Of a stretch of DNA of 49,950 nt, positions 1 through 49,950 are shown piece by piece. The notes beneath the pieces were generated by a model that was not told where the DNA came from, did no database searches, and saw only the letters and a list, made by a program, of their open reading frames with translations. The position numbers and the translations under genes are program-made. The stretch comes from a virus. Its lineage: Duplodnaviria > Caudoviricetes. The stretch lies in the IMG/VR virus record IMGVR_UViG_3300027986_000003, positions 1-49,950 of that record; one strand, written 5' to 3'. Each line of letters begins with the position of its first letter. Position 1 is the first letter of the stretch.

Positions 1-73
1 ATGGACAAGGGTTGATGAAAGTTCAAGTGCCTTATATTTATACGTATTCACGTACAAATCAAGGCTATCAGGC
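1..73 (+). repeat. Terminal direct repeat (assembly circularisation overlap), left copy
   Basis: Bases 1-73 are identical to 49878-49950, and a reading frame continues across the join. Confidence 0.97.
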
Positions 74-299
74 ATTCTATCTCCAATCTATATATGATTA
101 CGCAGCAGACTTTGATAGCAACCGTTGGACTCAGAGACAGTTTGTAGAACTAAATGATGCCAATGCCACGATGGTTCAACGAAGACATAAGTTACGTGGA
201 CAAGGATACGCAATTCAAATAATGATAACGTCAGTAGCTGGCCAACCGTTTGACCTGATGGGTTGGGCATTGTACGAAACTAGAAATACAGGTGTGTAG
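1..299 (+). CDS. 3' end of the tail tubular/stabilisation protein gene that starts at 47738
   Basis: ORF 12..299 is in frame with the open frame from 47738 through the 73-bp overlap; stop TAG at 297-299. Confidence 0.85.
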   Translation, partial: GQGLMKVQVPYIYTYSRTNQGYQAFYLQSIYDYAADFDSNRWTQRQFVELNDANATMVQRRHKLRGQGYAIQIMITSVAGQPFDLMGWALYETRNTGV

Positions 300-898
300 T
301 GAGCATAGGTGATGCAGTAGGCGATGCAGCCGGTATTGGGATTAACGCCGCTTCAGGTAATTATCTTGGCGCTGCTATCGGTTTAGTTGGTCTAGGCGCT
401 AGTATTTTTGGTGGTATAGGTCAAGCTAATGCTGCTAAAGAAACTGCAGGTTTAGAGAAACAGAAATATCAGGTTTCTGAAAATACAGCTCAGTTAGAAA
501 TGCAGCAGAATGCTGTACGTCGTCAAGCCATGGAAATGTCTGCACGACGTAGTCAGCTGGAAACGCTTCGTACAGCTCAGAGAGCTAGAGCTTTTGCTAT
601 CCAAGCAGGAGCAACCCAGACAGGCTCGTTGACTGGTTCTGGTATACAAGGTGGCATAGCAGAGACTGAAAACCAAGGGTTGTTTGGGCTACAGGGTATT
701 AACCAAAGTCTACAGTCTGGTCGACAAATGTTTGGTCTCGATGCTTCTATTGATGCTAACAAGATTAGGATGGCTCAGATTGGTGCTCAAGAAGCTGATG
801 TCCAAGGCAATTCCGCTACATCAGCTGGTATAGCCTCTATCGGAGGTTCTTTAATAAAAGCTGGTCCTACAATCGGTGGTTTCTTTAAGACAAGTTAA
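299..898 (+). CDS. Putative internal virion (ejection) protein, T7 gp14-like position
   Basis: 199 aa, Gly/Ala/Gln-rich, hydrophobic N-terminal stretch, directly after the tail tube genes. Confidence 0.6.
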   Translation: MSIGDAVGDAAGIGINAASGNYLGAAIGLVGLGASIFGGIGQANAAKETAGLEKQKYQVSENTAQLEMQQNAVRRQAMEMSARRSQLETLRTAQRARAFAIQAGATQTGSLTGSGIQGGIAETENQGLFGLQGINQSLQSGRQMFGLDASIDANKIRMAQIGAQEADVQGNSATSAGIASIGGSLIKAGPTIGGFFKTS

Positions 899-3800
899 TG
901 GATAATTTAATCTCTCTTGATAATGCTGTTCCTCAGGATCAGCCGATATCTCTTGGTGAGGCATCGGTTGGAACACTCGATAGTGGTTCTGCCAAGTCTC
1001 GTGCTGCTAAAGCTGAGTTTGGATTAGGACCTGTTGTCGGTCAAGACTTCGATACTATTCATCAACAAATCAATGACGGACAAGAGAATACTTTCCGGCA
1101 AGGCGCTGCTGCGGCTATTGACAACAAAAACCAACAACATCGTCAACAGGCGTTAGTACAGGCAGCGGCTACCAAACCATTATCTCTAAAAGAAATCCAT
1201 GACTTAACTAGTGGAGTTCCTCCTACTAATCCTGATACAGTCATCGAAAAAGCTTATGCAGACGCATACGTAAAGCAGCTGAAAGAAGCTGCACAACGTA
1301 TTGATGACAACGTCCTTACTACAGCAGATACCGAAGACCCTGAAAAGGTTGAGAAGTTCTTTCGTGCTGGTAGCGACGTCTTATCTACTCGTGAGTATTT
1401 TCTTTCTCAGGCTCAGAACATTCAAGCTGACGTCGATAATGACGTCTGGGGTAATATCCCATTCTTTAAGACACCTTGGACTCCCGAAGGTAAAATACCT
1501 TTCGGTAGTAAGACCTCCCCATTCTCGGGTGTCATGGATATGCTCGGCAACTTTAACATCATTGCCGGTCTATATTCAGGTGTTCGTAATGAATACCTTA
1601 TGCGTGGTAATACGAAAGAAACTAATAGATTAGCGGGGATATTTCAAGGTAGTAATCTCTTAGCTCAATCTCAAGAGCTTATGAGTCTTCCGACGTTTGA
1701 AGAACGAAAAGAGATGTTTGATAAAGGCTTTGAACGTCTTAAACAACAAAGCCCAGCACTTGCCCAGCAATGGGCTGTTATGATGGCAGGGTTGTCGACT
1801 AACGACCTTATTGTCAGAAACGTCATGACTCCGATCAACCTTGTTGGAGCAGGAGCAGCCACTAGGAGCATCAAGGATATCTTAGGTGGTATAGGCAGGA
1901 ATCAAGTCAAGAATGTCGGTGGAGGCCCTCCTCCGCCTTCCTCAGGCAATCTCTCGGCAGGTCCTGATGGTGTCTACCGTCCGAGTGCTCCAGCTAGTAC
2001 CCCTAATACTGAAGCAGTGATGAAGGCTGTAGAAGATGTCCTTCGGACGTCTCCAGCTTCACCGACTAAAGCGAATGTTGCAGAAGCCGTTGGTGACGCC
2101 AGAGAAGCTGCTACTCAAAAAGCTATTGTATCTTTTACAAAACCTGATCCTCAACGGGATGCTGTCGATACGTTACTCGACATGCACCGAACTAATCAAG
2201 AAGATATCAAACGGTTTCCGGGCAATAACTCCCGTGAAGCCCATACACGTATAATTGATGCTGGTGAGTCATTTGATAAGAACATCGTAGATGTCCTTAA
2301 GAATGATAATCAAATCATACGCCTACCTGCGCTTGCAGAAGAAGGGTTTAGGTCTGTCGCTACTCGGGCTAATAGGTTCTTTAATGGCAGAGAAAACACT
2401 ATCGTTAACGTCGATATGCATCATGATGTCACGACGAATACTGAATGGCATGTCTATACGTTAGGTAATTACGACGGCAGTCCTTTCTGGAGTCTTAAGG
2501 CTGCAGAGAACCATGCAGTAAACCAAGGTTATGGTAAGCCTAAACTTATTGGTATTGATCCGGAGGTAGTCTATCTTCCGAAGGTTGCTGTCTTAGAGAA
2601 TAAATACACTGACAACTTCATAACTGAGAAGGGAAGTGTATATGAACTCCATGATGATGGGACTACAACTAGAAACAAAGGTCATGGCCCTGATACAGGA
2701 TACAAACCCCGTAGTTTAAAAACAGGGTACTTAACTCCTGAAGAACTTGCTACGATTGAGAAGACTCCGAAGGATAAGTACGCAGTCGATGCGTCCGGAG
2801 ATAAGATAAGGATATTTACGGATAAGGACAATTTTGCCTTTATCCAAGCACGACACGATGAACCCAAGGTTGGTTTACATCCTGTTGAAATTCTTCCTAA
2901 CAATAAAATTCATTACGGAAATAAGATCACACATGTTCTTCCTTCCCATATGGATGTACAACCCCGTAGTAATTTTGTCCACGAGAAGGGACCTAACGGT
3001 TGGGGATTTTATTTAGACGATCCTCATGGCACTCGTGCTGAAGTCCTTCCTTCAGTAGAACCCGGTCCTACTGATATACCGTTTAATCTCAAAACAGGTA
3101 AGTTCGGACAGCCTCTGGCTATCGGGCCTCATATCGTACAGAAAGGAATAGGGTATCACATCAAGTGGATGATCCCACTTAATGAACAAGACAACTGGCT
3201 AAGAGAGAATCACCTCATCAAGAGTGATCGCCAGATGTCATCTTCAAGTCCGACATCAACCAAACGTAGTTTCTTCAACGACAGCTTCCTCGGCTATCTC
3301 CGTCTGCCGCAGGATACTCTCTCCGCTGCTGAGAATGAGAATAGATTTAAACTAGTTTACGGTGAGAACAGATATCTCAAACTGATTAAGAATGAGATGC
3401 AGCATGTCGAAAATCTTTATAACGGAGTTATTAAACAAGGTAAGACATCTTATCTAGACGCTGCTGGCGGAGTTCTTACAGGTAGGAATTCTCAACTCTG
3501 GAATGACTTTAAACGTGCTCTAACTATCTCGCAGAAGTTACCTGATCCTGATACAGGTCTGCCGGGTTATTATATGAGAACTCCTGCAGAGATACATCAC
3601 TTCTGGAACGTGGTCTTTAATAGATCGCCTTCAGAAGCTGAACAACAAGCTTATCTCGCCGTAGGCAGAATGGATTATGCTGACTGGGTGTTTAGGAATA
3701 TCTCGGTATTCAAGAACAAAGCCAGACTCGGTGTGATGGAGCATGTCCATAAAACATTCCCAGAAGGCAGTAACTCTGGAGAAGCAATCCGTAGTGCACC

Positions 3801-6663
3801 ATTTGAAGGTAGGTTTATCTCGAAGATACCTGAAGGTAACGTCCCTGTCGTCATTATGGAAAAAGACGGCGGTGTCCGATATTATAACTCTATGGGTGTC
3901 AAGGCTAAACAAGCCTTTAAAGATGAAATGCAACAGAAAGGATATAGAGCTATTCAGCTTTATAATCCCGATAACTTCGATATTAAAATCTTCGATAAGA
4001 ATAGAAATCCCGTTAGAGTTGTCTATGTCATTTCCAATTCCCTAGAGAGTTCACCGATATCCTATAAACAAGTAGGCTATCGAGGCGGTGGTCACTGGGA
4101 TTATAATTACAATTATTACGTCAAACAACCTATGATTAGGAAGTTTGAAGTAGGCGGTAAAACTCATTGGGTTTATAGTGGTGACTCGACATTCGTTCCT
4201 ATTAAGAACCACGCAGACGGTCAAGCTTTTACTGGCAAATTAAATCAGATCATATCTTTACTTCGTGATAAGAAAGTCAAAGACGCTAAGGCTCTCCATC
4301 AGTCATATTCTGACATGGAATGGAAAGACTTCGTCAAGAACTTCTATCCACGTAAGAATGAACGTGGTGAGTTAGTCCCTTCTCGATTTAATCTCGATGA
4401 AGACTTCCGTGTCATTCCTAAAGGCTTTACTATCGGCGAGTACGACAAAAACCTCATCAAGAAATATGAGGCGATGCCAGGTAAGTTTGTTAACTCTGCC
4501 CGCGGTGAGCAATCACTAGCTCGTAACTTCCAAGTCGAATACACAGGCGCTAGGGATAGTCACGATCTATTCGAACCTATTAACACCGGTACAATCAACA
4601 ACCCGATGTACAAATTTCAGCCAGCTGAGCTGACTGATCCTGTTACGGTTCTACTCCGGTCTTTGAGACGCATTACGCAGTCTCAGATGGGAGATGATTA
4701 TAAATACTCTGCAGTCGAACACTGGTTGCAAGAGAACATGAATATGTTAACAGGACGCCCTGAGGAAATCAGAGGCGCTCCGTTTGCTACATTCATGAAT
4801 GGAGAACTCAACCGTAGATTTAGAATGTCTATGGCTGGTCAAGCAGCTGAGAGCAACCGCTATAAGATTAAAAAGCTTATCGGTATGCCTACTGCCATTG
4901 ATAGTGAAATCCATCGTTGGAAACAAGCACTAGCTGATGAGATATTTAATACCGACAGTAAGATCAAGAAATCTGTATTAATTCCTGCTGAATGGACGTT
5001 AGGAAATATCCACAGTCCTACTGCCTTCATCCGTGGTATGGCTTTCCATCAAACCATGGGTTTCTGGAATTGGGCTCAGATAGCTGCTCAGAATATGGGC
5101 TGGGTATTAATTGCCGGAATGTCTCCAGACCATACCATGGCAGGACTATTCGGTGCATGGATGCATCATTGGTCGTTAGTCAATAACAAACCTGCGATAC
5201 TAAAAGGGCTTGGTAAACTCACAGAGAAGTTAATACAGCCGTGGAAACCCGGTGAGTGGGAAGAAGCTCGAAATATACTCAACAATACTAACTTCGCTGA
5301 CATTGCAAATACTCTCGCTATCAACGACACTCAGAAGCAGTTTTTGACTTCACTGGCAACTAAAGGTGTTCGGCAAGGAACTACATTCTTTAACTGGGCC
5401 GAAAGTAATGTCCGTATCGGTGCATTCTATACAGCATTCCACGAATTCAAACGAGCATTTCCGAATAAAAAGATAGACCAGACTGATATCGCTAAGATTA
5501 GCGCCAGAGCTAACGATATGTATGCTAATATGGGAAGAGATAGTAAAACTCTTCTTAACACTGGCATCGGAAGTGTAACTCTCCAATTCTTTAAATACAT
5601 CGAGAACGTCGGTCAAATCTTCTTCTCTAAACGTATCGGAGATGTCTTCGGTCAAGAGAATACATGGGCAACACGAGCCCGTCAACGTGCTCAAGTCTAC
5701 GCCATGTATGCTTTGATGTTTGGGCCGCTAGGTGCTACCGGTCTTTCTCTCCTACCAATTAATGACATCGTACGTAAACAAGCTTTATCTGGTGATTATC
5801 ACATCGGTCCTATCCGTATCTACCAAGCCGATCCATATGTCCCCGGACGTAGTCTGATGCCATCCCTGATGATGGAAGGTCCTGCGTCAGTAGCTGGGGC
5901 GTATCTATCTGGCTGGTTTAGAACCGGTAAATGGGATATGTCTAAGGGCACATTCTATAACTTCAACGACCGGTATGGAGCTAACGGCTATCAACTTCTG
6001 AGAGATTTGTTTGATAATTCAAATACCTTCTGGGGTATAGTTCTCGGTGCCTCAGGCTCTGTTATGTATAATAACCTCAAGAGTGCGACACCGTTTGTCT
6101 ACGCATGGACTTCTGCCTATAACGACGAACAAGACAACCCATTTAAGTTAACCTTCAATGATTGGAAGCAAGGACTTGATAATATCAACAGTTTTAGAGC
6201 TGGGGATAAACTAGCATATGCTCTTGCCTTCGGTAAGTGGCTAGATCGTCATGGCCGTAATCAGCAAGACATTGGGGCAATAGACGCCATCTTTAGGACG
6301 CTGCTGGGCACCAATGATCAAAAAATAGACGATCTCTATCTTCTCCATAAGATACAACAAGAACGCACTGAGAGTTACAAACAGGCTGGTTTTGACTATA
6401 TGGAGAACATGCGTCTTCAAGCAGAGGCTATTAAAAACAACGACATCGAACAGGCGAAGGACTACGGCAGGCGTGCTAACTTTGTTCTTCAAAGTAGAAA
6501 TGTTCCGCCTGATGAGGCTGCGAAGATATTTGCACAAACTCGGTCGCTGTTACAAAATCAACAAGATTTAACTTACGACAACTTCTACCACAAACTAGTT
6601 CCATCTGGGCAGGAAACTCAACACGGTGAAGCCTATAAAGCATTGAAAGATCAACAACGATGA
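898..6663 (+). CDS. Very large putative internal virion/ejectosome protein
   Basis: 1921-aa ORF translationally coupled in the structural arm; size and position typical of podovirus core proteins. Confidence 0.65.
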   Translation: MDNLISLDNAVPQDQPISLGEASVGTLDSGSAKSRAAKAEFGLGPVVGQDFDTIHQQINDGQENTFRQGAAAAIDNKNQQHRQQALVQAAATKPLSLKEIHDLTSGVPPTNPDTVIEKAYADAYVKQLKEAAQRIDDNVLTTADTEDPEKVEKFFRAGSDVLSTREYFLSQAQNIQADVDNDVWGNIPFFKTPWTPEGKIPFGSKTSPFSGVMDMLGNFNIIAGLYSGVRNEYLMRGNTKETNRLAGIFQGSNLLAQSQELMSLPTFEERKEMFDKGFERLKQQSPALAQQWAVMMAGLSTNDLIVRNVMTPINLVGAGAATRSIKDILGGIGRNQVKNVGGGPPPPSSGNLSAGPDGVYRPSAPASTPNTEAVMKAVEDVLRTSPASPTKANVAEAVGDAREAATQKAIVSFTKPDPQRDAVDTLLDMHRTNQEDIKRFPGNNSREAHTRIIDAGESFDKNIVDVLKNDNQIIRLPALAEEGFRSVATRANRFFNGRENTIVNVDMHHDVTTNTEWHVYTLGNYDGSPFWSLKAAENHAVNQGYGKPKLIGIDPEVVYLPKVAVLENKYTDNFITEKGSVYELHDDGTTTRNKGHGPDTGYKPRSLKTGYLTPEELATIEKTPKDKYAVDASGDKIRIFTDKDNFAFIQARHDEPKVGLHPVEILPNNKIHYGNKITHVLPSHMDVQPRSNFVHEKGPNGWGFYLDDPHGTRAEVLPSVEPGPTDIPFNLKTGKFGQPLAIGPHIVQKGIGYHIKWMIPLNEQDNWLRENHLIKSDRQMSSSSPTSTKRSFFNDSFLGYLRLPQDTLSAAENENRFKLVYGENRYLKLIKNEMQHVENLYNGVIKQGKTSYLDAAGGVLTGRNSQLWNDFKRALTISQKLPDPDTGLPGYYMRTPAEIHHFWNVVFNRSPSEAEQQAYLAVGRMDYADWVFRNISVFKNKARLGVMEHVHKTFPEGSNSGEAIRSAPFEGRFISKIPEGNVPVVIMEKDGGVRYYNSMGVKAKQAFKDEMQQKGYRAIQLYNPDNFDIKIFDKNRNPVRVVYVISNSLESSPISYKQVGYRGGGHWDYNYNYYVKQPMIRKFEVGGKTHWVYSGDSTFVPIKNHADGQAFTGKLNQIISLLRDKKVKDAKALHQSYSDMEWKDFVKNFYPRKNERGELVPSRFNLDEDFRVIPKGFTIGEYDKNLIKKYEAMPGKFVNSARGEQSLARNFQVEYTGARDSHDLFEPINTGTINNPMYKFQPAELTDPVTVLLRSLRRITQSQMGDDYKYSAVEHWLQENMNMLTGRPEEIRGAPFATFMNGELNRRFRMSMAGQAAESNRYKIKKLIGMPTAIDSEIHRWKQALADEIFNTDSKIKKSVLIPAEWTLGNIHSPTAFIRGMAFHQTMGFWNWAQIAAQNMGWVLIAGMSPDHTMAGLFGAWMHHWSLVNNKPAILKGLGKLTEKLIQPWKPGEWEEARNILNNTNFADIANTLAINDTQKQFLTSLATKGVRQGTTFFNWAESNVRIGAFYTAFHEFKRAFPNKKIDQTDIAKISARANDMYANMGRDSKTLLNTGIGSVTLQFFKYIENVGQIFFSKRIGDVFGQENTWATRARQRAQVYAMYALMFGPLGATGLSLLPINDIVRKQALSGDYHIGPIRIYQADPYVPGRSLMPSLMMEGPASVAGAYLSGWFRTGKWDMSKGTFYNFNDRYGANGYQLLRDLFDNSNTFWGIVLGASGSVMYNNLKSATPFVYAWTSAYNDEQDNPFKLTFNDWKQGLDNINSFRAGDKLAYALAFGKWLDRHGRNQQDIGAIDAIFRTLLGTNDQKIDDLYLLHKIQQERTESYKQAGFDYMENMRLQAEAIKNNDIEQAKDYGRRANFVLQSRNVPPDEAAKIFAQTRSLLQNQQDLTYDNFYHKLVPSGQETQHGEAYKALKDQQR

Positions 6664-8858
6664 CGGATTTTAACCCACAGTTTCAAACCCAGACTCCGTA
6701 CTATCTCCATATGTCGAAGTCTATCCAACAGCCTTACTCTCCTTCTGAAGGGGATAAAAGTACTGGAATACTTCTTAAGACAGCCGGGGAAGGATTAGAA
6801 GAAGGCACTAAACTTGTTGATACCGGAATTAAAGACTCTATCAAAAATGAAGAAGAAGATTTCATCAGAAGTCGTCGGGATGAATTCATAGGTCAGCTTG
6901 ATACTCTTCTTAATAACAAAGCAGGCAATCCTCCTTTAAATGCTAGAGCAGAGGCTGCAGATCAAGATTTGATGCCTGATAAGGGAGCTGATGCTCCTGC
7001 ATCAGTTAGTCGTGGCTTAAGTGCTATTGAGCGAATTCAAAATGCTAAAGACCAAGGTGGTAAGTTTAGAACAACTTCTCTTGATGCTGAAGTTAATAAC
7101 ACTCTAAAAGACCTTCGTGCGAAGTGGCCCGGTTATAGAGATTACATCGACCAAGAAGCCAGTCGCATTCTCGGATACAATCCCGCTAATAAACTCGTCA
7201 GTGACAAACTCGCTCAGTTGAATGAACTTACTACTAACAAACAAAAAGAACAAGAGTACTGGGAGAGACAAGTAGTATCCTCAGGATTTTCTGGTAGTCA
7301 AAGAGTACTTCAACAGTTTAGAGCAACAGGTGACATCTCTGCTGTAGAAAACTGGCTTGCTAAAAATAACGAAGAAAGAGAACGTATAACTCAAGCTACT
7401 GCTAGATTTAATCTAGCTGATAAGTCTAGGTCGTATCATCAAAACGTAGCTGAGGATGCTGCTTATAAAGCTGCTGATCATGCTACCACTGAGTATTTTA
7501 CTAATAAACGTATTATAGACGTTCAGGGCAGAACACTAGGAGTAGACCCCGGTACGTCAGCTTCTGAGTTATCAGATAGACTGTTTAAGATGTCTCAGAA
7601 TCCTACACCTGAAAGTAAGGAAGAAGCACGTGTAATAGGTACTCAACTCGAAGGACTTAGGCAACGCAACGCTATGCTCCTTGAGAATTATTACAAAACT
7701 ACTAAAGATAAAGACGGTCGAAGTCTTTGGGAAGTTCTTGGTCCTAAACGAGCTAATGAAATCATTGATGAAACTAATAATCGTTTCTTCAGAACTCAAC
7801 AAAAACTCTTAACTGATGATAATCTCGGATTAGTCCATGCTACTCAAAATGCTGTCGGCGATATAAAAAATAATGACGCTCTGAATGTTTTAAAAGATAA
7901 TTCAACAAGTGCTGTTGCTAGGGCAGCTACAGCTTTAAACACTCTTGCTCCCAATCTTAGTCCTGATCTTACTAAACAAGTCTGGGGTGATATGCCGGAT
8001 TATAGTAAGAAGCTTCTTAATTTAATGACTCGGCAGAAATGGAATGCTATAACGCAGCAAGGTGGAGACACTACTGATGGTTATACTTTTAAACAATTCC
8101 AAGTCGAACAAGATAAAGCTGCTGATATAGCACACGCTACAGAACAAGAACGTGCTGAAGCTGCTAAGAAATTTATTGAATTCCGTCGTGCATTTAATGA
8201 AAAAGACCCTCGTGTCGTAGACGCAGCTATTAATACATTCTTTGCTCCATCCAACACAGGTACTCTCGATAAGTACATGGATGATTATTATGATAATACA
8301 ACTGGTAAGATCAAGACTGGGCGTACTGAAGCATATAGAAGTTTAACTGCACCGGATGTTACTAAAGCTGTTTGGAAACGTGCCCATGAAGGCAACGGTC
8401 CGGCTTGGGATAACTATAAGACATGGGCTGATAACACTGCTGCCAAAAGTCTTATGACAATGGCTAAGACATGGAATGTCAACGAAGAGGCGTACAAGAA
8501 CAATCAAGTTCTTCATACCCTTGAAGGTGATATGCCTACTCACACAGACCATCATTTCTACTGGGACAGTGATAAACATCAGATCGGAGTTACAGACCAT
8601 AAAGGTAATATCCTCGATTTGAATTCTCTGGCGCGTGTAAGTCCAGATATGTTTGCTGTCCGTAACGCTAATATTATGTTAGGTAATCTTGCTCATGTTT
8701 ATGAACAAGAAGGCACTGATGTTAACGCCGCATTGTTTAGAACTATGCAAAGAGCAGGCTGGTCTCCAGAGTCTGTTGATGTAAAAGGCTCTCCAATTCC
8801 ACAGCGTATTATTAAATCAGTTATAATTTCATCTCAAAAGCCTGAGAAGAAAGAATGA
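6660..8858 (+). CDS. Putative internal virion protein
   Basis: 732 aa, helical/charged composition, ATGA-coupled to the previous gene. Confidence 0.55.
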   Translation: MTDFNPQFQTQTPYYLHMSKSIQQPYSPSEGDKSTGILLKTAGEGLEEGTKLVDTGIKDSIKNEEEDFIRSRRDEFIGQLDTLLNNKAGNPPLNARAEAADQDLMPDKGADAPASVSRGLSAIERIQNAKDQGGKFRTTSLDAEVNNTLKDLRAKWPGYRDYIDQEASRILGYNPANKLVSDKLAQLNELTTNKQKEQEYWERQVVSSGFSGSQRVLQQFRATGDISAVENWLAKNNEERERITQATARFNLADKSRSYHQNVAEDAAYKAADHATTEYFTNKRIIDVQGRTLGVDPGTSASELSDRLFKMSQNPTPESKEEARVIGTQLEGLRQRNAMLLENYYKTTKDKDGRSLWEVLGPKRANEIIDETNNRFFRTQQKLLTDDNLGLVHATQNAVGDIKNNDALNVLKDNSTSAVARAATALNTLAPNLSPDLTKQVWGDMPDYSKKLLNLMTRQKWNAITQQGGDTTDGYTFKQFQVEQDKAADIAHATEQERAEAAKKFIEFRRAFNEKDPRVVDAAINTFFAPSNTGTLDKYMDDYYDNTTGKIKTGRTEAYRSLTAPDVTKAVWKRAHEGNGPAWDNYKTWADNTAAKSLMTMAKTWNVNEEAYKNNQVLHTLEGDMPTHTDHHFYWDSDKHQIGVTDHKGNILDLNSLARVSPDMFAVRNANIMLGNLAHVYEQEGTDVNAALFRTMQRAGWSPESVDVKGSPIPQRIIKSVIISSQKPEKKE

Positions 8859-9097
8859 CGCATAATTATGCGAAAGAAAATAAATGGGAAGACTCTCCAC
8901 GTCAAGTTAAGCGGAGGGAAGCTCGTAATAAGGCACGCTCTAGAGCTGCTAAAAAAGGTCTCGTCCGTAAGGGGGATAAGAAAGAACTAGATCATGTCGG
9001 TTACCATCCCACTGGGACATTACGTGGCGTTAGAGCTGTTGTTGTCAGTCGCCATCGTAATCGCGTTCGTCAGCCTCCTCATAAAGGATACAAATAG
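8855..9097 (+). CDS. Small basic HNH-like protein
   Basis: 80 aa, K/R-rich; KGDKKELDH...VSRHRNR resembles the small phage HNH-like family. Confidence 0.55.
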   Translation: MTHNYAKENKWEDSPRQVKRREARNKARSRAAKKGLVRKGDKKELDHVGYHPTGTLRGVRAVVVSRHRNRVRQPPHKGYK

Positions 9098-9543
9098 TGG
9101 CGATTGGTACTAGTCTAGGCCAGTGGTTTCCTGACGCACTCAGTCATGCTACCCAGAAGTATTCTGGTAATGACAATAACGTCATCGACCCTGACATCGA
9201 CCCCGGCTCAGTTAGAGATAAGTCTAAGGATACTATTACCCAACCTATTAAGGTTAGTGATATCGAAGACCGTCGTGATGAAACGATGACTGATCAAGCC
9301 AAAGCTTTAGCACATGGATTGTGGCAGTATGGACATGACACAATTCACCCTGACCCTCTTGAACCTGTTCCACTTAATCCTTCTGGTCTTGCTAAAGATT
9401 TAGGCTTTGATAACATTGATATCAATAAACCTTATACTACAACAAGGGCTTCAGGACCATTAGCTGATGACATTCTTACTGATATTAAACAAGCAGGTGG
9501 TATAATTAAAGGCATGTATGAGGGTTTAACCAATCCAAAATAA
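9097..9543 (+). CDS. Hypothetical protein, last gene of the plus arm
   Basis: 148-aa ORF coupled to the previous stop and ending before the terminator. Confidence 0.6.
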   Translation: MAIGTSLGQWFPDALSHATQKYSGNDNNVIDPDIDPGSVRDKSKDTITQPIKVSDIEDRRDETMTDQAKALAHGLWQYGHDTIHPDPLEPVPLNPSGLAKDLGFDNIDINKPYTTTRASGPLADDILTDIKQAGGIIKGMYEGLTNPK

Positions 9544-9600
9544 GACCTGTCATGAGGTAATTAGATACCGTTAATCGTAACGTCCAGGTTCAATAAGCAC

Positions 9601-9643
9601 AAAAAAAAGGCCCTAAGGTTTTAACCCTAGGGCCTTTAAGTTT
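9601..9643. terminator. Probable bidirectional intrinsic terminator between the converging arms
   Basis: A8 followed by GGCCCTA..TAGGGCC hairpin and TTTAAGTTT, located where the plus and minus arms meet. Confidence 0.85.
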
Positions 9644-9706
9644 GCGTAGTGGGACGGGAGGTCTGATTCCACTACGATCCGACGGGCATCACACCATCAG
9701 ATTGAG

Positions 9707-10303
9707 TTAGTGCTTGCTCTTCTTAGTGGGAGCAGCTTCGTAAGTCCAAGCCTCGAACTCTCGCAGAGCCTCCAGACCATGCTCAGGATACTGTGTGTTA
9801 ATAATATCCTTAGCCTTCGTGTAAGCCTTCTGAAGAGCTTCCTCGGCTACCTCAAATCCAGCGAAGTCGTTGGTAAAACCACGACCAGTCCAGACGATGC
9901 CGTAGAAAGGCTCGTGTCGCCATTCGTCGTTAGTATCCACGATCTTCGTCAGCTTCTCGTCAAGCGTGTACTTGCCGTTCTTGACCCAGTCGATCAATTC
10001 CTTATACGTATGTGGACCGGTATGGTCGTGGATATGGAATTGCTTTTGGAGGGCAATACGGTGATTGGTCCTGACATCGCTGAGACGACGGTTGAGGTAG
10101 TCACGCTCTGGGTATGTATTATTCATGGGGGTTGTCCCTTCTTGTTCTTTTGTTTGAGCAGGTGAAAATTGCTCTAATTTAAAATTCACTGGAAATGGAA
10201 AATTATTCATTACAGAAACATTACAAGGACATTCATCAGTACCGTTAAAATGTAGCATCCCTTTTGGACCTGCTGCAAAATTTATTAAATCGTTCATACT
10301 CAT
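9707..10303 (-). CDS. Hypothetical protein (likely internal start at 10126, MNNTYPERD)
   Basis: 198-aa ORF; GAAGGGA RBS-like sequence precedes the ATG at 10126, and composition shifts there. Confidence 0.65.
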   Translation of the reverse strand: MSMNDLINFAAGPKGMLHFNGTDECPCNVSVMNNFPFPVNFKLEQFSPAQTKEQEGTTPMNNTYPERDYLNRRLSDVRTNHRIALQKQFHIHDHTGPHTYKELIDWVKNGKYTLDEKLTKIVDTNDEWRHEPFYGIVWTGRGFTNDFAGFEVAEEALQKAYTKAKDIINTQYPEHGLEALREFEAWTYEAAPTKKSKH

Positions 10304-10323
10304 TAGTTATTAATTCCTAAATA

Positions 10324-10381
10324 AAGGGCAGAGAGGGGAAAGCACGAACGCTTCACATTGGTTCACACTACCTCTGCCCTT
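10324..10381 (-). other. Intergenic long-loop hairpin (terminator or processing site)
   Basis: AAGGGCAGAG (10324-10333) and CTCTGCCCTT (10372-10381) form a perfect 10-bp inverted repeat. Confidence 0.5.
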
Positions 10382-10410
10382 ATCCTTAACCAGCTTCGCC
10401 GAGAGGATAC

Positions 10411-10539
10411 TTAGCTATTGCTGGCTTCGACGGGAGCTTCTTGCTTCGGGGTTTCCTCTGGTGCGGTTTCACCTTTACCTTCGAGTTCGTCTTCGAGCTT
10501 GTGAATAAGCTCAGAAATTTCTTGAGTAACTTCATTCAT
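10411..10539 (-). CDS. Small acidic protein (MNEVTQEISE...)
   Basis: AAGGA RBS before the ATG at 10539; Glu-rich, 42 aa. Confidence 0.6.
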   Translation of the reverse strand: MNEVTQEISELIHKLEDELEGKGETAPEETPKQEAPVEASNS

Positions 10540-10549
10540 TCTTATTTCC

Positions 10550-10750
10550 TTAGTTATGATATATTGTTTGAACATCAGGCTCGATATTGAGCCTAAGAGT
10601 ACGTACTCCATTGCTATCAGGAGCACTGATGGAGACGTCAATGACGTCTTCGGAGGACTTAATCACTGACATCGTTTGGAGATGGACTGCGATTAAGTCC
10701 TGAAGAGTTCTGTCGTGCAACAGAAACTCGATCCTTTTTACGCGCTGCAT
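10550..10750 (-). CDS. Hypothetical protein (MQRVKRIEF...)
   Basis: GAAGGAG RBS upstream of the ATG at 10750. Confidence 0.55.
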   Translation of the reverse strand: MQRVKRIEFLLHDRTLQDLIAVHLQTMSVIKSSEDVIDVSISAPDSNGVRTLRLNIEPDVQTIYHN

Positions 10751-10845
10751 CTTGCATCTCCTTCTCTTGGAGGAGCTTGAATACGGGAGAGGCGTTCTTG
10801 TGGGACTTCTCCTTCTTAGCCTTGAGAGCAATCCGCTCCCCACGG

Positions 10846-11217
10846 TTAGAAGGATGTTTTGTTTTCTTTATCAAGATAATCAATAGCTTTAATTAAAAGT
10901 TGTTTGTCGTCTTTGAAATGTCCTAGTCCTAAATTACAAGAGAAACAAAGCATTCCTCTTACTGTTTTAGAGTCATGACAATGGTCAACAACTAACTTGG
11001 TTTCTTTTTCACATATTGCACATCTGTTATTCTGATTGTTTAATAGTTTTGAATAAGCATCTAAAGATAATCCGTAATTGATTTTAAGTTTTTGTTTAAA
11101 GTTAAAGGCTTTTATTTTATCAGGATTTTTCTTGGCCCACTTACGCCGATTAATTCTAAGTTGTTCTTTATTTCTTAAATAAGACTCGTTACTGTAACAC
11201 ATTCTACTCAAAATCAA
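10846..11217 (-). CDS. Endonuclease VII family (HNH-type) nuclease
   Basis: CAIC...LVVDHCH...VRGMLCFSCNLGLG signature; AT-rich gene. Confidence 0.88.
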   Translation of the reverse strand: MILSRMCYSNESYLRNKEQLRINRRKWAKKNPDKIKAFNFKQKLKINYGLSLDAYSKLLNNQNNRCAICEKETKLVVDHCHDSKTVRGMLCFSCNLGLGHFKDDKQLLIKAIDYLDKENKTSF

Positions 11218-11350
11218 GAGGCTTAATAGGAGGAACTTTTATAAAACCCTCCTCAATAAGGAAAAGTAAGAGGTCTTCTTCCGTCTTATCGTTCAGTTCT
11301 AATAAATCGGAAATTGAGTATAAATCTAAAATTAGAGAGCAGGTTGTCAC
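11204..11350 (-). CDS. Small acidic hypothetical protein (48 aa, below the ORF-track cutoff)
   Basis: Manual translation MTTCSLILDLYSISDLLELNDKTEEDLLLFLIEEGFIKVPPIKPLDFE; fills an operon gap. Confidence 0.5.
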   Translation of the reverse strand: MTTCSLILDLYSISDLLELNDKTEEDLLLFLIEEGFIKVPPIKPLDFE

Positions 11351-11417
11351 TTAGTCAGTTGATATAAATATGCTGCGCCGATAACTAACACAGTCAGTAT
11401 GATTGCGAAACAAATCC

Positions 11418-11786
11418 CTACGACGCTTTCTTCCGTTTCTTTCGACATTTTCGTTTCTTCTTTATTTTAGGTGGAACTATCCATCCAGTTCCTCTTCGTA
11501 AATACGCAGCAGCTCTTTCAAATAACTCTGCATCTCGGTGTCGTCCGATAACTCGTCGGTTACAGAAGTGACATAGAAGCCCTCGGATTTCACCAGTGCG
11601 ATGGTCATGGTCAACGCAGAGTTTGGCTTTAAAGAGTTTAAACTCTCTTCCACAAACACCGCAACAATTTCCTTGGTTATGCAAGAGAGTTTCATATTGT
11701 TGCTCCGTTATGCCGTATTTACGTTTGAGGTGGTATTCGCGTTTGTTCAATTTAATTATTGTAAACGATTTTACCGGTCTTGTCAA
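11418..11786 (-). CDS. Endonuclease VII family nuclease (candidate Holliday junction resolvase)
   Basis: KRKYGIT...CGVC...LCVDHDHRTGEIRGLLCHFCN signature. Confidence 0.88.
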   Translation of the reverse strand: MTRPVKSFTIIKLNKREYHLKRKYGITEQQYETLLHNQGNCCGVCGREFKLFKAKLCVDHDHRTGEIRGLLCHFCNRRVIGRHRDAELFERAAAYLRRGTGWIVPPKIKKKRKCRKKRKKAS

Positions 11787-12612
11787 CCTCCGTCACGTCA
11801 GGTCGTCTAACGACTTTAGTGAGGTAGACTGGCCCTGTGCTGTAGAGGAAGGTTCTGAGGTCTGGGTTGCAACAATATTTGAAAGAGCTGTAACTTGCTC
11901 TTGTATCGAGTTTAATATTTCCAGACTTTCCGTCTGCGATTGTTCCACAACTACACTGAGGTGGATCAGGTCTGAGTACAATTTCTTTATAAGATTTAAT
12001 TCGGTCTGTAATACTGTCTCTGAGTTTGTGTTCATATAATGCCAGATGTCCTAATTGTTTATCGACAGCAAGGAGATATCCTCTATCCTTTATGAGAACC
12101 AGAGGGTCATCTCTTGATCCCAACACATAGCCATCAACTTGATCCAGATAACCAAAAGGATCATCCGAAGCAATCGTCTTGTCACGAAACTTGAGAAAGC
12201 TACGGGAAGCAGCAGATTTGACATCAACAACTGCGCCATCAATGACACAGTCCCGGTGCCCAAGAATTCCATCAACTGAGATTTCATCTTGTTCTCCTGT
12301 GACGTCATGACCTGCTGCCTTCGCAAGCCCGATGATCATGTGTTCTATGACATGCCCGTAGGCGTACTTTATTCGGGCGTAGGGTGGGAGAGGTTCTGCG
12401 AGTTCTGGGTGGTGGACTTCGTACCAGAGTGCACATGGGCACTTCGGTCCGAGCCCTGAGAGCCGGAGCCCTCGGTGTTCATGTTTTCCAAACGACCGCT
12501 GGAGAGCACTTGAAACATTAGCGGAAAGATTGGATGCAATATGATCCTCAAGACCATGTTCGCCTCCAACGTAGTTGTAGATGTCGTCTACTAGATTATG
12601 TATTGATTTCAC
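11752..12612 (-). CDS. PD-(D/E)XK (Cas4/RecB-like) exonuclease
   Basis: LRLSGLG..C..LWY, GHRDCVIDGAVVDVKS and GYLDQVDGY motifs. Confidence 0.8.
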   Translation of the reverse strand: MKSIHNLVDDIYNYVGGEHGLEDHIASNLSANVSSALQRSFGKHEHRGLRLSGLGPKCPCALWYEVHHPELAEPLPPYARIKYAYGHVIEHMIIGLAKAAGHDVTGEQDEISVDGILGHRDCVIDGAVVDVKSAASRSFLKFRDKTIASDDPFGYLDQVDGYVLGSRDDPLVLIKDRGYLLAVDKQLGHLALYEHKLRDSITDRIKSYKEIVLRPDPPQCSCGTIADGKSGNIKLDTRASYSSFKYCCNPDLRTFLYSTGPVYLTKVVRRPDVTEVDKTGKIVYNN

Positions 12613-13120
12613 GTTTTCGAAACTGTTCAGCTACGACTTCGATATGGATCGGAGTATAACCGATTTGTTCGACGCACGCAGACATGTAATGAGGATCACT
12701 CATTAGGTTGTTGTGGAGATGTCCATGAAGCATGTATTTGCCATCACGGAAATGTTCAAGAGGGAGTGGAATGTGTCCTGCAGTAAACTCGACACCACCG
12801 GTATAAAATCCATTCCATAGGAGGATTTTCTCGAAGTGTTTATGAAGTGCAGGGGATTTCAGATTGTCGTGGTTGCCAACGATAAGGCGTTTATGCCCGT
12901 TTAGAGATGCAAGGAGAAGAGATAGGTCTCTTTCATTGCCTCCAAATCCTAAAGCAACATCACCTAGGTGGTAAACTTTATCGCCGGGTTTGACAACACT
13001 ATTCCAGTTATCTACCAGACATTCATTCATCAAATCCGAGTTAGCAAACGGACGTCCGCAATACCGGATGATGTTGTCGTGGAAGAAGTGTGTATCTGAG
13101 ATGAACCAGATGTTTTTCAT
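12596..13120 (-). CDS. Calcineurin-like metallophosphoesterase
   Basis: SDTHF.H, HLGD, GNHD and HGHLH motifs. Confidence 0.9.
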   Translation of the reverse strand: MKNIWFISDTHFFHDNIIRYCGRPFANSDLMNECLVDNWNSVVKPGDKVYHLGDVALGFGGNERDLSLLLASLNGHKRLIVGNHDNLKSPALHKHFEKILLWNGFYTGGVEFTAGHIPLPLEHFRDGKYMLHGHLHNNLMSDPHYMSACVEQIGYTPIHIEVVAEQFRKREINT

Positions 13121-13404
13121 TGTCCGATCCGATGCATCAGGTAGTTATAGGCGGCTCCAACAAACGGATGGAGGACTACGCCTAGGATGAAGATTTCGAG
13201 GAAGGTAAAGAACTTCTGGCGCGACTGTGCAGCCTTCTTCGACGCTTCTTCTCGACGCTTACGCTTGTTGTTCTTGTCCAAGTCTTTCAGCCGGAGAGCT
13301 TCTCGTACGGCATTCTTGGCAATCTTCTGCAGCTCTCTACTATTAGGGCCGCGATTGTTCTGTGGGGGACCCCAGCCCCACGGAGGTGGGTAAGGGTAGT
13401 TCAT
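13117..13404 (-). CDS. Small basic protein with C-terminal transmembrane helix
   Basis: GAAGGAG RBS before the ATG at 13404; Pro/Trp-rich N-terminus, NKRKRREE basic tract, hydrophobic FFTFLEIFILGVVLHPFVGAAY. Confidence 0.75.
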   Translation of the reverse strand: MNYPYPPPWGWGPPQNNRGPNSRELQKIAKNAVREALRLKDLDKNNKRKRREEASKKAAQSRQKFFTFLEIFILGVVLHPFVGAAYNYLMHRIGQ

Positions 13405-13440
13405 GGTATTCTCCTTCTGTGGGAGGTTTATTACCAAAGG

Positions 13441-15090
13441 AATTAATTAAATGGAGGCGGGGTAGACGGTAGTGTCATACCCCTTGTACAACCTACTTCA
13501 TGAGAGCCTACGGTAATCTGCCGCTATGTTCTCTTTCGGTCCGCCTCAGTTGCTTAAGGTGGCTGTCCAAGGGTTTGTTCTTCTATTAAGACCCTCGTGA
13601 ATATCTTGAGGCTCTTATTCGTCATGGCGTTCTCCATTGCTAGAAGGCTTGACGTTACGACTTCGACTGTGGGTGTACCCTTTCTCAGTCTCGGACCCGT
13701 TCGTACCGATCACCAATGCCATACATCAGTGCGGTGGAGTCTATTATCCTACAGCACACGGTCGTGTAAGAGGCCGGTTCATGTCAGAGATGGTTGGTGA
13801 TCTTACTACACCATCGTGTGGGACTGTCTCCCTAACTCGCGGGTTGTCGGCTATAGCCATTGCTGGCACTTGTTCAATGCGTTTGAACTTCACGTGGCGT
13901 TGACGCAGCCTAACGTCCGCTGCTGATAGACCGTCAGTGCGGATAAAATGTAGTGACTAGTAGTTAGACTACCAGACGGTACATTTCTTCCTACGATTGG
14001 TTTTCCGTCTTCTCACCCCATCAGGGCACTAATTTACAGTTAGTGGGCGGAGGGCAGGTTCGTAGGGTATCTTAGATGCAGACCTGTTACGCAGGCTAAT
14101 GAGACCTGTTTGGGTGTGTGTCATGCATCGACTCACCTGAGTATTGAAGTCCTTGTGGGGATGTTTCAACCCGGCTGGTTTCTTCCCATACAGCAGTGCC
14201 TAGGTATGGTTCAGGGCCATACTTGCGCTTAAGAGGTTGGAGTACGTTTAGTGGATTTCTTCTCCACTAGCTGTCCTCTGACTGACTACTTCTTCCTGAA
14301 AGTCGGACTCGAACCGACATTCTACGGTTGCACCCGTAGTGCGTAACCTGCTGGGACGTCCAGATGTTTCATGGCCCGCCTTATTCAGCTTCATTCCGCC
14401 ATCTCAAGATTTGTAGCTGTGCAGTCAGGCTTGGGCTAACTTCCTGCAGGACGGGCTGTACCCGACACAGGGGTCGTCGCCTACTGTTTCCCAGAACCAC
14501 GTCTGGGGTTCGCTGTGCTTCCTATGCGGACTGTTAATGGCTTGTTTGCAAAGCCCTCCAAGTCTCGTCTACCAACACGAGTTGGAGTGTCCCTTATCCG
14601 TTCGGCGATCAGTTAGTCTACAGAGTTGATCAGCTCTCTACAGCTTGCCGAGTTCCTGATCGGCCATCAGGCATCATGAAGTCCCACCGATGCTCATGGG
14701 TTGCAGGACCATTCCTTGTCCAGCTGCGTACTACACCAGATGCTATCTCACTTGTAGTACGGGGTAGGCACACGGGGTTTGGAGCCCCGGCCACAGCCAA
14801 GTAGTTCACAACTTCTACTCTACGGCAGAGCTAGTCATACCGTGTGCTGGTGTACAGTTGTCTCTATCCGGTCCACAACCGAACGGAGGGCCATTAGCCA
14901 GAGACTAACGCCCTCCATCGGAGACAACAGGGACGTGATTTACACTATTGGCAAAAGAAATAAGCAGTCTAGGTCGCCAGTTATTCCCTCGCTAGGGCGA
15001 CTCCACGGCATGTGGTATCTCATGATGCGAGGCTAGATGTCTCCTTGTCAACTGCTCTGGGAGACCCACGGCTCTATTAACCAATTACTT
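13441..15090 (-). ncRNA. Candidate giant structured non-coding RNA (~1.65 kb)
   Basis: No credible ORF in an otherwise gene-dense arm; dense hairpins, long-range helices, several G-U pairs valid on the minus strand, nested tRNA-like domain, upstream extended -10. Confidence 0.7.
14294..14408 (-). tRNA. tRNA-like domain (U-GCA-A loop) with ~40-nt D-loop insertion and no encoded CCA
   Basis: Minus strand: CTTGAGA/TTTCAGG acceptor, TGGCGGAAT D-arm start, CTACG..CGTAG anticodon stem, GTCGG-TTCGAGT-CCGAC T-arm. Confidence 0.7.
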
Positions 15091-15096
15091 GATAAA

Positions 15097-15105
15097 AGTA
15101 TAACA
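15097..15105 (-). promoter_or_regulatory. Extended -10 promoter element for the candidate ncRNA
   Basis: Minus strand reads TG-T-TATACT; the -35 match is weak. Confidence 0.5.
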
Positions 15106-15236
15106 CATTCCGTAAGACCGTAAGCCTTGACTGAATGTGAGGTCGAGGTGACCTGTCAGGGCTAGAAGAATTGCTAATACGACAAGCATCCCTATAAACA
15201 TAGAGACAATACTGTCTAGTGCTTTAAGTACGCCCT

Positions 15237-15734
15237 TTACCATGGCTTAGGTTCCTCCGCTTGTTGAAGGGATTTAACGGCTTCCGCTTCCGCCGGTGGG
15301 AGGTCTCTAGTGGCTTCAAACGGAACTAGGTTATCCACACGGAGACTGTCCCACCGGACAGCAGCGTACTTGTACGGCGACTGTGGGGTAGACTTATAAA
15401 ACTCAACTCTACAGGTGACATCTGATCCCCACCCTACCTTATGACCATCCATGAGGACACCGTCTTTGTCGATGACTCTAGGAGCGGTAAAGGCTACGAC
15501 CTTACCACGCATCATCTTTTGAGGATCGCGGTGGAATGTGATGTAATCGCCGTCGTCGTCCCGTTGGATTTCATTCTTCAATCCCTCTGCCTTAAGCTCA
15601 CGAACTACTTTCATGCTTTCAGGGGTTGGGTAGAGAGTAATGCTCCAACGATTGTATTTGTTTAATGAAACGGCATGTATGAATTTAACCTTGCCGTGAA
15701 TATCAATTAATTTTGCTTTAGCCAATTTTTTCAA
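15237..15734 (-). CDS. Single-stranded DNA-binding protein (T7 gp2.5-like fold)
   Basis: IHGKVKF...WSITLYP...APRVID..G..VGWGSDVTCRV pattern; acidic tail ending in Trp; near the DNA polymerase. Confidence 0.7.
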   Translation of the reverse strand: MKKLAKAKLIDIHGKVKFIHAVSLNKYNRWSITLYPTPESMKVVRELKAEGLKNEIQRDDDGDYITFHRDPQKMMRGKVVAFTAPRVIDKDGVLMDGHKVGWGSDVTCRVEFYKSTPQSPYKYAAVRWDSLRVDNLVPFEATRDLPPAEAEAVKSLQQAEEPKPW

Positions 15735-15873
15735 TCTCTTTTACTAAGTACAATTCTGCGTCAGGATATTCTCGATCTGCTTCGTCAAGAATAATTAAAC
15801 GGGCTTCGTTTTCGTCTTCGGCATTGACTTCATAGTCTTTTTCAATCACTGCCGTTCCTACGTACATATTCAT
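15718..15873 (-). CDS. Small acidic hypothetical protein (51 aa)
   Basis: Manual translation MNMYVGTAVIEKDYEVNAEDENEARLIILDEADREYPDAELYLVKEIEKIG; coupled to its neighbours. Confidence 0.55.
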   Translation of the reverse strand: MNMYVGTAVIEKDYEVNAEDENEARLIILDEADREYPDAELYLVKEIEKIG

Positions 15874-16085
15874 TTACGTCCTCTTATAATATATCTTTTA
15901 AGATATTTTTCTAAATCTATATTAGGAAAATCAATATTTAATTGCTCAACAAATCTAAATAATCTCCTACTTCCTAACCATTGACCATCTTTAGTATAAC
16001 AATCAAATAAAAGAATTTCATTTCCTTTTTCATCCCACACAGGAATACAGTCAATATGTGTTAAAATTATTGGCTCTGTGGTCAT
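15870..16085 (-). CDS. Hypothetical protein
   Basis: 71-aa ORF with GGAG RBS, AT-rich. Confidence 0.6.
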   Translation of the reverse strand: MTTEPIILTHIDCIPVWDEKGNEILLFDCYTKDGQWLGSRRLFRFVEQLNIDFPNIDLEKYLKRYIIRGRK

Positions 16086-16486
16086 CAGATGTCTCCTGCA
16101 TAAAATGGAACAGGCCGGTTAAAGTCTCTAAGTTCTGTACCATCTAATCTAGCTATTGTAATTGTTTCTTTACAAATGCCGTTAACATCTTTTGAATTGA
16201 ATAGATAGATTTTATTTCTGTTAACCCAAACTCCGGCCAATATATCATAATCTTCTACAGAATACAAGCGGTTTGTTGAACCATGTTTGTTTCTAATTCG
16301 CGCTATATTAAATGCAGGATATTCTATAATAGATTTAACTTGAACACGTTTGTCACCTGCAATGAAATCAAAATGACTTTCATGGCAGTCTGGTGAAAAT
16401 ATTAAATGTCCTTGCTTACTGAAGTGTGCTTTAGCCAAATACTCAGCAGACATTCCTTTACGTATTGCTAATGGACCTCGTACCAA
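16085..16486 (-). CDS. PD-(D/E)XK homing-type endonuclease
   Basis: G..AE..A, FDFIA..KRVQVKS and Y....YDILAG motifs; overlaps the polymerase stop; AT-rich. Confidence 0.75.
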   Translation of the reverse strand: MVRGPLAIRKGMSAEYLAKAHFSKQGHLIFSPDCHESHFDFIAGDKRVQVKSIIEYPAFNIARIRNKHGSTNRLYSVEDYDILAGVWVNRNKIYLFNSKDVNGICKETITIARLDGTELRDFNRPVPFYAGDI

Positions 16487-18429
16487 TTCATACCTACTGT
16501 ATAATCTTTTCTATCTTCATTCCAATATGAACCAGCAAGAGGACAATTTAATTTTAAATCTTCTCCGACCTTAGTTAGACTATCAGCCATTATTTTAGCC
16601 AATTCAACCGCACGGTCTAAACTGTTACGACACTCCACAACCCATTCGTCATGGACGAAGTTAACGAGTTTAGCATCGTATAACGGTAGAAGAGAAAAAA
16701 AATACCTAGTGGCTAACTTCATACATACGGCTTCGCCGCATTGAAGATATCCTGACATAGCGAGATGTCTACGAGTTCCATCGGTGTCTCCGGGAATTCG
16801 CACCTTGCGACCATCCAACCCAACGAACCAGCCTCGCTTAGCATCTTTTGGAAAAACATCCCTTTTGAGCTTTGCCCAGCCGTGGTATCTTCCCATGAGA
16901 CGATCAAGAGCTTCTTGTGTTTGGGCTTCAGAGCAGTCCAATATCTCAGAAAGCTTAGCCATTCCGGCCCCCAATAGGAGCGCATAAATGAATCTCTTCG
17001 CAGCTGCCCGAGATTTACAGACACTACCAAGTATTCGCTGATTAAGCGAATGCGGATCGGTTTTGTCATCCTTCTTCCCCTTTACGAGAGCGTCAGTGAA
17101 TTCAGGATCGTTGATGTAATGAGCAAAGATACGTAACTGAATACCTTCGGCGTCACACCCAACTAACAGTCTATTTCGGGGGGCACACCATAGTGATCTA
17201 AGTTCTTTCCCAAGCAATTTACGCTTCCCAGCTGTATCAAATTCATTGGGAATGTTGGCAGTGTTTGGATTTTGATGCGCCATCCTGTGAGTCCATGCGC
17301 CAAGCGCATAGAACTTGCCGTGTATTCTACCATCGGGTTGAACGAGTTCAAGCCACTCAGTAAGTGTTCGTCTGCGGGACTCAAGAAGAATTCGTTTTGC
17401 CAACAGTCTGGCAGCAAGAGGGGCTTTAGTAGGCAAAGTTTCGAGATTGGTTTCATTAACCTTCCAACCAGTTTTTTTTAATTCATAAAGTCTTTCTTCT
17501 AAAGCTGCTTTATCAAATTCAGATGGACCGCCTCGGCCATACTTTATTTTACTAAATTCTCTTTCAGCCTCGATATGTGTCTTCGTCTTATCTACCGGCT
17601 TCCAGCCAGCTTCGTTAAGGACCTGTATGATTTGCTTGTGGCTACTAGGATTGAATGTACTCCAACTACAACGACAGAAAGGACCACCATTGTAATCAGA
17701 TAGGTCACCATCACCAAGCCAACGAAAGTCAGTGCGGTTAAGCGTGCCATAGGATGTAACCTTCGGATGGATTTCGCGTATGACTTTAAGTCTTGGAGGA
17801 AAAGCTTCCAATATCTCTTTGTCCAAATCGGCAAGTTCATAGGTCACCTTTTGTAAGAGGTTAGAAGCCCGTGTAGAGTTAAAGCAAAAACCATTATCGT
17901 GGAGATTATTGACAACCAACTGGAACCATTGTTCAAGATCAATAGAGCTTCTGTGGTCAGGATTGTTGATATAGCGAGAATACTTAGTATATATCTTGTG
18001 CGTGATATCGACATCTCTGACACAGTACGTCTCCATCTCTGGTGTGAATTTCGAGAAGTCAGTAAACTTAATCTTCTCAAAACCAAACTCCACTCCGTAA
18101 TCTTCTACAGAATGTCCGTCTCTGGAATAATCAACTAACTTACTGATTATGAGTGTGTCAATAACATCGCCCAAACTAATCTGGGTATCCAGCTCAAGGA
18201 GGGAACAGAGGACAGGCCAATCATAACCAAGAATATTGTGCCCGATAACTGTATGGCCCATTTCGTGCCATTCGCGAATAAACCTAATAAATCTTTCACG
18301 TTCTTGTTCTTTCTTCGTTAAATCATAAAATCTCAAATATTCACCGGTGTCAATGCACTTGAGGACCACAAGCCATATCCGGTCGGGTCTTTCTAAAGCG
18401 TTCGCCTCGATGTCAATTATATATTTCAA
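16468..18429 (-). CDS. DNA polymerase family A with 3'-5' exonuclease domain
   Basis: IDIEA, GHNILGYD and YCVRDV exonuclease motifs; motif A CDAEGIQLR, motif B RAAAKRFIY, motif C VHDE. Confidence 0.95.
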   Translation of the reverse strand: MKYIIDIEANALERPDRIWLVVLKCIDTGEYLRFYDLTKKEQERERFIRFIREWHEMGHTVIGHNILGYDWPVLCSLLELDTQISLGDVIDTLIISKLVDYSRDGHSVEDYGVEFGFEKIKFTDFSKFTPEMETYCVRDVDITHKIYTKYSRYINNPDHRSSIDLEQWFQLVVNNLHDNGFCFNSTRASNLLQKVTYELADLDKEILEAFPPRLKVIREIHPKVTSYGTLNRTDFRWLGDGDLSDYNGGPFCRCSWSTFNPSSHKQIIQVLNEAGWKPVDKTKTHIEAEREFSKIKYGRGGPSEFDKAALEERLYELKKTGWKVNETNLETLPTKAPLAARLLAKRILLESRRRTLTEWLELVQPDGRIHGKFYALGAWTHRMAHQNPNTANIPNEFDTAGKRKLLGKELRSLWCAPRNRLLVGCDAEGIQLRIFAHYINDPEFTDALVKGKKDDKTDPHSLNQRILGSVCKSRAAAKRFIYALLLGAGMAKLSEILDCSEAQTQEALDRLMGRYHGWAKLKRDVFPKDAKRGWFVGLDGRKVRIPGDTDGTRRHLAMSGYLQCGEAVCMKLATRYFFSLLPLYDAKLVNFVHDEWVVECRNSLDRAVELAKIMADSLTKVGEDLKLNCPLAGSYWNEDRKDYTVGMNWYEVH

Positions 18430-18647
18430 CTTATAGTAACTGCTGTCAATTTATCGGCAGGATCGCCGAAAAAATCATTGACTTCATATTGATATTTACC
18501 CTCAAACCAAGAGTTGTCAGGGTAATGGTAGACTTTTGATTTTTTAATCTCACTAAGGTCTTCCCATCCGCTTTCGTAGCCTCTTCCGAGGACACGCATA
18601 TTAGATGGGAATTCCTTAAGCTTGTTTATAAGCTCTTCTACAATCAT
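18426..18647 (-). CDS. Hypothetical protein
   Basis: 73 aa; N-terminus MIVEELINKLKEFP is common in small phage proteins; coupled to the polymerase start. Confidence 0.7.
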   Translation of the reverse strand: MIVEELINKLKEFPSNMRVLGRGYESGWEDLSEIKKSKVYHYPDNSWFEGKYQYEVNDFFGDPADKLTAVTIS

Positions 18648-18820
18648 GCAGCCACCTTAAAGATGCTGTCCATGAAGTGACGATACAGTTCTTTCTCGCC
18701 GTTGATCTCGGTCTTATACTTCGGATCATTCTTGGCAGAGAGGTATTTGATACTCTCCTGACACTGCCTCATGCAGTAGAAGGTAGCAGGATCAATCTGG
18801 ATCACGTTATTCTGGTTCAT
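18644..18820 (-). CDS. Small hypothetical protein (58 aa)
   Basis: Manual translation MNQNNVIQIDPATFYCMRQC...FKVAA; GGAGG RBS; coupled to both neighbours. Confidence 0.6.
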   Translation of the reverse strand: MNQNNVIQIDPATFYCMRQCQESIKYLSAKNDPKYKTEINGEKELYRHFMDSIFKVAA

Positions 18821-19209
18821 TATTCCCTCCTATCGGCTAGTATAAGTTCTAGCTCTTCTATAGAAGCGTCAGCTTTAAGTCGATTAGCTCTTTGACTTAT
18901 AATTCTGACATTTCCTTTAACATAGCCCTTTGTATTATCAATTCTGTCTACAGATGGTTTATTGCCATATGTTTCAGAATTCAAAGGAATTTTTAAAACA
19001 GGACAAATATTCGGATATATTAAATCTGCTTCATCAAGATTAAATTCTAAACCTCTTTTTAGGGCACTGTCTTTTATTCGCGCTAGCTTAACTTTCATTG
19101 GGTTAAGTTTAGTCTTCCAGTATTTTCGACAGCAAAAATAAGAACAAAAGAGCTGCTTGCCATTGTTCTTTTTAAACTTTTTATTACAAAGTTTGCACTC
19201 AACCATCAC
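18820..19209 (-). CDS. HNH homing endonuclease
   Basis: CKLC...FCS..C N-terminal motif; CPVL...PSVDRIDNTKGYVKGNVRIISQRAN. Confidence 0.88.
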   Translation of the reverse strand: MMVECKLCNKKFKKNNGKQLFCSYFCCRKYWKTKLNPMKVKLARIKDSALKRGLEFNLDEADLIYPNICPVLKIPLNSETYGNKPSVDRIDNTKGYVKGNVRIISQRANRLKADASIEELELILADRRE

Positions 19210-19540
19210 TATTTCTGTCGGGGGGATTTATACCTAGGACTTCATAGTCCTTGTGGGCGTTGCACCATAGTTTGGTGTTGACGTAAATCTCACTTATAGC
19301 ACCACCTATGGATTGATGCAATAGACAAAACAATTCACCTTTGTAAACAAGTTCAAACAGATAAGCCTGAATTGAACCTTTAGGAGCTGTAACGAATACA
19401 GTTCCTATCTCCATATCCTTTAGCCAATTACCACTAGGAGTATCAGGCGGATCACCGTCTTTACCACCAGTGATGACACGAGGAGTCCATGACACAGGTA
19501 TCGGCTCCTTCTCAGGATTGATGTTTTCGACCTTGCTCAT
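19199..19540 (-). CDS. Hypothetical protein
   Basis: 113-aa ORF in operon context. Confidence 0.65.
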   Translation of the reverse strand: MSKVENINPEKEPIPVSWTPRVITGGKDGDPPDTPSGNWLKDMEIGTVFVTAPKGSIQAYLFELVYKGELFCLLHQSIGGAISEIYVNTKLWCNAHKDYEVLGINPPDRNSDG

Positions 19541-19572
19541 TAGATACCCCGTAGGATTGAATTAGAAGCCCA

Positions 19573-19631
19573 CTGGTGCGTTATTTCAGTGGGGCAGTAG
19601 GTAGACCAAGGGTCTAATTATAACGCACCAG
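19573..19631. repeat. 12-bp perfect inverted repeat with 35-bp spacer
   Basis: CTGGTGCGTTAT (19573-19584) and ATAACGCACCAG (19620-19631), intergenic. Confidence 0.8.
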
Positions 19632-19637
19632 CAAGCC

Positions 19638-19814
19638 TTATATACGCTTACTCCACAACGGCATTTCTTTCATTACCGTCTTAATTGTTTTACGCGCTCG
19701 ACCCGTCTTACGTGCTATGACTTTGACGGGCGCTCCTGTTGAAATCTCGTCCAACAGTTCGTTGAAGAGTTTTGACGGAAGGAGTCTGGTCCGTCTTGCT
19801 TTGATTGTTCCCAT
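19638..19814 (-). CDS. Small helix-turn-helix DNA-binding protein (58 aa, not in the ORF track)
   Basis: Manual translation MGTIKARRTRLLPSKLFNELLDEISTGAPVKVIARKTGRARKTIKTVMKEMPLWSKRI; HTH-like VKVIARKTGRARKTI. Confidence 0.6.
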   Translation of the reverse strand: MGTIKARRTRLLPSKLFNELLDEISTGAPVKVIARKTGRARKTIKTVMKEMPLWSKRI

Positions 19815-19861
19815 GGGTTGTTTCCCATTTTTTTACTTGTTCTTGGATCGTATAAGGATCG

Positions 19862-20068
19862 TCATTCCCCATCAGTATCATCTTTCCCCTCAGGTGGTTC
19901 CGGACGATAGAACTTCTCTGCGTCTGCTATCTCCGTGGCATTATAGCCTAATCTAGCGAGAAGAATGAAGAATTCACTTTGTTTAATTTTTCCACTTTGA
20001 TAAGCAGCGCAGGTATCTTCGTATATCTCCTTCGCCTCTTCATCAGAGAGGCTGGCTCTCCAGTTCAT
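19862..20068 (-). CDS. Hypothetical protein
   Basis: 68 aa with GGAG RBS, overlapping the helicase end. Confidence 0.65.
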   Translation of the reverse strand: MNWRASLSDEEAKEIYEDTCAAYQSGKIKQSEFFILLARLGYNATEIADAEKFYRPEPPEGKDDTDGE

Positions 20069-21656
20069 CGGTTTGTCTCCATAGTGGAACGAGTGGGGGC
20101 ATAGGCCCGGTTAACTCTGTCGCAACTACATCAACTATACCTAAATCTTCTGATAAAGTATGTGTCTGCATATTAAATAACAGCTGTCCGGCGGGACCTG
20201 TCATCGAGGTCGGGCGGTTCTTTGTAACCGTGAGTTTAGTAGTCAACCTCGTCCGTTCGTCGATAGCAGAGATATCCCTGTCGATATCGATACGGACGTG
20301 GCAGTTCTTTGCAATCATCCGTGAACCTCTAGTCTGACCATTGTCATTGACATGACTGACCATGATCAGACCGAAGTCCAACTCTTGCGTCATCAGCTCT
20401 AGTCTTGCTGAGAGGTATTCGAGAGCTTCTCTCTCTCGATCTCCGCCAAGACCAGCAACGGCCAGAGAAATAAGGTCAAAGAAAATCCAACGACAGCCGC
20501 GCGCAGTAACGAGAAACCTGATAGTGTCGATAATACTGTCTGCGCTGTCAGAACCAAAATGATTATAGACGTACAAACGATCGTCGGTAGGCACCACTCG
20601 CTTGAAAGCACTGACCGTCTCGCTAGGTTCACAACCGCAGTCCGGAAGGTGGACTGGCCTTTGGAGTTCAATTCCTGCCAGCGCTTGTAGTAACCGCTGC
20701 TTTGACTCTTCAATGAAGATCGCACCGACTGCATCTGTTGTCTCCTTTAGAAGGTGATGAAGCATTGTATGCATAACTTCCGTCTTACCGACTCCTTCTT
20801 GAGCAGTCAGTAGTACGACTTCGCCTGTCCTCATTCCGTAAGTCATATTGTTCAATGTAGGGAATGGATAGGATACGCCGTACTTGACGGGCTTGAGTAG
20901 TTCTTTCTCGAAGTCAGACAACGAAGAGATTAGATTGTCTGGGAGGAACTTCTTAGCGTTCCACCAAATCTCTCTTAGTTCTCTGTCTTCTCCGGCTTGG
21001 AGATAATCGTTTGCATCTTTTCGATTACCGCCGGGGAAACGGACGTCATAAACTTTGTTGTAGTCGAAGAGACGAGCGACTTCAGCTGCTGCAGCCCGGC
21101 CCGGTTCATCTCCGTCAAACGCAAGGTAAATGCGTTCAAATGAGTTGAGGTAGGATCGGTCAATTGATGCGTCCAAGCGAGCAGACCCACTAGAACGTAC
21201 ACTAACAACAGGCGACTTAAGAACCTGATAGAGCGATAAAGCATCTAACTCCCCTTCGGTTATCGTCACAGACCGGTTGCTACCGGGGCCGAACTTATTA
21301 CGACCAAATAAACCAGCTTTTTGAATATCCCCTTTAGTATAGAAACCCTTTTCTCCAAGGGTACGGATTTTGAATGCTCCATTTGAATATGGATAGCCTT
21401 GCTCAAAAGGCTTTCCGTCAGCATCAATTTTTGTTCGTACGTCATAGAATTTAAAAGTTTCTGAATTAATGCCTCGTGTTGGGAGGTATTCATAAGTATA
21501 ATTCGTCAAATCAATACCATCTTTAGGCTTGTAATAATTACATGAATAACAATACCCATGCCCGTCCTCATACGTACAATACGCGTCTGAAGACGGGCAT
21601 ACCGGGCAAGATATGTGGAGATCAACGATTTTGGAATTGGTAGAATTGCTTGGCAT
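20043..21656 (-). CDS. DNA primase-helicase (T7 gp4-like)
   Basis: CPVC..SDA...GHGYCYSC zinc finger; TOPRIM ITEGELD and FDGD; Walker A AQEGVGKT; KNR motif. Confidence 0.95.
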   Translation of the reverse strand: MPSNSTNSKIVDLHISCPVCPSSDAYCTYEDGHGYCYSCNYYKPKDGIDLTNYTYEYLPTRGINSETFKFYDVRTKIDADGKPFEQGYPYSNGAFKIRTLGEKGFYTKGDIQKAGLFGRNKFGPGSNRSVTITEGELDALSLYQVLKSPVVSVRSSGSARLDASIDRSYLNSFERIYLAFDGDEPGRAAAAEVARLFDYNKVYDVRFPGGNRKDANDYLQAGEDRELREIWWNAKKFLPDNLISSLSDFEKELLKPVKYGVSYPFPTLNNMTYGMRTGEVVLLTAQEGVGKTEVMHTMLHHLLKETTDAVGAIFIEESKQRLLQALAGIELQRPVHLPDCGCEPSETVSAFKRVVPTDDRLYVYNHFGSDSADSIIDTIRFLVTARGCRWIFFDLISLAVAGLGGDREREALEYLSARLELMTQELDFGLIMVSHVNDNGQTRGSRMIAKNCHVRIDIDRDISAIDERTRLTTKLTVTKNRPTSMTGPAGQLLFNMQTHTLSEDLGIVDVVATELTGPMPPLVPLWRQTDELESQPL

Positions 21657-22257
21657 ACTTCCGATTGCCTTCGCGTAGCTCTAGCTGCGCACCGGCGAAG
21701 ACACCACCGATCTGGGCATCCCAATAGTCTTCGATGCCGAGATAAGCCCATGCCGGGATGATAGCCCGGACGTGGAAGTCTCCGAGCGTTGGGTATCCGT
21801 TCTTCCCACGCCATGCGACCTCAGCCGCAGGGAGAATGATCTTGATACGTTGACGCCGGAACTGTATACCATTTTGCTTATGGCTGTCAAGCAAAATAAA
21901 CTGCTCGGGATGAATTTTCCACAACTCACCTCTAATACGAGCTGGCTCGACTGGCCATCGAACGAACCCGGTAGGACGATAAGTCTCTGGGAGAGGGATA
22001 GGATATGACTCTTTCCCTAAATCCTTCTTCCAGAGAGTAAACGGTGCCTCTGTGTAACACGTTGGATGTTCCGGTAGCTGAGTGAAACTCGCCTCAACTG
22101 CCAAGTCCCTTTCGTTTTCATCCCCCATTACGAACAGATGTTGCCATTTATATTGGCCCAGCCGCCACATATCGGGAGTAATATCCGGACGAATCAAATC
22201 AACTGCAGGAGCTTGTTCCGGGACACGCCCCATAAGTTTCCGCGCAAGTTTTAGCAT
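21622..22257 (-). CDS. Gamma-glutamylcyclotransferase-like (GGCT/AIG2) protein, divergent
   Basis: HLFVMGD, ARIRGELWKI..LLD....NG.QFRRQRIKI..AWAY pattern; GGAG RBS before the ATG at 22257. Confidence 0.6.
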   Translation of the reverse strand: MLKLARKLMGRVPEQAPAVDLIRPDITPDMWRLGQYKWQHLFVMGDENERDLAVEASFTQLPEHPTCYTEAPFTLWKKDLGKESYPIPLPETYRPTGFVRWPVEPARIRGELWKIHPEQFILLDSHKQNGIQFRRQRIKIILPAAEVAWRGKNGYPTLGDFHVRAIIPAWAYLGIEDYWDAQIGGVFAGAQLELREGNRKYAKQFYQFQNR

Positions 22258-22270
22258 TGACTTCTCCGTT

Positions 22271-22370
22271 GAAAAAGGAAGGGGTGATGACTTCCCTCGA
22301 TCCGCCGCAGCGTAGCCACCACCCCCGAGCATACTCTTCGCACACTCCACCGGTCGTCGCTCAACCGGTG
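22271..22370 (-). ncRNA. Intergenic three-hairpin RNA element ending in a U-rich tract
   Basis: CACCGGT/ACCGGTG, GAGTGTGC/GTATGCTC and GGGGTGGTGGCT/AGTCATCACCCC stems with several G-U pairs on the minus strand. Confidence 0.55.
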
Positions 22371-22379
22371 CCTAGGTGA

Positions 22380-23807
22380 TTAGGCTACCTGCTTCTGAGG
22401 AAACAGGGACTTCTTTGCAGGCTTGAGTTCTTCATGAGCAAGCTCATGCTTTTCCTCGGCCGTGACCTTGCTGAGTTTGTACGTGAAGGCCATATTCTTG
22501 AAGGCCCAGCAGAGATTGGCCATGAGTTCGGCATTCTCTGTTGCGATCTTCTTGTACTGACTGAACGGCAGTCGGGCAAAGTCCGACAATCCGTCCTTCA
22601 AACCAAGCTGTTCGCCGAAGCCTGCGATCTTAATCTCTTGACCTTTGGCATCCTTGGGTTCGGAGATAGGATCGCCGTTCTCAGCAATCAGCTTCTTGAC
22701 ATCCTCCTTGCGGAGGTAGTCATGGGCATACTCCCGTGTCTTCGGAGACATGATCGGAAGAACGGCGTCAGTAACAGCCGGACCAGTCGGTCGTTCGTTA
22801 CCCGTGACGTTGTTCGGTTCCGTGTCCTTGCCTTCGGCACGACCGGGATTGTTCAGCTTAGGAACACCGACGGCGTCGATGCCAAGCTTCTTGATCTCAG
22901 AAAGGAAAACAGTTTGGTTGGTCTTGGGATCAACCCAACATTCAATAGCGATGTTTTGTTCCCAGCCTTTTGGACAGTATCCGATACGACGCTGGTAGAA
23001 CATCTTGCGGTCTTTTCGGGAGTCCGAAGCTTTCGGCGCTTCCTTCCGTATAGTAAAATTTTGTACGGCAGTAGCTCCTGCAGTAGGTGCTGGCGATACA
23101 GCCGTGCCGGGAGGCACGAACTTCTCGCGTGTGGTGGACTTACTGGGGAACAGACTCTTCTTCTCCGGTGGCTTCTCAGCCTTCGGCTCTTCGGGTTTGG
23201 CTAATGCATACCCGTAGTTCCTGCTCACCCATCCCCACTTATACTCGGACGAACCCTCGCCAGTAGCGAAGGTAAGAGCCTTGCCGTTGGCCGCGACGAA
23301 TGTGACACAGCCACGAGGATTGGCGTGTAGTAGCAGGTCCTTCTTGAAGCCGGGCTTCTCGATGAAAGACATCAGCTTCGGGAGGTCGTTGTCGCAAAGT
23401 TCCCAAAGGTCATTGACCTTCGGTTGAAGATAATCCTGTAGGAAATGGTATTCCGAAGGATGCGAACTGTCTGTCTTCGTAAAGCCGGGGAACGATCCCT
23501 CGATGAATGCAACCAACAAAGGTGCGTCGTCCTTCTCCAACAACCAGAACGGGGAGACATCGTCCATGTTAATGGCGGACTCGGAGTTACAGAGATAGAA
23601 GAAGATATCCCTGTTTTCGAAATCCTTGAGAGTATCCTGAAGGACTTCGATGTCCATCGTGCTGTCGCCGGAACTGGTCATTAACCCGTCCGGCGTAACG
23701 ATAGCGCAGCCCCATGCTGTGGGGTTTTCCTTGATCGCTATCTTGAGGTAGTCTTCCGGAATGGCCAGTGACGCATTCCGTTTGATTGTAACACCCGATT
23801 GAGCCAT
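22380..23807 (-). CDS. Protein with degenerate class II glutamine amidotransferase-like N-terminal domain and long C-terminal extension
   Basis: ENPTAWGCA and SPF..LLVAFIEGSF..SEY fall at GATase-II motif positions, but there is no N-terminal Cys; GGAG RBS before the ATG at 23807. Confidence 0.5.
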   Translation of the reverse strand: MAQSGVTIKRNASLAIPEDYLKIAIKENPTAWGCAIVTPDGLMTSSGDSTMDIEVLQDTLKDFENRDIFFYLCNSESAINMDDVSPFWLLEKDDAPLLVAFIEGSFPGFTKTDSSHPSEYHFLQDYLQPKVNDLWELCDNDLPKLMSFIEKPGFKKDLLLHANPRGCVTFVAANGKALTFATGEGSSEYKWGWVSRNYGYALAKPEEPKAEKPPEKKSLFPSKSTTREKFVPPGTAVSPAPTAGATAVQNFTIRKEAPKASDSRKDRKMFYQRRIGYCPKGWEQNIAIECWVDPKTNQTVFLSEIKKLGIDAVGVPKLNNPGRAEGKDTEPNNVTGNERPTGPAVTDAVLPIMSPKTREYAHDYLRKEDVKKLIAENGDPISEPKDAKGQEIKIAGFGEQLGLKDGLSDFARLPFSQYKKIATENAELMANLCWAFKNMAFTYKLSKVTAEEKHELAHEELKPAKKSLFPQKQVA

Positions 23808-23864
23808 TCTGTGTCTCCATCTATGGCCTGTGAGAGATTGGATCGTCCTAAACTTCGTAGTCAT

Positions 23865-24323
23865 CTACATGACAACCCGTTTAGGGGAGTTGTCAAATAG
23901 GTTCTTTGGCCTAACCGTTGGTTTCTTATCCGGAAAGTTAGGCGTAACATGAGTCCCTAGTCGCTTCCGAATATTCTCCTTAAGCAACTCAGGTTTGGGA
24001 AAGAGATTGCGAATCGGGAACAGCTGCTTCATCCGTCGATAAATCTCACTGGCCTCTTGACGCGTGATCTGCCCGTTGTAGACGTGCATTTCAACACTAT
24101 CAACAAACTCTTGTGTGACTAAGTTATCGACGAACTGCTGTCGTGCCCTGCGTAGCATTCGCTTCCCCCGATTGAATCCACGAGGTTGGAAGTGAATCCA
24201 CCCCGGTTCATTGTTCTGTGATGCAGCAAACGTCAACAGTAGGATTACGCCAACCCCGATCCATACTATTGCGTTTTGTTGGAAGTGATTAACTACAAGT
24301 TCCCATAGCGGCTCCCATTTCAT
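23865..24323 (-). CDS. Membrane-anchored hypothetical protein
   Basis: GGAG RBS before MKWEPL; hydrophobic AIVWIGVGVILLLTFAA segment. Confidence 0.65.
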   Translation of the reverse strand: MKWEPLWELVVNHFQQNAIVWIGVGVILLLTFAASQNNEPGWIHFQPRGFNRGKRMLRRARQQFVDNLVTQEFVDSVEMHVYNGQITRQEASEIYRRMKQLFPIRNLFPKPELLKENIRKRLGTHVTPNFPDKKPTVRPKNLFDNSPKRVVM

Positions 24324-24336
24324 GTGTTGTCTCCGA

Positions 24337-24603
24337 GGCAAAATTGCCTAACGCTAGGGCCAAAGCCCTAGCAAAAGCTTAAGCTGAAATAGTCGGTCTG
24401 AATTCAACCACTGTAATCGGAGGCTGAGACCGCTTAATATCATGCGTGACTTCGGCAAGGTAACAGTTACCGACCTTACCGTGCCGAAGCTGCTCAGAAG
24501 CCCACTCAAGTGCTTCTTCCTTCGTTTTGATGCCGCTGTTCTGGTTCGAAGCGAAGGCTACATAACGTTGCATGAAATCCTCCTTGTTGGCAAAATTGCC
24601 TAA
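24337..24603 (-). repeat. 15-bp direct repeat/hairpin upstream of two consecutive RBSs
   Basis: GGCAAAATTGCCTAA at 24337-24351 and 24589-24603. Confidence 0.75.
24379..24573 (-). CDS. Hypothetical protein
   Basis: 64 aa with strong AAGGAGG RBS. Confidence 0.75.
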   Translation of the reverse strand: MQRYVAFASNQNSGIKTKEEALEWASEQLRHGKVGNCYLAEVTHDIKRSQPPITVVEFRPTISA

Positions 24604-24622
24604 TGAAAAAATTAAGACATAA

Positions 24623-24713
24623 TGGTGCCCGCGACAGGGCTCGAACCTGCACCGTCGTCATAGTTCCGGGCGGATTTTAAGTCCGCTGCGTCTACCAATT
24701 TCGCCACGCGGGC
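24623..24713 (-). tRNA. tRNA-Leu (anticodon TAA), CCA encoded
   Basis: GCCCGCG acceptor, TGGCGAAATTGGTAGACGC D-arm, GCGGA-CTTAAAA-TCCGC anticodon arm, long variable arm, GCAGG-TTCGAGC-CCTGT T-arm, ACCA end. Confidence 0.95.
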
Positions 24714-24732
24714 AGTTACACATCTACAGGGG

Positions 24733-24787
24733 AAAGAAAATCCCCAGAGCAGGGAGCGTCGGGGGCAAAGCGCTGTACTCTGGGGAT
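24733..24787 (-). terminator. Long hairpin with U-rich tail upstream of tRNA-Leu
   Basis: ATCCCCAGAG/CTCTGGGGAT 10-bp stem followed on the minus strand by TTTCTTT. Confidence 0.55.
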
Positions 24788-24811
24788 AAGCCGTAGCAGC
24801 AGGGGCACGTG

Positions 24812-25363
24812 CTACGGAGTTACCATGGGGAGTTGCTCAACCCATAGAATTCTCTTTAGACGGAGAAACGTCATAGCGGTTTGTCTACTTCCGTAGTCAC
24901 GGCTCCGCTTTATTATTTTTCTCTCGAAATCTAGTTCTACAAAGAACCAGATTGCGCCGTGGAAATACAAGTCAAGTACGGCTAATTCATCTGCCAGTAG
25001 CCTGACTTTATTGGTAGCCGGAGTATCCCACCACACCTTTGCGTATCGTGGGTCCTTCACCAAGCCTAGAACCTCCGCTAAGGTTCTAGGTTCAAATGAA
25101 GTCGGAACGCGGTCGTAGTACGATTGCATACGCTCCTTATCCGGTCCTCGCCCGGTATTAATCACTTGTTTACTGAACGATTTAACTCCAACGAACACAG
25201 TCTTACTCTTGACGCGGACTTTGTCCTCGCCTTCGTGTTCAAGGTATTGAATTGTTTTCTCGTTTTCCCCACGGATGTGCTTCACGCTGCTGCCACTGAA
25301 TATGGCATAGCGTCCCCGGCGTTTCCGCTTTAGTATCTTCTGTTGGATTGTTCTGTTAGCCAT
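24812..25363 (-). CDS. Hypothetical basic protein
   Basis: 183 aa, first gene after the promoter at 25387-25415. Confidence 0.7.
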   Translation of the reverse strand: MANRTIQQKILKRKRRGRYAIFSGSSVKHIRGENEKTIQYLEHEGEDKVRVKSKTVFVGVKSFSKQVINTGRGPDKERMQSYYDRVPTSFEPRTLAEVLGLVKDPRYAKVWWDTPATNKVRLLADELAVLDLYFHGAIWFFVELDFERKIIKRSRDYGSRQTAMTFLRLKRILWVEQLPMVTP

Positions 25364-25386
25364 CTCTTATTCCCCGATTATCCCTA

Positions 25387-25415
25387 ATAGTAGCAAAGGT
25401 AAGATGGTAAGTCAA
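25387..25415 (-). promoter_or_regulatory. Sigma70-type promoter
   Basis: TTGACT-17 bp-TACTAT with a TG extension. Confidence 0.7.
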
Positions 25416-25467
25416 ATCGGTTTCTGAACGGAATCAAAGGAATCTTGAGATTGTCATGAAATAAGTC

Positions 25468-25496
25468 TTGACAACCTCATTTTCCAGTGATATGCT
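25468..25496 (+). promoter_or_regulatory. Sigma70-type promoter facing antisense to the early genes
   Basis: TTGACA-17 bp-TATGCT with a TG extension. Confidence 0.6.
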
Positions 25497-25523
25497 GCGC
25501 GAACTCCTGCGCCGGTTTGATTA

Positions 25524-25763
25524 CTATTCCTGTACTTCTGCATCCTCCTTGTCTGTAATCATTATAATGATCTCAGACGCAGTAGGATACAGTGTCTCTA
25601 TAGCCGCACCTATGTCAGACATAGGTGTACTTACAGGGACTTCGTGTAACCAGACGTAACCTTCGTCATTACGTCCGTCTTCGATTTCAATTCGGTAAAA
25701 TAGTGGCATGATGCGTCTCCGTAGCGACCTGTCACGGTCAGTGAATGAAAGTGTGGATGTCAT
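25524..25763 (-). CDS. Hypothetical protein (start may be 25709)
   Basis: Acidic ORF; GGAG precedes the internal MPLFY start. Confidence 0.55.
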   Translation of the reverse strand: MTSTLSFTDRDRSLRRRIMPLFYRIEIEDGRNDEGYVWLHEVPVSTPMSDIGAAIETLYPTASEIIIMITDKEDAEVQE

Positions 25764-25839
25764 GGGCCTGTTTCCATGCTTTACGGTTGGACTGGGGGGG
25801 CACTAGTTGCTTTCGCGGCACGACTAGCATCCACGGGGA

Positions 25840-26253
25840 TCAGAACAAATCCTTAGTCGGCTCGACGTGCTTGTGTTCTTCGAGCGTACGCAATATACGA
25901 ATACTCAATTCATCATAACTCCGGACAGCAGATTCAAGAGAAGCACAGGCTTCTCTGTACTTATCAGCCATCTGGTCAAACTGGTCTGCCCGCTGACGCA
26001 TCAGCGTAGCGCGATGTCGAAGTCTCCCAGCGACGTCATCATTCTGGACATCAACATCACGAAGATAACGATAGTGGTCAATGACGAGATCACTATCAGC
26101 ACCCGCTCTGTCTGCTGCATCGAGTATCTCCTGCATACTCATAACCTCTGGTTGAGGAATGTGATGGGGTGTAACATCTTTTCTCCTTCGAAGAGAAAGT
26201 TTAGTATTATCAAGAATCGAACGAACTTCAGCGTTAAAGTTAATCTCAGTCAT
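25840..26253 (-). CDS. Hypothetical coiled-coil protein
   Basis: GGAGG RBS before MTEINF. Confidence 0.7.
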   Translation of the reverse strand: MTEINFNAEVRSILDNTKLSLRRRKDVTPHHIPQPEVMSMQEILDAADRAGADSDLVIDHYRYLRDVDVQNDDVAGRLRHRATLMRQRADQFDQMADKYREACASLESAVRSYDELSIRILRTLEEHKHVEPTKDLF

Positions 26254-26310
26254 CGTTGCCTCCGATATTAGGATAAGGATGGGCGGCGGGTGATACACCG
26301 CCCAAGAGAG

Positions 26311-26490
26311 TTACGCCTCGACAGTCTCGCTGGCGAGAACTTCGACGATTGCACCGCCAGCAGAAATGATGTCCTCGAATGAGAGTTCACCACTCATAAT
26401 AGCTTCGTGCTCTTCCTTCTGGATATCCTCCAGAGTTGTCTTCTCACCCTCGTAAGGGTAATCGACAATAACCTTGCATCGGTATCCCAT
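26311..26490 (-). CDS. Small acidic hypothetical protein (59 aa)
   Basis: Manual translation MGYRCKVIVDYPYEGEKTT...ETVEA; AGGAG RBS. Confidence 0.65.
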   Translation of the reverse strand: MGYRCKVIVDYPYEGEKTTLEDIQKEEHEAIMSGELSFEDIISAGGAIVEVLASETVEA

Positions 26491-26499
26491 TCCATTCTC

Positions 26500-26712
26500 C
26501 TATGTCAGGATGAAGACGCCACCATAGGCGTCAGTCCATGAATCCGTGAACTCACTGTATTCATAGAATACTAGTTCACGGTCATACCTCACGATGACTT
26601 CATCTGGTCCGTCATCGTAGAGGATACGTTCGACGAAGCCGTTAGCTAGGAGAGGCATACGGCTTCTGTCGTTAACCGGATCACCGGGTCTAGGCTTGTG
26701 TGTCATTTCCAC
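26500..26712 (-). CDS. Hypothetical protein
   Basis: 70-aa ORF in the early cluster. Confidence 0.6.
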   Translation of the reverse strand: MEMTHKPRPGDPVNDRSRMPLLANGFVERILYDDGPDEVIVRYDRELVFYEYSEFTDSWTDAYGGVFILT

Positions 26713-27014
26713 ACAGTCCTTATCTGTGGATAGAAAATCTTATAAACACGAAGCTTGTATCTAACACGAGGCTTGTCTTCCTTCGGAAGTCTCACGTTAA
26801 TGCTTCGATTGACCGCAATCTGATGAAGAGTTTTAGCGCGCAAATACTGTTTCTCTGAATAAGATAACGGTTGTCTGCGGGGGCGTTGTTTAGTTTGATA
26901 TAAAAGATTATACCAACGCATCATCAATCCTCCGCTTGCGTAATAGAAAGAAACGAGCAGCCATGTCTCGGTATTGATGGTAATGCCAGACTGCGCTGTC
27001 ACTTCCATCTTCAC
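26703..27014 (-). CDS. Hypothetical basic protein (start probably near 26925)
   Basis: GGAGG precedes MMRWYN; the upstream part overlaps another ORF. Confidence 0.45.
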   Translation of the reverse strand: MKMEVTAQSGITINTETWLLVSFYYASGGLMMRWYNLLYQTKQRPRRQPLSYSEKQYLRAKTLHQIAVNRSINVRLPKEDKPRVRYKLRVYKIFYPQIRTVWK

Positions 27015-27195
27015 AACACTGTAATTTCTGCCAATGTTTCTTTGCAGCCTCGACTAACTCACGTTCATCGAGACACAAGAACCTACCACCGCAACGGTTA
27101 AGTCTACGATGGTTAATCATTTCGTGCATCTTGTTGAACGTCTCTCCGCACCCGATGCAATGTGCTGCCCTCGGTTGTTTGTATGGATTGCGCAT
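26908..27195 (-). CDS. C2H2/C2HC-like zinc finger protein
   Basis: CIGCGETFNKMHEMINHRRLNRC matches C-x2-C-x3-F-x5-hydrophobic-x2-H-x5-C. Confidence 0.6.
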   Translation of the reverse strand: MRNPYKQPRAAHCIGCGETFNKMHEMINHRRLNRCGGRFLCLDERELVEAAKKHWQKLQCCEDGSDSAVWHYHQYRDMAARFFLLRKRRIDDALV

Positions 27196-27415
27196 CTTCC
27201 TTTGCCCATCGTTTGTGTGCAGCTACGGCACGATATGCGAGCTTACGTATCAGTGCCGAACACTCTCGACATCTGCCACGCTTGTCTCGCGGTGAAGAAT
27301 GGTTACGTTTGCAGGGTTTATGCCCGCGTAAATGGCTCCAATTCATAACAACTCTCCATCTTAATCCAGATTTCTCCTTCGATGAATAAACCATGCAGTT
27401 GTTTCCATCCTGCAC
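27113..27415 (-). CDS. Hypothetical protein with CKRNH...CREC motif
   Basis: Zn-binding-like motif seen in small phage proteins; start uncertain. Confidence 0.45.
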   Translation of the reverse strand: MQDGNNCMVYSSKEKSGLRWRVVMNWSHLRGHKPCKRNHSSPRDKRGRCRECSALIRKLAYRAVAAHKRWAKEDAQSIQTTEGSTLHRVRRDVQQDARND

Positions 27416-28122
27416 GGATGAGAATGAGGTGAGCTAAGCTGTATTCAGGGACGTAATAGACTAATCGTTTCATGGAAAATCCTCCTCACTGTCTGAGTAA
27501 TCCATTCCCTTAGCCCACAGCATTGCAATAGGCACAGCTATTACAACACAGATAACTATGATCTCAATCATATCGTGCTCCCGATATTATGAATGAGCAG
27601 TTTAAAGTCATGCTCAGGACTTCGAGTGCGTGCAGTAGTTGATGGGCGATGATTACGTCATCTCCACCTCCTCCTTACATTGCGCAATGGAGCAACCGAG
27701 TTGCCGAGCTGCTCCCGTCTGCCCTATGACTTGTGACCACTTTTACCAACACAGTCCACTTATGAATGTTGCACAGTTTCTCTGTCAAGTTTTCTCCATA
27801 AGAGCAAACTTGCAACAAAACATAAAATGGAACTAGCCAGAGATATTGGCTGCCATAGGACAGACGAGAACAGCAGCCAGAGACTGCTGGCGATAGCATC
27901 AAGTACGATGAAGTGAGCTATCTCTCGGGTTTATAGTAACCAACTGTGACTTACTTAAAGCCTAAGTCAGGCTGAGGCAGAGCTAGTCATGCCTCTCCGT
28001 TTCTGGATTGCTCTGAACATTGAGCGTGTGGGTAAACGAAACCCACGGATGAAAGCGTGGTAGCTGCTGGAGACCTCGCCGGAGCGACAGCCATACCTTC
28101 ATTTCTTTTCTCCATTGTCCCT

Positions 28123-28151
28123 ATTATGGCAGAACCAACCTTGTAAGTCAA
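28123..28151 (-). promoter_or_regulatory. Sigma70-type early promoter
   Basis: TTGACT-17 bp-CATAAT with a TG extension; shares TTGACTTAC with the 25415 promoter. Confidence 0.7.
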
Positions 28152-28298
28152 ACCGGTTACCGGCCTAAGTCATTGATATCCTTGGATTATTATATTATTG
28201 GACAGAACAGGTTCTTTACCCGGATGGTATTGAAATCGCGGCGCGCACGCATATGTAGGCGACCTGTCATAGCTGTTGCCATGCTGCACTGCGGTAGC

Positions 28299-28384
28299 TG
28301 CAATGCAACAAAATTTGTTGCGACGCAACATGCAATCGCTGAATAGAACAGACAGTGAACGCATGACTATGTTGCAACGCAGCA
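28299..28384. promoter_or_regulatory. Cluster of TGC-N3-GCA palindromes (PhaR-box-like)
   Basis: TGCAATGCAACA at 28299, TGTTGCGACGCAACA at 28316, TGTTGCAACGCAGCA at 28370. Confidence 0.6.
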
Positions 28385-28418
28385 ATGCGCATACCTAGAT
28401 ACCGCCAGACGCAAGCAT

Positions 28419-28451
28419 AAAAAAAAACCCCAGCCGGTTAGGGCTGGGGTT
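28419..28451 (-). terminator. Intrinsic terminator after the first early gene
   Basis: CCCCAGCC/GGCTGGGG stem followed by T9 on the minus strand. Confidence 0.9.
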
Positions 28452-28466
28452 AGGTTGTAGATCAGA

Positions 28467-29789
28467 TCAGGCTGCGTCGGCCGTTTCTTCCGCCTCATTG
28501 TCCGCATTCAGCATTTTCGCCTTCTGAATGTTTTCGTATGTGTTGCGGTTCTTTTCCGCAATCGGATGGACAATGCGGTCCAGTTCCATCAATATTCCCA
28601 GCCACTCTTGGCCAGCCGGGTCTTTCTTGTAGTCGGCGATAGACTTTAGCACATGGGCACGGTTTTCAGTCTTGGTAAAGAAATTCACCAACATTGAACC
28701 CGTAGCTTGTGCCTCATCGTCGGCCATTGCTTCGCCAGCCTTAAGCCCGTCATCAGTGGCTTGATCGTCCGCTCCCTTGCCAGCAGTGGCAATGAGATCA
28801 GCCATCGTTCCGCCACCTTCGCCAAGCTTGGCTAGTTCTGGTTGCATCGCAAGCAATTGCGTGACAGAGAAATCACGGCCCTTGCTTGGATCAGAAGCGT
28901 CGTAAATCCAAATAGGCTTCGGAGACAGTGAAACCATGACGGCAGGTTCAGCTTGCCCGAACTTCTCAGGCATAGCTACGCCTTTCGTCTTGGTTCCAGT
29001 AATCCACCGAATGCCGATTTGGTTCAGCTTTCGGGCCGCTTCCCATCTGTGGTGAAGCTTGATCGCACGCTTGACCAGCGACCGAAGATTGTTCCGGCCT
29101 TGTGTCGCGCTGGCAATGACGGCTTTCAAACCGTCCTTGTCGAGTGCCTTGAACCGCGTTGAGCCCGGGTTGTCGCTTTCTTTCTTGGCAACTGCCAAGT
29201 CATCTTCGAAACCCTTCCCTTCCGGCATGGCAGAGACGAAATCATTCGTCCATGTCACGGTTATCGGTTCGCCCGTTGACGCCTTCACCTTGCGCTTGTC
29301 GGGCTTGTAGCTGGTGCCTTTCGCATCCTCCTCGTCCCATCCGGGCATTGGCATCGAAGCCATTTCCGAATGTGTAAAGACGCGTCGGAATTGAGCCAGC
29401 ACCATGACGGCGCTTGCTTTGTCTGTCACCTTGGCTTCCAAGCAAGTATCAACGACTTGCTTGAATGTGCCGTCAATCTTGGCGACAAGCTTGGTGATAC
29501 CCGGGTCTGCGATCATGACGGTTGCGGCCGTCTCCTCGGCCTTCAAAAGGAAGGCCATCTTTTGATCGTCATCCCAAGTGTCCCAGTCCTTAGCGCGGCC
29601 GATAACCTCGCTAAGAACCTTGTCGGAAAGCTTGATATCACGATCGTTGACAACCTTGAAAACTTCCTTGACGCCTTCCAGCATCTCGGTTGTGGCTTTC
29701 ACAGTGTCCGCAAGCTTTGCCTGTATGTCAGGCGCGGCGTTCGTGACAGGTTCAGACTTGACGTTAGTCTTAGTTGTATTCTTAGCCAT
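28467..29789 (-). CDS. Large early protein of unknown function (440 aa)
   Basis: AAGGA RBS before MAKNTT; monocistronic, with its own promoter and terminator; GC-richer codons. Confidence 0.85.
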   Translation of the reverse strand: MAKNTTKTNVKSEPVTNAAPDIQAKLADTVKATTEMLEGVKEVFKVVNDRDIKLSDKVLSEVIGRAKDWDTWDDDQKMAFLLKAEETAATVMIADPGITKLVAKIDGTFKQVVDTCLEAKVTDKASAVMVLAQFRRVFTHSEMASMPMPGWDEEDAKGTSYKPDKRKVKASTGEPITVTWTNDFVSAMPEGKGFEDDLAVAKKESDNPGSTRFKALDKDGLKAVIASATQGRNNLRSLVKRAIKLHHRWEAARKLNQIGIRWITGTKTKGVAMPEKFGQAEPAVMVSLSPKPIWIYDASDPSKGRDFSVTQLLAMQPELAKLGEGGGTMADLIATAGKGADDQATDDGLKAGEAMADDEAQATGSMLVNFFTKTENRAHVLKSIADYKKDPAGQEWLGILMELDRIVHPIAEKNRNTYENIQKAKMLNADNEAEETADAA

Positions 29790-30045
29790 TGTTCTAGTCC
29801 TTATGTTCAAACGACAAACGCCGCAAAGCGGAATGCCTTGCGTTCGTGTCGTCTTTTCACTTGTCAAAGAGCGATGACCTAGCCTCTCAACTGCCACTAG
29901 CGGACAGTCACCAAGCCAACACGGCATTAGCCGTAAGAGAAGCGATGCAAGAGCTATGCCAAGAAATAGTCCAATGATTTCAATGGCTGTCTTGCCCGGT
30001 TGATTAAGACGTAGGCAAACGCTGCTTATTTCTTAATCCTTCTGC

Positions 30046-30074
30046 ATATTATTTCATCACACTTGATAACGCAA
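30046..30074 (-). promoter_or_regulatory. Putative sigma70-type promoter for the 440-aa gene
   Basis: TTGCGT-17 bp-TAATAT. Confidence 0.5.
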
Positions 30075-30198
30075 GCCGATAACCTAATGAAATCAAGACA
30101 ATAGTAAGATGATACCATTTTTAGCTATAACACAGACGCATAACACATTATTTCGTGGAGTATGATTTTACCTCTGAGTTATGCACTAATCGCATAGC

Positions 30199-30335
30199 TG
30201 TTGCAATGCAACATTCAATAACAAAGCCGCTAGTGAGTTTGACTGTTTAGCCATATCACCCTAGCGGCCATTTGAACGCCAACGTATGACGCTCTAATCA
30301 AATCCTAGAGGTTATTCACATATTGCACTGCAACA
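30199..30335. promoter_or_regulatory. Two further TGC-N3-GCA palindromes
   Basis: TGTTGCAATGCAACA at 30199-30213 and TATTGCACTGCAACA at 30321-30335. Confidence 0.6.
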
Positions 30336-30829
30336 CACTATGATCTCTCAAAGGTAATAGACTACCTCAAAGCCCCTATAGGTACTATAGTACTAAGTCA
30401 TTGAATTCATTGAACTATTGTGTACCTAGTCCTTAGTACTACTTATGTTCTTCTTAAGGGTAACCTGATACTCCCTAAGCCTTACGCTCTACCACTCTAG
30501 GGTATTCTACGAGCATAGTAACTTAGAGGTACTCAGGTATTCTTAAGATAGAATGCATCCCGAGACTATTTCCGATTGAATGATAAGCATGCTTATTGGT
30601 CAATGCTGCTGACCGAAATCCCTCCAAGGGGGTTAGGGGGGTCCCAAAGTGCGCTTGAATTACACCTCAAAAATTACTCGAAAAAAATTTTAGAAGAAAC
30701 GAAGCTTCATACACTTCCAACAACACCACCAACCCCGTCCGCAATAGAACCAAAACTTATCCATGTGCTCCTGTTCACAGAAGGCCACAGAGCGTAATTT
30801 CTTCATTATGGTACATTCCCCTATCTTTT

Positions 30830-31084
30830 TCATTTAAACGCATCAGTGAGGCTGCTAGGGCCGTTTTTCGGCACAGCATTTCTGTGTCTCATGTACAATA
30901 TCTTCCCGTTATCTTTAGCATTCATCAAATTGTAGAAATTAATAGATTTTTCAGGCCCGTTAAAATTCCATTCTAACCAATACATAAAATCTATTTTATC
31001 ATCGCGAACGAGCCTTACAGTTGTATCTTTCTTGCCATAATACAGCCTATCCATTTCCCAGTGTAAATCTTTATATTCAATCAT
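30830..31084 (-). CDS. Hypothetical protein
   Basis: 84 aa, AT-rich. Confidence 0.6.
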   Translation of the reverse strand: MIEYKDLHWEMDRLYYGKKDTTVRLVRDDKIDFMYWLEWNFNGPEKSINFYNLMNAKDNGKILYMRHRNAVPKNGPSSLTDAFK

Positions 31085-31205
31085 TTAATGTTTCCATCGA
31101 TCATATAACCAAGCTAATGTCATTACTACAACAACTACAGTCAGAACATAATATACATTCATTTGAATTCTCCAGTTATTATAATATTCTCATATACAAA
31201 TCCTC

Positions 31206-31439
31206 CTAATATTCATAAGCATCTGGATGATAACGTGGTTTACCTTTTGTCTCAAAACCACCGATAGCTTCTCTATAAACTTTCCCTTCATGTTTTCGGT
31301 GATTTATTGCAGTTCTATAAGGATTCCAGATTTCTATATCATTAGTTGATCTGGGTATTACTTTTTTAAAATTAGTTCGTCCTTTTCTTGTTTTTCCATT
31401 ATTAATGGCGTTAGTTACTGAAATGTCAAGTAAATTCAT
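31206..31439 (-). CDS. Hypothetical basic protein
   Basis: 77 aa, downstream of a minus-strand promoter candidate. Confidence 0.55.
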   Translation of the reverse strand: MNLLDISVTNAINNGKTRKGRTNFKKVIPRSTNDIEIWNPYRTAINHRKHEGKVYREAIGGFETKGKPRYHPDAYEY

Positions 31440-31440
31440 A

Positions 31441-31469
31441 TTGCTAATAATTCTTTTTTAGTGTATAAT
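31441..31469 (+). promoter_or_regulatory. Sigma70-type promoter at the head of the morphogenesis arm
   Basis: TTGCTA-17 bp-TATAAT. Confidence 0.65.
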
Positions 31470-31553
31470 GACCGGCAAATGACTTTACTATATTTTAGTA
31501 AAAAGTCAACTAATTTATTTAGATTCTAGATCAATTTTATACTTGACACAGTA

Positions 31554-31712
31554 ATGCCTAGTAAATCAGCTAAACAGGCCCGCTTTATGGCGGTAGCCGC
31601 ACATAACCCGTCTTTCGCTAAGAAGGCGGGTATTTCTACGTCTGTAGCAAAAGAATTTAATCAAGCCGATAAAGGCACCGGTAGAATTAAAACGAAGAAG
31701 AAAAAGAAGTAA
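31554..31712 (+). CDS. Small basic protein (52 aa)
   Basis: Manual translation MPSKSAKQARFMAVAAHNPSFAKKAGISTSVAKEFNQADKGTGRIKTKKKKK; TAATG-coupled to the next gene. Confidence 0.75.
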   Translation: MPSKSAKQARFMAVAAHNPSFAKKAGISTSVAKEFNQADKGTGRIKTKKKKK

Positions 31713-32014
31713 TGGCAACGCTTTACATAACTGAATACACTGATAGCATGAGAAATACTCTCCCTGCTGCTACTGAACCTGAGAATACTTCGCAGACTGT
31801 AGCCATCGGAGGTTCTTCGACACAATCATCTGCACTTCAAGGTAACACCAAAACTATTAGACTACATACAGATGCTATCTGTTCTATCTTAGTAGGTACT
31901 AATCCTACTGCAGCAACGACAAACAAACGTATGACTGCAGGTCAGACTGAATACTTTAGCATAGCTGAAGGTAGTCAGGGTAAACTCAAGGTGGCTGTTA
32001 TTTCTAATACGTAA
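31712..32014 (+). CDS. Hypothetical protein, possibly structural
   Basis: 100 aa, Thr/Ser-rich with beta-strand character. Confidence 0.7.
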   Translation: MATLYITEYTDSMRNTLPAATEPENTSQTVAIGGSSTQSSALQGNTKTIRLHTDAICSILVGTNPTAATTNKRMTAGQTEYFSIAEGSQGKLKVAVISNT

Positions 32015-33336
32015 TGTTTTCTTCCGTAGCAGGACCTAAATCAGGTGGCGATCCGTGGGCTAGTCTCGACGGACGTCTTAACGCACCTTCAGGTTCACCG
32101 CAGTTTCCGACTCTTCTAAACGGTTACCCTACTTCAACACCTCCAAATTACCGTGTTCGTTGGCCATCTATTGGTACACAACCACCGTGGTATGTAGCAG
32201 GTGTAGATTATTACGTAGGTTGTCCAAACATTACTTTGAATGTTGTTTCCATTTTTACGGGAGTTATTTCCGGAGGCGTACTAACTGTCAGTGCAATGCA
32301 GAGTGGTACACTCCCCTTAATTGTAGGCACGGTCGTTAAAAATACCGGTGGGGTTGTCCTCGGGACTATAAATTCTTTCGGCACAGGACTGGGTGGTAAC
32401 GGAACTTATAACGTAACGGGTAGTGATGTCCCTAGTCAAACGATGGTGACAATTCCTGATGGCTGTGATTACGCCACTGTTAATAGTTCAAACTTTTGTC
32501 AGGTTGTTACGGCTGGAACAACTATCAATGGCTGGGATTTTGGACAAGGCATCGGGTGGCAAGCCGATGTTCAAAGCAATAACATCACTATTACGAATTG
32601 CAAGTTTAAGGTGCTTTCGACAGCGCCCACTCCTATTCAATGTGAGACTACTTCTGGCATCACTATTACCTACTGCACATTCGACGGAAACAACGGGGTG
32701 AATGCGAACGATGGTATTGGGTCGTTAGTTAGACTTACCGCCAGTTCAAATATTTTGATTAAATATTGTTATTTTTTAAATGGTTATTCCGACGGGGTTG
32801 ATTTCGGCACGGGAACTGTTGGTTTCACTTTCCAGTACAATCTGATGTATGATTTTGGGATGGGCGCGGATAAACTGGGTCATCCTGATTACATTCAATG
32901 CGGGTTTGATAGTTGTACTAAGTATCTTTGCACCTTTAATACGTTTTATCAGGATGTCGCCCCTCCTCAGTTTGGATGTCAGGGAACTGGAATAGGAGCT
33001 ACGGCAGGACTAGGTGTGATAAATTGTGCTCCTCAGTTCAACTATAATACTGGAATCGCTCTGCCAGCTTGTTTGTCAAATGAGTCGACGGGCGGCGGGA
33101 TAACTTACTGTGTCGATATTGCAACAGCGTCAATAGCTTCTGGCAACGGTTATGATGTGTCTAGAAATTATTTCGATCCTAGAGGTTTCAAAGGAGCCGG
33201 CGCGCCAACCAATACTAATTGCGTCCAATTCGATGTCGCTCCATCAGCTTCGGGGGGTAATAAATTATGGCTTCCAAACACCAACATGAATGACGGCACC
33301 AATCTCGTTCTTAACGGATTACATTTAGGAAACTGA
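32014..33336 (+). CDS. Right-handed beta-helix (pectin lyase-like) protein, candidate spike/depolymerase
   Basis: Repeating ITITNCKF / ITITYCTF / ILIKYCYF rungs, DGVD and HPDYIQ motifs. Confidence 0.65.
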   Translation: MFSSVAGPKSGGDPWASLDGRLNAPSGSPQFPTLLNGYPTSTPPNYRVRWPSIGTQPPWYVAGVDYYVGCPNITLNVVSIFTGVISGGVLTVSAMQSGTLPLIVGTVVKNTGGVVLGTINSFGTGLGGNGTYNVTGSDVPSQTMVTIPDGCDYATVNSSNFCQVVTAGTTINGWDFGQGIGWQADVQSNNITITNCKFKVLSTAPTPIQCETTSGITITYCTFDGNNGVNANDGIGSLVRLTASSNILIKYCYFLNGYSDGVDFGTGTVGFTFQYNLMYDFGMGADKLGHPDYIQCGFDSCTKYLCTFNTFYQDVAPPQFGCQGTGIGATAGLGVINCAPQFNYNTGIALPACLSNESTGGGITYCVDIATASIASGNGYDVSRNYFDPRGFKGAGAPTNTNCVQFDVAPSASGGNKLWLPNTNMNDGTNLVLNGLHLGN

Positions 33337-33377
33337 ATGTGTAGATTCGTTATTTTACTACGTAACTAGAGTTTAAA

Positions 33378-34100
33378 ATGACATTAGCAACAAATGGTAG
33401 TGCCACAGGTATTAGTAGCTCTTCAAACACTATAACTGTGACATTAAGTACAACGGGCGCAGGGGCTGTCTGCATTGCAATCCAATCATCAAATACAGCT
33501 TCACAACCTACTGTTTCAAGTGTTTCAAGTAATACGTTAGGAACATGGACAAGGCGAGGTATCGACCAAACTTATCAAGGTGGTATTTTTAGCGCTTTTA
33601 ATGTCACAAGCGTGTTTTGGTCATTTTCTTCGGGAGCGCTGACTAATGAAACTATAACGGTGACTTTAACCAACGGAAGTTCTAACACTGCTGTAGCTTT
33701 TGGCGTTGGCGGTTTTATTGGCACAGCTTATCAAACACCTTGGGATACAAACGCTTCTCTTCCAAAGGCTGCTACTTCTACGGCAACTTCTTCACCTACT
33801 TGTTCTGGCATTAGCACAACTAGTGCTAATGATATGCTTATTGCGTTTGCGACATCAGCGCAGAATGGAGCTGATCCTTTAACAGCTCCGACGAATTTTA
33901 CTCTTGTAAACCACATCGGAAACGGAGGAGGATCAGCAGGTTCGTTTACTGATATTTCTGATTTTGTAGTTTCGTCTCAGCAGTCAAGTATAAACGTAAC
34001 TTGGGGAGGTACTACTCCTAGTGGATGGTGTTCAATTGTGGATGCAATGGCCGATGGATCAGGTGGGGCAGACGTTCTACAAGCGCAAATATGGATGTAA
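33378..34100 (+). CDS. Ser/Thr-rich beta-structured virion-associated protein
   Basis: 240 aa; composition typical of fibre/appendage domains. Confidence 0.55.
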   Translation: MTLATNGSATGISSSSNTITVTLSTTGAGAVCIAIQSSNTASQPTVSSVSSNTLGTWTRRGIDQTYQGGIFSAFNVTSVFWSFSSGALTNETITVTLTNGSSNTAVAFGVGGFIGTAYQTPWDTNASLPKAATSTATSSPTCSGISTTSANDMLIAFATSAQNGADPLTAPTNFTLVNHIGNGGGSAGSFTDISDFVVSSQQSSINVTWGGTTPSGWCSIVDAMADGSGGADVLQAQIWM

Positions 34101-34379
34101 ATGGTATTTTCTAAGAAAAGTCTAGAGGGTTATCTACTTCTTGATAACAGTCTTGCAGGGGGTTCTAGGCAAGAGCTTCCTATAGCAACATGCTCTCATT
34201 GTCAGAGAGGTGTTGTTATGAATCCCGGTCGGACCAGAGAACGGGCTTATTGTCCCAAATGTGACCATTACGTTTGTGATGATTGTGAAGCCGCTAGAGT
34301 TGCCAACGGCGGCGAATGTAAAACTTTTAAACAAAGAATGGACGAGGTAGAAAAAATAGCCTCCCGTCTTATTAATTAA
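34101..34379 (+). CDS. Cys-rich zinc-binding protein
   Basis: CSHC...CPKC..VCDDC...C. Confidence 0.7.
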   Translation: MVFSKKSLEGYLLLDNSLAGGSRQELPIATCSHCQRGVVMNPGRTRERAYCPKCDHYVCDDCEAARVANGGECKTFKQRMDEVEKIASRLIN

Positions 34380-34388
34380 GGAGCCAAT

Positions 34389-34898
34389 ATGGCAAAACGC
34401 ATAGTCTCGGTTACTACCCAGACACCAACGGCGACGGCGGATACTACAAACCTCGTCGACGCTACTTATCCCTTCCTTCTTCAGGGTGGGTCTTCTACTC
34501 AACGTACTAACATCCTTGAAATCTATCTCGGTGGTCAGGCAGGTTCGTCTTCGCCGACGTTCATGATCCTGTCTCGCGACAGCACGGTTGCTACAGGTAC
34601 GAATTCTAACGGCACCGGCCAGACAGACGCTGCACTTGATGGTGCTACTGCTGCCCTTGGTGCTCCAGCGCTTACTGGTAACAGTAACGCGACGACGAAG
34701 CCACAGCGTTCAAGCTCGCTTCATTTGCTCAATCTTTCGTTCAATGCCTTCGGTGGTATCGTTCGTTGGGTTGCAGCTCCCGGTGAGGAAATCTCCGTGA
34801 TTGGTAATACTGCCTCTCTCGGTGAGGTTTCTCTCTCGGCGTTCACTGGCGGCACCCCCGGTGCTCTCGGTGCACATATGATCTACGAAACCTTCTAA
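34389..34898 (+). CDS. Putative abundant structural protein
   Basis: AAGGAG RBS; small-residue-rich 169 aa; codon style similar to the capsid gene. Confidence 0.6.
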   Translation: MAKRIVSVTTQTPTATADTTNLVDATYPFLLQGGSSTQRTNILEIYLGGQAGSSSPTFMILSRDSTVATGTNSNGTGQTDAALDGATAALGAPALTGNSNATTKPQRSSSLHLLNLSFNAFGGIVRWVAAPGEEISVIGNTASLGEVSLSAFTGGTPGALGAHMIYETF

Positions 34899-34906
34899 GG
34901 TTTTAA

Positions 34907-35410
34907 ATGACGTTTCGCCCATTAGTTACTCAAGCTCTACCTAAGCGAGACGTTCCCGTTGCGGTGACGTCACAGCCAACCCCAAATCTGTCTGTGACGA
35001 CACTGTTGGGACAAGACGCTCTTCCGTGTCAGTCCCAGAATACATTTAATCCTTGGGGTAGAGTTGATGTCATAACGAACAAGGTCGCACAGACCGGTTC
35101 GAATATGGGTCTACTGACAGTAGTAGCGCCTACACCAAAGTATCAACTTGATTGGCCAAATCCTGTTCTTAGGAAATGGTCTTCTGTTAATTTAACACAT
35201 CTTCAAAATACGTCGCCTGAGCTTGAGGCATTAACTTTTACAATACCTCAGGGACAACAGAGTTTTGTCAATCCTTATCTACCAACAGTAAGACGACAAG
35301 ACTTTAATCCTCCGCAACCCCTTTCAATAACTACTTTTGTTCCGCCAGCGGTAACTACAGTTCATAATACTTACTTCATGGCAGATGTTGGTAGAATGAT
35401 GGCAAGATAA
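34907..35410 (+). CDS. Pro/Gln/Thr-rich hypothetical protein
   Basis: 167-aa ORF. Confidence 0.6.
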   Translation: MTFRPLVTQALPKRDVPVAVTSQPTPNLSVTTLLGQDALPCQSQNTFNPWGRVDVITNKVAQTGSNMGLLTVVAPTPKYQLDWPNPVLRKWSSVNLTHLQNTSPELEALTFTIPQGQQSFVNPYLPTVRRQDFNPPQPLSITTFVPPAVTTVHNTYFMADVGRMMAR

Positions 35411-35494
35411 TGGGTTTAGTAAAGAAAATAACTAGGCTTCGTTTAAAAGTAGAACGATTACAAAGAAAATTAGCGAAGAAAATAAAGGCTAAAA

Positions 35495-35725
35495 ATGGTA
35501 GACGAAAGTTATGATCCTCATGCCAGAATGCATGAGTCTTTCCCACGAGCAGACTCTGGCAGTCAAATGGCGCAGAATGTAGTTCCTATCCGTCCTTCTA
35601 ATCTAGAGCGAGATATCGCCGGAGCACGAAGACAAGTCGAGAATGAACGTAGTATGTCAAACATTGCATCACAAGGCCCAAACGCAGTCAACACAAACAA
35701 TTTAGCGGTGTTTAGACCAAGATGA
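35495..35725 (+). CDS. Hypothetical protein
   Basis: 76-aa ORF in operon. Confidence 0.6.
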   Translation: MVDESYDPHARMHESFPRADSGSQMAQNVVPIRPSNLERDIAGARRQVENERSMSNIASQGPNAVNTNNLAVFRPR

Positions 35726-35865
35726 GTTTTAAAGCAGTAGCAGCTAAGATGGCTGCAAAACAAGGCATTTCAAAACAACGGGCTAGTGCGGAATTGGCTG
35801 CGTCTACTCGTAAAGCTTCAGCATCAGCCAAACGTAAAAATCCTAAACTTAAGAAAGTTAAATGA
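35722..35865 (+). CDS. K/A-rich microprotein (47 aa)
   Basis: MSFKAVAAKMAAKQGISKQRASAELAASTRKASASAKRKNPKLKKVK; ATGA/TGATG coupling. Confidence 0.7.
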   Translation: MSFKAVAAKMAAKQGISKQRASAELAASTRKASASAKRKNPKLKKVK

Positions 35866-35978
35866 TGGCTAAAGCTAGTAAGATGGCTAAAGACAAAGCC
35901 TACGACAAAAAGAATAAGATTAAAGAAAATTCCAAGAAAGATAAAGCCTTGGATAAGAAAAAGGGACTTAAAAGCTAA
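35865..35978 (+). CDS. K/D-rich microprotein (37 aa)
   Basis: MAKASKMAKDKAYDKKNKIKENSKKDKALDKKKGLKS; coupled on both sides. Confidence 0.65.
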   Translation: MAKASKMAKDKAYDKKNKIKENSKKDKALDKKKGLKS

Positions 35979-36181
35979 TGGCAAGCGAAATGATTGATAT
36001 GTGCACTATGGGTGGTTCTGACCTTTCCGGTGGAATTCCTATGGGCACCCCGCAGGATGTAAGTAGACACGCAGCCGTGAAATTACCGATGCCTCCTGAA
36101 CCTGCTATGGTTCATGGAACTGGCATGGCTGGGCATGAAATCGGTGCACCTGAGTCATGGCCAATGGAAGCCATGAAGTAG
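35978..36181 (+). CDS. Met/Pro/Gly-rich hypothetical protein
   Basis: 67 aa, coupled. Confidence 0.6.
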   Translation: MASEMIDMCTMGGSDLSGGIPMGTPQDVSRHAAVKLPMPPEPAMVHGTGMAGHEIGAPESWPMEAMK

Positions 36182-36330
36182 TGGACCAGTTTCAGAAATC
36201 TCTAGAAGCACTTGATCTCCAAGGCGTTTTACTTCTTATGAATGTCTTAGCCCAACGTGCTCTGTTCTTACAAATGAACCCGCCTAAGAAGGCGAAGATA
36301 GAGATTCCAAAGAAAGAATTAATTTTATGA
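36181..36330 (+). CDS. Small hypothetical protein (49 aa)
   Basis: GTG start coupled to the previous TAG; ends overlapping the next ATG. Confidence 0.5.
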   Translation: MDQFQKSLEALDLQGVLLLMNVLAQRALFLQMNPPKKAKIEIPKKELIL

Positions 36331-36590
36331 CTCTTGAAGAATTCTTTCTATCTCCTAGTTTTCTCTCCACTATCGTAGGTGGAGCGATTACAGCTGTGAT
36401 ATCACTACAGCTTTGGTTTCTTAAATGGTTTGTGACGAGTTTTGAAAAGCTTGCTACTGCTATAAAAGATCAAGGCAATAGAATGCAACAGTGGTTGATG
36501 GATCATGAAAATAAAGATCAGTTACGCCATATAGATAATCTTCAGAGATTTGAAGATATTAATGTTCAATTGGCTAAACTAGAACCGTAA
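36327..36590 (+). CDS. Small membrane protein with coiled-coil C-terminus
   Basis: Hydrophobic N-terminal helix; immediately before the terminase. Confidence 0.6.
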   Translation: MTLEEFFLSPSFLSTIVGGAITAVISLQLWFLKWFVTSFEKLATAIKDQGNRMQQWLMDHENKDQLRHIDNLQRFEDINVQLAKLEP

Positions 36591-38155
36591 TGGCTAAAAA
36601 GAAATCTGAGCTTGACCAAGCCAGACAAGAACGACGAGAAATAGCTGAGGCTGACTTAGTTGCTTTCATAGAGTTAGTTCATCCTAAGAGATTCCTCGGG
36701 AATATACATAGGGAAGTCATAGCTTGGTGGACAGCCAGCAATCACAGTTTACATCAACTTTTACTTCTGCCTCGCGACCATATGAAGTCAGCGATGGCAG
36801 CTTATTTAGTTGCGTGGTTGCTTACACGTGATCCAACCCTTCGAATACTATATATTTCTAGTACGTCCAACCTTGCTGTAAAACAACTTAAGTTTATTAA
36901 AGATATTCTGACTTGTGAAAACTATCGTATTCACTGGCCAGAGATGGTGAATAAAGAAGAAGCCAAGCGGGAGAAGTGGACGGAGAGAGAAATCTCAGTT
37001 GACCATCCTCGGCGAAAAGAAGAGTCCATACGCGAACCTTCTATTTTTATTGCAGGTCTTACTACGAATATTGTTGGTCTTCATTGTGATGTCGCTGTAC
37101 TTGATGACGTCGTGGTGGCAAGTAACGCATACACTGAAGAAGGCCGTGAAAAGGTTAAAGAGCAATATGGTTATCTTTCGTCAGTCGAAGGTGTTAACGC
37201 CCGCGAGATTGTGGTTGGTACTCGGTATCATCCTCTCGATCTTTACTCTACTCTTATTGAAAACATCGTAGAAATATATGATGAACATGGACAAGTCATT
37301 GATACTAAACAATTATTCGACGTCTTTGAACGCCCAGTCGAGTCCGTTGGCGATGGCACGGGTGAGTTTTTATGGCCTAGAGCCCAACGAAGTGACGGCA
37401 AATGGTTTGGCTTTAACGCTCAAGTCTTGGCTGATAAACGATCCAAATACGACAATAAAATTCACTTCAGAGCCCAATACTATAACAATCCACAGGATGA
37501 GGACTCATCTCCCATCCAACGGAAGTTATTCCAGTACTACGACCAAAACTTCCTCTCCAAGAAAGACTATGTTTGGTACTTTAAGCGAGAAAGACTTAAT
37601 GTCGTGGCTGCAGTCGACTTTGCCTATAGTATTGGCAAGCGGTCTGATAGCACTAGCATTGTGGTCGTCGGGGTTGATGGCCTCAATAATTACTACATTC
37701 TCGAAATAGATCGGTTTAAGACCGATAAGATTTCGGATTACTTCACTCACATTTTAGCTCTCTACCAGAAGTGGGGATTTCGTAAGATCAGATGTGAAGT
37801 CTCGGTAGCCCAAGCAGTTATCGTCAAAGATTTGAAAGAAAACTACATCCGTCCTTTTGGTCTATCACTAGCAGTAGATGAATTCAGACCTTCGCGATGG
37901 GAAGGTTCTAAACACGAGCGTATCATGAGTACACTGGAACCTAAGTACGCCAATCGTCAAATTTGGCACTATCCTTCTGGTAATATCCAAGTCCTTGAAG
38001 AAGAGCTGATACTACAAAATCCAGCTCATGACGACGTCAAAGACGCTCTCGCTTCAGCTATAGACTTTGCCACAGCTCCAGTTAATACGTATCAATTCGC
38101 AGCTAAAAGAGCAGAAATTATGCAATTCCATACTAGGTTCGGTGGCACACTGTGA
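36590..38155 (+). CDS. terL: Terminase large subunit
   Basis: LLLPRDHMKS Walker A variant, GLHCDVAVLDD Walker B, VGTRY, AVDFA nuclease motif, HDDVKDA. Confidence 0.92.
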   Translation: MAKKKSELDQARQERREIAEADLVAFIELVHPKRFLGNIHREVIAWWTASNHSLHQLLLLPRDHMKSAMAAYLVAWLLTRDPTLRILYISSTSNLAVKQLKFIKDILTCENYRIHWPEMVNKEEAKREKWTEREISVDHPRRKEESIREPSIFIAGLTTNIVGLHCDVAVLDDVVVASNAYTEEGREKVKEQYGYLSSVEGVNAREIVVGTRYHPLDLYSTLIENIVEIYDEHGQVIDTKQLFDVFERPVESVGDGTGEFLWPRAQRSDGKWFGFNAQVLADKRSKYDNKIHFRAQYYNNPQDEDSSPIQRKLFQYYDQNFLSKKDYVWYFKRERLNVVAAVDFAYSIGKRSDSTSIVVVGVDGLNNYYILEIDRFKTDKISDYFTHILALYQKWGFRKIRCEVSVAQAVIVKDLKENYIRPFGLSLAVDEFRPSRWEGSKHERIMSTLEPKYANRQIWHYPSGNIQVLEEELILQNPAHDDVKDALASAIDFATAPVNTYQFAAKRAEIMQFHTRFGGTL

Positions 38156-40032
38156 CCGGTAAAGTCTTAGAACTAGAAAACATTCTATCTCCTGAACTGT
38201 TGGCTACACGGCTGACAGAGAAGTATATGGAATGGGATACGCTCCGTCAGGTTTGGAAAGTAGACAAAGAAGAGATCAGACGTTACGTCTATGCTACCGA
38301 TACCGGTCAGACAACTAACGCTAGTAATCCTTGGAAGAACCGTACTACAGTTCCCAAGCTTTGTCAAATCAGAGATAATCTCTATTCTAATTATACAGCA
38401 ACGCTATTTCCGAAACGGAAATGGCTGTTGTGGGAAGCCAATGAAGAAGATAGCAACTCCGTTATCAAGCGAGACAGTATCGTCAATTACATGTCTTGGG
38501 CGATAGAACAGCCCGGATTTAAGCATGAACTTGATAAAATTATTCTTGACTACATCGACTTTGGCAATTGTTTTGCTACTGTTGAATGGGTGGATCAAAG
38601 AATTCAACAGCCGGGTTATACGCAATCTGGGTATATTGGTCCTGCTATCAGGCGTCTTAATCCTCTCGATGTTGTTATGAACCCGACGGCTGAGGACTTT
38701 ATGTCTTCGCCTAAGTTCGTACGATCTTTGGTTTCTCTTGGCGAACTCCATAAGCTTCTGGATCAAATGACTAACGACCAGAACCGGGAGACGCTAGAGA
38801 ACTTATATATGTATCTGAAAGAGATTAGATTACATGCCCGTGAATATCAGGGTGATTGGAGCCAACGTGACCGACTCTATGCTATCGATGGCTTTGCAAG
38901 CTTTAGAGCGTACTTACTATCGGGGTACTGCGAAGTCCTAACTTTCTATGGAGATTGGTATGACCATTATACCGACGAGTATCAGACCAACCGCGTTATT
39001 ACAGTGGTTGATCGCCATAAGCTCATCTCTAATTTGCCTAACCCCAGTTTCTTCGGACAACCGCCTATCTACCATGTTCCTTGGCGTAAACGACAAGACA
39101 ATCTGTGGGGGATGGGTCCATTGGACAATCTTGTGGGGATGCAATACCGAATGGACCATGTAGAGAATATGAAGGCAGACATCTTCGATCTGACTGCATA
39201 TCCTGTACAAAAGATTAAAGGCTTTGTTGAAGACTTTGTGTGGCAGCCCGGTGAAAAGATATTTACGTCAGAAGAAGGCGATGTTGAGCTTGTACAGCCT
39301 GAAGTTCAGGCTCTCAATGCTAATATGGAAATACAAAACCTTGCCAACCTTATGGAAGAGATGGCAGGCGCTCCCAAGGAAGCTATGGGTTTTCGTTCTC
39401 CGGGTGAAAAGACGAAGTATGAAGTCCAGAGGTTAGAGAACGCTTCAGCCCGAGTATTCCAGAATAAGATTAATCAATTCGAACAACAGATGGTTGAGCC
39501 TCTACTGAACGCTATGCTAGAGCTAGCGCAAAGGAACCTGTCAGGGGCAATTACAATTAGGATATTCGATGACGAGTTTAAGGCAGCTTCGTTTCAGACC
39601 CTTACTGTTGAAGACATTACAGGCGTCGGACGGATTAAACCGATTGCTGCAAGGCATTTTGCAGAACAGGCAGAACTCATCCAGAACCTTACATCTCTTA
39701 CTGGTTCAGGATTGTGGCCGACAGTCCAGCCTCATTTCTCAGGGGTGGCTCTCGCTAAGATGCTTGAGAATGTATTTGACTTGTCTGATTATCACATCGT
39801 TCAGCCGTACATTGCTCTCGCTGAGCAAGCCGATGCCCAAGCACAGGCTCAGGTACTAGAAGAGAAACTCCATCAACAAACAATGACTGCTACAGGGCTG
39901 GGTGAAGATTATGACATGCACCCTAATCCTCCTCAACAGCAAGTAGGACCGACACGTCCCGGACAACAAATGGGACTACAACGTAATCCTCCCGCTAGTG
40001 CAACACCAATGGGAACAATAGGAACACAATGA
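38152..40032 (+). CDS. Portal (head-tail connector) protein
   Basis: 626 aa after TerL; DYIDFGN.FA and WGMGPLDNLVGMQY motifs typical of podovirus portals. Confidence 0.88.
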   Translation: MTGKVLELENILSPELLATRLTEKYMEWDTLRQVWKVDKEEIRRYVYATDTGQTTNASNPWKNRTTVPKLCQIRDNLYSNYTATLFPKRKWLLWEANEEDSNSVIKRDSIVNYMSWAIEQPGFKHELDKIILDYIDFGNCFATVEWVDQRIQQPGYTQSGYIGPAIRRLNPLDVVMNPTAEDFMSSPKFVRSLVSLGELHKLLDQMTNDQNRETLENLYMYLKEIRLHAREYQGDWSQRDRLYAIDGFASFRAYLLSGYCEVLTFYGDWYDHYTDEYQTNRVITVVDRHKLISNLPNPSFFGQPPIYHVPWRKRQDNLWGMGPLDNLVGMQYRMDHVENMKADIFDLTAYPVQKIKGFVEDFVWQPGEKIFTSEEGDVELVQPEVQALNANMEIQNLANLMEEMAGAPKEAMGFRSPGEKTKYEVQRLENASARVFQNKINQFEQQMVEPLLNAMLELAQRNLSGAITIRIFDDEFKAASFQTLTVEDITGVGRIKPIAARHFAEQAELIQNLTSLTGSGLWPTVQPHFSGVALAKMLENVFDLSDYHIVQPYIALAEQADAQAQAQVLEEKLHQQTMTATGLGEDYDMHPNPPQQQVGPTRPGQQMGLQRNPPASATPMGTIGTQ

Positions 40033-40178
40033 AGAAAGAAAAGAAATTTCCGGTAAAAGATCAGGCTAAGACTGATAACATCAAACATCCGTTTGCAGAT
40101 CACTATCAGACTAGCATGACTCCTGAGTTTCCTCAGCCGGGTATAATGCCTTCCCCGACATCAGATGTCCAGCCATGA
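40029..40178 (+). CDS. Small hypothetical protein (49 aa)
   Basis: ATGA-coupled to both neighbours. Confidence 0.5.
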   Translation: MKKEKKFPVKDQAKTDNIKHPFADHYQTSMTPEFPQPGIMPSPTSDVQP

Positions 40179-40429
40179 TTTCAGCTTGGACTAAACATCT
40201 TAAGACCGAAGATGAGAAGGCAAGATTTAAGAATTCAGTATTAGGTTCTAAAATAGTCTTAGAACGTCTCCAACAATTAATTAAAGAAGTAGAAGACGAT
40301 TTAGATAAGACTGAACTTAATACCAAGATTTACGATATCCCTAACTGGGACTATCGTCAAGCGGATATGAATGGCTTCCGGAGAGCACTCAAAACCATTC
40401 AAACTATTATAACAGTGGACCATGACTGA
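40175..40429 (+). CDS. Hypothetical head-module protein
   Basis: 84 aa between portal and scaffold; Y..PNW.Y.QAD.NG motif. Confidence 0.7.
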   Translation: MISAWTKHLKTEDEKARFKNSVLGSKIVLERLQQLIKEVEDDLDKTELNTKIYDIPNWDYRQADMNGFRRALKTIQTIITVDHD

Positions 40430-41153
40430 AGATTTATTTACTACACCTGACCCGGTGGAAACAGAAGAAACCCTACGGGTACAATTAACCAATAAATGGA
40501 AAGAAAAGTTCCCGGAAGCTAATGAAGAACTCATTAGAAGTAAGGTAGATTCTGATTTATATATCAAAACTCTCGAACGCCAAAAAGACGAACTCCGTAC
40601 GGATTTCATGAAGGCGCAAGAAGAGATACAGAAAGGAAAGGCCCTTGAGGATTTAATTGACAAGTTAAACTCTAAGGAAACCGCTCCCCCGGCAAACACC
40701 CCGCCAAAAGAGAATACGCCCCCTCCTTCATTGACTTTGAGTGACGTCGAAAAATTCTACGAAGATAAAAAACGTAGTGAAATCGAAGCGAAGAACTTCG
40801 CGACTGTTCAATTGAAGTTACAGGAACGCTTCGGACAACGTGCCGGAGAGTACCTACAAGAACAAGCCCAAACGCTTGGATTGACTAAAGAAGAAGTCAA
40901 CTCCTTAGCGAAGAAGTCTCCTGAAGCTTTCTTCAGAACAATGGGACTTAATCAACAAGGACAAGATTTATTCATGGCCCCTCCTCGAAATGATCTACGA
41001 CAGAATTCGTTTGCCCCTCAACCGGTTAAACGAGACTGGAATTGGTATCAAGACATGAAGGCTAAAAATCCTAAGCAGTATTGGGACCCCAAAACCCAAC
41101 TCCAGATGCACCGAGATGCAGAAGCACTCGGAGCTGCCTTTGGAGTAGATTAA
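40422..41153 (+). CDS. Capsid scaffolding protein
   Basis: Acidic, coiled-coil 243 aa directly upstream of the capsid gene. Confidence 0.75.
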   Translation: MTEDLFTTPDPVETEETLRVQLTNKWKEKFPEANEELIRSKVDSDLYIKTLERQKDELRTDFMKAQEEIQKGKALEDLIDKLNSKETAPPANTPPKENTPPPSLTLSDVEKFYEDKKRSEIEAKNFATVQLKLQERFGQRAGEYLQEQAQTLGLTKEEVNSLAKKSPEAFFRTMGLNQQGQDLFMAPPRNDLRQNSFAPQPVKRDWNWYQDMKAKNPKQYWDPKTQLQMHRDAEALGAAFGVD

Positions 41154-41209
41154 CTACTGTATCCCTGTGAGTCCGTACTTAGTGCGGCGTGGGATCAAAG
41201 GAGATTTTC

Positions 41210-42169
41210 ATGGCCGGTTTTACCGACTCAAACAATCAAAATCTCATCAGGACTAATGTCTGGTCTCGCCAGATTAAAGAACTCCTGCTTGATGATTTGA
41301 ATGCCATGAAGTTCGTCCGTATTCTCTCTGACTTCCCCGATGGCTACACCATCAACATACCGTCGATTGGCGCAGCCACTCAGTCGGATTTTGTTGAAGG
41401 TCAGGCAATTAAGTACGAAGCCTTCGACACTGGTAACTTCACGTTCAGTTTCGATCAGTATAAGTACTCAGGCGCTGCCATCAGCGAGAAGTTCAAGAGA
41501 GACTCTTTCTATGCTCAGGATGTTATCGCGGCTTTCGTGCCCCGTCAGCATCGTGTGCTTATGGAGGGTGTTGAAGCCAATATCTTCAGCAAGGCGAACT
41601 CTGGCCAAACGGCGTCTAACGTCAACCTCATCAATAACGCAGACCATCGGTTTGTTGCCACTGGCACAAGCTCGGCTCTGACATTCGCTGACCTCGCTCG
41701 CGTCAAGTACGCGCTCTTCAAGGCCAACGTCCCTCAGACCAATCTTGTGGCAGTCATCGACCCGTCGGTTGCGTACACCATTGAAACTCAGACCAATATG
41801 GTCAATCTTTTGTCACCAATGCCTATGTGGGAGTCGGTGGTGAAGGATGGCATGGTCAGTGGCTTCAAGTTCCGTTACAACATTTTCGGCTTTGACTTCT
41901 ATGTCAGCAACTATCTTCCTCAGATTTCGTCTGAGACGATTGGTTCTGCATCGGTCACCAACGGTGTTGCCAACCTGTTCTTCTCGGCTGTGTCCGGCGA
42001 CGTCTGCCCATGGGTAGGCGCTTTCCGTCAGATGCCAACCGTGCAGAGCAAGTTCAACATGGACCTGCAGCAAACTGAATATGCGACTATCTGTGAATAC
42101 GGCTTCAAGCTATATCGTCCTGAGAACATGGTTATCGTCCTTACGAACACCTCAGTTGTTCCGAGCTAA
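41210..42169 (+). CDS. Major capsid protein
   Basis: AAGGAG RBS, 319 aa, LIRTNVWS...DFPDG.TINIPSIG...YGFKLYRPE; strong codon bias. Confidence 0.9.
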   Translation: MAGFTDSNNQNLIRTNVWSRQIKELLLDDLNAMKFVRILSDFPDGYTINIPSIGAATQSDFVEGQAIKYEAFDTGNFTFSFDQYKYSGAAISEKFKRDSFYAQDVIAAFVPRQHRVLMEGVEANIFSKANSGQTASNVNLINNADHRFVATGTSSALTFADLARVKYALFKANVPQTNLVAVIDPSVAYTIETQTNMVNLLSPMPMWESVVKDGMVSGFKFRYNIFGFDFYVSNYLPQISSETIGSASVTNGVANLFFSAVSGDVCPWVGAFRQMPTVQSKFNMDLQQTEYATICEYGFKLYRPENMVIVLTNTSVVPS

Positions 42170-42179
42170 GGAGGATTAA

Positions 42180-42740
42180 ATGGCACAAAATTGGACTAAT
42201 AAAGACGGTCTGTTTCTTCAGTTTGGAACTGATAAAACGACTTCAGAAACAGCGGGTGAATATGCTTCTCCCGGTATGCCTGATCGTATTGTCGAGTTCT
42301 CACTTGATTTGACGACACTTTCAACTTCTTCAGCTACTATTCTTTCGAATAATCTCATCTTCCCTGCTCCTCCGACTGGTCAGATGATTATCTCGAAGGT
42401 TGAGTTGTACGTTGAAACAGGTGCTACATCTGGTACGTCTTCGACGTTAAAGGTTGGTCTTATTCAGATGGATCGGTCTACCGTTCCTACGAATTACGAT
42501 CACGCCTTCATTAACGCCGAAACTAATGCTGAGATGGCAACAGCTGGTGACTTACTTCTGTACGTAGGTGCAGACAGTGTCCCTGCTGGCAGCACTCATG
42601 GTGGCATCCTGATCGGATCGCAACCCGCTAACGCAACCGGTCCGTATTATATCACGGCACAGGCTGGAACTGCAGTATTTACTGCAGGTAAAGTCCGTAT
42701 CCGTATATTCTATCGCGGTATCGGTACAATCACTCAGTAA
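42180..42740 (+). CDS. Putative capsid decoration/cement protein
   Basis: AAGGAGG RBS, directly after the capsid gene; WTNKDGL..FG start and AGKVRIRI end. Confidence 0.6.
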   Translation: MAQNWTNKDGLFLQFGTDKTTSETAGEYASPGMPDRIVEFSLDLTTLSTSSATILSNNLIFPAPPTGQMIISKVELYVETGATSGTSSTLKVGLIQMDRSTVPTNYDHAFINAETNAEMATAGDLLLYVGADSVPAGSTHGGILIGSQPANATGPYYITAQAGTAVFTAGKVRIRIFYRGIGTITQ

Positions 42741-42785
42741 TGGATAAGGGGGTAGGAAACTGCCCCCGTTCCTAGAAAGGATCAA

Positions 42786-43247
42786 ATGTCTATTCCTGTT
42801 GATTATTCAAACAACGACTTAATTGTTAATAGTGTTCAAGTTGGACAAACTACTACTGGATCAACATCCGGTATTCTTGTTCAACCCTATGAAATACCTA
42901 ACGTAGCCCTTCTTTCTGCGACATCAACGAGTTTTACTCTTTGGTTGAACCCTAACGTAGGTGGTACGTATAAAGTAGTGGGTGCTTCAGCTGTATTCGG
43001 TACTGCTTCCTCTAGTGGTACTTTACAGGTTGAAGTCGCTACAGGTACTCAAGCGGTTGGCTCAGGTACTAATCAACTTACTGGTACTGTCTCCCTATCA
43101 GGTACGGCAAATACCACAGTTAATGGTACTGTAATTGCTTCTCCGACTACTATTACAGCTGGTAGCCGTGTCAATCTTATCCTAGCAGGTACTATGACCT
43201 CCTTGGCTAATTGCTCGGTTTCTGTTGTTTTACAACGTCTAACGTAA
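42786..43247 (+). CDS. Putative virion beta-sandwich appendage protein
   Basis: 153 aa, Thr/Ser/Gly/Val-rich. Confidence 0.55.
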   Translation: MSIPVDYSNNDLIVNSVQVGQTTTGSTSGILVQPYEIPNVALLSATSTSFTLWLNPNVGGTYKVVGASAVFGTASSSGTLQVEVATGTQAVGSGTNQLTGTVSLSGTANTTVNGTVIASPTTITAGSRVNLILAGTMTSLANCSVSVVLQRLT

Positions 43248-43286
43248 TGGATTGGGGAGGCAACTCCCCTTTCCTATAGGAAACAA

Positions 43287-43637
43287 ATGACTGTCTCGAT
43301 AACACTTACAAATCTTGCAAATCTGCAGAATGAAACTACTGCTGTTAATAATATTAACAGCAATAACTCAGCTATTACGACAGCGTTTGGTTCTGCTCTT
43401 AATACAGCCGGTGATACAATGACCGGTAACCTCGATATGAATGGAAATCAAATCCTCAATCAAGGTGCGACTTCTTATACAGTAGCGACACTTCCAGCCT
43501 CTCCTACAACAGGACGATTGGCTGTTGTAACAGACGGCGCGGCTTCTCTCGCATGGGGAGCTACCGTAACTGGCGGTGCTTCTACTAAATATCTTGTATG
43601 GTTTAACGGTTCTGCATGGACGGTATTAGGTAAATGA
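43287..43637 (+). CDS. Short fibre-like protein
   Basis: N-terminus is paralogous to the next gene; YTVATLP...VTDG...VWFNGSAW module. Confidence 0.6.
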
Positions 43638-45010
43638 CAAAGATTACACTAACTAACGTAGGAAGTCTTACACAAAACCCTACTACTGCTCAGACTACAA
43701 TAAATAATAATTTCTCTACTATTCAGACTGCTATGGATAATACGCTGTCTAGAGATGGTACTACTCCTAATACTATGAGTAATCCTCTAGATATGAACAG
43801 CAATCAAATAGTTAATCTCCCTAATCCAGCAACTGCTAACTCTCCTTTACGTTTACAGGATTTGAGTACATTCACTGGTGGCGGTACAGTAACTAATATT
43901 CCATCTGGCGGAACTACAGGTCAGACCCTTACTAAGAATAGTAATGCCAATTATGACGTAACTTGGAATTCTCAAGCAGCCGGTCTTAACGCTGGTACTA
44001 ACATTAACATCAGCGGTGGCAGTCCTGCTACTATTTCCGTTATTTCTAATCCTGTATTTAGTACATCAGTTACTACTCCTGAGTTAATTAACACAGGAAC
44101 TCTTACTCTTCCAACATCTACTGATACATTAGTTGGTAGAGCAACTACAGATACTTTAACAAATAAGACTATAGATACTGCAGGTCCTAATACACTTAAA
44201 GTTGCAGGAACATCCTTAACCGCTATTACTGGTAGTGGTAGTGTCGTTTTAGCAACATCGCCGACGCTTGTTACACCGAGTATGTCGAGTATTGTTAATA
44301 CAGGTACACTGACACTTCCAACGTCCACAGATACGTTAATTGCCCGCGCAACTTCAGATACTTTAACTAATAAAACTATTAACGGCAGTAGCAATACTTT
44401 AACAGTTCTAGGTTCTAGTCAAATCAGCGGTAATATCCCTGTTTCTAATTTGAACTCAGGGACATCGGCTTCGTCTACAACCTTTTGGCGTGGAGATGGA
44501 ACATGGGCAGCTCCTCCATCAGGTTCGATAGTTTTTCTTGAAACACTTACTCTCTCAAATGTTGCAACTAAATCTTCTACAGTTTCTTGGTCTGGGTATT
44601 CTGCTATTGAAATCAACATAATGAATGTTGTTCCGGTTAGTTCTAGCAGTTTGCTTTTTAATTATGTAACAGGAGGCGGAACGCAGTCTACGGGATATAC
44701 TTCTCAGTTTTTGACTGCCGCGGGTCCTACTGTAACAGGAGCTACTAGTGGAACTACTACTGCAGGTGTTCTTGGACCATCCGTAACAAATACTGCTCTT
44801 ACGGGTTGGACTGGAACATTACGTATATATAACATTGCTTCTACAAGTGCTGTTAAATCATTCGTAGCGCAAGGGTTTCTTCCGGGGCCTACTGTAGCTA
44901 CTATCTCAGGCAATTGGGGAACAACCTCAACAGCTCTCACGGGCATTGTTTTTTCATTTGCAAGTGGTAATTTATCTACAGGCATAATTAATATATACGG
45001 TGTTGTATGA
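43634..45010 (+). CDS. Tail fibre protein
   Basis: [19 protein letters not shown] repeats and [14 protein letters not shown] fibre motifs. Confidence 0.8.
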
Positions 45011-45645
45011 AACAGAATTTTAACGACTGTCTTACTCGCGTCCTTAAGGACGAAGGAGGTTACTCCAATGTACCGGGAGATAATGGCGGACCTACTAACT
45101 TTGGTATTACTATTAGTGACTATAGGAAGTATATCAATCCTAGAGGCACCGCCACGGATGTCAAGAACATGTCGGTGGATCAGGCGAAAGTTATCTACAA
45201 AGCACGATATTGGGATGTTCTTGGTTGTGATGATCTTCCCTCTGGCGTTGATTATACTTGTTTTGATTATGGGGTTAATAGTGGGGTAGGACGCCCTAGG
45301 AAGGCTCTACAGCGATTTAAATCACTCAGGGGTACTCAACTCATCAACGCAATTAACGACGAACGTATGGCCTTCCTACAGTCTATCGGTGTAGGACATA
45401 ACGCTCAGTTTCTTAAAGGCTGGACCAGTCGAGTTAACCGTGTCCGTCTTTATTCACTTCAATTGTCTGAACAAGTTCCTCAGACACCTAAAGCAACCGG
45501 TGGTATTGCAGCGGCAATACTTGCAGGTGTTGCTTCAATATACCATTGGGGTATTTCACACTGGCCATTAGTACTCGCTGCAGCAATTGCAGTTGGTCTC
45601 ACAGCCTATCTCGTAATCCATTTCTACCACAAGGCTAAACAATAA
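45007..45645 (+). CDS. Glycoside hydrolase family 108 endolysin with C-terminal hydrophobic segments
   Basis: EGGY..PGD.GG.TNFGIT, FD.GVNSG and FLKGW.SRV motifs. Confidence 0.9.
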
Positions 45646-45923
45646 TGGACATGAATTTAGAACTCGTTCATCAAGCTGCTCCGCACGTAGCTGCGGTAAA
45701 GCCTCATATTCATCACGCAGTTAAACAAGCTGCTCATATACAAGGAATTTCTATGCTTACTACAGTAATTTCAACAACTATCGGTGTCGTCATCGCAGGT
45801 GTTGTCGGCTTCTTTGTCGGTAAACGCGGTCTCATCGGAACTAAATCGGATATCACAAATGCCGTCACGAGCACCGAAAAAGTCATTACAGCAGCCGAAA
45901 CAGCAGCCCATCCCGCTGCTTAA
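45645..45923 (+). CDS. Small membrane protein (holin-like candidate)
   Basis: One TM helix; internal RBS and ATG at 45753. Confidence 0.5.
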   Translation: MDMNLELVHQAAPHVAAVKPHIHHAVKQAAHIQGISMLTTVISTTIGVVIAGVVGFFVGKRGLIGTKSDITNAVTSTEKVITAAETAAHPAA

Positions 45924-46137
45924 AAGGATTTGGCGTAATAGTCAGACACTGCCTTGGGCTTATACTCAATTAAGTGGTGCTTCTATTCTGGCTGCTATAG
46001 ACGCTACTAACCGCGTCTTACAAAGCCAACAAATGACGGATGTTTTAAATCGCATCCACGCTACACCAGAGATATATACAGCTTTGGCGATGTTCGGCTT
46101 AATCACGTTTATTGCACACGGCAGGGATAATGCTTAG
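45859..46137 (+). CDS. Small membrane protein, start uncertain
   Basis: Hydrophobic C-terminal helix; lies in the lysis cluster. Confidence 0.4.
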   Translation: MPSRAPKKSLQQPKQQPIPLLKRIWRNSQTLPWAYTQLSGASILAAIDATNRVLQSQQMTDVLNRIHATPEIYTALAMFGLITFIAHGRDNA

Positions 46138-46501
46138 TTTACTGACTACTCTACTTCCGGGAGTTTTTACAGCAATTAGTAGCATAACAAATGCTATTGC
46201 TAATGAAAAGATTGCTGCAATAAATGCAACTACTGATGAAGCTAGAATAGCTGCACAACAGAATATAGCTGCTTTAGAAGCACAGAAGGCTGCTTTAATA
46301 GCAACGCACTCACCTTGGACAAACTTCGTTCAATTTATAATTGGTACCGAAGTTGCTTTTGTATTGGGTAAACTCCTTGTGTGGGATAAAGCATTAGGTG
46401 ATTATACACATGGACACACTGATAAGATTGATCCTAATATGTGGTGGTGCATAACCGCTGTTGTTGGTTTCTATTTCGTAGCTGGGATATTTAAGAAATG
46501 A
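46130..46501 (+). CDS. Holin-like multi-TM membrane protein
   Basis: Hydrophobic segments ending VVGFYF; in the lysis cluster. Confidence 0.55.
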   Translation: MLSLLTTLLPGVFTAISSITNAIANEKIAAINATTDEARIAAQQNIAALEAQKAALIATHSPWTNFVQFIIGTEVAFVLGKLLVWDKALGDYTHGHTDKIDPNMWWCITAVVGFYFVAGIFKK

Positions 46502-47415
46502 AGTTAACTCTCCTACAGATGACACAGGACATTCTATCTAGTATGTCCTCAGATGAAGTCAATAGTATCTCTGATAATGCAGAGTCGTTACAAGTAGCGA
46601 CAATCATTAAACAGAAGTACTTTGATATTATCAATAGGCTTGGTCTTCCAAGGAATTATCAGCTTATTCAGCTAGAGTCCAGTCAAGACAATACTAAGCC
46701 AACGCTTATGTATGTTCCTAATGGTGTCTCAGATATCAAATGGGTTAAGTATTTTGATAGTAATCCTCAGGATGGCAATACTTCAGATACGTTCGCTCAC
46801 GATCTTAATACAGACCTGCATTCTCTAACAAACGCAGGCGTAGCCCCTCCGGGTTATCTCTATGTGACGGTACTTCCTAATGATGAATTCATTGATATGG
46901 TATCTGCATTTAGCACTGTTGATTCCAACGTCTTTACTTATACTCTTTCAGATACTAGTAATGGGTTTAATGGAAACTTCAAGATTAATTATAGGAACGA
47001 CAGGCAGCCTACATACTGTACAGTGATATCAAACTTCTATGTCTTATTTGATGGATTTGATAGTTCAATAGATAGTACTCTCCAGAGTAGCAAGTCTATG
47101 TGTCTGGCTTCAGTCATTCCTACCTTCCAGATGGTTGATACCTTCATTCCTGATTTAGAGGAAGAAGAATTTCCATTACTTCTGAATGAAGCGAAATCAT
47201 TGGCATGGATGGAGATAAAACAACAGGCTCATCCATTAGCTGTTCAAGAAGGTAAGCGTGGTTGGACTAATATCCAGAAGAAGAAGGCTGTTATCAACCG
47301 TCCTACTTACTTCGATGAGCTTCCGGGTTTTGGGCGTAAGCGTGGATACTATGGCTTCCGTGGTGGAACGTATGTCGGAATGAACCAATATAACTATCGC
47401 GGTGGATTATACTAA
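46498..47415 (+). CDS. Tail tubular protein A / adaptor (T7 gp11-like)
   Basis: TLLQMTQDILSSMSSDEVNSISD..ES.QVA N-terminus typical of this family. Confidence 0.75.
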   Translation: MKLTLLQMTQDILSSMSSDEVNSISDNAESLQVATIIKQKYFDIINRLGLPRNYQLIQLESSQDNTKPTLMYVPNGVSDIKWVKYFDSNPQDGNTSDTFAHDLNTDLHSLTNAGVAPPGYLYVTVLPNDEFIDMVSAFSTVDSNVFTYTLSDTSNGFNGNFKINYRNDRQPTYCTVISNFYVLFDGFDSSIDSTLQSSKSMCLASVIPTFQMVDTFIPDLEEEEFPLLLNEAKSLAWMEIKQQAHPLAVQEGKRGWTNIQKKKAVINRPTYFDELPGFGRKRGYYGFRGGTYVGMNQYNYRGGLY

Positions 47416-47738
47416 TGCCTATTAACTATACAAGCCGTGTTTCAGAAGAAAGCAAGATGCGGTCGCCAGACCGTATTCTTGTTTTAAAACCTATAGAAGG
47501 CAAGAAGCCTCTAGATTCTGGAATGCGTGTCGACCCTAGACTATTTAAAGAAGGAGACGACACTAATCGTCTTCATGGGGTCATGGATTTAGAAACAAGT
47601 CTGTGGTCTCTTAAATATGAGAAGGGTTCAGTTCCTCCTGCACTGTCTGGTAAGTTCACAGGATTTAAACAACTTCTTGATGCAGCTACAAGTTATTACA
47701 ACCAACGTAATATAGAAATCACACAAGTTAAAGACTGA
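47415..47738 (+). CDS. Hypothetical protein
   Basis: 107 aa, coupled between the tail genes. Confidence 0.65.
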   Translation: MPINYTSRVSEESKMRSPDRILVLKPIEGKKPLDSGMRVDPRLFKEGDDTNRLHGVMDLETSLWSLKYEKGSVPPALSGKFTGFKQLLDAATSYYNQRNIEITQVKD

Positions 47739-49950
47739 TGCCTGCTCAGGTTATTACCAGCGTAGAAAATAACTTTACTAAAGGTTTAATCACCGAAGCT
47801 ACAGGGCTTAACTTCCCTGAGAACGCTGCTACATCTGCTACTAACTGTACATTTACTCTTATTGGGGATGTCATTAGAAGGGAAGGTATAAACGAAGAGC
47901 TTAACGGCACTACTGTTAATATCAACAGAGCGCTGTCAGCTATGACTTCGTATGTCTGGAATAATCCCGGCGGTGACGGTAATTCTAAACTCTTAGTTAA
48001 GCAAGTTGGTAAAACTCTTTACTTTTATAACATAGCTACGTCAACTATAGCTTCTCCGTTAAGTACTCAACAACTAGCCCAAACTGTTGACTTATCTTTA
48101 AATACTGTCTCCGGCTCTTCCTTTGATATTTCTAAAGAAGCTGCCTTTGCTGATGGTAATGGATATTTAATTGTATATCATCCGAGTTGTGAACCGGGGT
48201 ATATCTTATATAATCCCGGTACTCAGTCTGTTTCACTTAATCAAATCAATGTTCAGATAAGAGACTTTCAGGGTCTTAATGATGGTCTTGCTGTTAACAC
48301 CCGACCGTTGACGTTAACCAACGAACATAATTATAACATTCAAAACCAAGGATGGACATCAGGTAATACTTGGGCAACTGCTAGTGTCAGTTCTGTAAAT
48401 ATATCTTCTACTACTAATTATATTTTTACTGTACCTAGTGGTATATCTGGAATAAGCAATGGTCAGACTTGTACGATGCAAACTACAAGTACGATACTCC
48501 ATCGTGACCCAGCTAATGGTAATCCAACCTTTTTAACAAACATAACTGTTAATGCAACAGGAACAGTGGTTTCTTATTCAGGAACTTCTTTAACTATTAA
48601 CGTCTTTACTTTTTCGTATACAGGCGCAAGTCCTTATTACGCTAACCCAAATAATCACGGCGGCCCGGGCAATGAAGTCCTGTTGTTTGGAAGTCCCCAG
48701 TGGATATTTATCGACTATACTCCTTGGAGTATAGCTTCTGTTAATACCAATAACATCTCTACTTGGTTCTCTGCGGAGTCTAATTACCCAAGTAATGCGG
48801 ATGTGTGGTGGTATTTTAAAGACAATACAGGGACATTTGCTCCCGGTTCGACACAACCTAGTGTTACATTAGCTACTGGAAATGCCCCGCAAGGACATTT
48901 TATCCTACCTGCATTTAATATGAATAGAACTGCAGTATCTGGTATTTCTAATCTAACTACGGTATCAACTACAGTACGTCCTAATACAGGCTGTTGGTTT
49001 CAAGGGCGAGTCTGGTATACAGGAGTATCAGCTTCACAAGCCAGTATTGGCGATGCCCAATATTATACGTGGACTGAGAATATATATTATTCAACTACGA
49101 TTACGTCCATTAATGATTTCGGAATATGCTATCAACAGAATGACCCAACGTCAGAAAATCTAAACGGAGAACTTCCTACAGATGGTGGTGTCCTTCAGGT
49201 TGTAGGTTCAGGTACGATACATAAATTATTTCCTATCGCTAACGGTTTACTTGTCTTTGCTAACAACGGAGTGTGGTTTATAACGGGTAGCCAAGGCATT
49301 GGCTTTGCCAGTAATGACTTTACCATTACGCAGTTATCGAAGATTAAATGTCTATCAAGACATTCATTTATAGATGTCAACGGTTTACCGTTCTTTTGGA
49401 ATGAAGAAGGTATTTATCAAGTCATGCCACAACAGGGTGGACAACTTGCAGTAGAGCCTATTACGGTTGGAACTATTCTTTCCTTTTATAATAACATTCC
49501 TCTAGCAAGTAAGAAATACGCCAGAGGTAGTTACGATCCTATTAATTATACAATCCAATGGTGTTATCGCTCTACTATAGAGTCCTCTACAACCGATCGG
49601 TATCAGTTTGATAGTATTTTAAATTTTAATACGTATAATAAAGCATTCTTTCCATATACTGTATCGGCAGGACCTAATACAAATTTTATCCATGATGTTG
49701 TATATATCTCATATCCATTTATAAGTAATGCTACGCCTGAACCTGATTTTAAATATCCTACGTCTTCATTAATATCCGACAATTATTTACATACTTTTGC
49801 TGAAGAATATGATACTAATTATGTCGATTGGGGTTCTGTCAACTATACGTCACAGTTTATTACTGGATATAAGCTTCATGGACAAGGGTTGATGAAAGTT
49901 CAAGTGCCTTATATTTATACGTATTCACGTACAAATCAAGGCTATCAGGC
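47738..49950 (+). CDS. Tail tubular protein B / stabilisation protein (about 812 aa with the continuation to 299)
   Basis: ATG at 47738, NNFTKGLITEA..LNFPE start; frame stays open to the window end and joins ORF 12..299. Confidence 0.8.
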   Translation, partial: MPAQVITSVENNFTKGLITEATGLNFPENAATSATNCTFTLIGDVIRREGINEELNGTTVNINRALSAMTSYVWNNPGGDGNSKLLVKQVGKTLYFYNIATSTIASPLSTQQLAQTVDLSLNTVSGSSFDISKEAAFADGNGYLIVYHPSCEPGYILYNPGTQSVSLNQINVQIRDFQGLNDGLAVNTRPLTLTNEHNYNIQNQGWTSGNTWATASVSSVNISSTTNYIFTVPSGISGISNGQTCTMQTTSTILHRDPANGNPTFLTNITVNATGTVVSYSGTSLTINVFTFSYTGASPYYANPNNHGGPGNEVLLFGSPQWIFIDYTPWSIASVNTNNISTWFSAESNYPSNADVWWYFKDNTGTFAPGSTQPSVTLATGNAPQGHFILPAFNMNRTAVSGISNLTTVSTTVRPNTGCWFQGRVWYTGVSASQASIGDAQYYTWTENIYYSTTITSINDFGICYQQNDPTSENLNGELPTDGGVLQVVGSGTIHKLFPIANGLLVFANNGVWFITGSQGIGFASNDFTITQLSKIKCLSRHSFIDVNGLPFFWNEEGIYQVMPQQGGQLAVEPITVGTILSFYNNIPLASKKYARGSYDPINYTIQWCYRSTIESSTTDRYQFDSILNFNTYNKAFFPYTVSAGPNTNFIHDVVYISYPFISNATPEPDFKYPTSSLISDNYLHTFAEEYDTNYVDWGSVNYTSQFITGYKLHGQGLMKVQVPYIYTYSRTNQGYQ
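49878..49950 (+). repeat. Terminal direct repeat (assembly overlap), right copy
   Basis: Identical to bases 1-73. Confidence 0.97.

Follow-up and report, generated by a model that had tools for sequence, protein, structure and literature searches.

A conserved, covarying minus-strand element of an uncultured soil-phage clade, probably a giant structured RNA with an embedded tRNA-like domain

The window, that is the whole 49,950-nt stretch of DNA analysed here, is the complete genome of a Zobellviridae-like phage. The uncultured soil-phage clade to which it belongs has retained a non-coding interval of 1.2 to 1.8 kb between two replication-region genes (Table 1). In the window this interval has a GC content of 0.50-0.55, against 0.44 for the genome, interrupts no gene and contains no reverse transcriptase or endonuclease ORF. 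The preliminary description had claimed about 1.65 kb lacking any ORF supported by a ribosome-binding site (RBS), and positions 13441-15090 indeed hold no ORF of at least 45 aa with an RBS on either strand; the longest stop-free frame of the minus strand has 70 codons (table 11). Substitution counts by codon position are flat in three pairs of the RNA region (128/147/129, 183/184/180 and 206/195/194), with indels in multiples of three making up 16 of 94, and the neighbouring gene shows codon periodicity (32/68/37). On these sequence patterns, the stretch evolves as non-coding DNA. The extended -10 said to point into the region is present, within the end of a 52-aa ORF, but its exact sequence is not conserved in the relative L232, and a promoter scan requiring a -35 element does not list it. 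No minus-strand terminator was found by a terminator scan within the region or before the next ORF. One contig from a DNA run is identical to the window over 12500-16000; this run is possibly the source of the window itself and is not independent.

Table 1. Features of the replication-arm locus, in window coordinates
Feature	Position	Strand	Remarks
Upstream gene, 165 aa	15237..15734	-	conserved; labelled "SSB" on account of its position behind the DNA polymerase, no family hit
Candidate promoter, extended -10-like TGtTATACT	15097..15105	-	sequence
Predicted giant structured ncRNA	13454..15085	-	~1.63 kb, full extent in the window, ends predicted; ORF-free, colinear homologues, covariation
Extra 5' module	14962..15075	-	common to the window and L232 only; alignments
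Family-conserved core	13554..14956	-	1403 nt; 5' end at the conserved boundary, 3' end with the 3' motif
Candidate closing helix, 1.18 kb	14940..14945 with 13769-13764	-	GUGUAA with UUACAC; picked after the global scan
Domain A1	14857..14928	-	outer helix, optional branch, hairpin with UUGUGGA loop; covariation
Domain A2	14727..14761	-	9-bp helix, internal loop, GAU/AUC hairpin; covariation
H-type pseudoknot	14671..14700	-	CCCA/UGGG plus loop pairing GCAUCG/UGAUGC; loop helix kept
UACAG-loop hairpin	14453..14463	-	may dock with the UUGUGGA loop, which lies 420 nt upstream; loop complementarity
Outer helix enclosing the tRNA-like domain	14278..14428	-	14428-14422 with 14284-14278; covarying
tRNA-like domain	14294..14408	-	acceptor-like stem, perfect T-arm (14318-14302), no CCA
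Domain D hairpin	14204..14222	-	conserved CUGAA loop; covariation
Domain E1	13946..14066	-	multi-branch junction, then branched helix; covariation
3' motif CCNCCUUAA	13554..13562	-	CCACCUUAA in the window; clade-wide
3'-terminal helix GAGGC/GCCUC	13454..13547	-	encloses a hairpin of G-rich and C-rich strands; lacks a U-tract terminator
95-aa ORF	13117..13404	-	conserved, directly downstream; alignment of 13; candidate membrane anchor

The window has eight full-length homologues and about a dozen partial ones, all colinear with it, and in the 12 members in which both boundary marks were found the core measures 1185-1756 nt (median 1420); the window adds the 5' module and the 3' helix to reach its total of about 1.63 kb. 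A mark of the whole clade is the 3' motif, CCNCCHUAA, present in 67 of the 69 rows that make up the clade and in none of the 36 rows outside (SH-aLRT 100, quick tree), mostly 40-160 nt upstream of a start codon. Its middle base varies freely (T 27, A 15, C 14, G 7; n=63), and a search for a covarying partner of CCNCC gave no consistent one. The motif was considered and rejected as a repeated phage promoter: it is single-copy in four of five genomes and present twice in the fifth, and its frequency in the window is that of chance. Only a small number of bases stay unchanged throughout the clade. Most of its members lack domains alignable to the window, because a model of A2 detects only one of 88 further loci; clade membership of most loci is thus defined by synteny, T-arms and the 3' motif. 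No comparable gap exists in phages phiM6 and CRP-4. Neither the region nor a copy from a second subfamily matched any of 50,697 phage records by BLASTN, so that no cultured carrier was found, and of the 34 and 24 loci returned by two DNA-pattern scans the true ones were copies of L002, L003 and L004 only.

A small basic membrane ORF always follows the 3' motif. In the window its 95-aa product has a Pro/Tyr-rich start, a Lys/Arg/Glu-rich middle and, by hydropathy, a hydrophobic C-terminal segment; it has 51 unnamed homologues, belongs to no Pfam or PHROG family, and its search in the ESM Atlas gave nothing above 0.78. Searching with the upstream gene product as a single protein returned nothing, and alignments were needed.

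The helices of four domains are 87-96% paired across homologues, with many two-sided changes and none of 500 shuffles as good. For A1 the values are 95.8% and 67 two-sided cells in 16 sequences, for A2 96.2% and 58 in 19, for E1 92.8% and 95 in 12, and for D 87% and 18 in 13, each with 0/500 shuffles (in D on both measures). In a global scan, eight helices reached a covariation count of at least 6 in each of two alignments; 12 column permutations gave no more than 0 and 1 such helices, respectively. Covarying multi-stem non-coding structure thus extends over more than 350 nt, as in large ornate non-coding RNAs. The loop helix of the pseudoknot, of 5-6 bp and differing in sequence, is kept in all nine carriers of the anchor motif among the 13 members examined. 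The 5' module, read by eye as doubly pseudoknotted, has two compensated pairs in L232 and folding z-scores of only -0.7 and -1.6; a pattern scan of viral contigs gave no further true copy, the one match, within a coding frame, being due to chance.

All strings cited in the preliminary description lie at the positions it gives. Three of the long helices first proposed from the window alone were borne out by the homologues. The helix CGTACTACA/TGTAGTACG is kept at nine of nine pairs in all 12 homologues of one alignment and covaries, as does the conserved helix GTTGTCTC/GAGACAAC; CTGACTG/CAGTCAG fails in a fixed register and covaries if the register may shift by one base (on average 6.7 bp over 10 homologues, with 0/1198 and 0/1149 other sites as good). 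The branch GGAGGGC/GCCCTCC is intact in L232 (7/7) and partly so in L245 (5/7), but does not extend beyond near relatives. Two proposed long-range pairings did not hold: the helix 15028-15019/14680-14671, spanning 350 nt, pairs in L232 only, is equalled by 70 of 1241 null sites and has a 3' arm that overlaps the local pseudoknot, and the pairing of the two ends is not kept among homologues.

The strongly covarying helices of the global scan all span less than 100 nt, and the longest proven helix spans 150 nt. Longer pairings were selected after the scan and show conservation or one-sided changes only. The 1.18-kb candidate keeps 5-7 bp in six of seven homologues (0/1365 and 5/1326 other sites as good), its changes being one-sided only; L003 retains 3 bp and L233 lacks the 5' arm. 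Pairing between the UUGUGGA and UACAG loops is equalled by 16 of 909 null sites and, in its form UUGUGGA/UAYAG, is broken in L235, L002, L003 and L121; the two hairpins trade places around A2 in L283, L270 and L255. A pairing of ATCACG with a CGUGGU loop, 8 bp in the window, was discarded as not general (12/553 and 20/816 null sites as good).

Within the element, a tRNA-like domain combines an acceptor-like stem of 7-8 bp with a T-arm bearing a GUUCRANYC loop, two tRNA features that both covary. Its minimum-free-energy fold is cloverleaf-like, with a predicted D-like arm carrying a 47-nt insert and an anticodon-like arm without a 7-nt loop. By a strict pattern, 58 perfect T-arms of 34 stem types occur in 37 of 53 members and none in the other 16; CCA follows one of the 58, and the tRNA-like element occurs up to three times per RNA. 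The domain is not an intact tRNA: it scores 27.2 bits with the tRNA model, below the 29-bit cut-off, has the D insert, has no 7-nt anticodon loop and is not called by ARAGORN, whose tRNA calls amount to 1/60 and 1/19 loci in two sets. A tmRNA was likewise rejected, there being no such call in the window or relatives, and the domain being internal and having no tag frame.

Whether the folding exceeds that of shuffled controls depends on the scale. The whole 1650 nt beats 25 shuffles, with z -3.0 on the minus strand and -4.7 on the plus strand, but minus-strand windows of 150 nt fold no better than flanking ones (mean z -0.64 within the region and -0.80 beyond it); since both strands beat the shuffles, folding energy alone neither proves an RNA nor picks its strand. 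The wobble signal does pick one: 96 G-U against 9 C-A cells indicate that the minus strand is the RNA strand, and no perfect T-arm occurs on the reverse complement. The earlier proposal of a large structured phage non-coding RNA outside Rfam is thereby upheld, with covariation in every domain tested, strand-specific wobble and no coding signature; the tRNA-like domain, the clade-wide 3' motif and the coupled membrane ORF come on top of what it described.

From these sequence comparisons, the element is very probably a structured RNA. It is also probably a single molecule of at least 1.2 kb, because the core is colinear in the eight full-length relatives and the tRNA-like domain is nested in a covarying helix, and because an internal minus-strand terminator is lacking, a candidate long-range helix exists and the loop hairpins are reciprocally swapped. 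The explanation that we favour, with confidence about evenly balanced, is that the conserved covarying minus-strand element is one RNA of 1.4-1.6 kb that forms a multi-domain particle with a tRNA-shaped elbow acting as scaffold or decoy. Transcription would start from a host-type promoter near 15090 or arrive by read-through from the replication genes; the local domains of the single molecule would then be packed by UUGUGGA/UACAG loop-loop contacts, about 420 nt apart, and the 1.18-kb helix would close the molecule, whose role would be structural rather than that of a messenger. The predicted scaffold or decoy role, in which the elbow would be presented to host tRNA- and ribosome-handling proteins, is held a little less firmly than an even balance. 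Much more speculative, and rather doubtful, is membrane anchoring, in which the 95-aa basic membrane protein would bind the RNA and tether it at the inner membrane by analogy with OapA and OLE. Equally doubtful is the most far-reaching version, a single clade-wide RNA of 1.2-1.8 kb that would fold or oligomerise, display one to three tRNA elbows, be membrane-tethered through its small basic partner protein and capture host ribosomes or tRNA-targeting defence enzymes.

Other explanations account for part of these data. The locality of the proven covariation, together with the gain, loss and swapping of modules between relatives, would suit a precursor or island of several small RNAs, in which cleavage at the tRNA-like domain by host RNase P and other nucleases would free modules that act independently. 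The 7-8 bp acceptor-like stem and T-arm form a possible RNase P substrate, as has been described for M. smegmatis YrlA (PMC4201824), and free-standing small RNAs flank some copies (a tRNA-Ile in G001, a poplar-1 match in L232). This is nevertheless unlikely, given the covarying outer helix that encloses the tRNA-like domain, the inserts between the acceptor-like strand and the D-like arm in several relatives, the near absence of CCA and a module order otherwise kept over 1.4 kb. We regard as quite unlikely a giant regulatory leader that switches the downstream operon (membrane ORF, phosphoesterase, Cas4-like nuclease) through alternative 3' pairings near CCNCCUUAA. It would agree with the missing terminator before the next ORF, with the position and mostly single copy of the motif and with the ability of the strand past the motif to pair either with the motif or with the terminal GCCYC, but to our knowledge a conserved structure of 1.4 kb far exceeds known leaders, the motif has no consistent partner, and its free middle base is at odds with pairing to a GGAGG ribosome site. 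Very unlikely is an undescribed or highly diverged large ribozyme or self-splicing element: models of group I and group II introns, RNase P and small ribozymes give no match at E up to 10, nor in 14 relatives at E up to 5, no gene is interrupted, no reverse transcriptase or endonuclease ORF is present and few bases are invariant in the clade. In its favour, large catalytic RNAs typically show such size, pseudoknots, T-loops and swappable loop modules, and the 5' module is densely pseudoknotted and near-invariant between the window and L232.

The length of the element, close to that of 16S rRNA, and the commonest variant of the 3' motif, ACCUCCUUAA, which equals the anti-Shine-Dalgarno sequence, bring to mind a mimic or relic of the small-subunit rRNA that would bind ribosomal proteins or sequester mRNA ribosome sites through its 3' end. 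A permissive profile chain against 71 16S sequences outscores all 60 block shuffles in one and 59 of 60 in the other of two alignments of the window's subfamily (z of 3.0 and 2.6), but this signal appears in one of three gap settings, the second subfamily reaches 1.4 and controls reach 1.8. Moreover, RF00177 is silent in five genomes while detecting 14 of 14 controls, 16S profile HMMs gain nothing over reversed sequences, an unfiltered covariance model of the 16S 3' minor domain yields no hit below E 2 in 18 loci, and the middle base of the motif varies, which makes such a mimic highly improbable. Hardly credible is a DNA element (an origin or a cruciform field) or a gene in another genetic code. 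The location in the replication arm and a plus strand whose folding is no poorer than that of the minus strand would be in keeping with the former, but the G-U excess and the one-strand T-arms are RNA signatures; for the latter, codon periodicity is absent, frameshifting indels are frequent and read-through of TAG or TGA opens no long minus-strand frame (167 and 106 codons).

As a large ornate RNA, the element lies outside Rfam and matches no catalogued family: the suspected lack of a known relative was confirmed by the absence of any family at gathering score in the window and 28 related loci. The GOLLD model (RF02032), which describes that RNA's conserved 3' domain, has no match at the locus in five genomes at E up to 10; the window has a single weak GOLLD hit at 36539, away from the locus. 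GOLLD and ROOL are described as forming RNA-only cages, and GOLLD as sometimes carrying tRNAs and binding ribosomes; like the present RNA, GOLLD is a giant multi-domain phage RNA with variable modules that can hold a tRNA within (10.1101/2024.12.08.627333; PMC12990946). At 700-833 nt, against 1.2-1.8 kb, it is about half the size, and it may hold an intact tRNA, whereas the domain found here is fixed and CCA-less. GOLLD often lies by tRNA arrays; the present element is kept in the replication arm throughout one phage clade and, unlike GOLLD and ROOL, is not tied to such arrays. ROOL (RF03087) is absent at 13200-15300 (E up to 10) and in 14 relatives (E up to 5), and a direct search for it found nothing, its positive controls being silent too. 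It too is described as large, ornate and phage-associated, with pseudoknots and a small number of invariant bases (PMC5737381), but has about 580 nt against 1.4 kb and a tRNA-island context that is lacking here.

The arrangement of a large non-coding RNA gene followed by a small membrane-protein gene recalls OLE, which is described as held at the membrane by OapA, encoded by the adjacent gene (PMC12054373). OLE, however, has about 600 nt and is chromosomal in Bacillota; its model has no Rfam match here, and the neighbouring protein of the present RNA falls in no Pfam family, has one hydrophobic segment and would bind the RNA only by conjecture. Y RNAs are reported to employ D- and T-arm mimics, and YrlA and tmRNA are likewise non-tRNA molecules with D-arm, T-arm and acceptor-like mimics (PMC4201824); the mimic here is internal, CCA-less and present in up to three copies, in an RNA ten times the size of a Y RNA, and no Ro60 gene was found among the ORFs scanned.

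Most large bacterial RNAs with a known function are catalysts or core machines. That a 1.4-kb class is kept in compact 50-kb phages despite divergence past alignment points to a function relevant to infection. In the passages of the ROOL report that compare sizes, only rRNAs, GOLLD and group II introns are named as longer and more complex in bacteria than the 581-nt ROOL (PMC5737381). If the single-particle reading is true, the present RNA would be the largest class of bacterial or phage non-coding RNA outside rRNA and introns. Its swapped loop hairpins, nested tRNA mimic and coupled membrane protein are handles absent from GOLLD and ROOL that may help to explain what giant phage RNAs do. Among the smaller RNAs beside the locus, poplar-1 (RF03041) is missing from the window's genome and four others; only L232 has a match to it, cut off and of 80.9 bits, immediately past the 3' motif.

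The sequence comparisons indicate that the gap in the minus-strand replication arm (in order: DNA polymerase, a 165-aa gene, a 52-aa ORF, the gap, a 95-aa ORF, phosphoesterase and a Cas4-like nuclease) holds a real, clade-defining predicted gene for a giant structured RNA that embeds a tRNA mimic. The window, 49,950 bases long with direct terminal repeats, is a complete phage record; the major capsid protein shares 43-46% identity with those of cobaviruses (Zobellviridae), and the Cas4-like nuclease about 42% with those of Roseobacter phage CRP-4 and Sinorhizobium phage phiM6. These relatives suggest an alphaproteobacterial host, and the one soil metagenome whose sequencing run contains this DNA may be its source. 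The conserved 165-aa gene, putatively SSB by position only, returned no family in a family search. The replication genes are flanked by two endonuclease VII genes, one more endonuclease and one small unnamed PHROG ORF, and large early-region ORFs (242, 494, 158, 183, 152 and 486 aa) gave no family in PHROG/Pfam searches.

All strings quoted in the preliminary description are present in the window at their positions, and its claim that the gap lacks RBS-supported ORFs holds on both strands for ORFs of at least 45 aa. Reading through TAG or TGA opened no long minus-strand frame in the gap. Substitutions by position modulo 3 are flat in three RNA pairs, whereas the neighbouring gene shows a clear period; of 94 indels, 16 are multiples of three. 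Folding energy is a poor witness for the element: windows of 150 nt inside it fold no better than those outside, and against 25 shuffles the region as a whole reaches z -3.0 (minus strand) and -4.7 (plus strand). Strong 150-nt folding (z -4 to -7, both strands) was also observed at three stretches outside the element, one of them where two gene arms converge.

Relatives were found by flanking-protein searches of viral and metagenome contigs, and the same interval is non-coding in those recovered with the flanking proteins. Eight homologous loci follow the core in the strand and order of the window (L004 with L059, L002, L003, L119, L121, L232, L244 and L233), others are broken off at contig ends (L241/L243, L234, L235, L236, L238, L245, L249 and L250), and partial matches occur in L152, L283, L255, L270, L287 and L296. 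A second subfamily, some 1.2-1.4 kb long (L010, L129, L133, L135, L138, L141, L147, L165 and others) aligns well internally; with the window it aligns solely at the T-arm region (E 0.016), short common modules being recognizable by eye. A covariance model of domain A2 matched just 1 of 88 additional loci; domain-by-domain homology between the window and the distant members is therefore not established. Cultured phages yielded nothing similar to the element or to a second-subfamily copy in sequence searches.

Helices were counted in RNAalifold structures on sequence-only MAFFT alignments of four domains. Paired cells and two-sided changes amounted to 95.8% and 67 in A1 (16 sequences), 96.2% and 58 in A2 (19 sequences), 87.2% and 18 in D (13 sequences), and 92.8% and 95 in E1 (12 sequences). 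None of 500 shuffles reached the paired fraction and two-sided count of any domain, these controls ignoring relatedness or leaning to the derived structure; two type-count measures for D were not significant against shuffles. With slid partners pairing fell to 15-46%. When all column pairs were scanned, each of two alignments yielded eight helices with a covariation count of at least 6; 12 relatedness-preserving column permutations gave no more than 0 and 1, respectively. An H-type pseudoknot forms 5-6 loop pairs, with differing letters, in all nine anchor carriers among 13 sequences examined. Cells of the counted helices show G-U 96 times and C-A 9 times, which marks the minus-strand RNA as the selected molecule. 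Among the helices proposed earlier, CGTACTACA/TGTAGTACG and GTTGTCTC/GAGACAAC are kept and covary among homologues, and CTGACTG/CAGTCAG is kept if a one-base slip is allowed (5-8 bp with differing letters in 9/10 and 8/10 homologues in two alignments; none of about 1,150-1,200 other sites pairs as well). The GGAGGGC branch recurs in L232 and partly in L245, but not beyond those two; the 350-nt helix pairs in L232 alone and competes with the pseudoknot, and the suggested end-to-end pairing of the element is not kept in homologues.

The best Rfam match in the gap at E up to 10 is tRNA-like (27.2 bits, with a 47-nt D-region insert). The predicted fold is a four-way cloverleaf; homologues show covariation in its acceptor-like stem and T-arm, and a further helix encloses the whole domain. 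T-arms were surveyed in 53 non-redundant members, all selected because they carry the 3' motif. No internal motif is commoner among them than the T-loop, which lies some 700 nt ahead of the 3' motif; perfect T-arms (58 in total, 34 stem types) occur in 37 of the 53, with one to three per RNA, the reverse complements carry none, and CCA follows 1 of the 58. The T-arms are thus tRNA elbows serving as parts rather than tRNA genes.

The 5' boundary is conserved, with AT-rich sequence before it in relatives and the upstream gene's stop directly before it in some. The window and L232, 74% alike over the region, share an extra, near-invariant 115-nt 5' module, which may constitute a small RNA or ribozyme of its own; L231 breaks off at its first 26 bases. 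From boundary to 3' motif the core measures 1185-1756 nt (12 members). CCNCCTTA lies within the last 200 nt of at least 55 of 73 intervals, a floor as the start codon is mis-called in three second-subfamily rows, versus 6 of 586 other tiles. A quick Cas4 tree was built from 105 rows having 3.6 kb or more of upstream sequence, some of them copies of one genome. One of its branches (SH-aLRT 100) holds 69 rows; the motif pattern CCNCCHTAA is present in 67 of these, and the rule "motif or T-arm plus a 700-nt gap" is passed by 68. Elsewhere in the tree the motif occurs in 0 of 36 rows and one passes the rule; phiM6 and CRP-4 have no gap at the corresponding place.

Coordinates of the element, its parts and neighbouring or related features (window unless a locus or genome is named)
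Feature	Coordinates	Strand	Remark
Element	15085-13454	-	
Core	14956-13554	-	
5' module	14962-15075; L232 985-1100	- (window)	compact; doubly pseudoknotted by eye
A1	14857-14928	-	
A2	14727-14761	-	
D	14204-14222	-	
E1	13946-14066	-	
Pseudoknot	14700-14671	-	
tRNA-like match	14408-14294	-	
Cloverleaf	14410-14290	-	
Enclosing helix	14428/14278	-	
GUGUAA/UUACAC	14945-14940/13769-13764	-	
CGUGGU loop	14490-14507	-	invariant, on covarying stem
RWGAC-N2-4-GCTCY	14838; L002 3900-5100; L003 3400-4750		5x in L002, 4x in L003
3' motif	13554-13562	-	
Second ACCTCCTTAA copy	G003 19415-19424		about 2 kb upstream of 3' motif, near start of non-coding interval
165-aa gene	15237-15734	-	
95-aa ORF	13117-13404	-	
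Endonucleases, PHROG ORF	10846-11786; 16085-16486; 18820-19209	-	
Early-region ORFs	21622-29927	-	
tRNA-Leu(TAA)	24623-24713	-	D-arm start resembles that of tRNA-like domain, by eye
Strong folding	9526-9750; 10501-10800; 18526-18675	both	arms converge at 9526-9750
tRNA-Ile(GAT)	G001, L059 3273-3344		just upstream of giant RNA
tRNA-Asn (ARAGORN)	L015 1617-1710		within interval
Poplar-1 match	L232 2654-2743		directly after giant RNA

The element is probably one molecule, a reading favoured by colinearity, nesting, a terminator scan that found none on the minus strand inside it, and two long-range candidates. The candidate GUGUAA/UUACAC helix, picked after a scan, can pair in 6 of 7 homologues (0/1365 and 5/1326 other sites as good), with no two-sided change among them. 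Pairing between the UUGUGGA and UAYAG hairpins is possible in the majority of close homologues (16/909 null sites as good), and the two are exchanged around A2 in L283, L270 and L255, as docking partners would tolerate. That the interval instead yields several separate RNAs is favoured by the local nature of all strong covariation and by modules gained and lost between relatives. One predicted folded RNA, which would act as a scaffold or decoy, is the best-supported working model.

A likeness to 16S rRNA was suggested by motifs, above all by the 3' motif in its ACCUCCUUAA variant. When chains were aligned permissively, the window subfamily reached z 3.0 and 2.6 in one of three settings and the other subfamily 1.4, with controls to 1.8. 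RF00177 had no match, profile HMMs from 71 16S sequences found nothing beyond reversed controls, an unfiltered covariance model of the 16S 3' minor domain had no match below E 2 among 18 loci, and the middle base of the 3' motif is free; such a relationship is very improbable.

The CGUGGU loop can pair over 8 bp with the 14934-14939 region, 440 nt away on the 5' side, in the window and over 5-7 bp in four relatives, the pairing being absent in the rest. The RWGAC-N2-4-GCTCY loop, found in 11 of the 53 members, is possibly a protein-binding or docking loop.

Each counted interval ends, by construction, at a small ORF encoding a Lys/Arg/Glu-rich stretch and then a hydrophobic segment (Kyte-Doolittle 19-mer 1.2-2.6 in 13 sequences). 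It has 51 unnamed homologues; family searches returned no family, and its profile had no match in distant Cas4 relatives. OLE RNA is kept at the membrane by the protein encoded next to it (PMC12054373), a parallel by analogy only.

No gathering-level Rfam match was found in the gap or in 28 related loci, nor did the locus match the GOLLD model or, in a direct search that had no positive control, ROOL. The element is alike in kind to GOLLD and ROOL and a member of neither, and the earlier suggestion of a possibly new class agrees with its position outside every family tested. A full-text literature search, with subscription journals mostly outside it, found no paper on this element; the supplements of PMC5737381 and PMC10690425 may describe fragments, and the former probably describes poplar-1, which flanks the L232 copy. 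PMC10690425 gives RNA candidates from IMG/VR of 29-151 nt, and further comparison drew on 10.1101/2024.12.08.627333, PMC5737381, PMC12990946, PMC4201824 and 10.64898/2026.09.15.751765. A cut-off match of 80.9 bits to poplar-1 RNA (RF03041) in L232 suggests that poplar-1 belongs to the same phage clade as the giant RNA.
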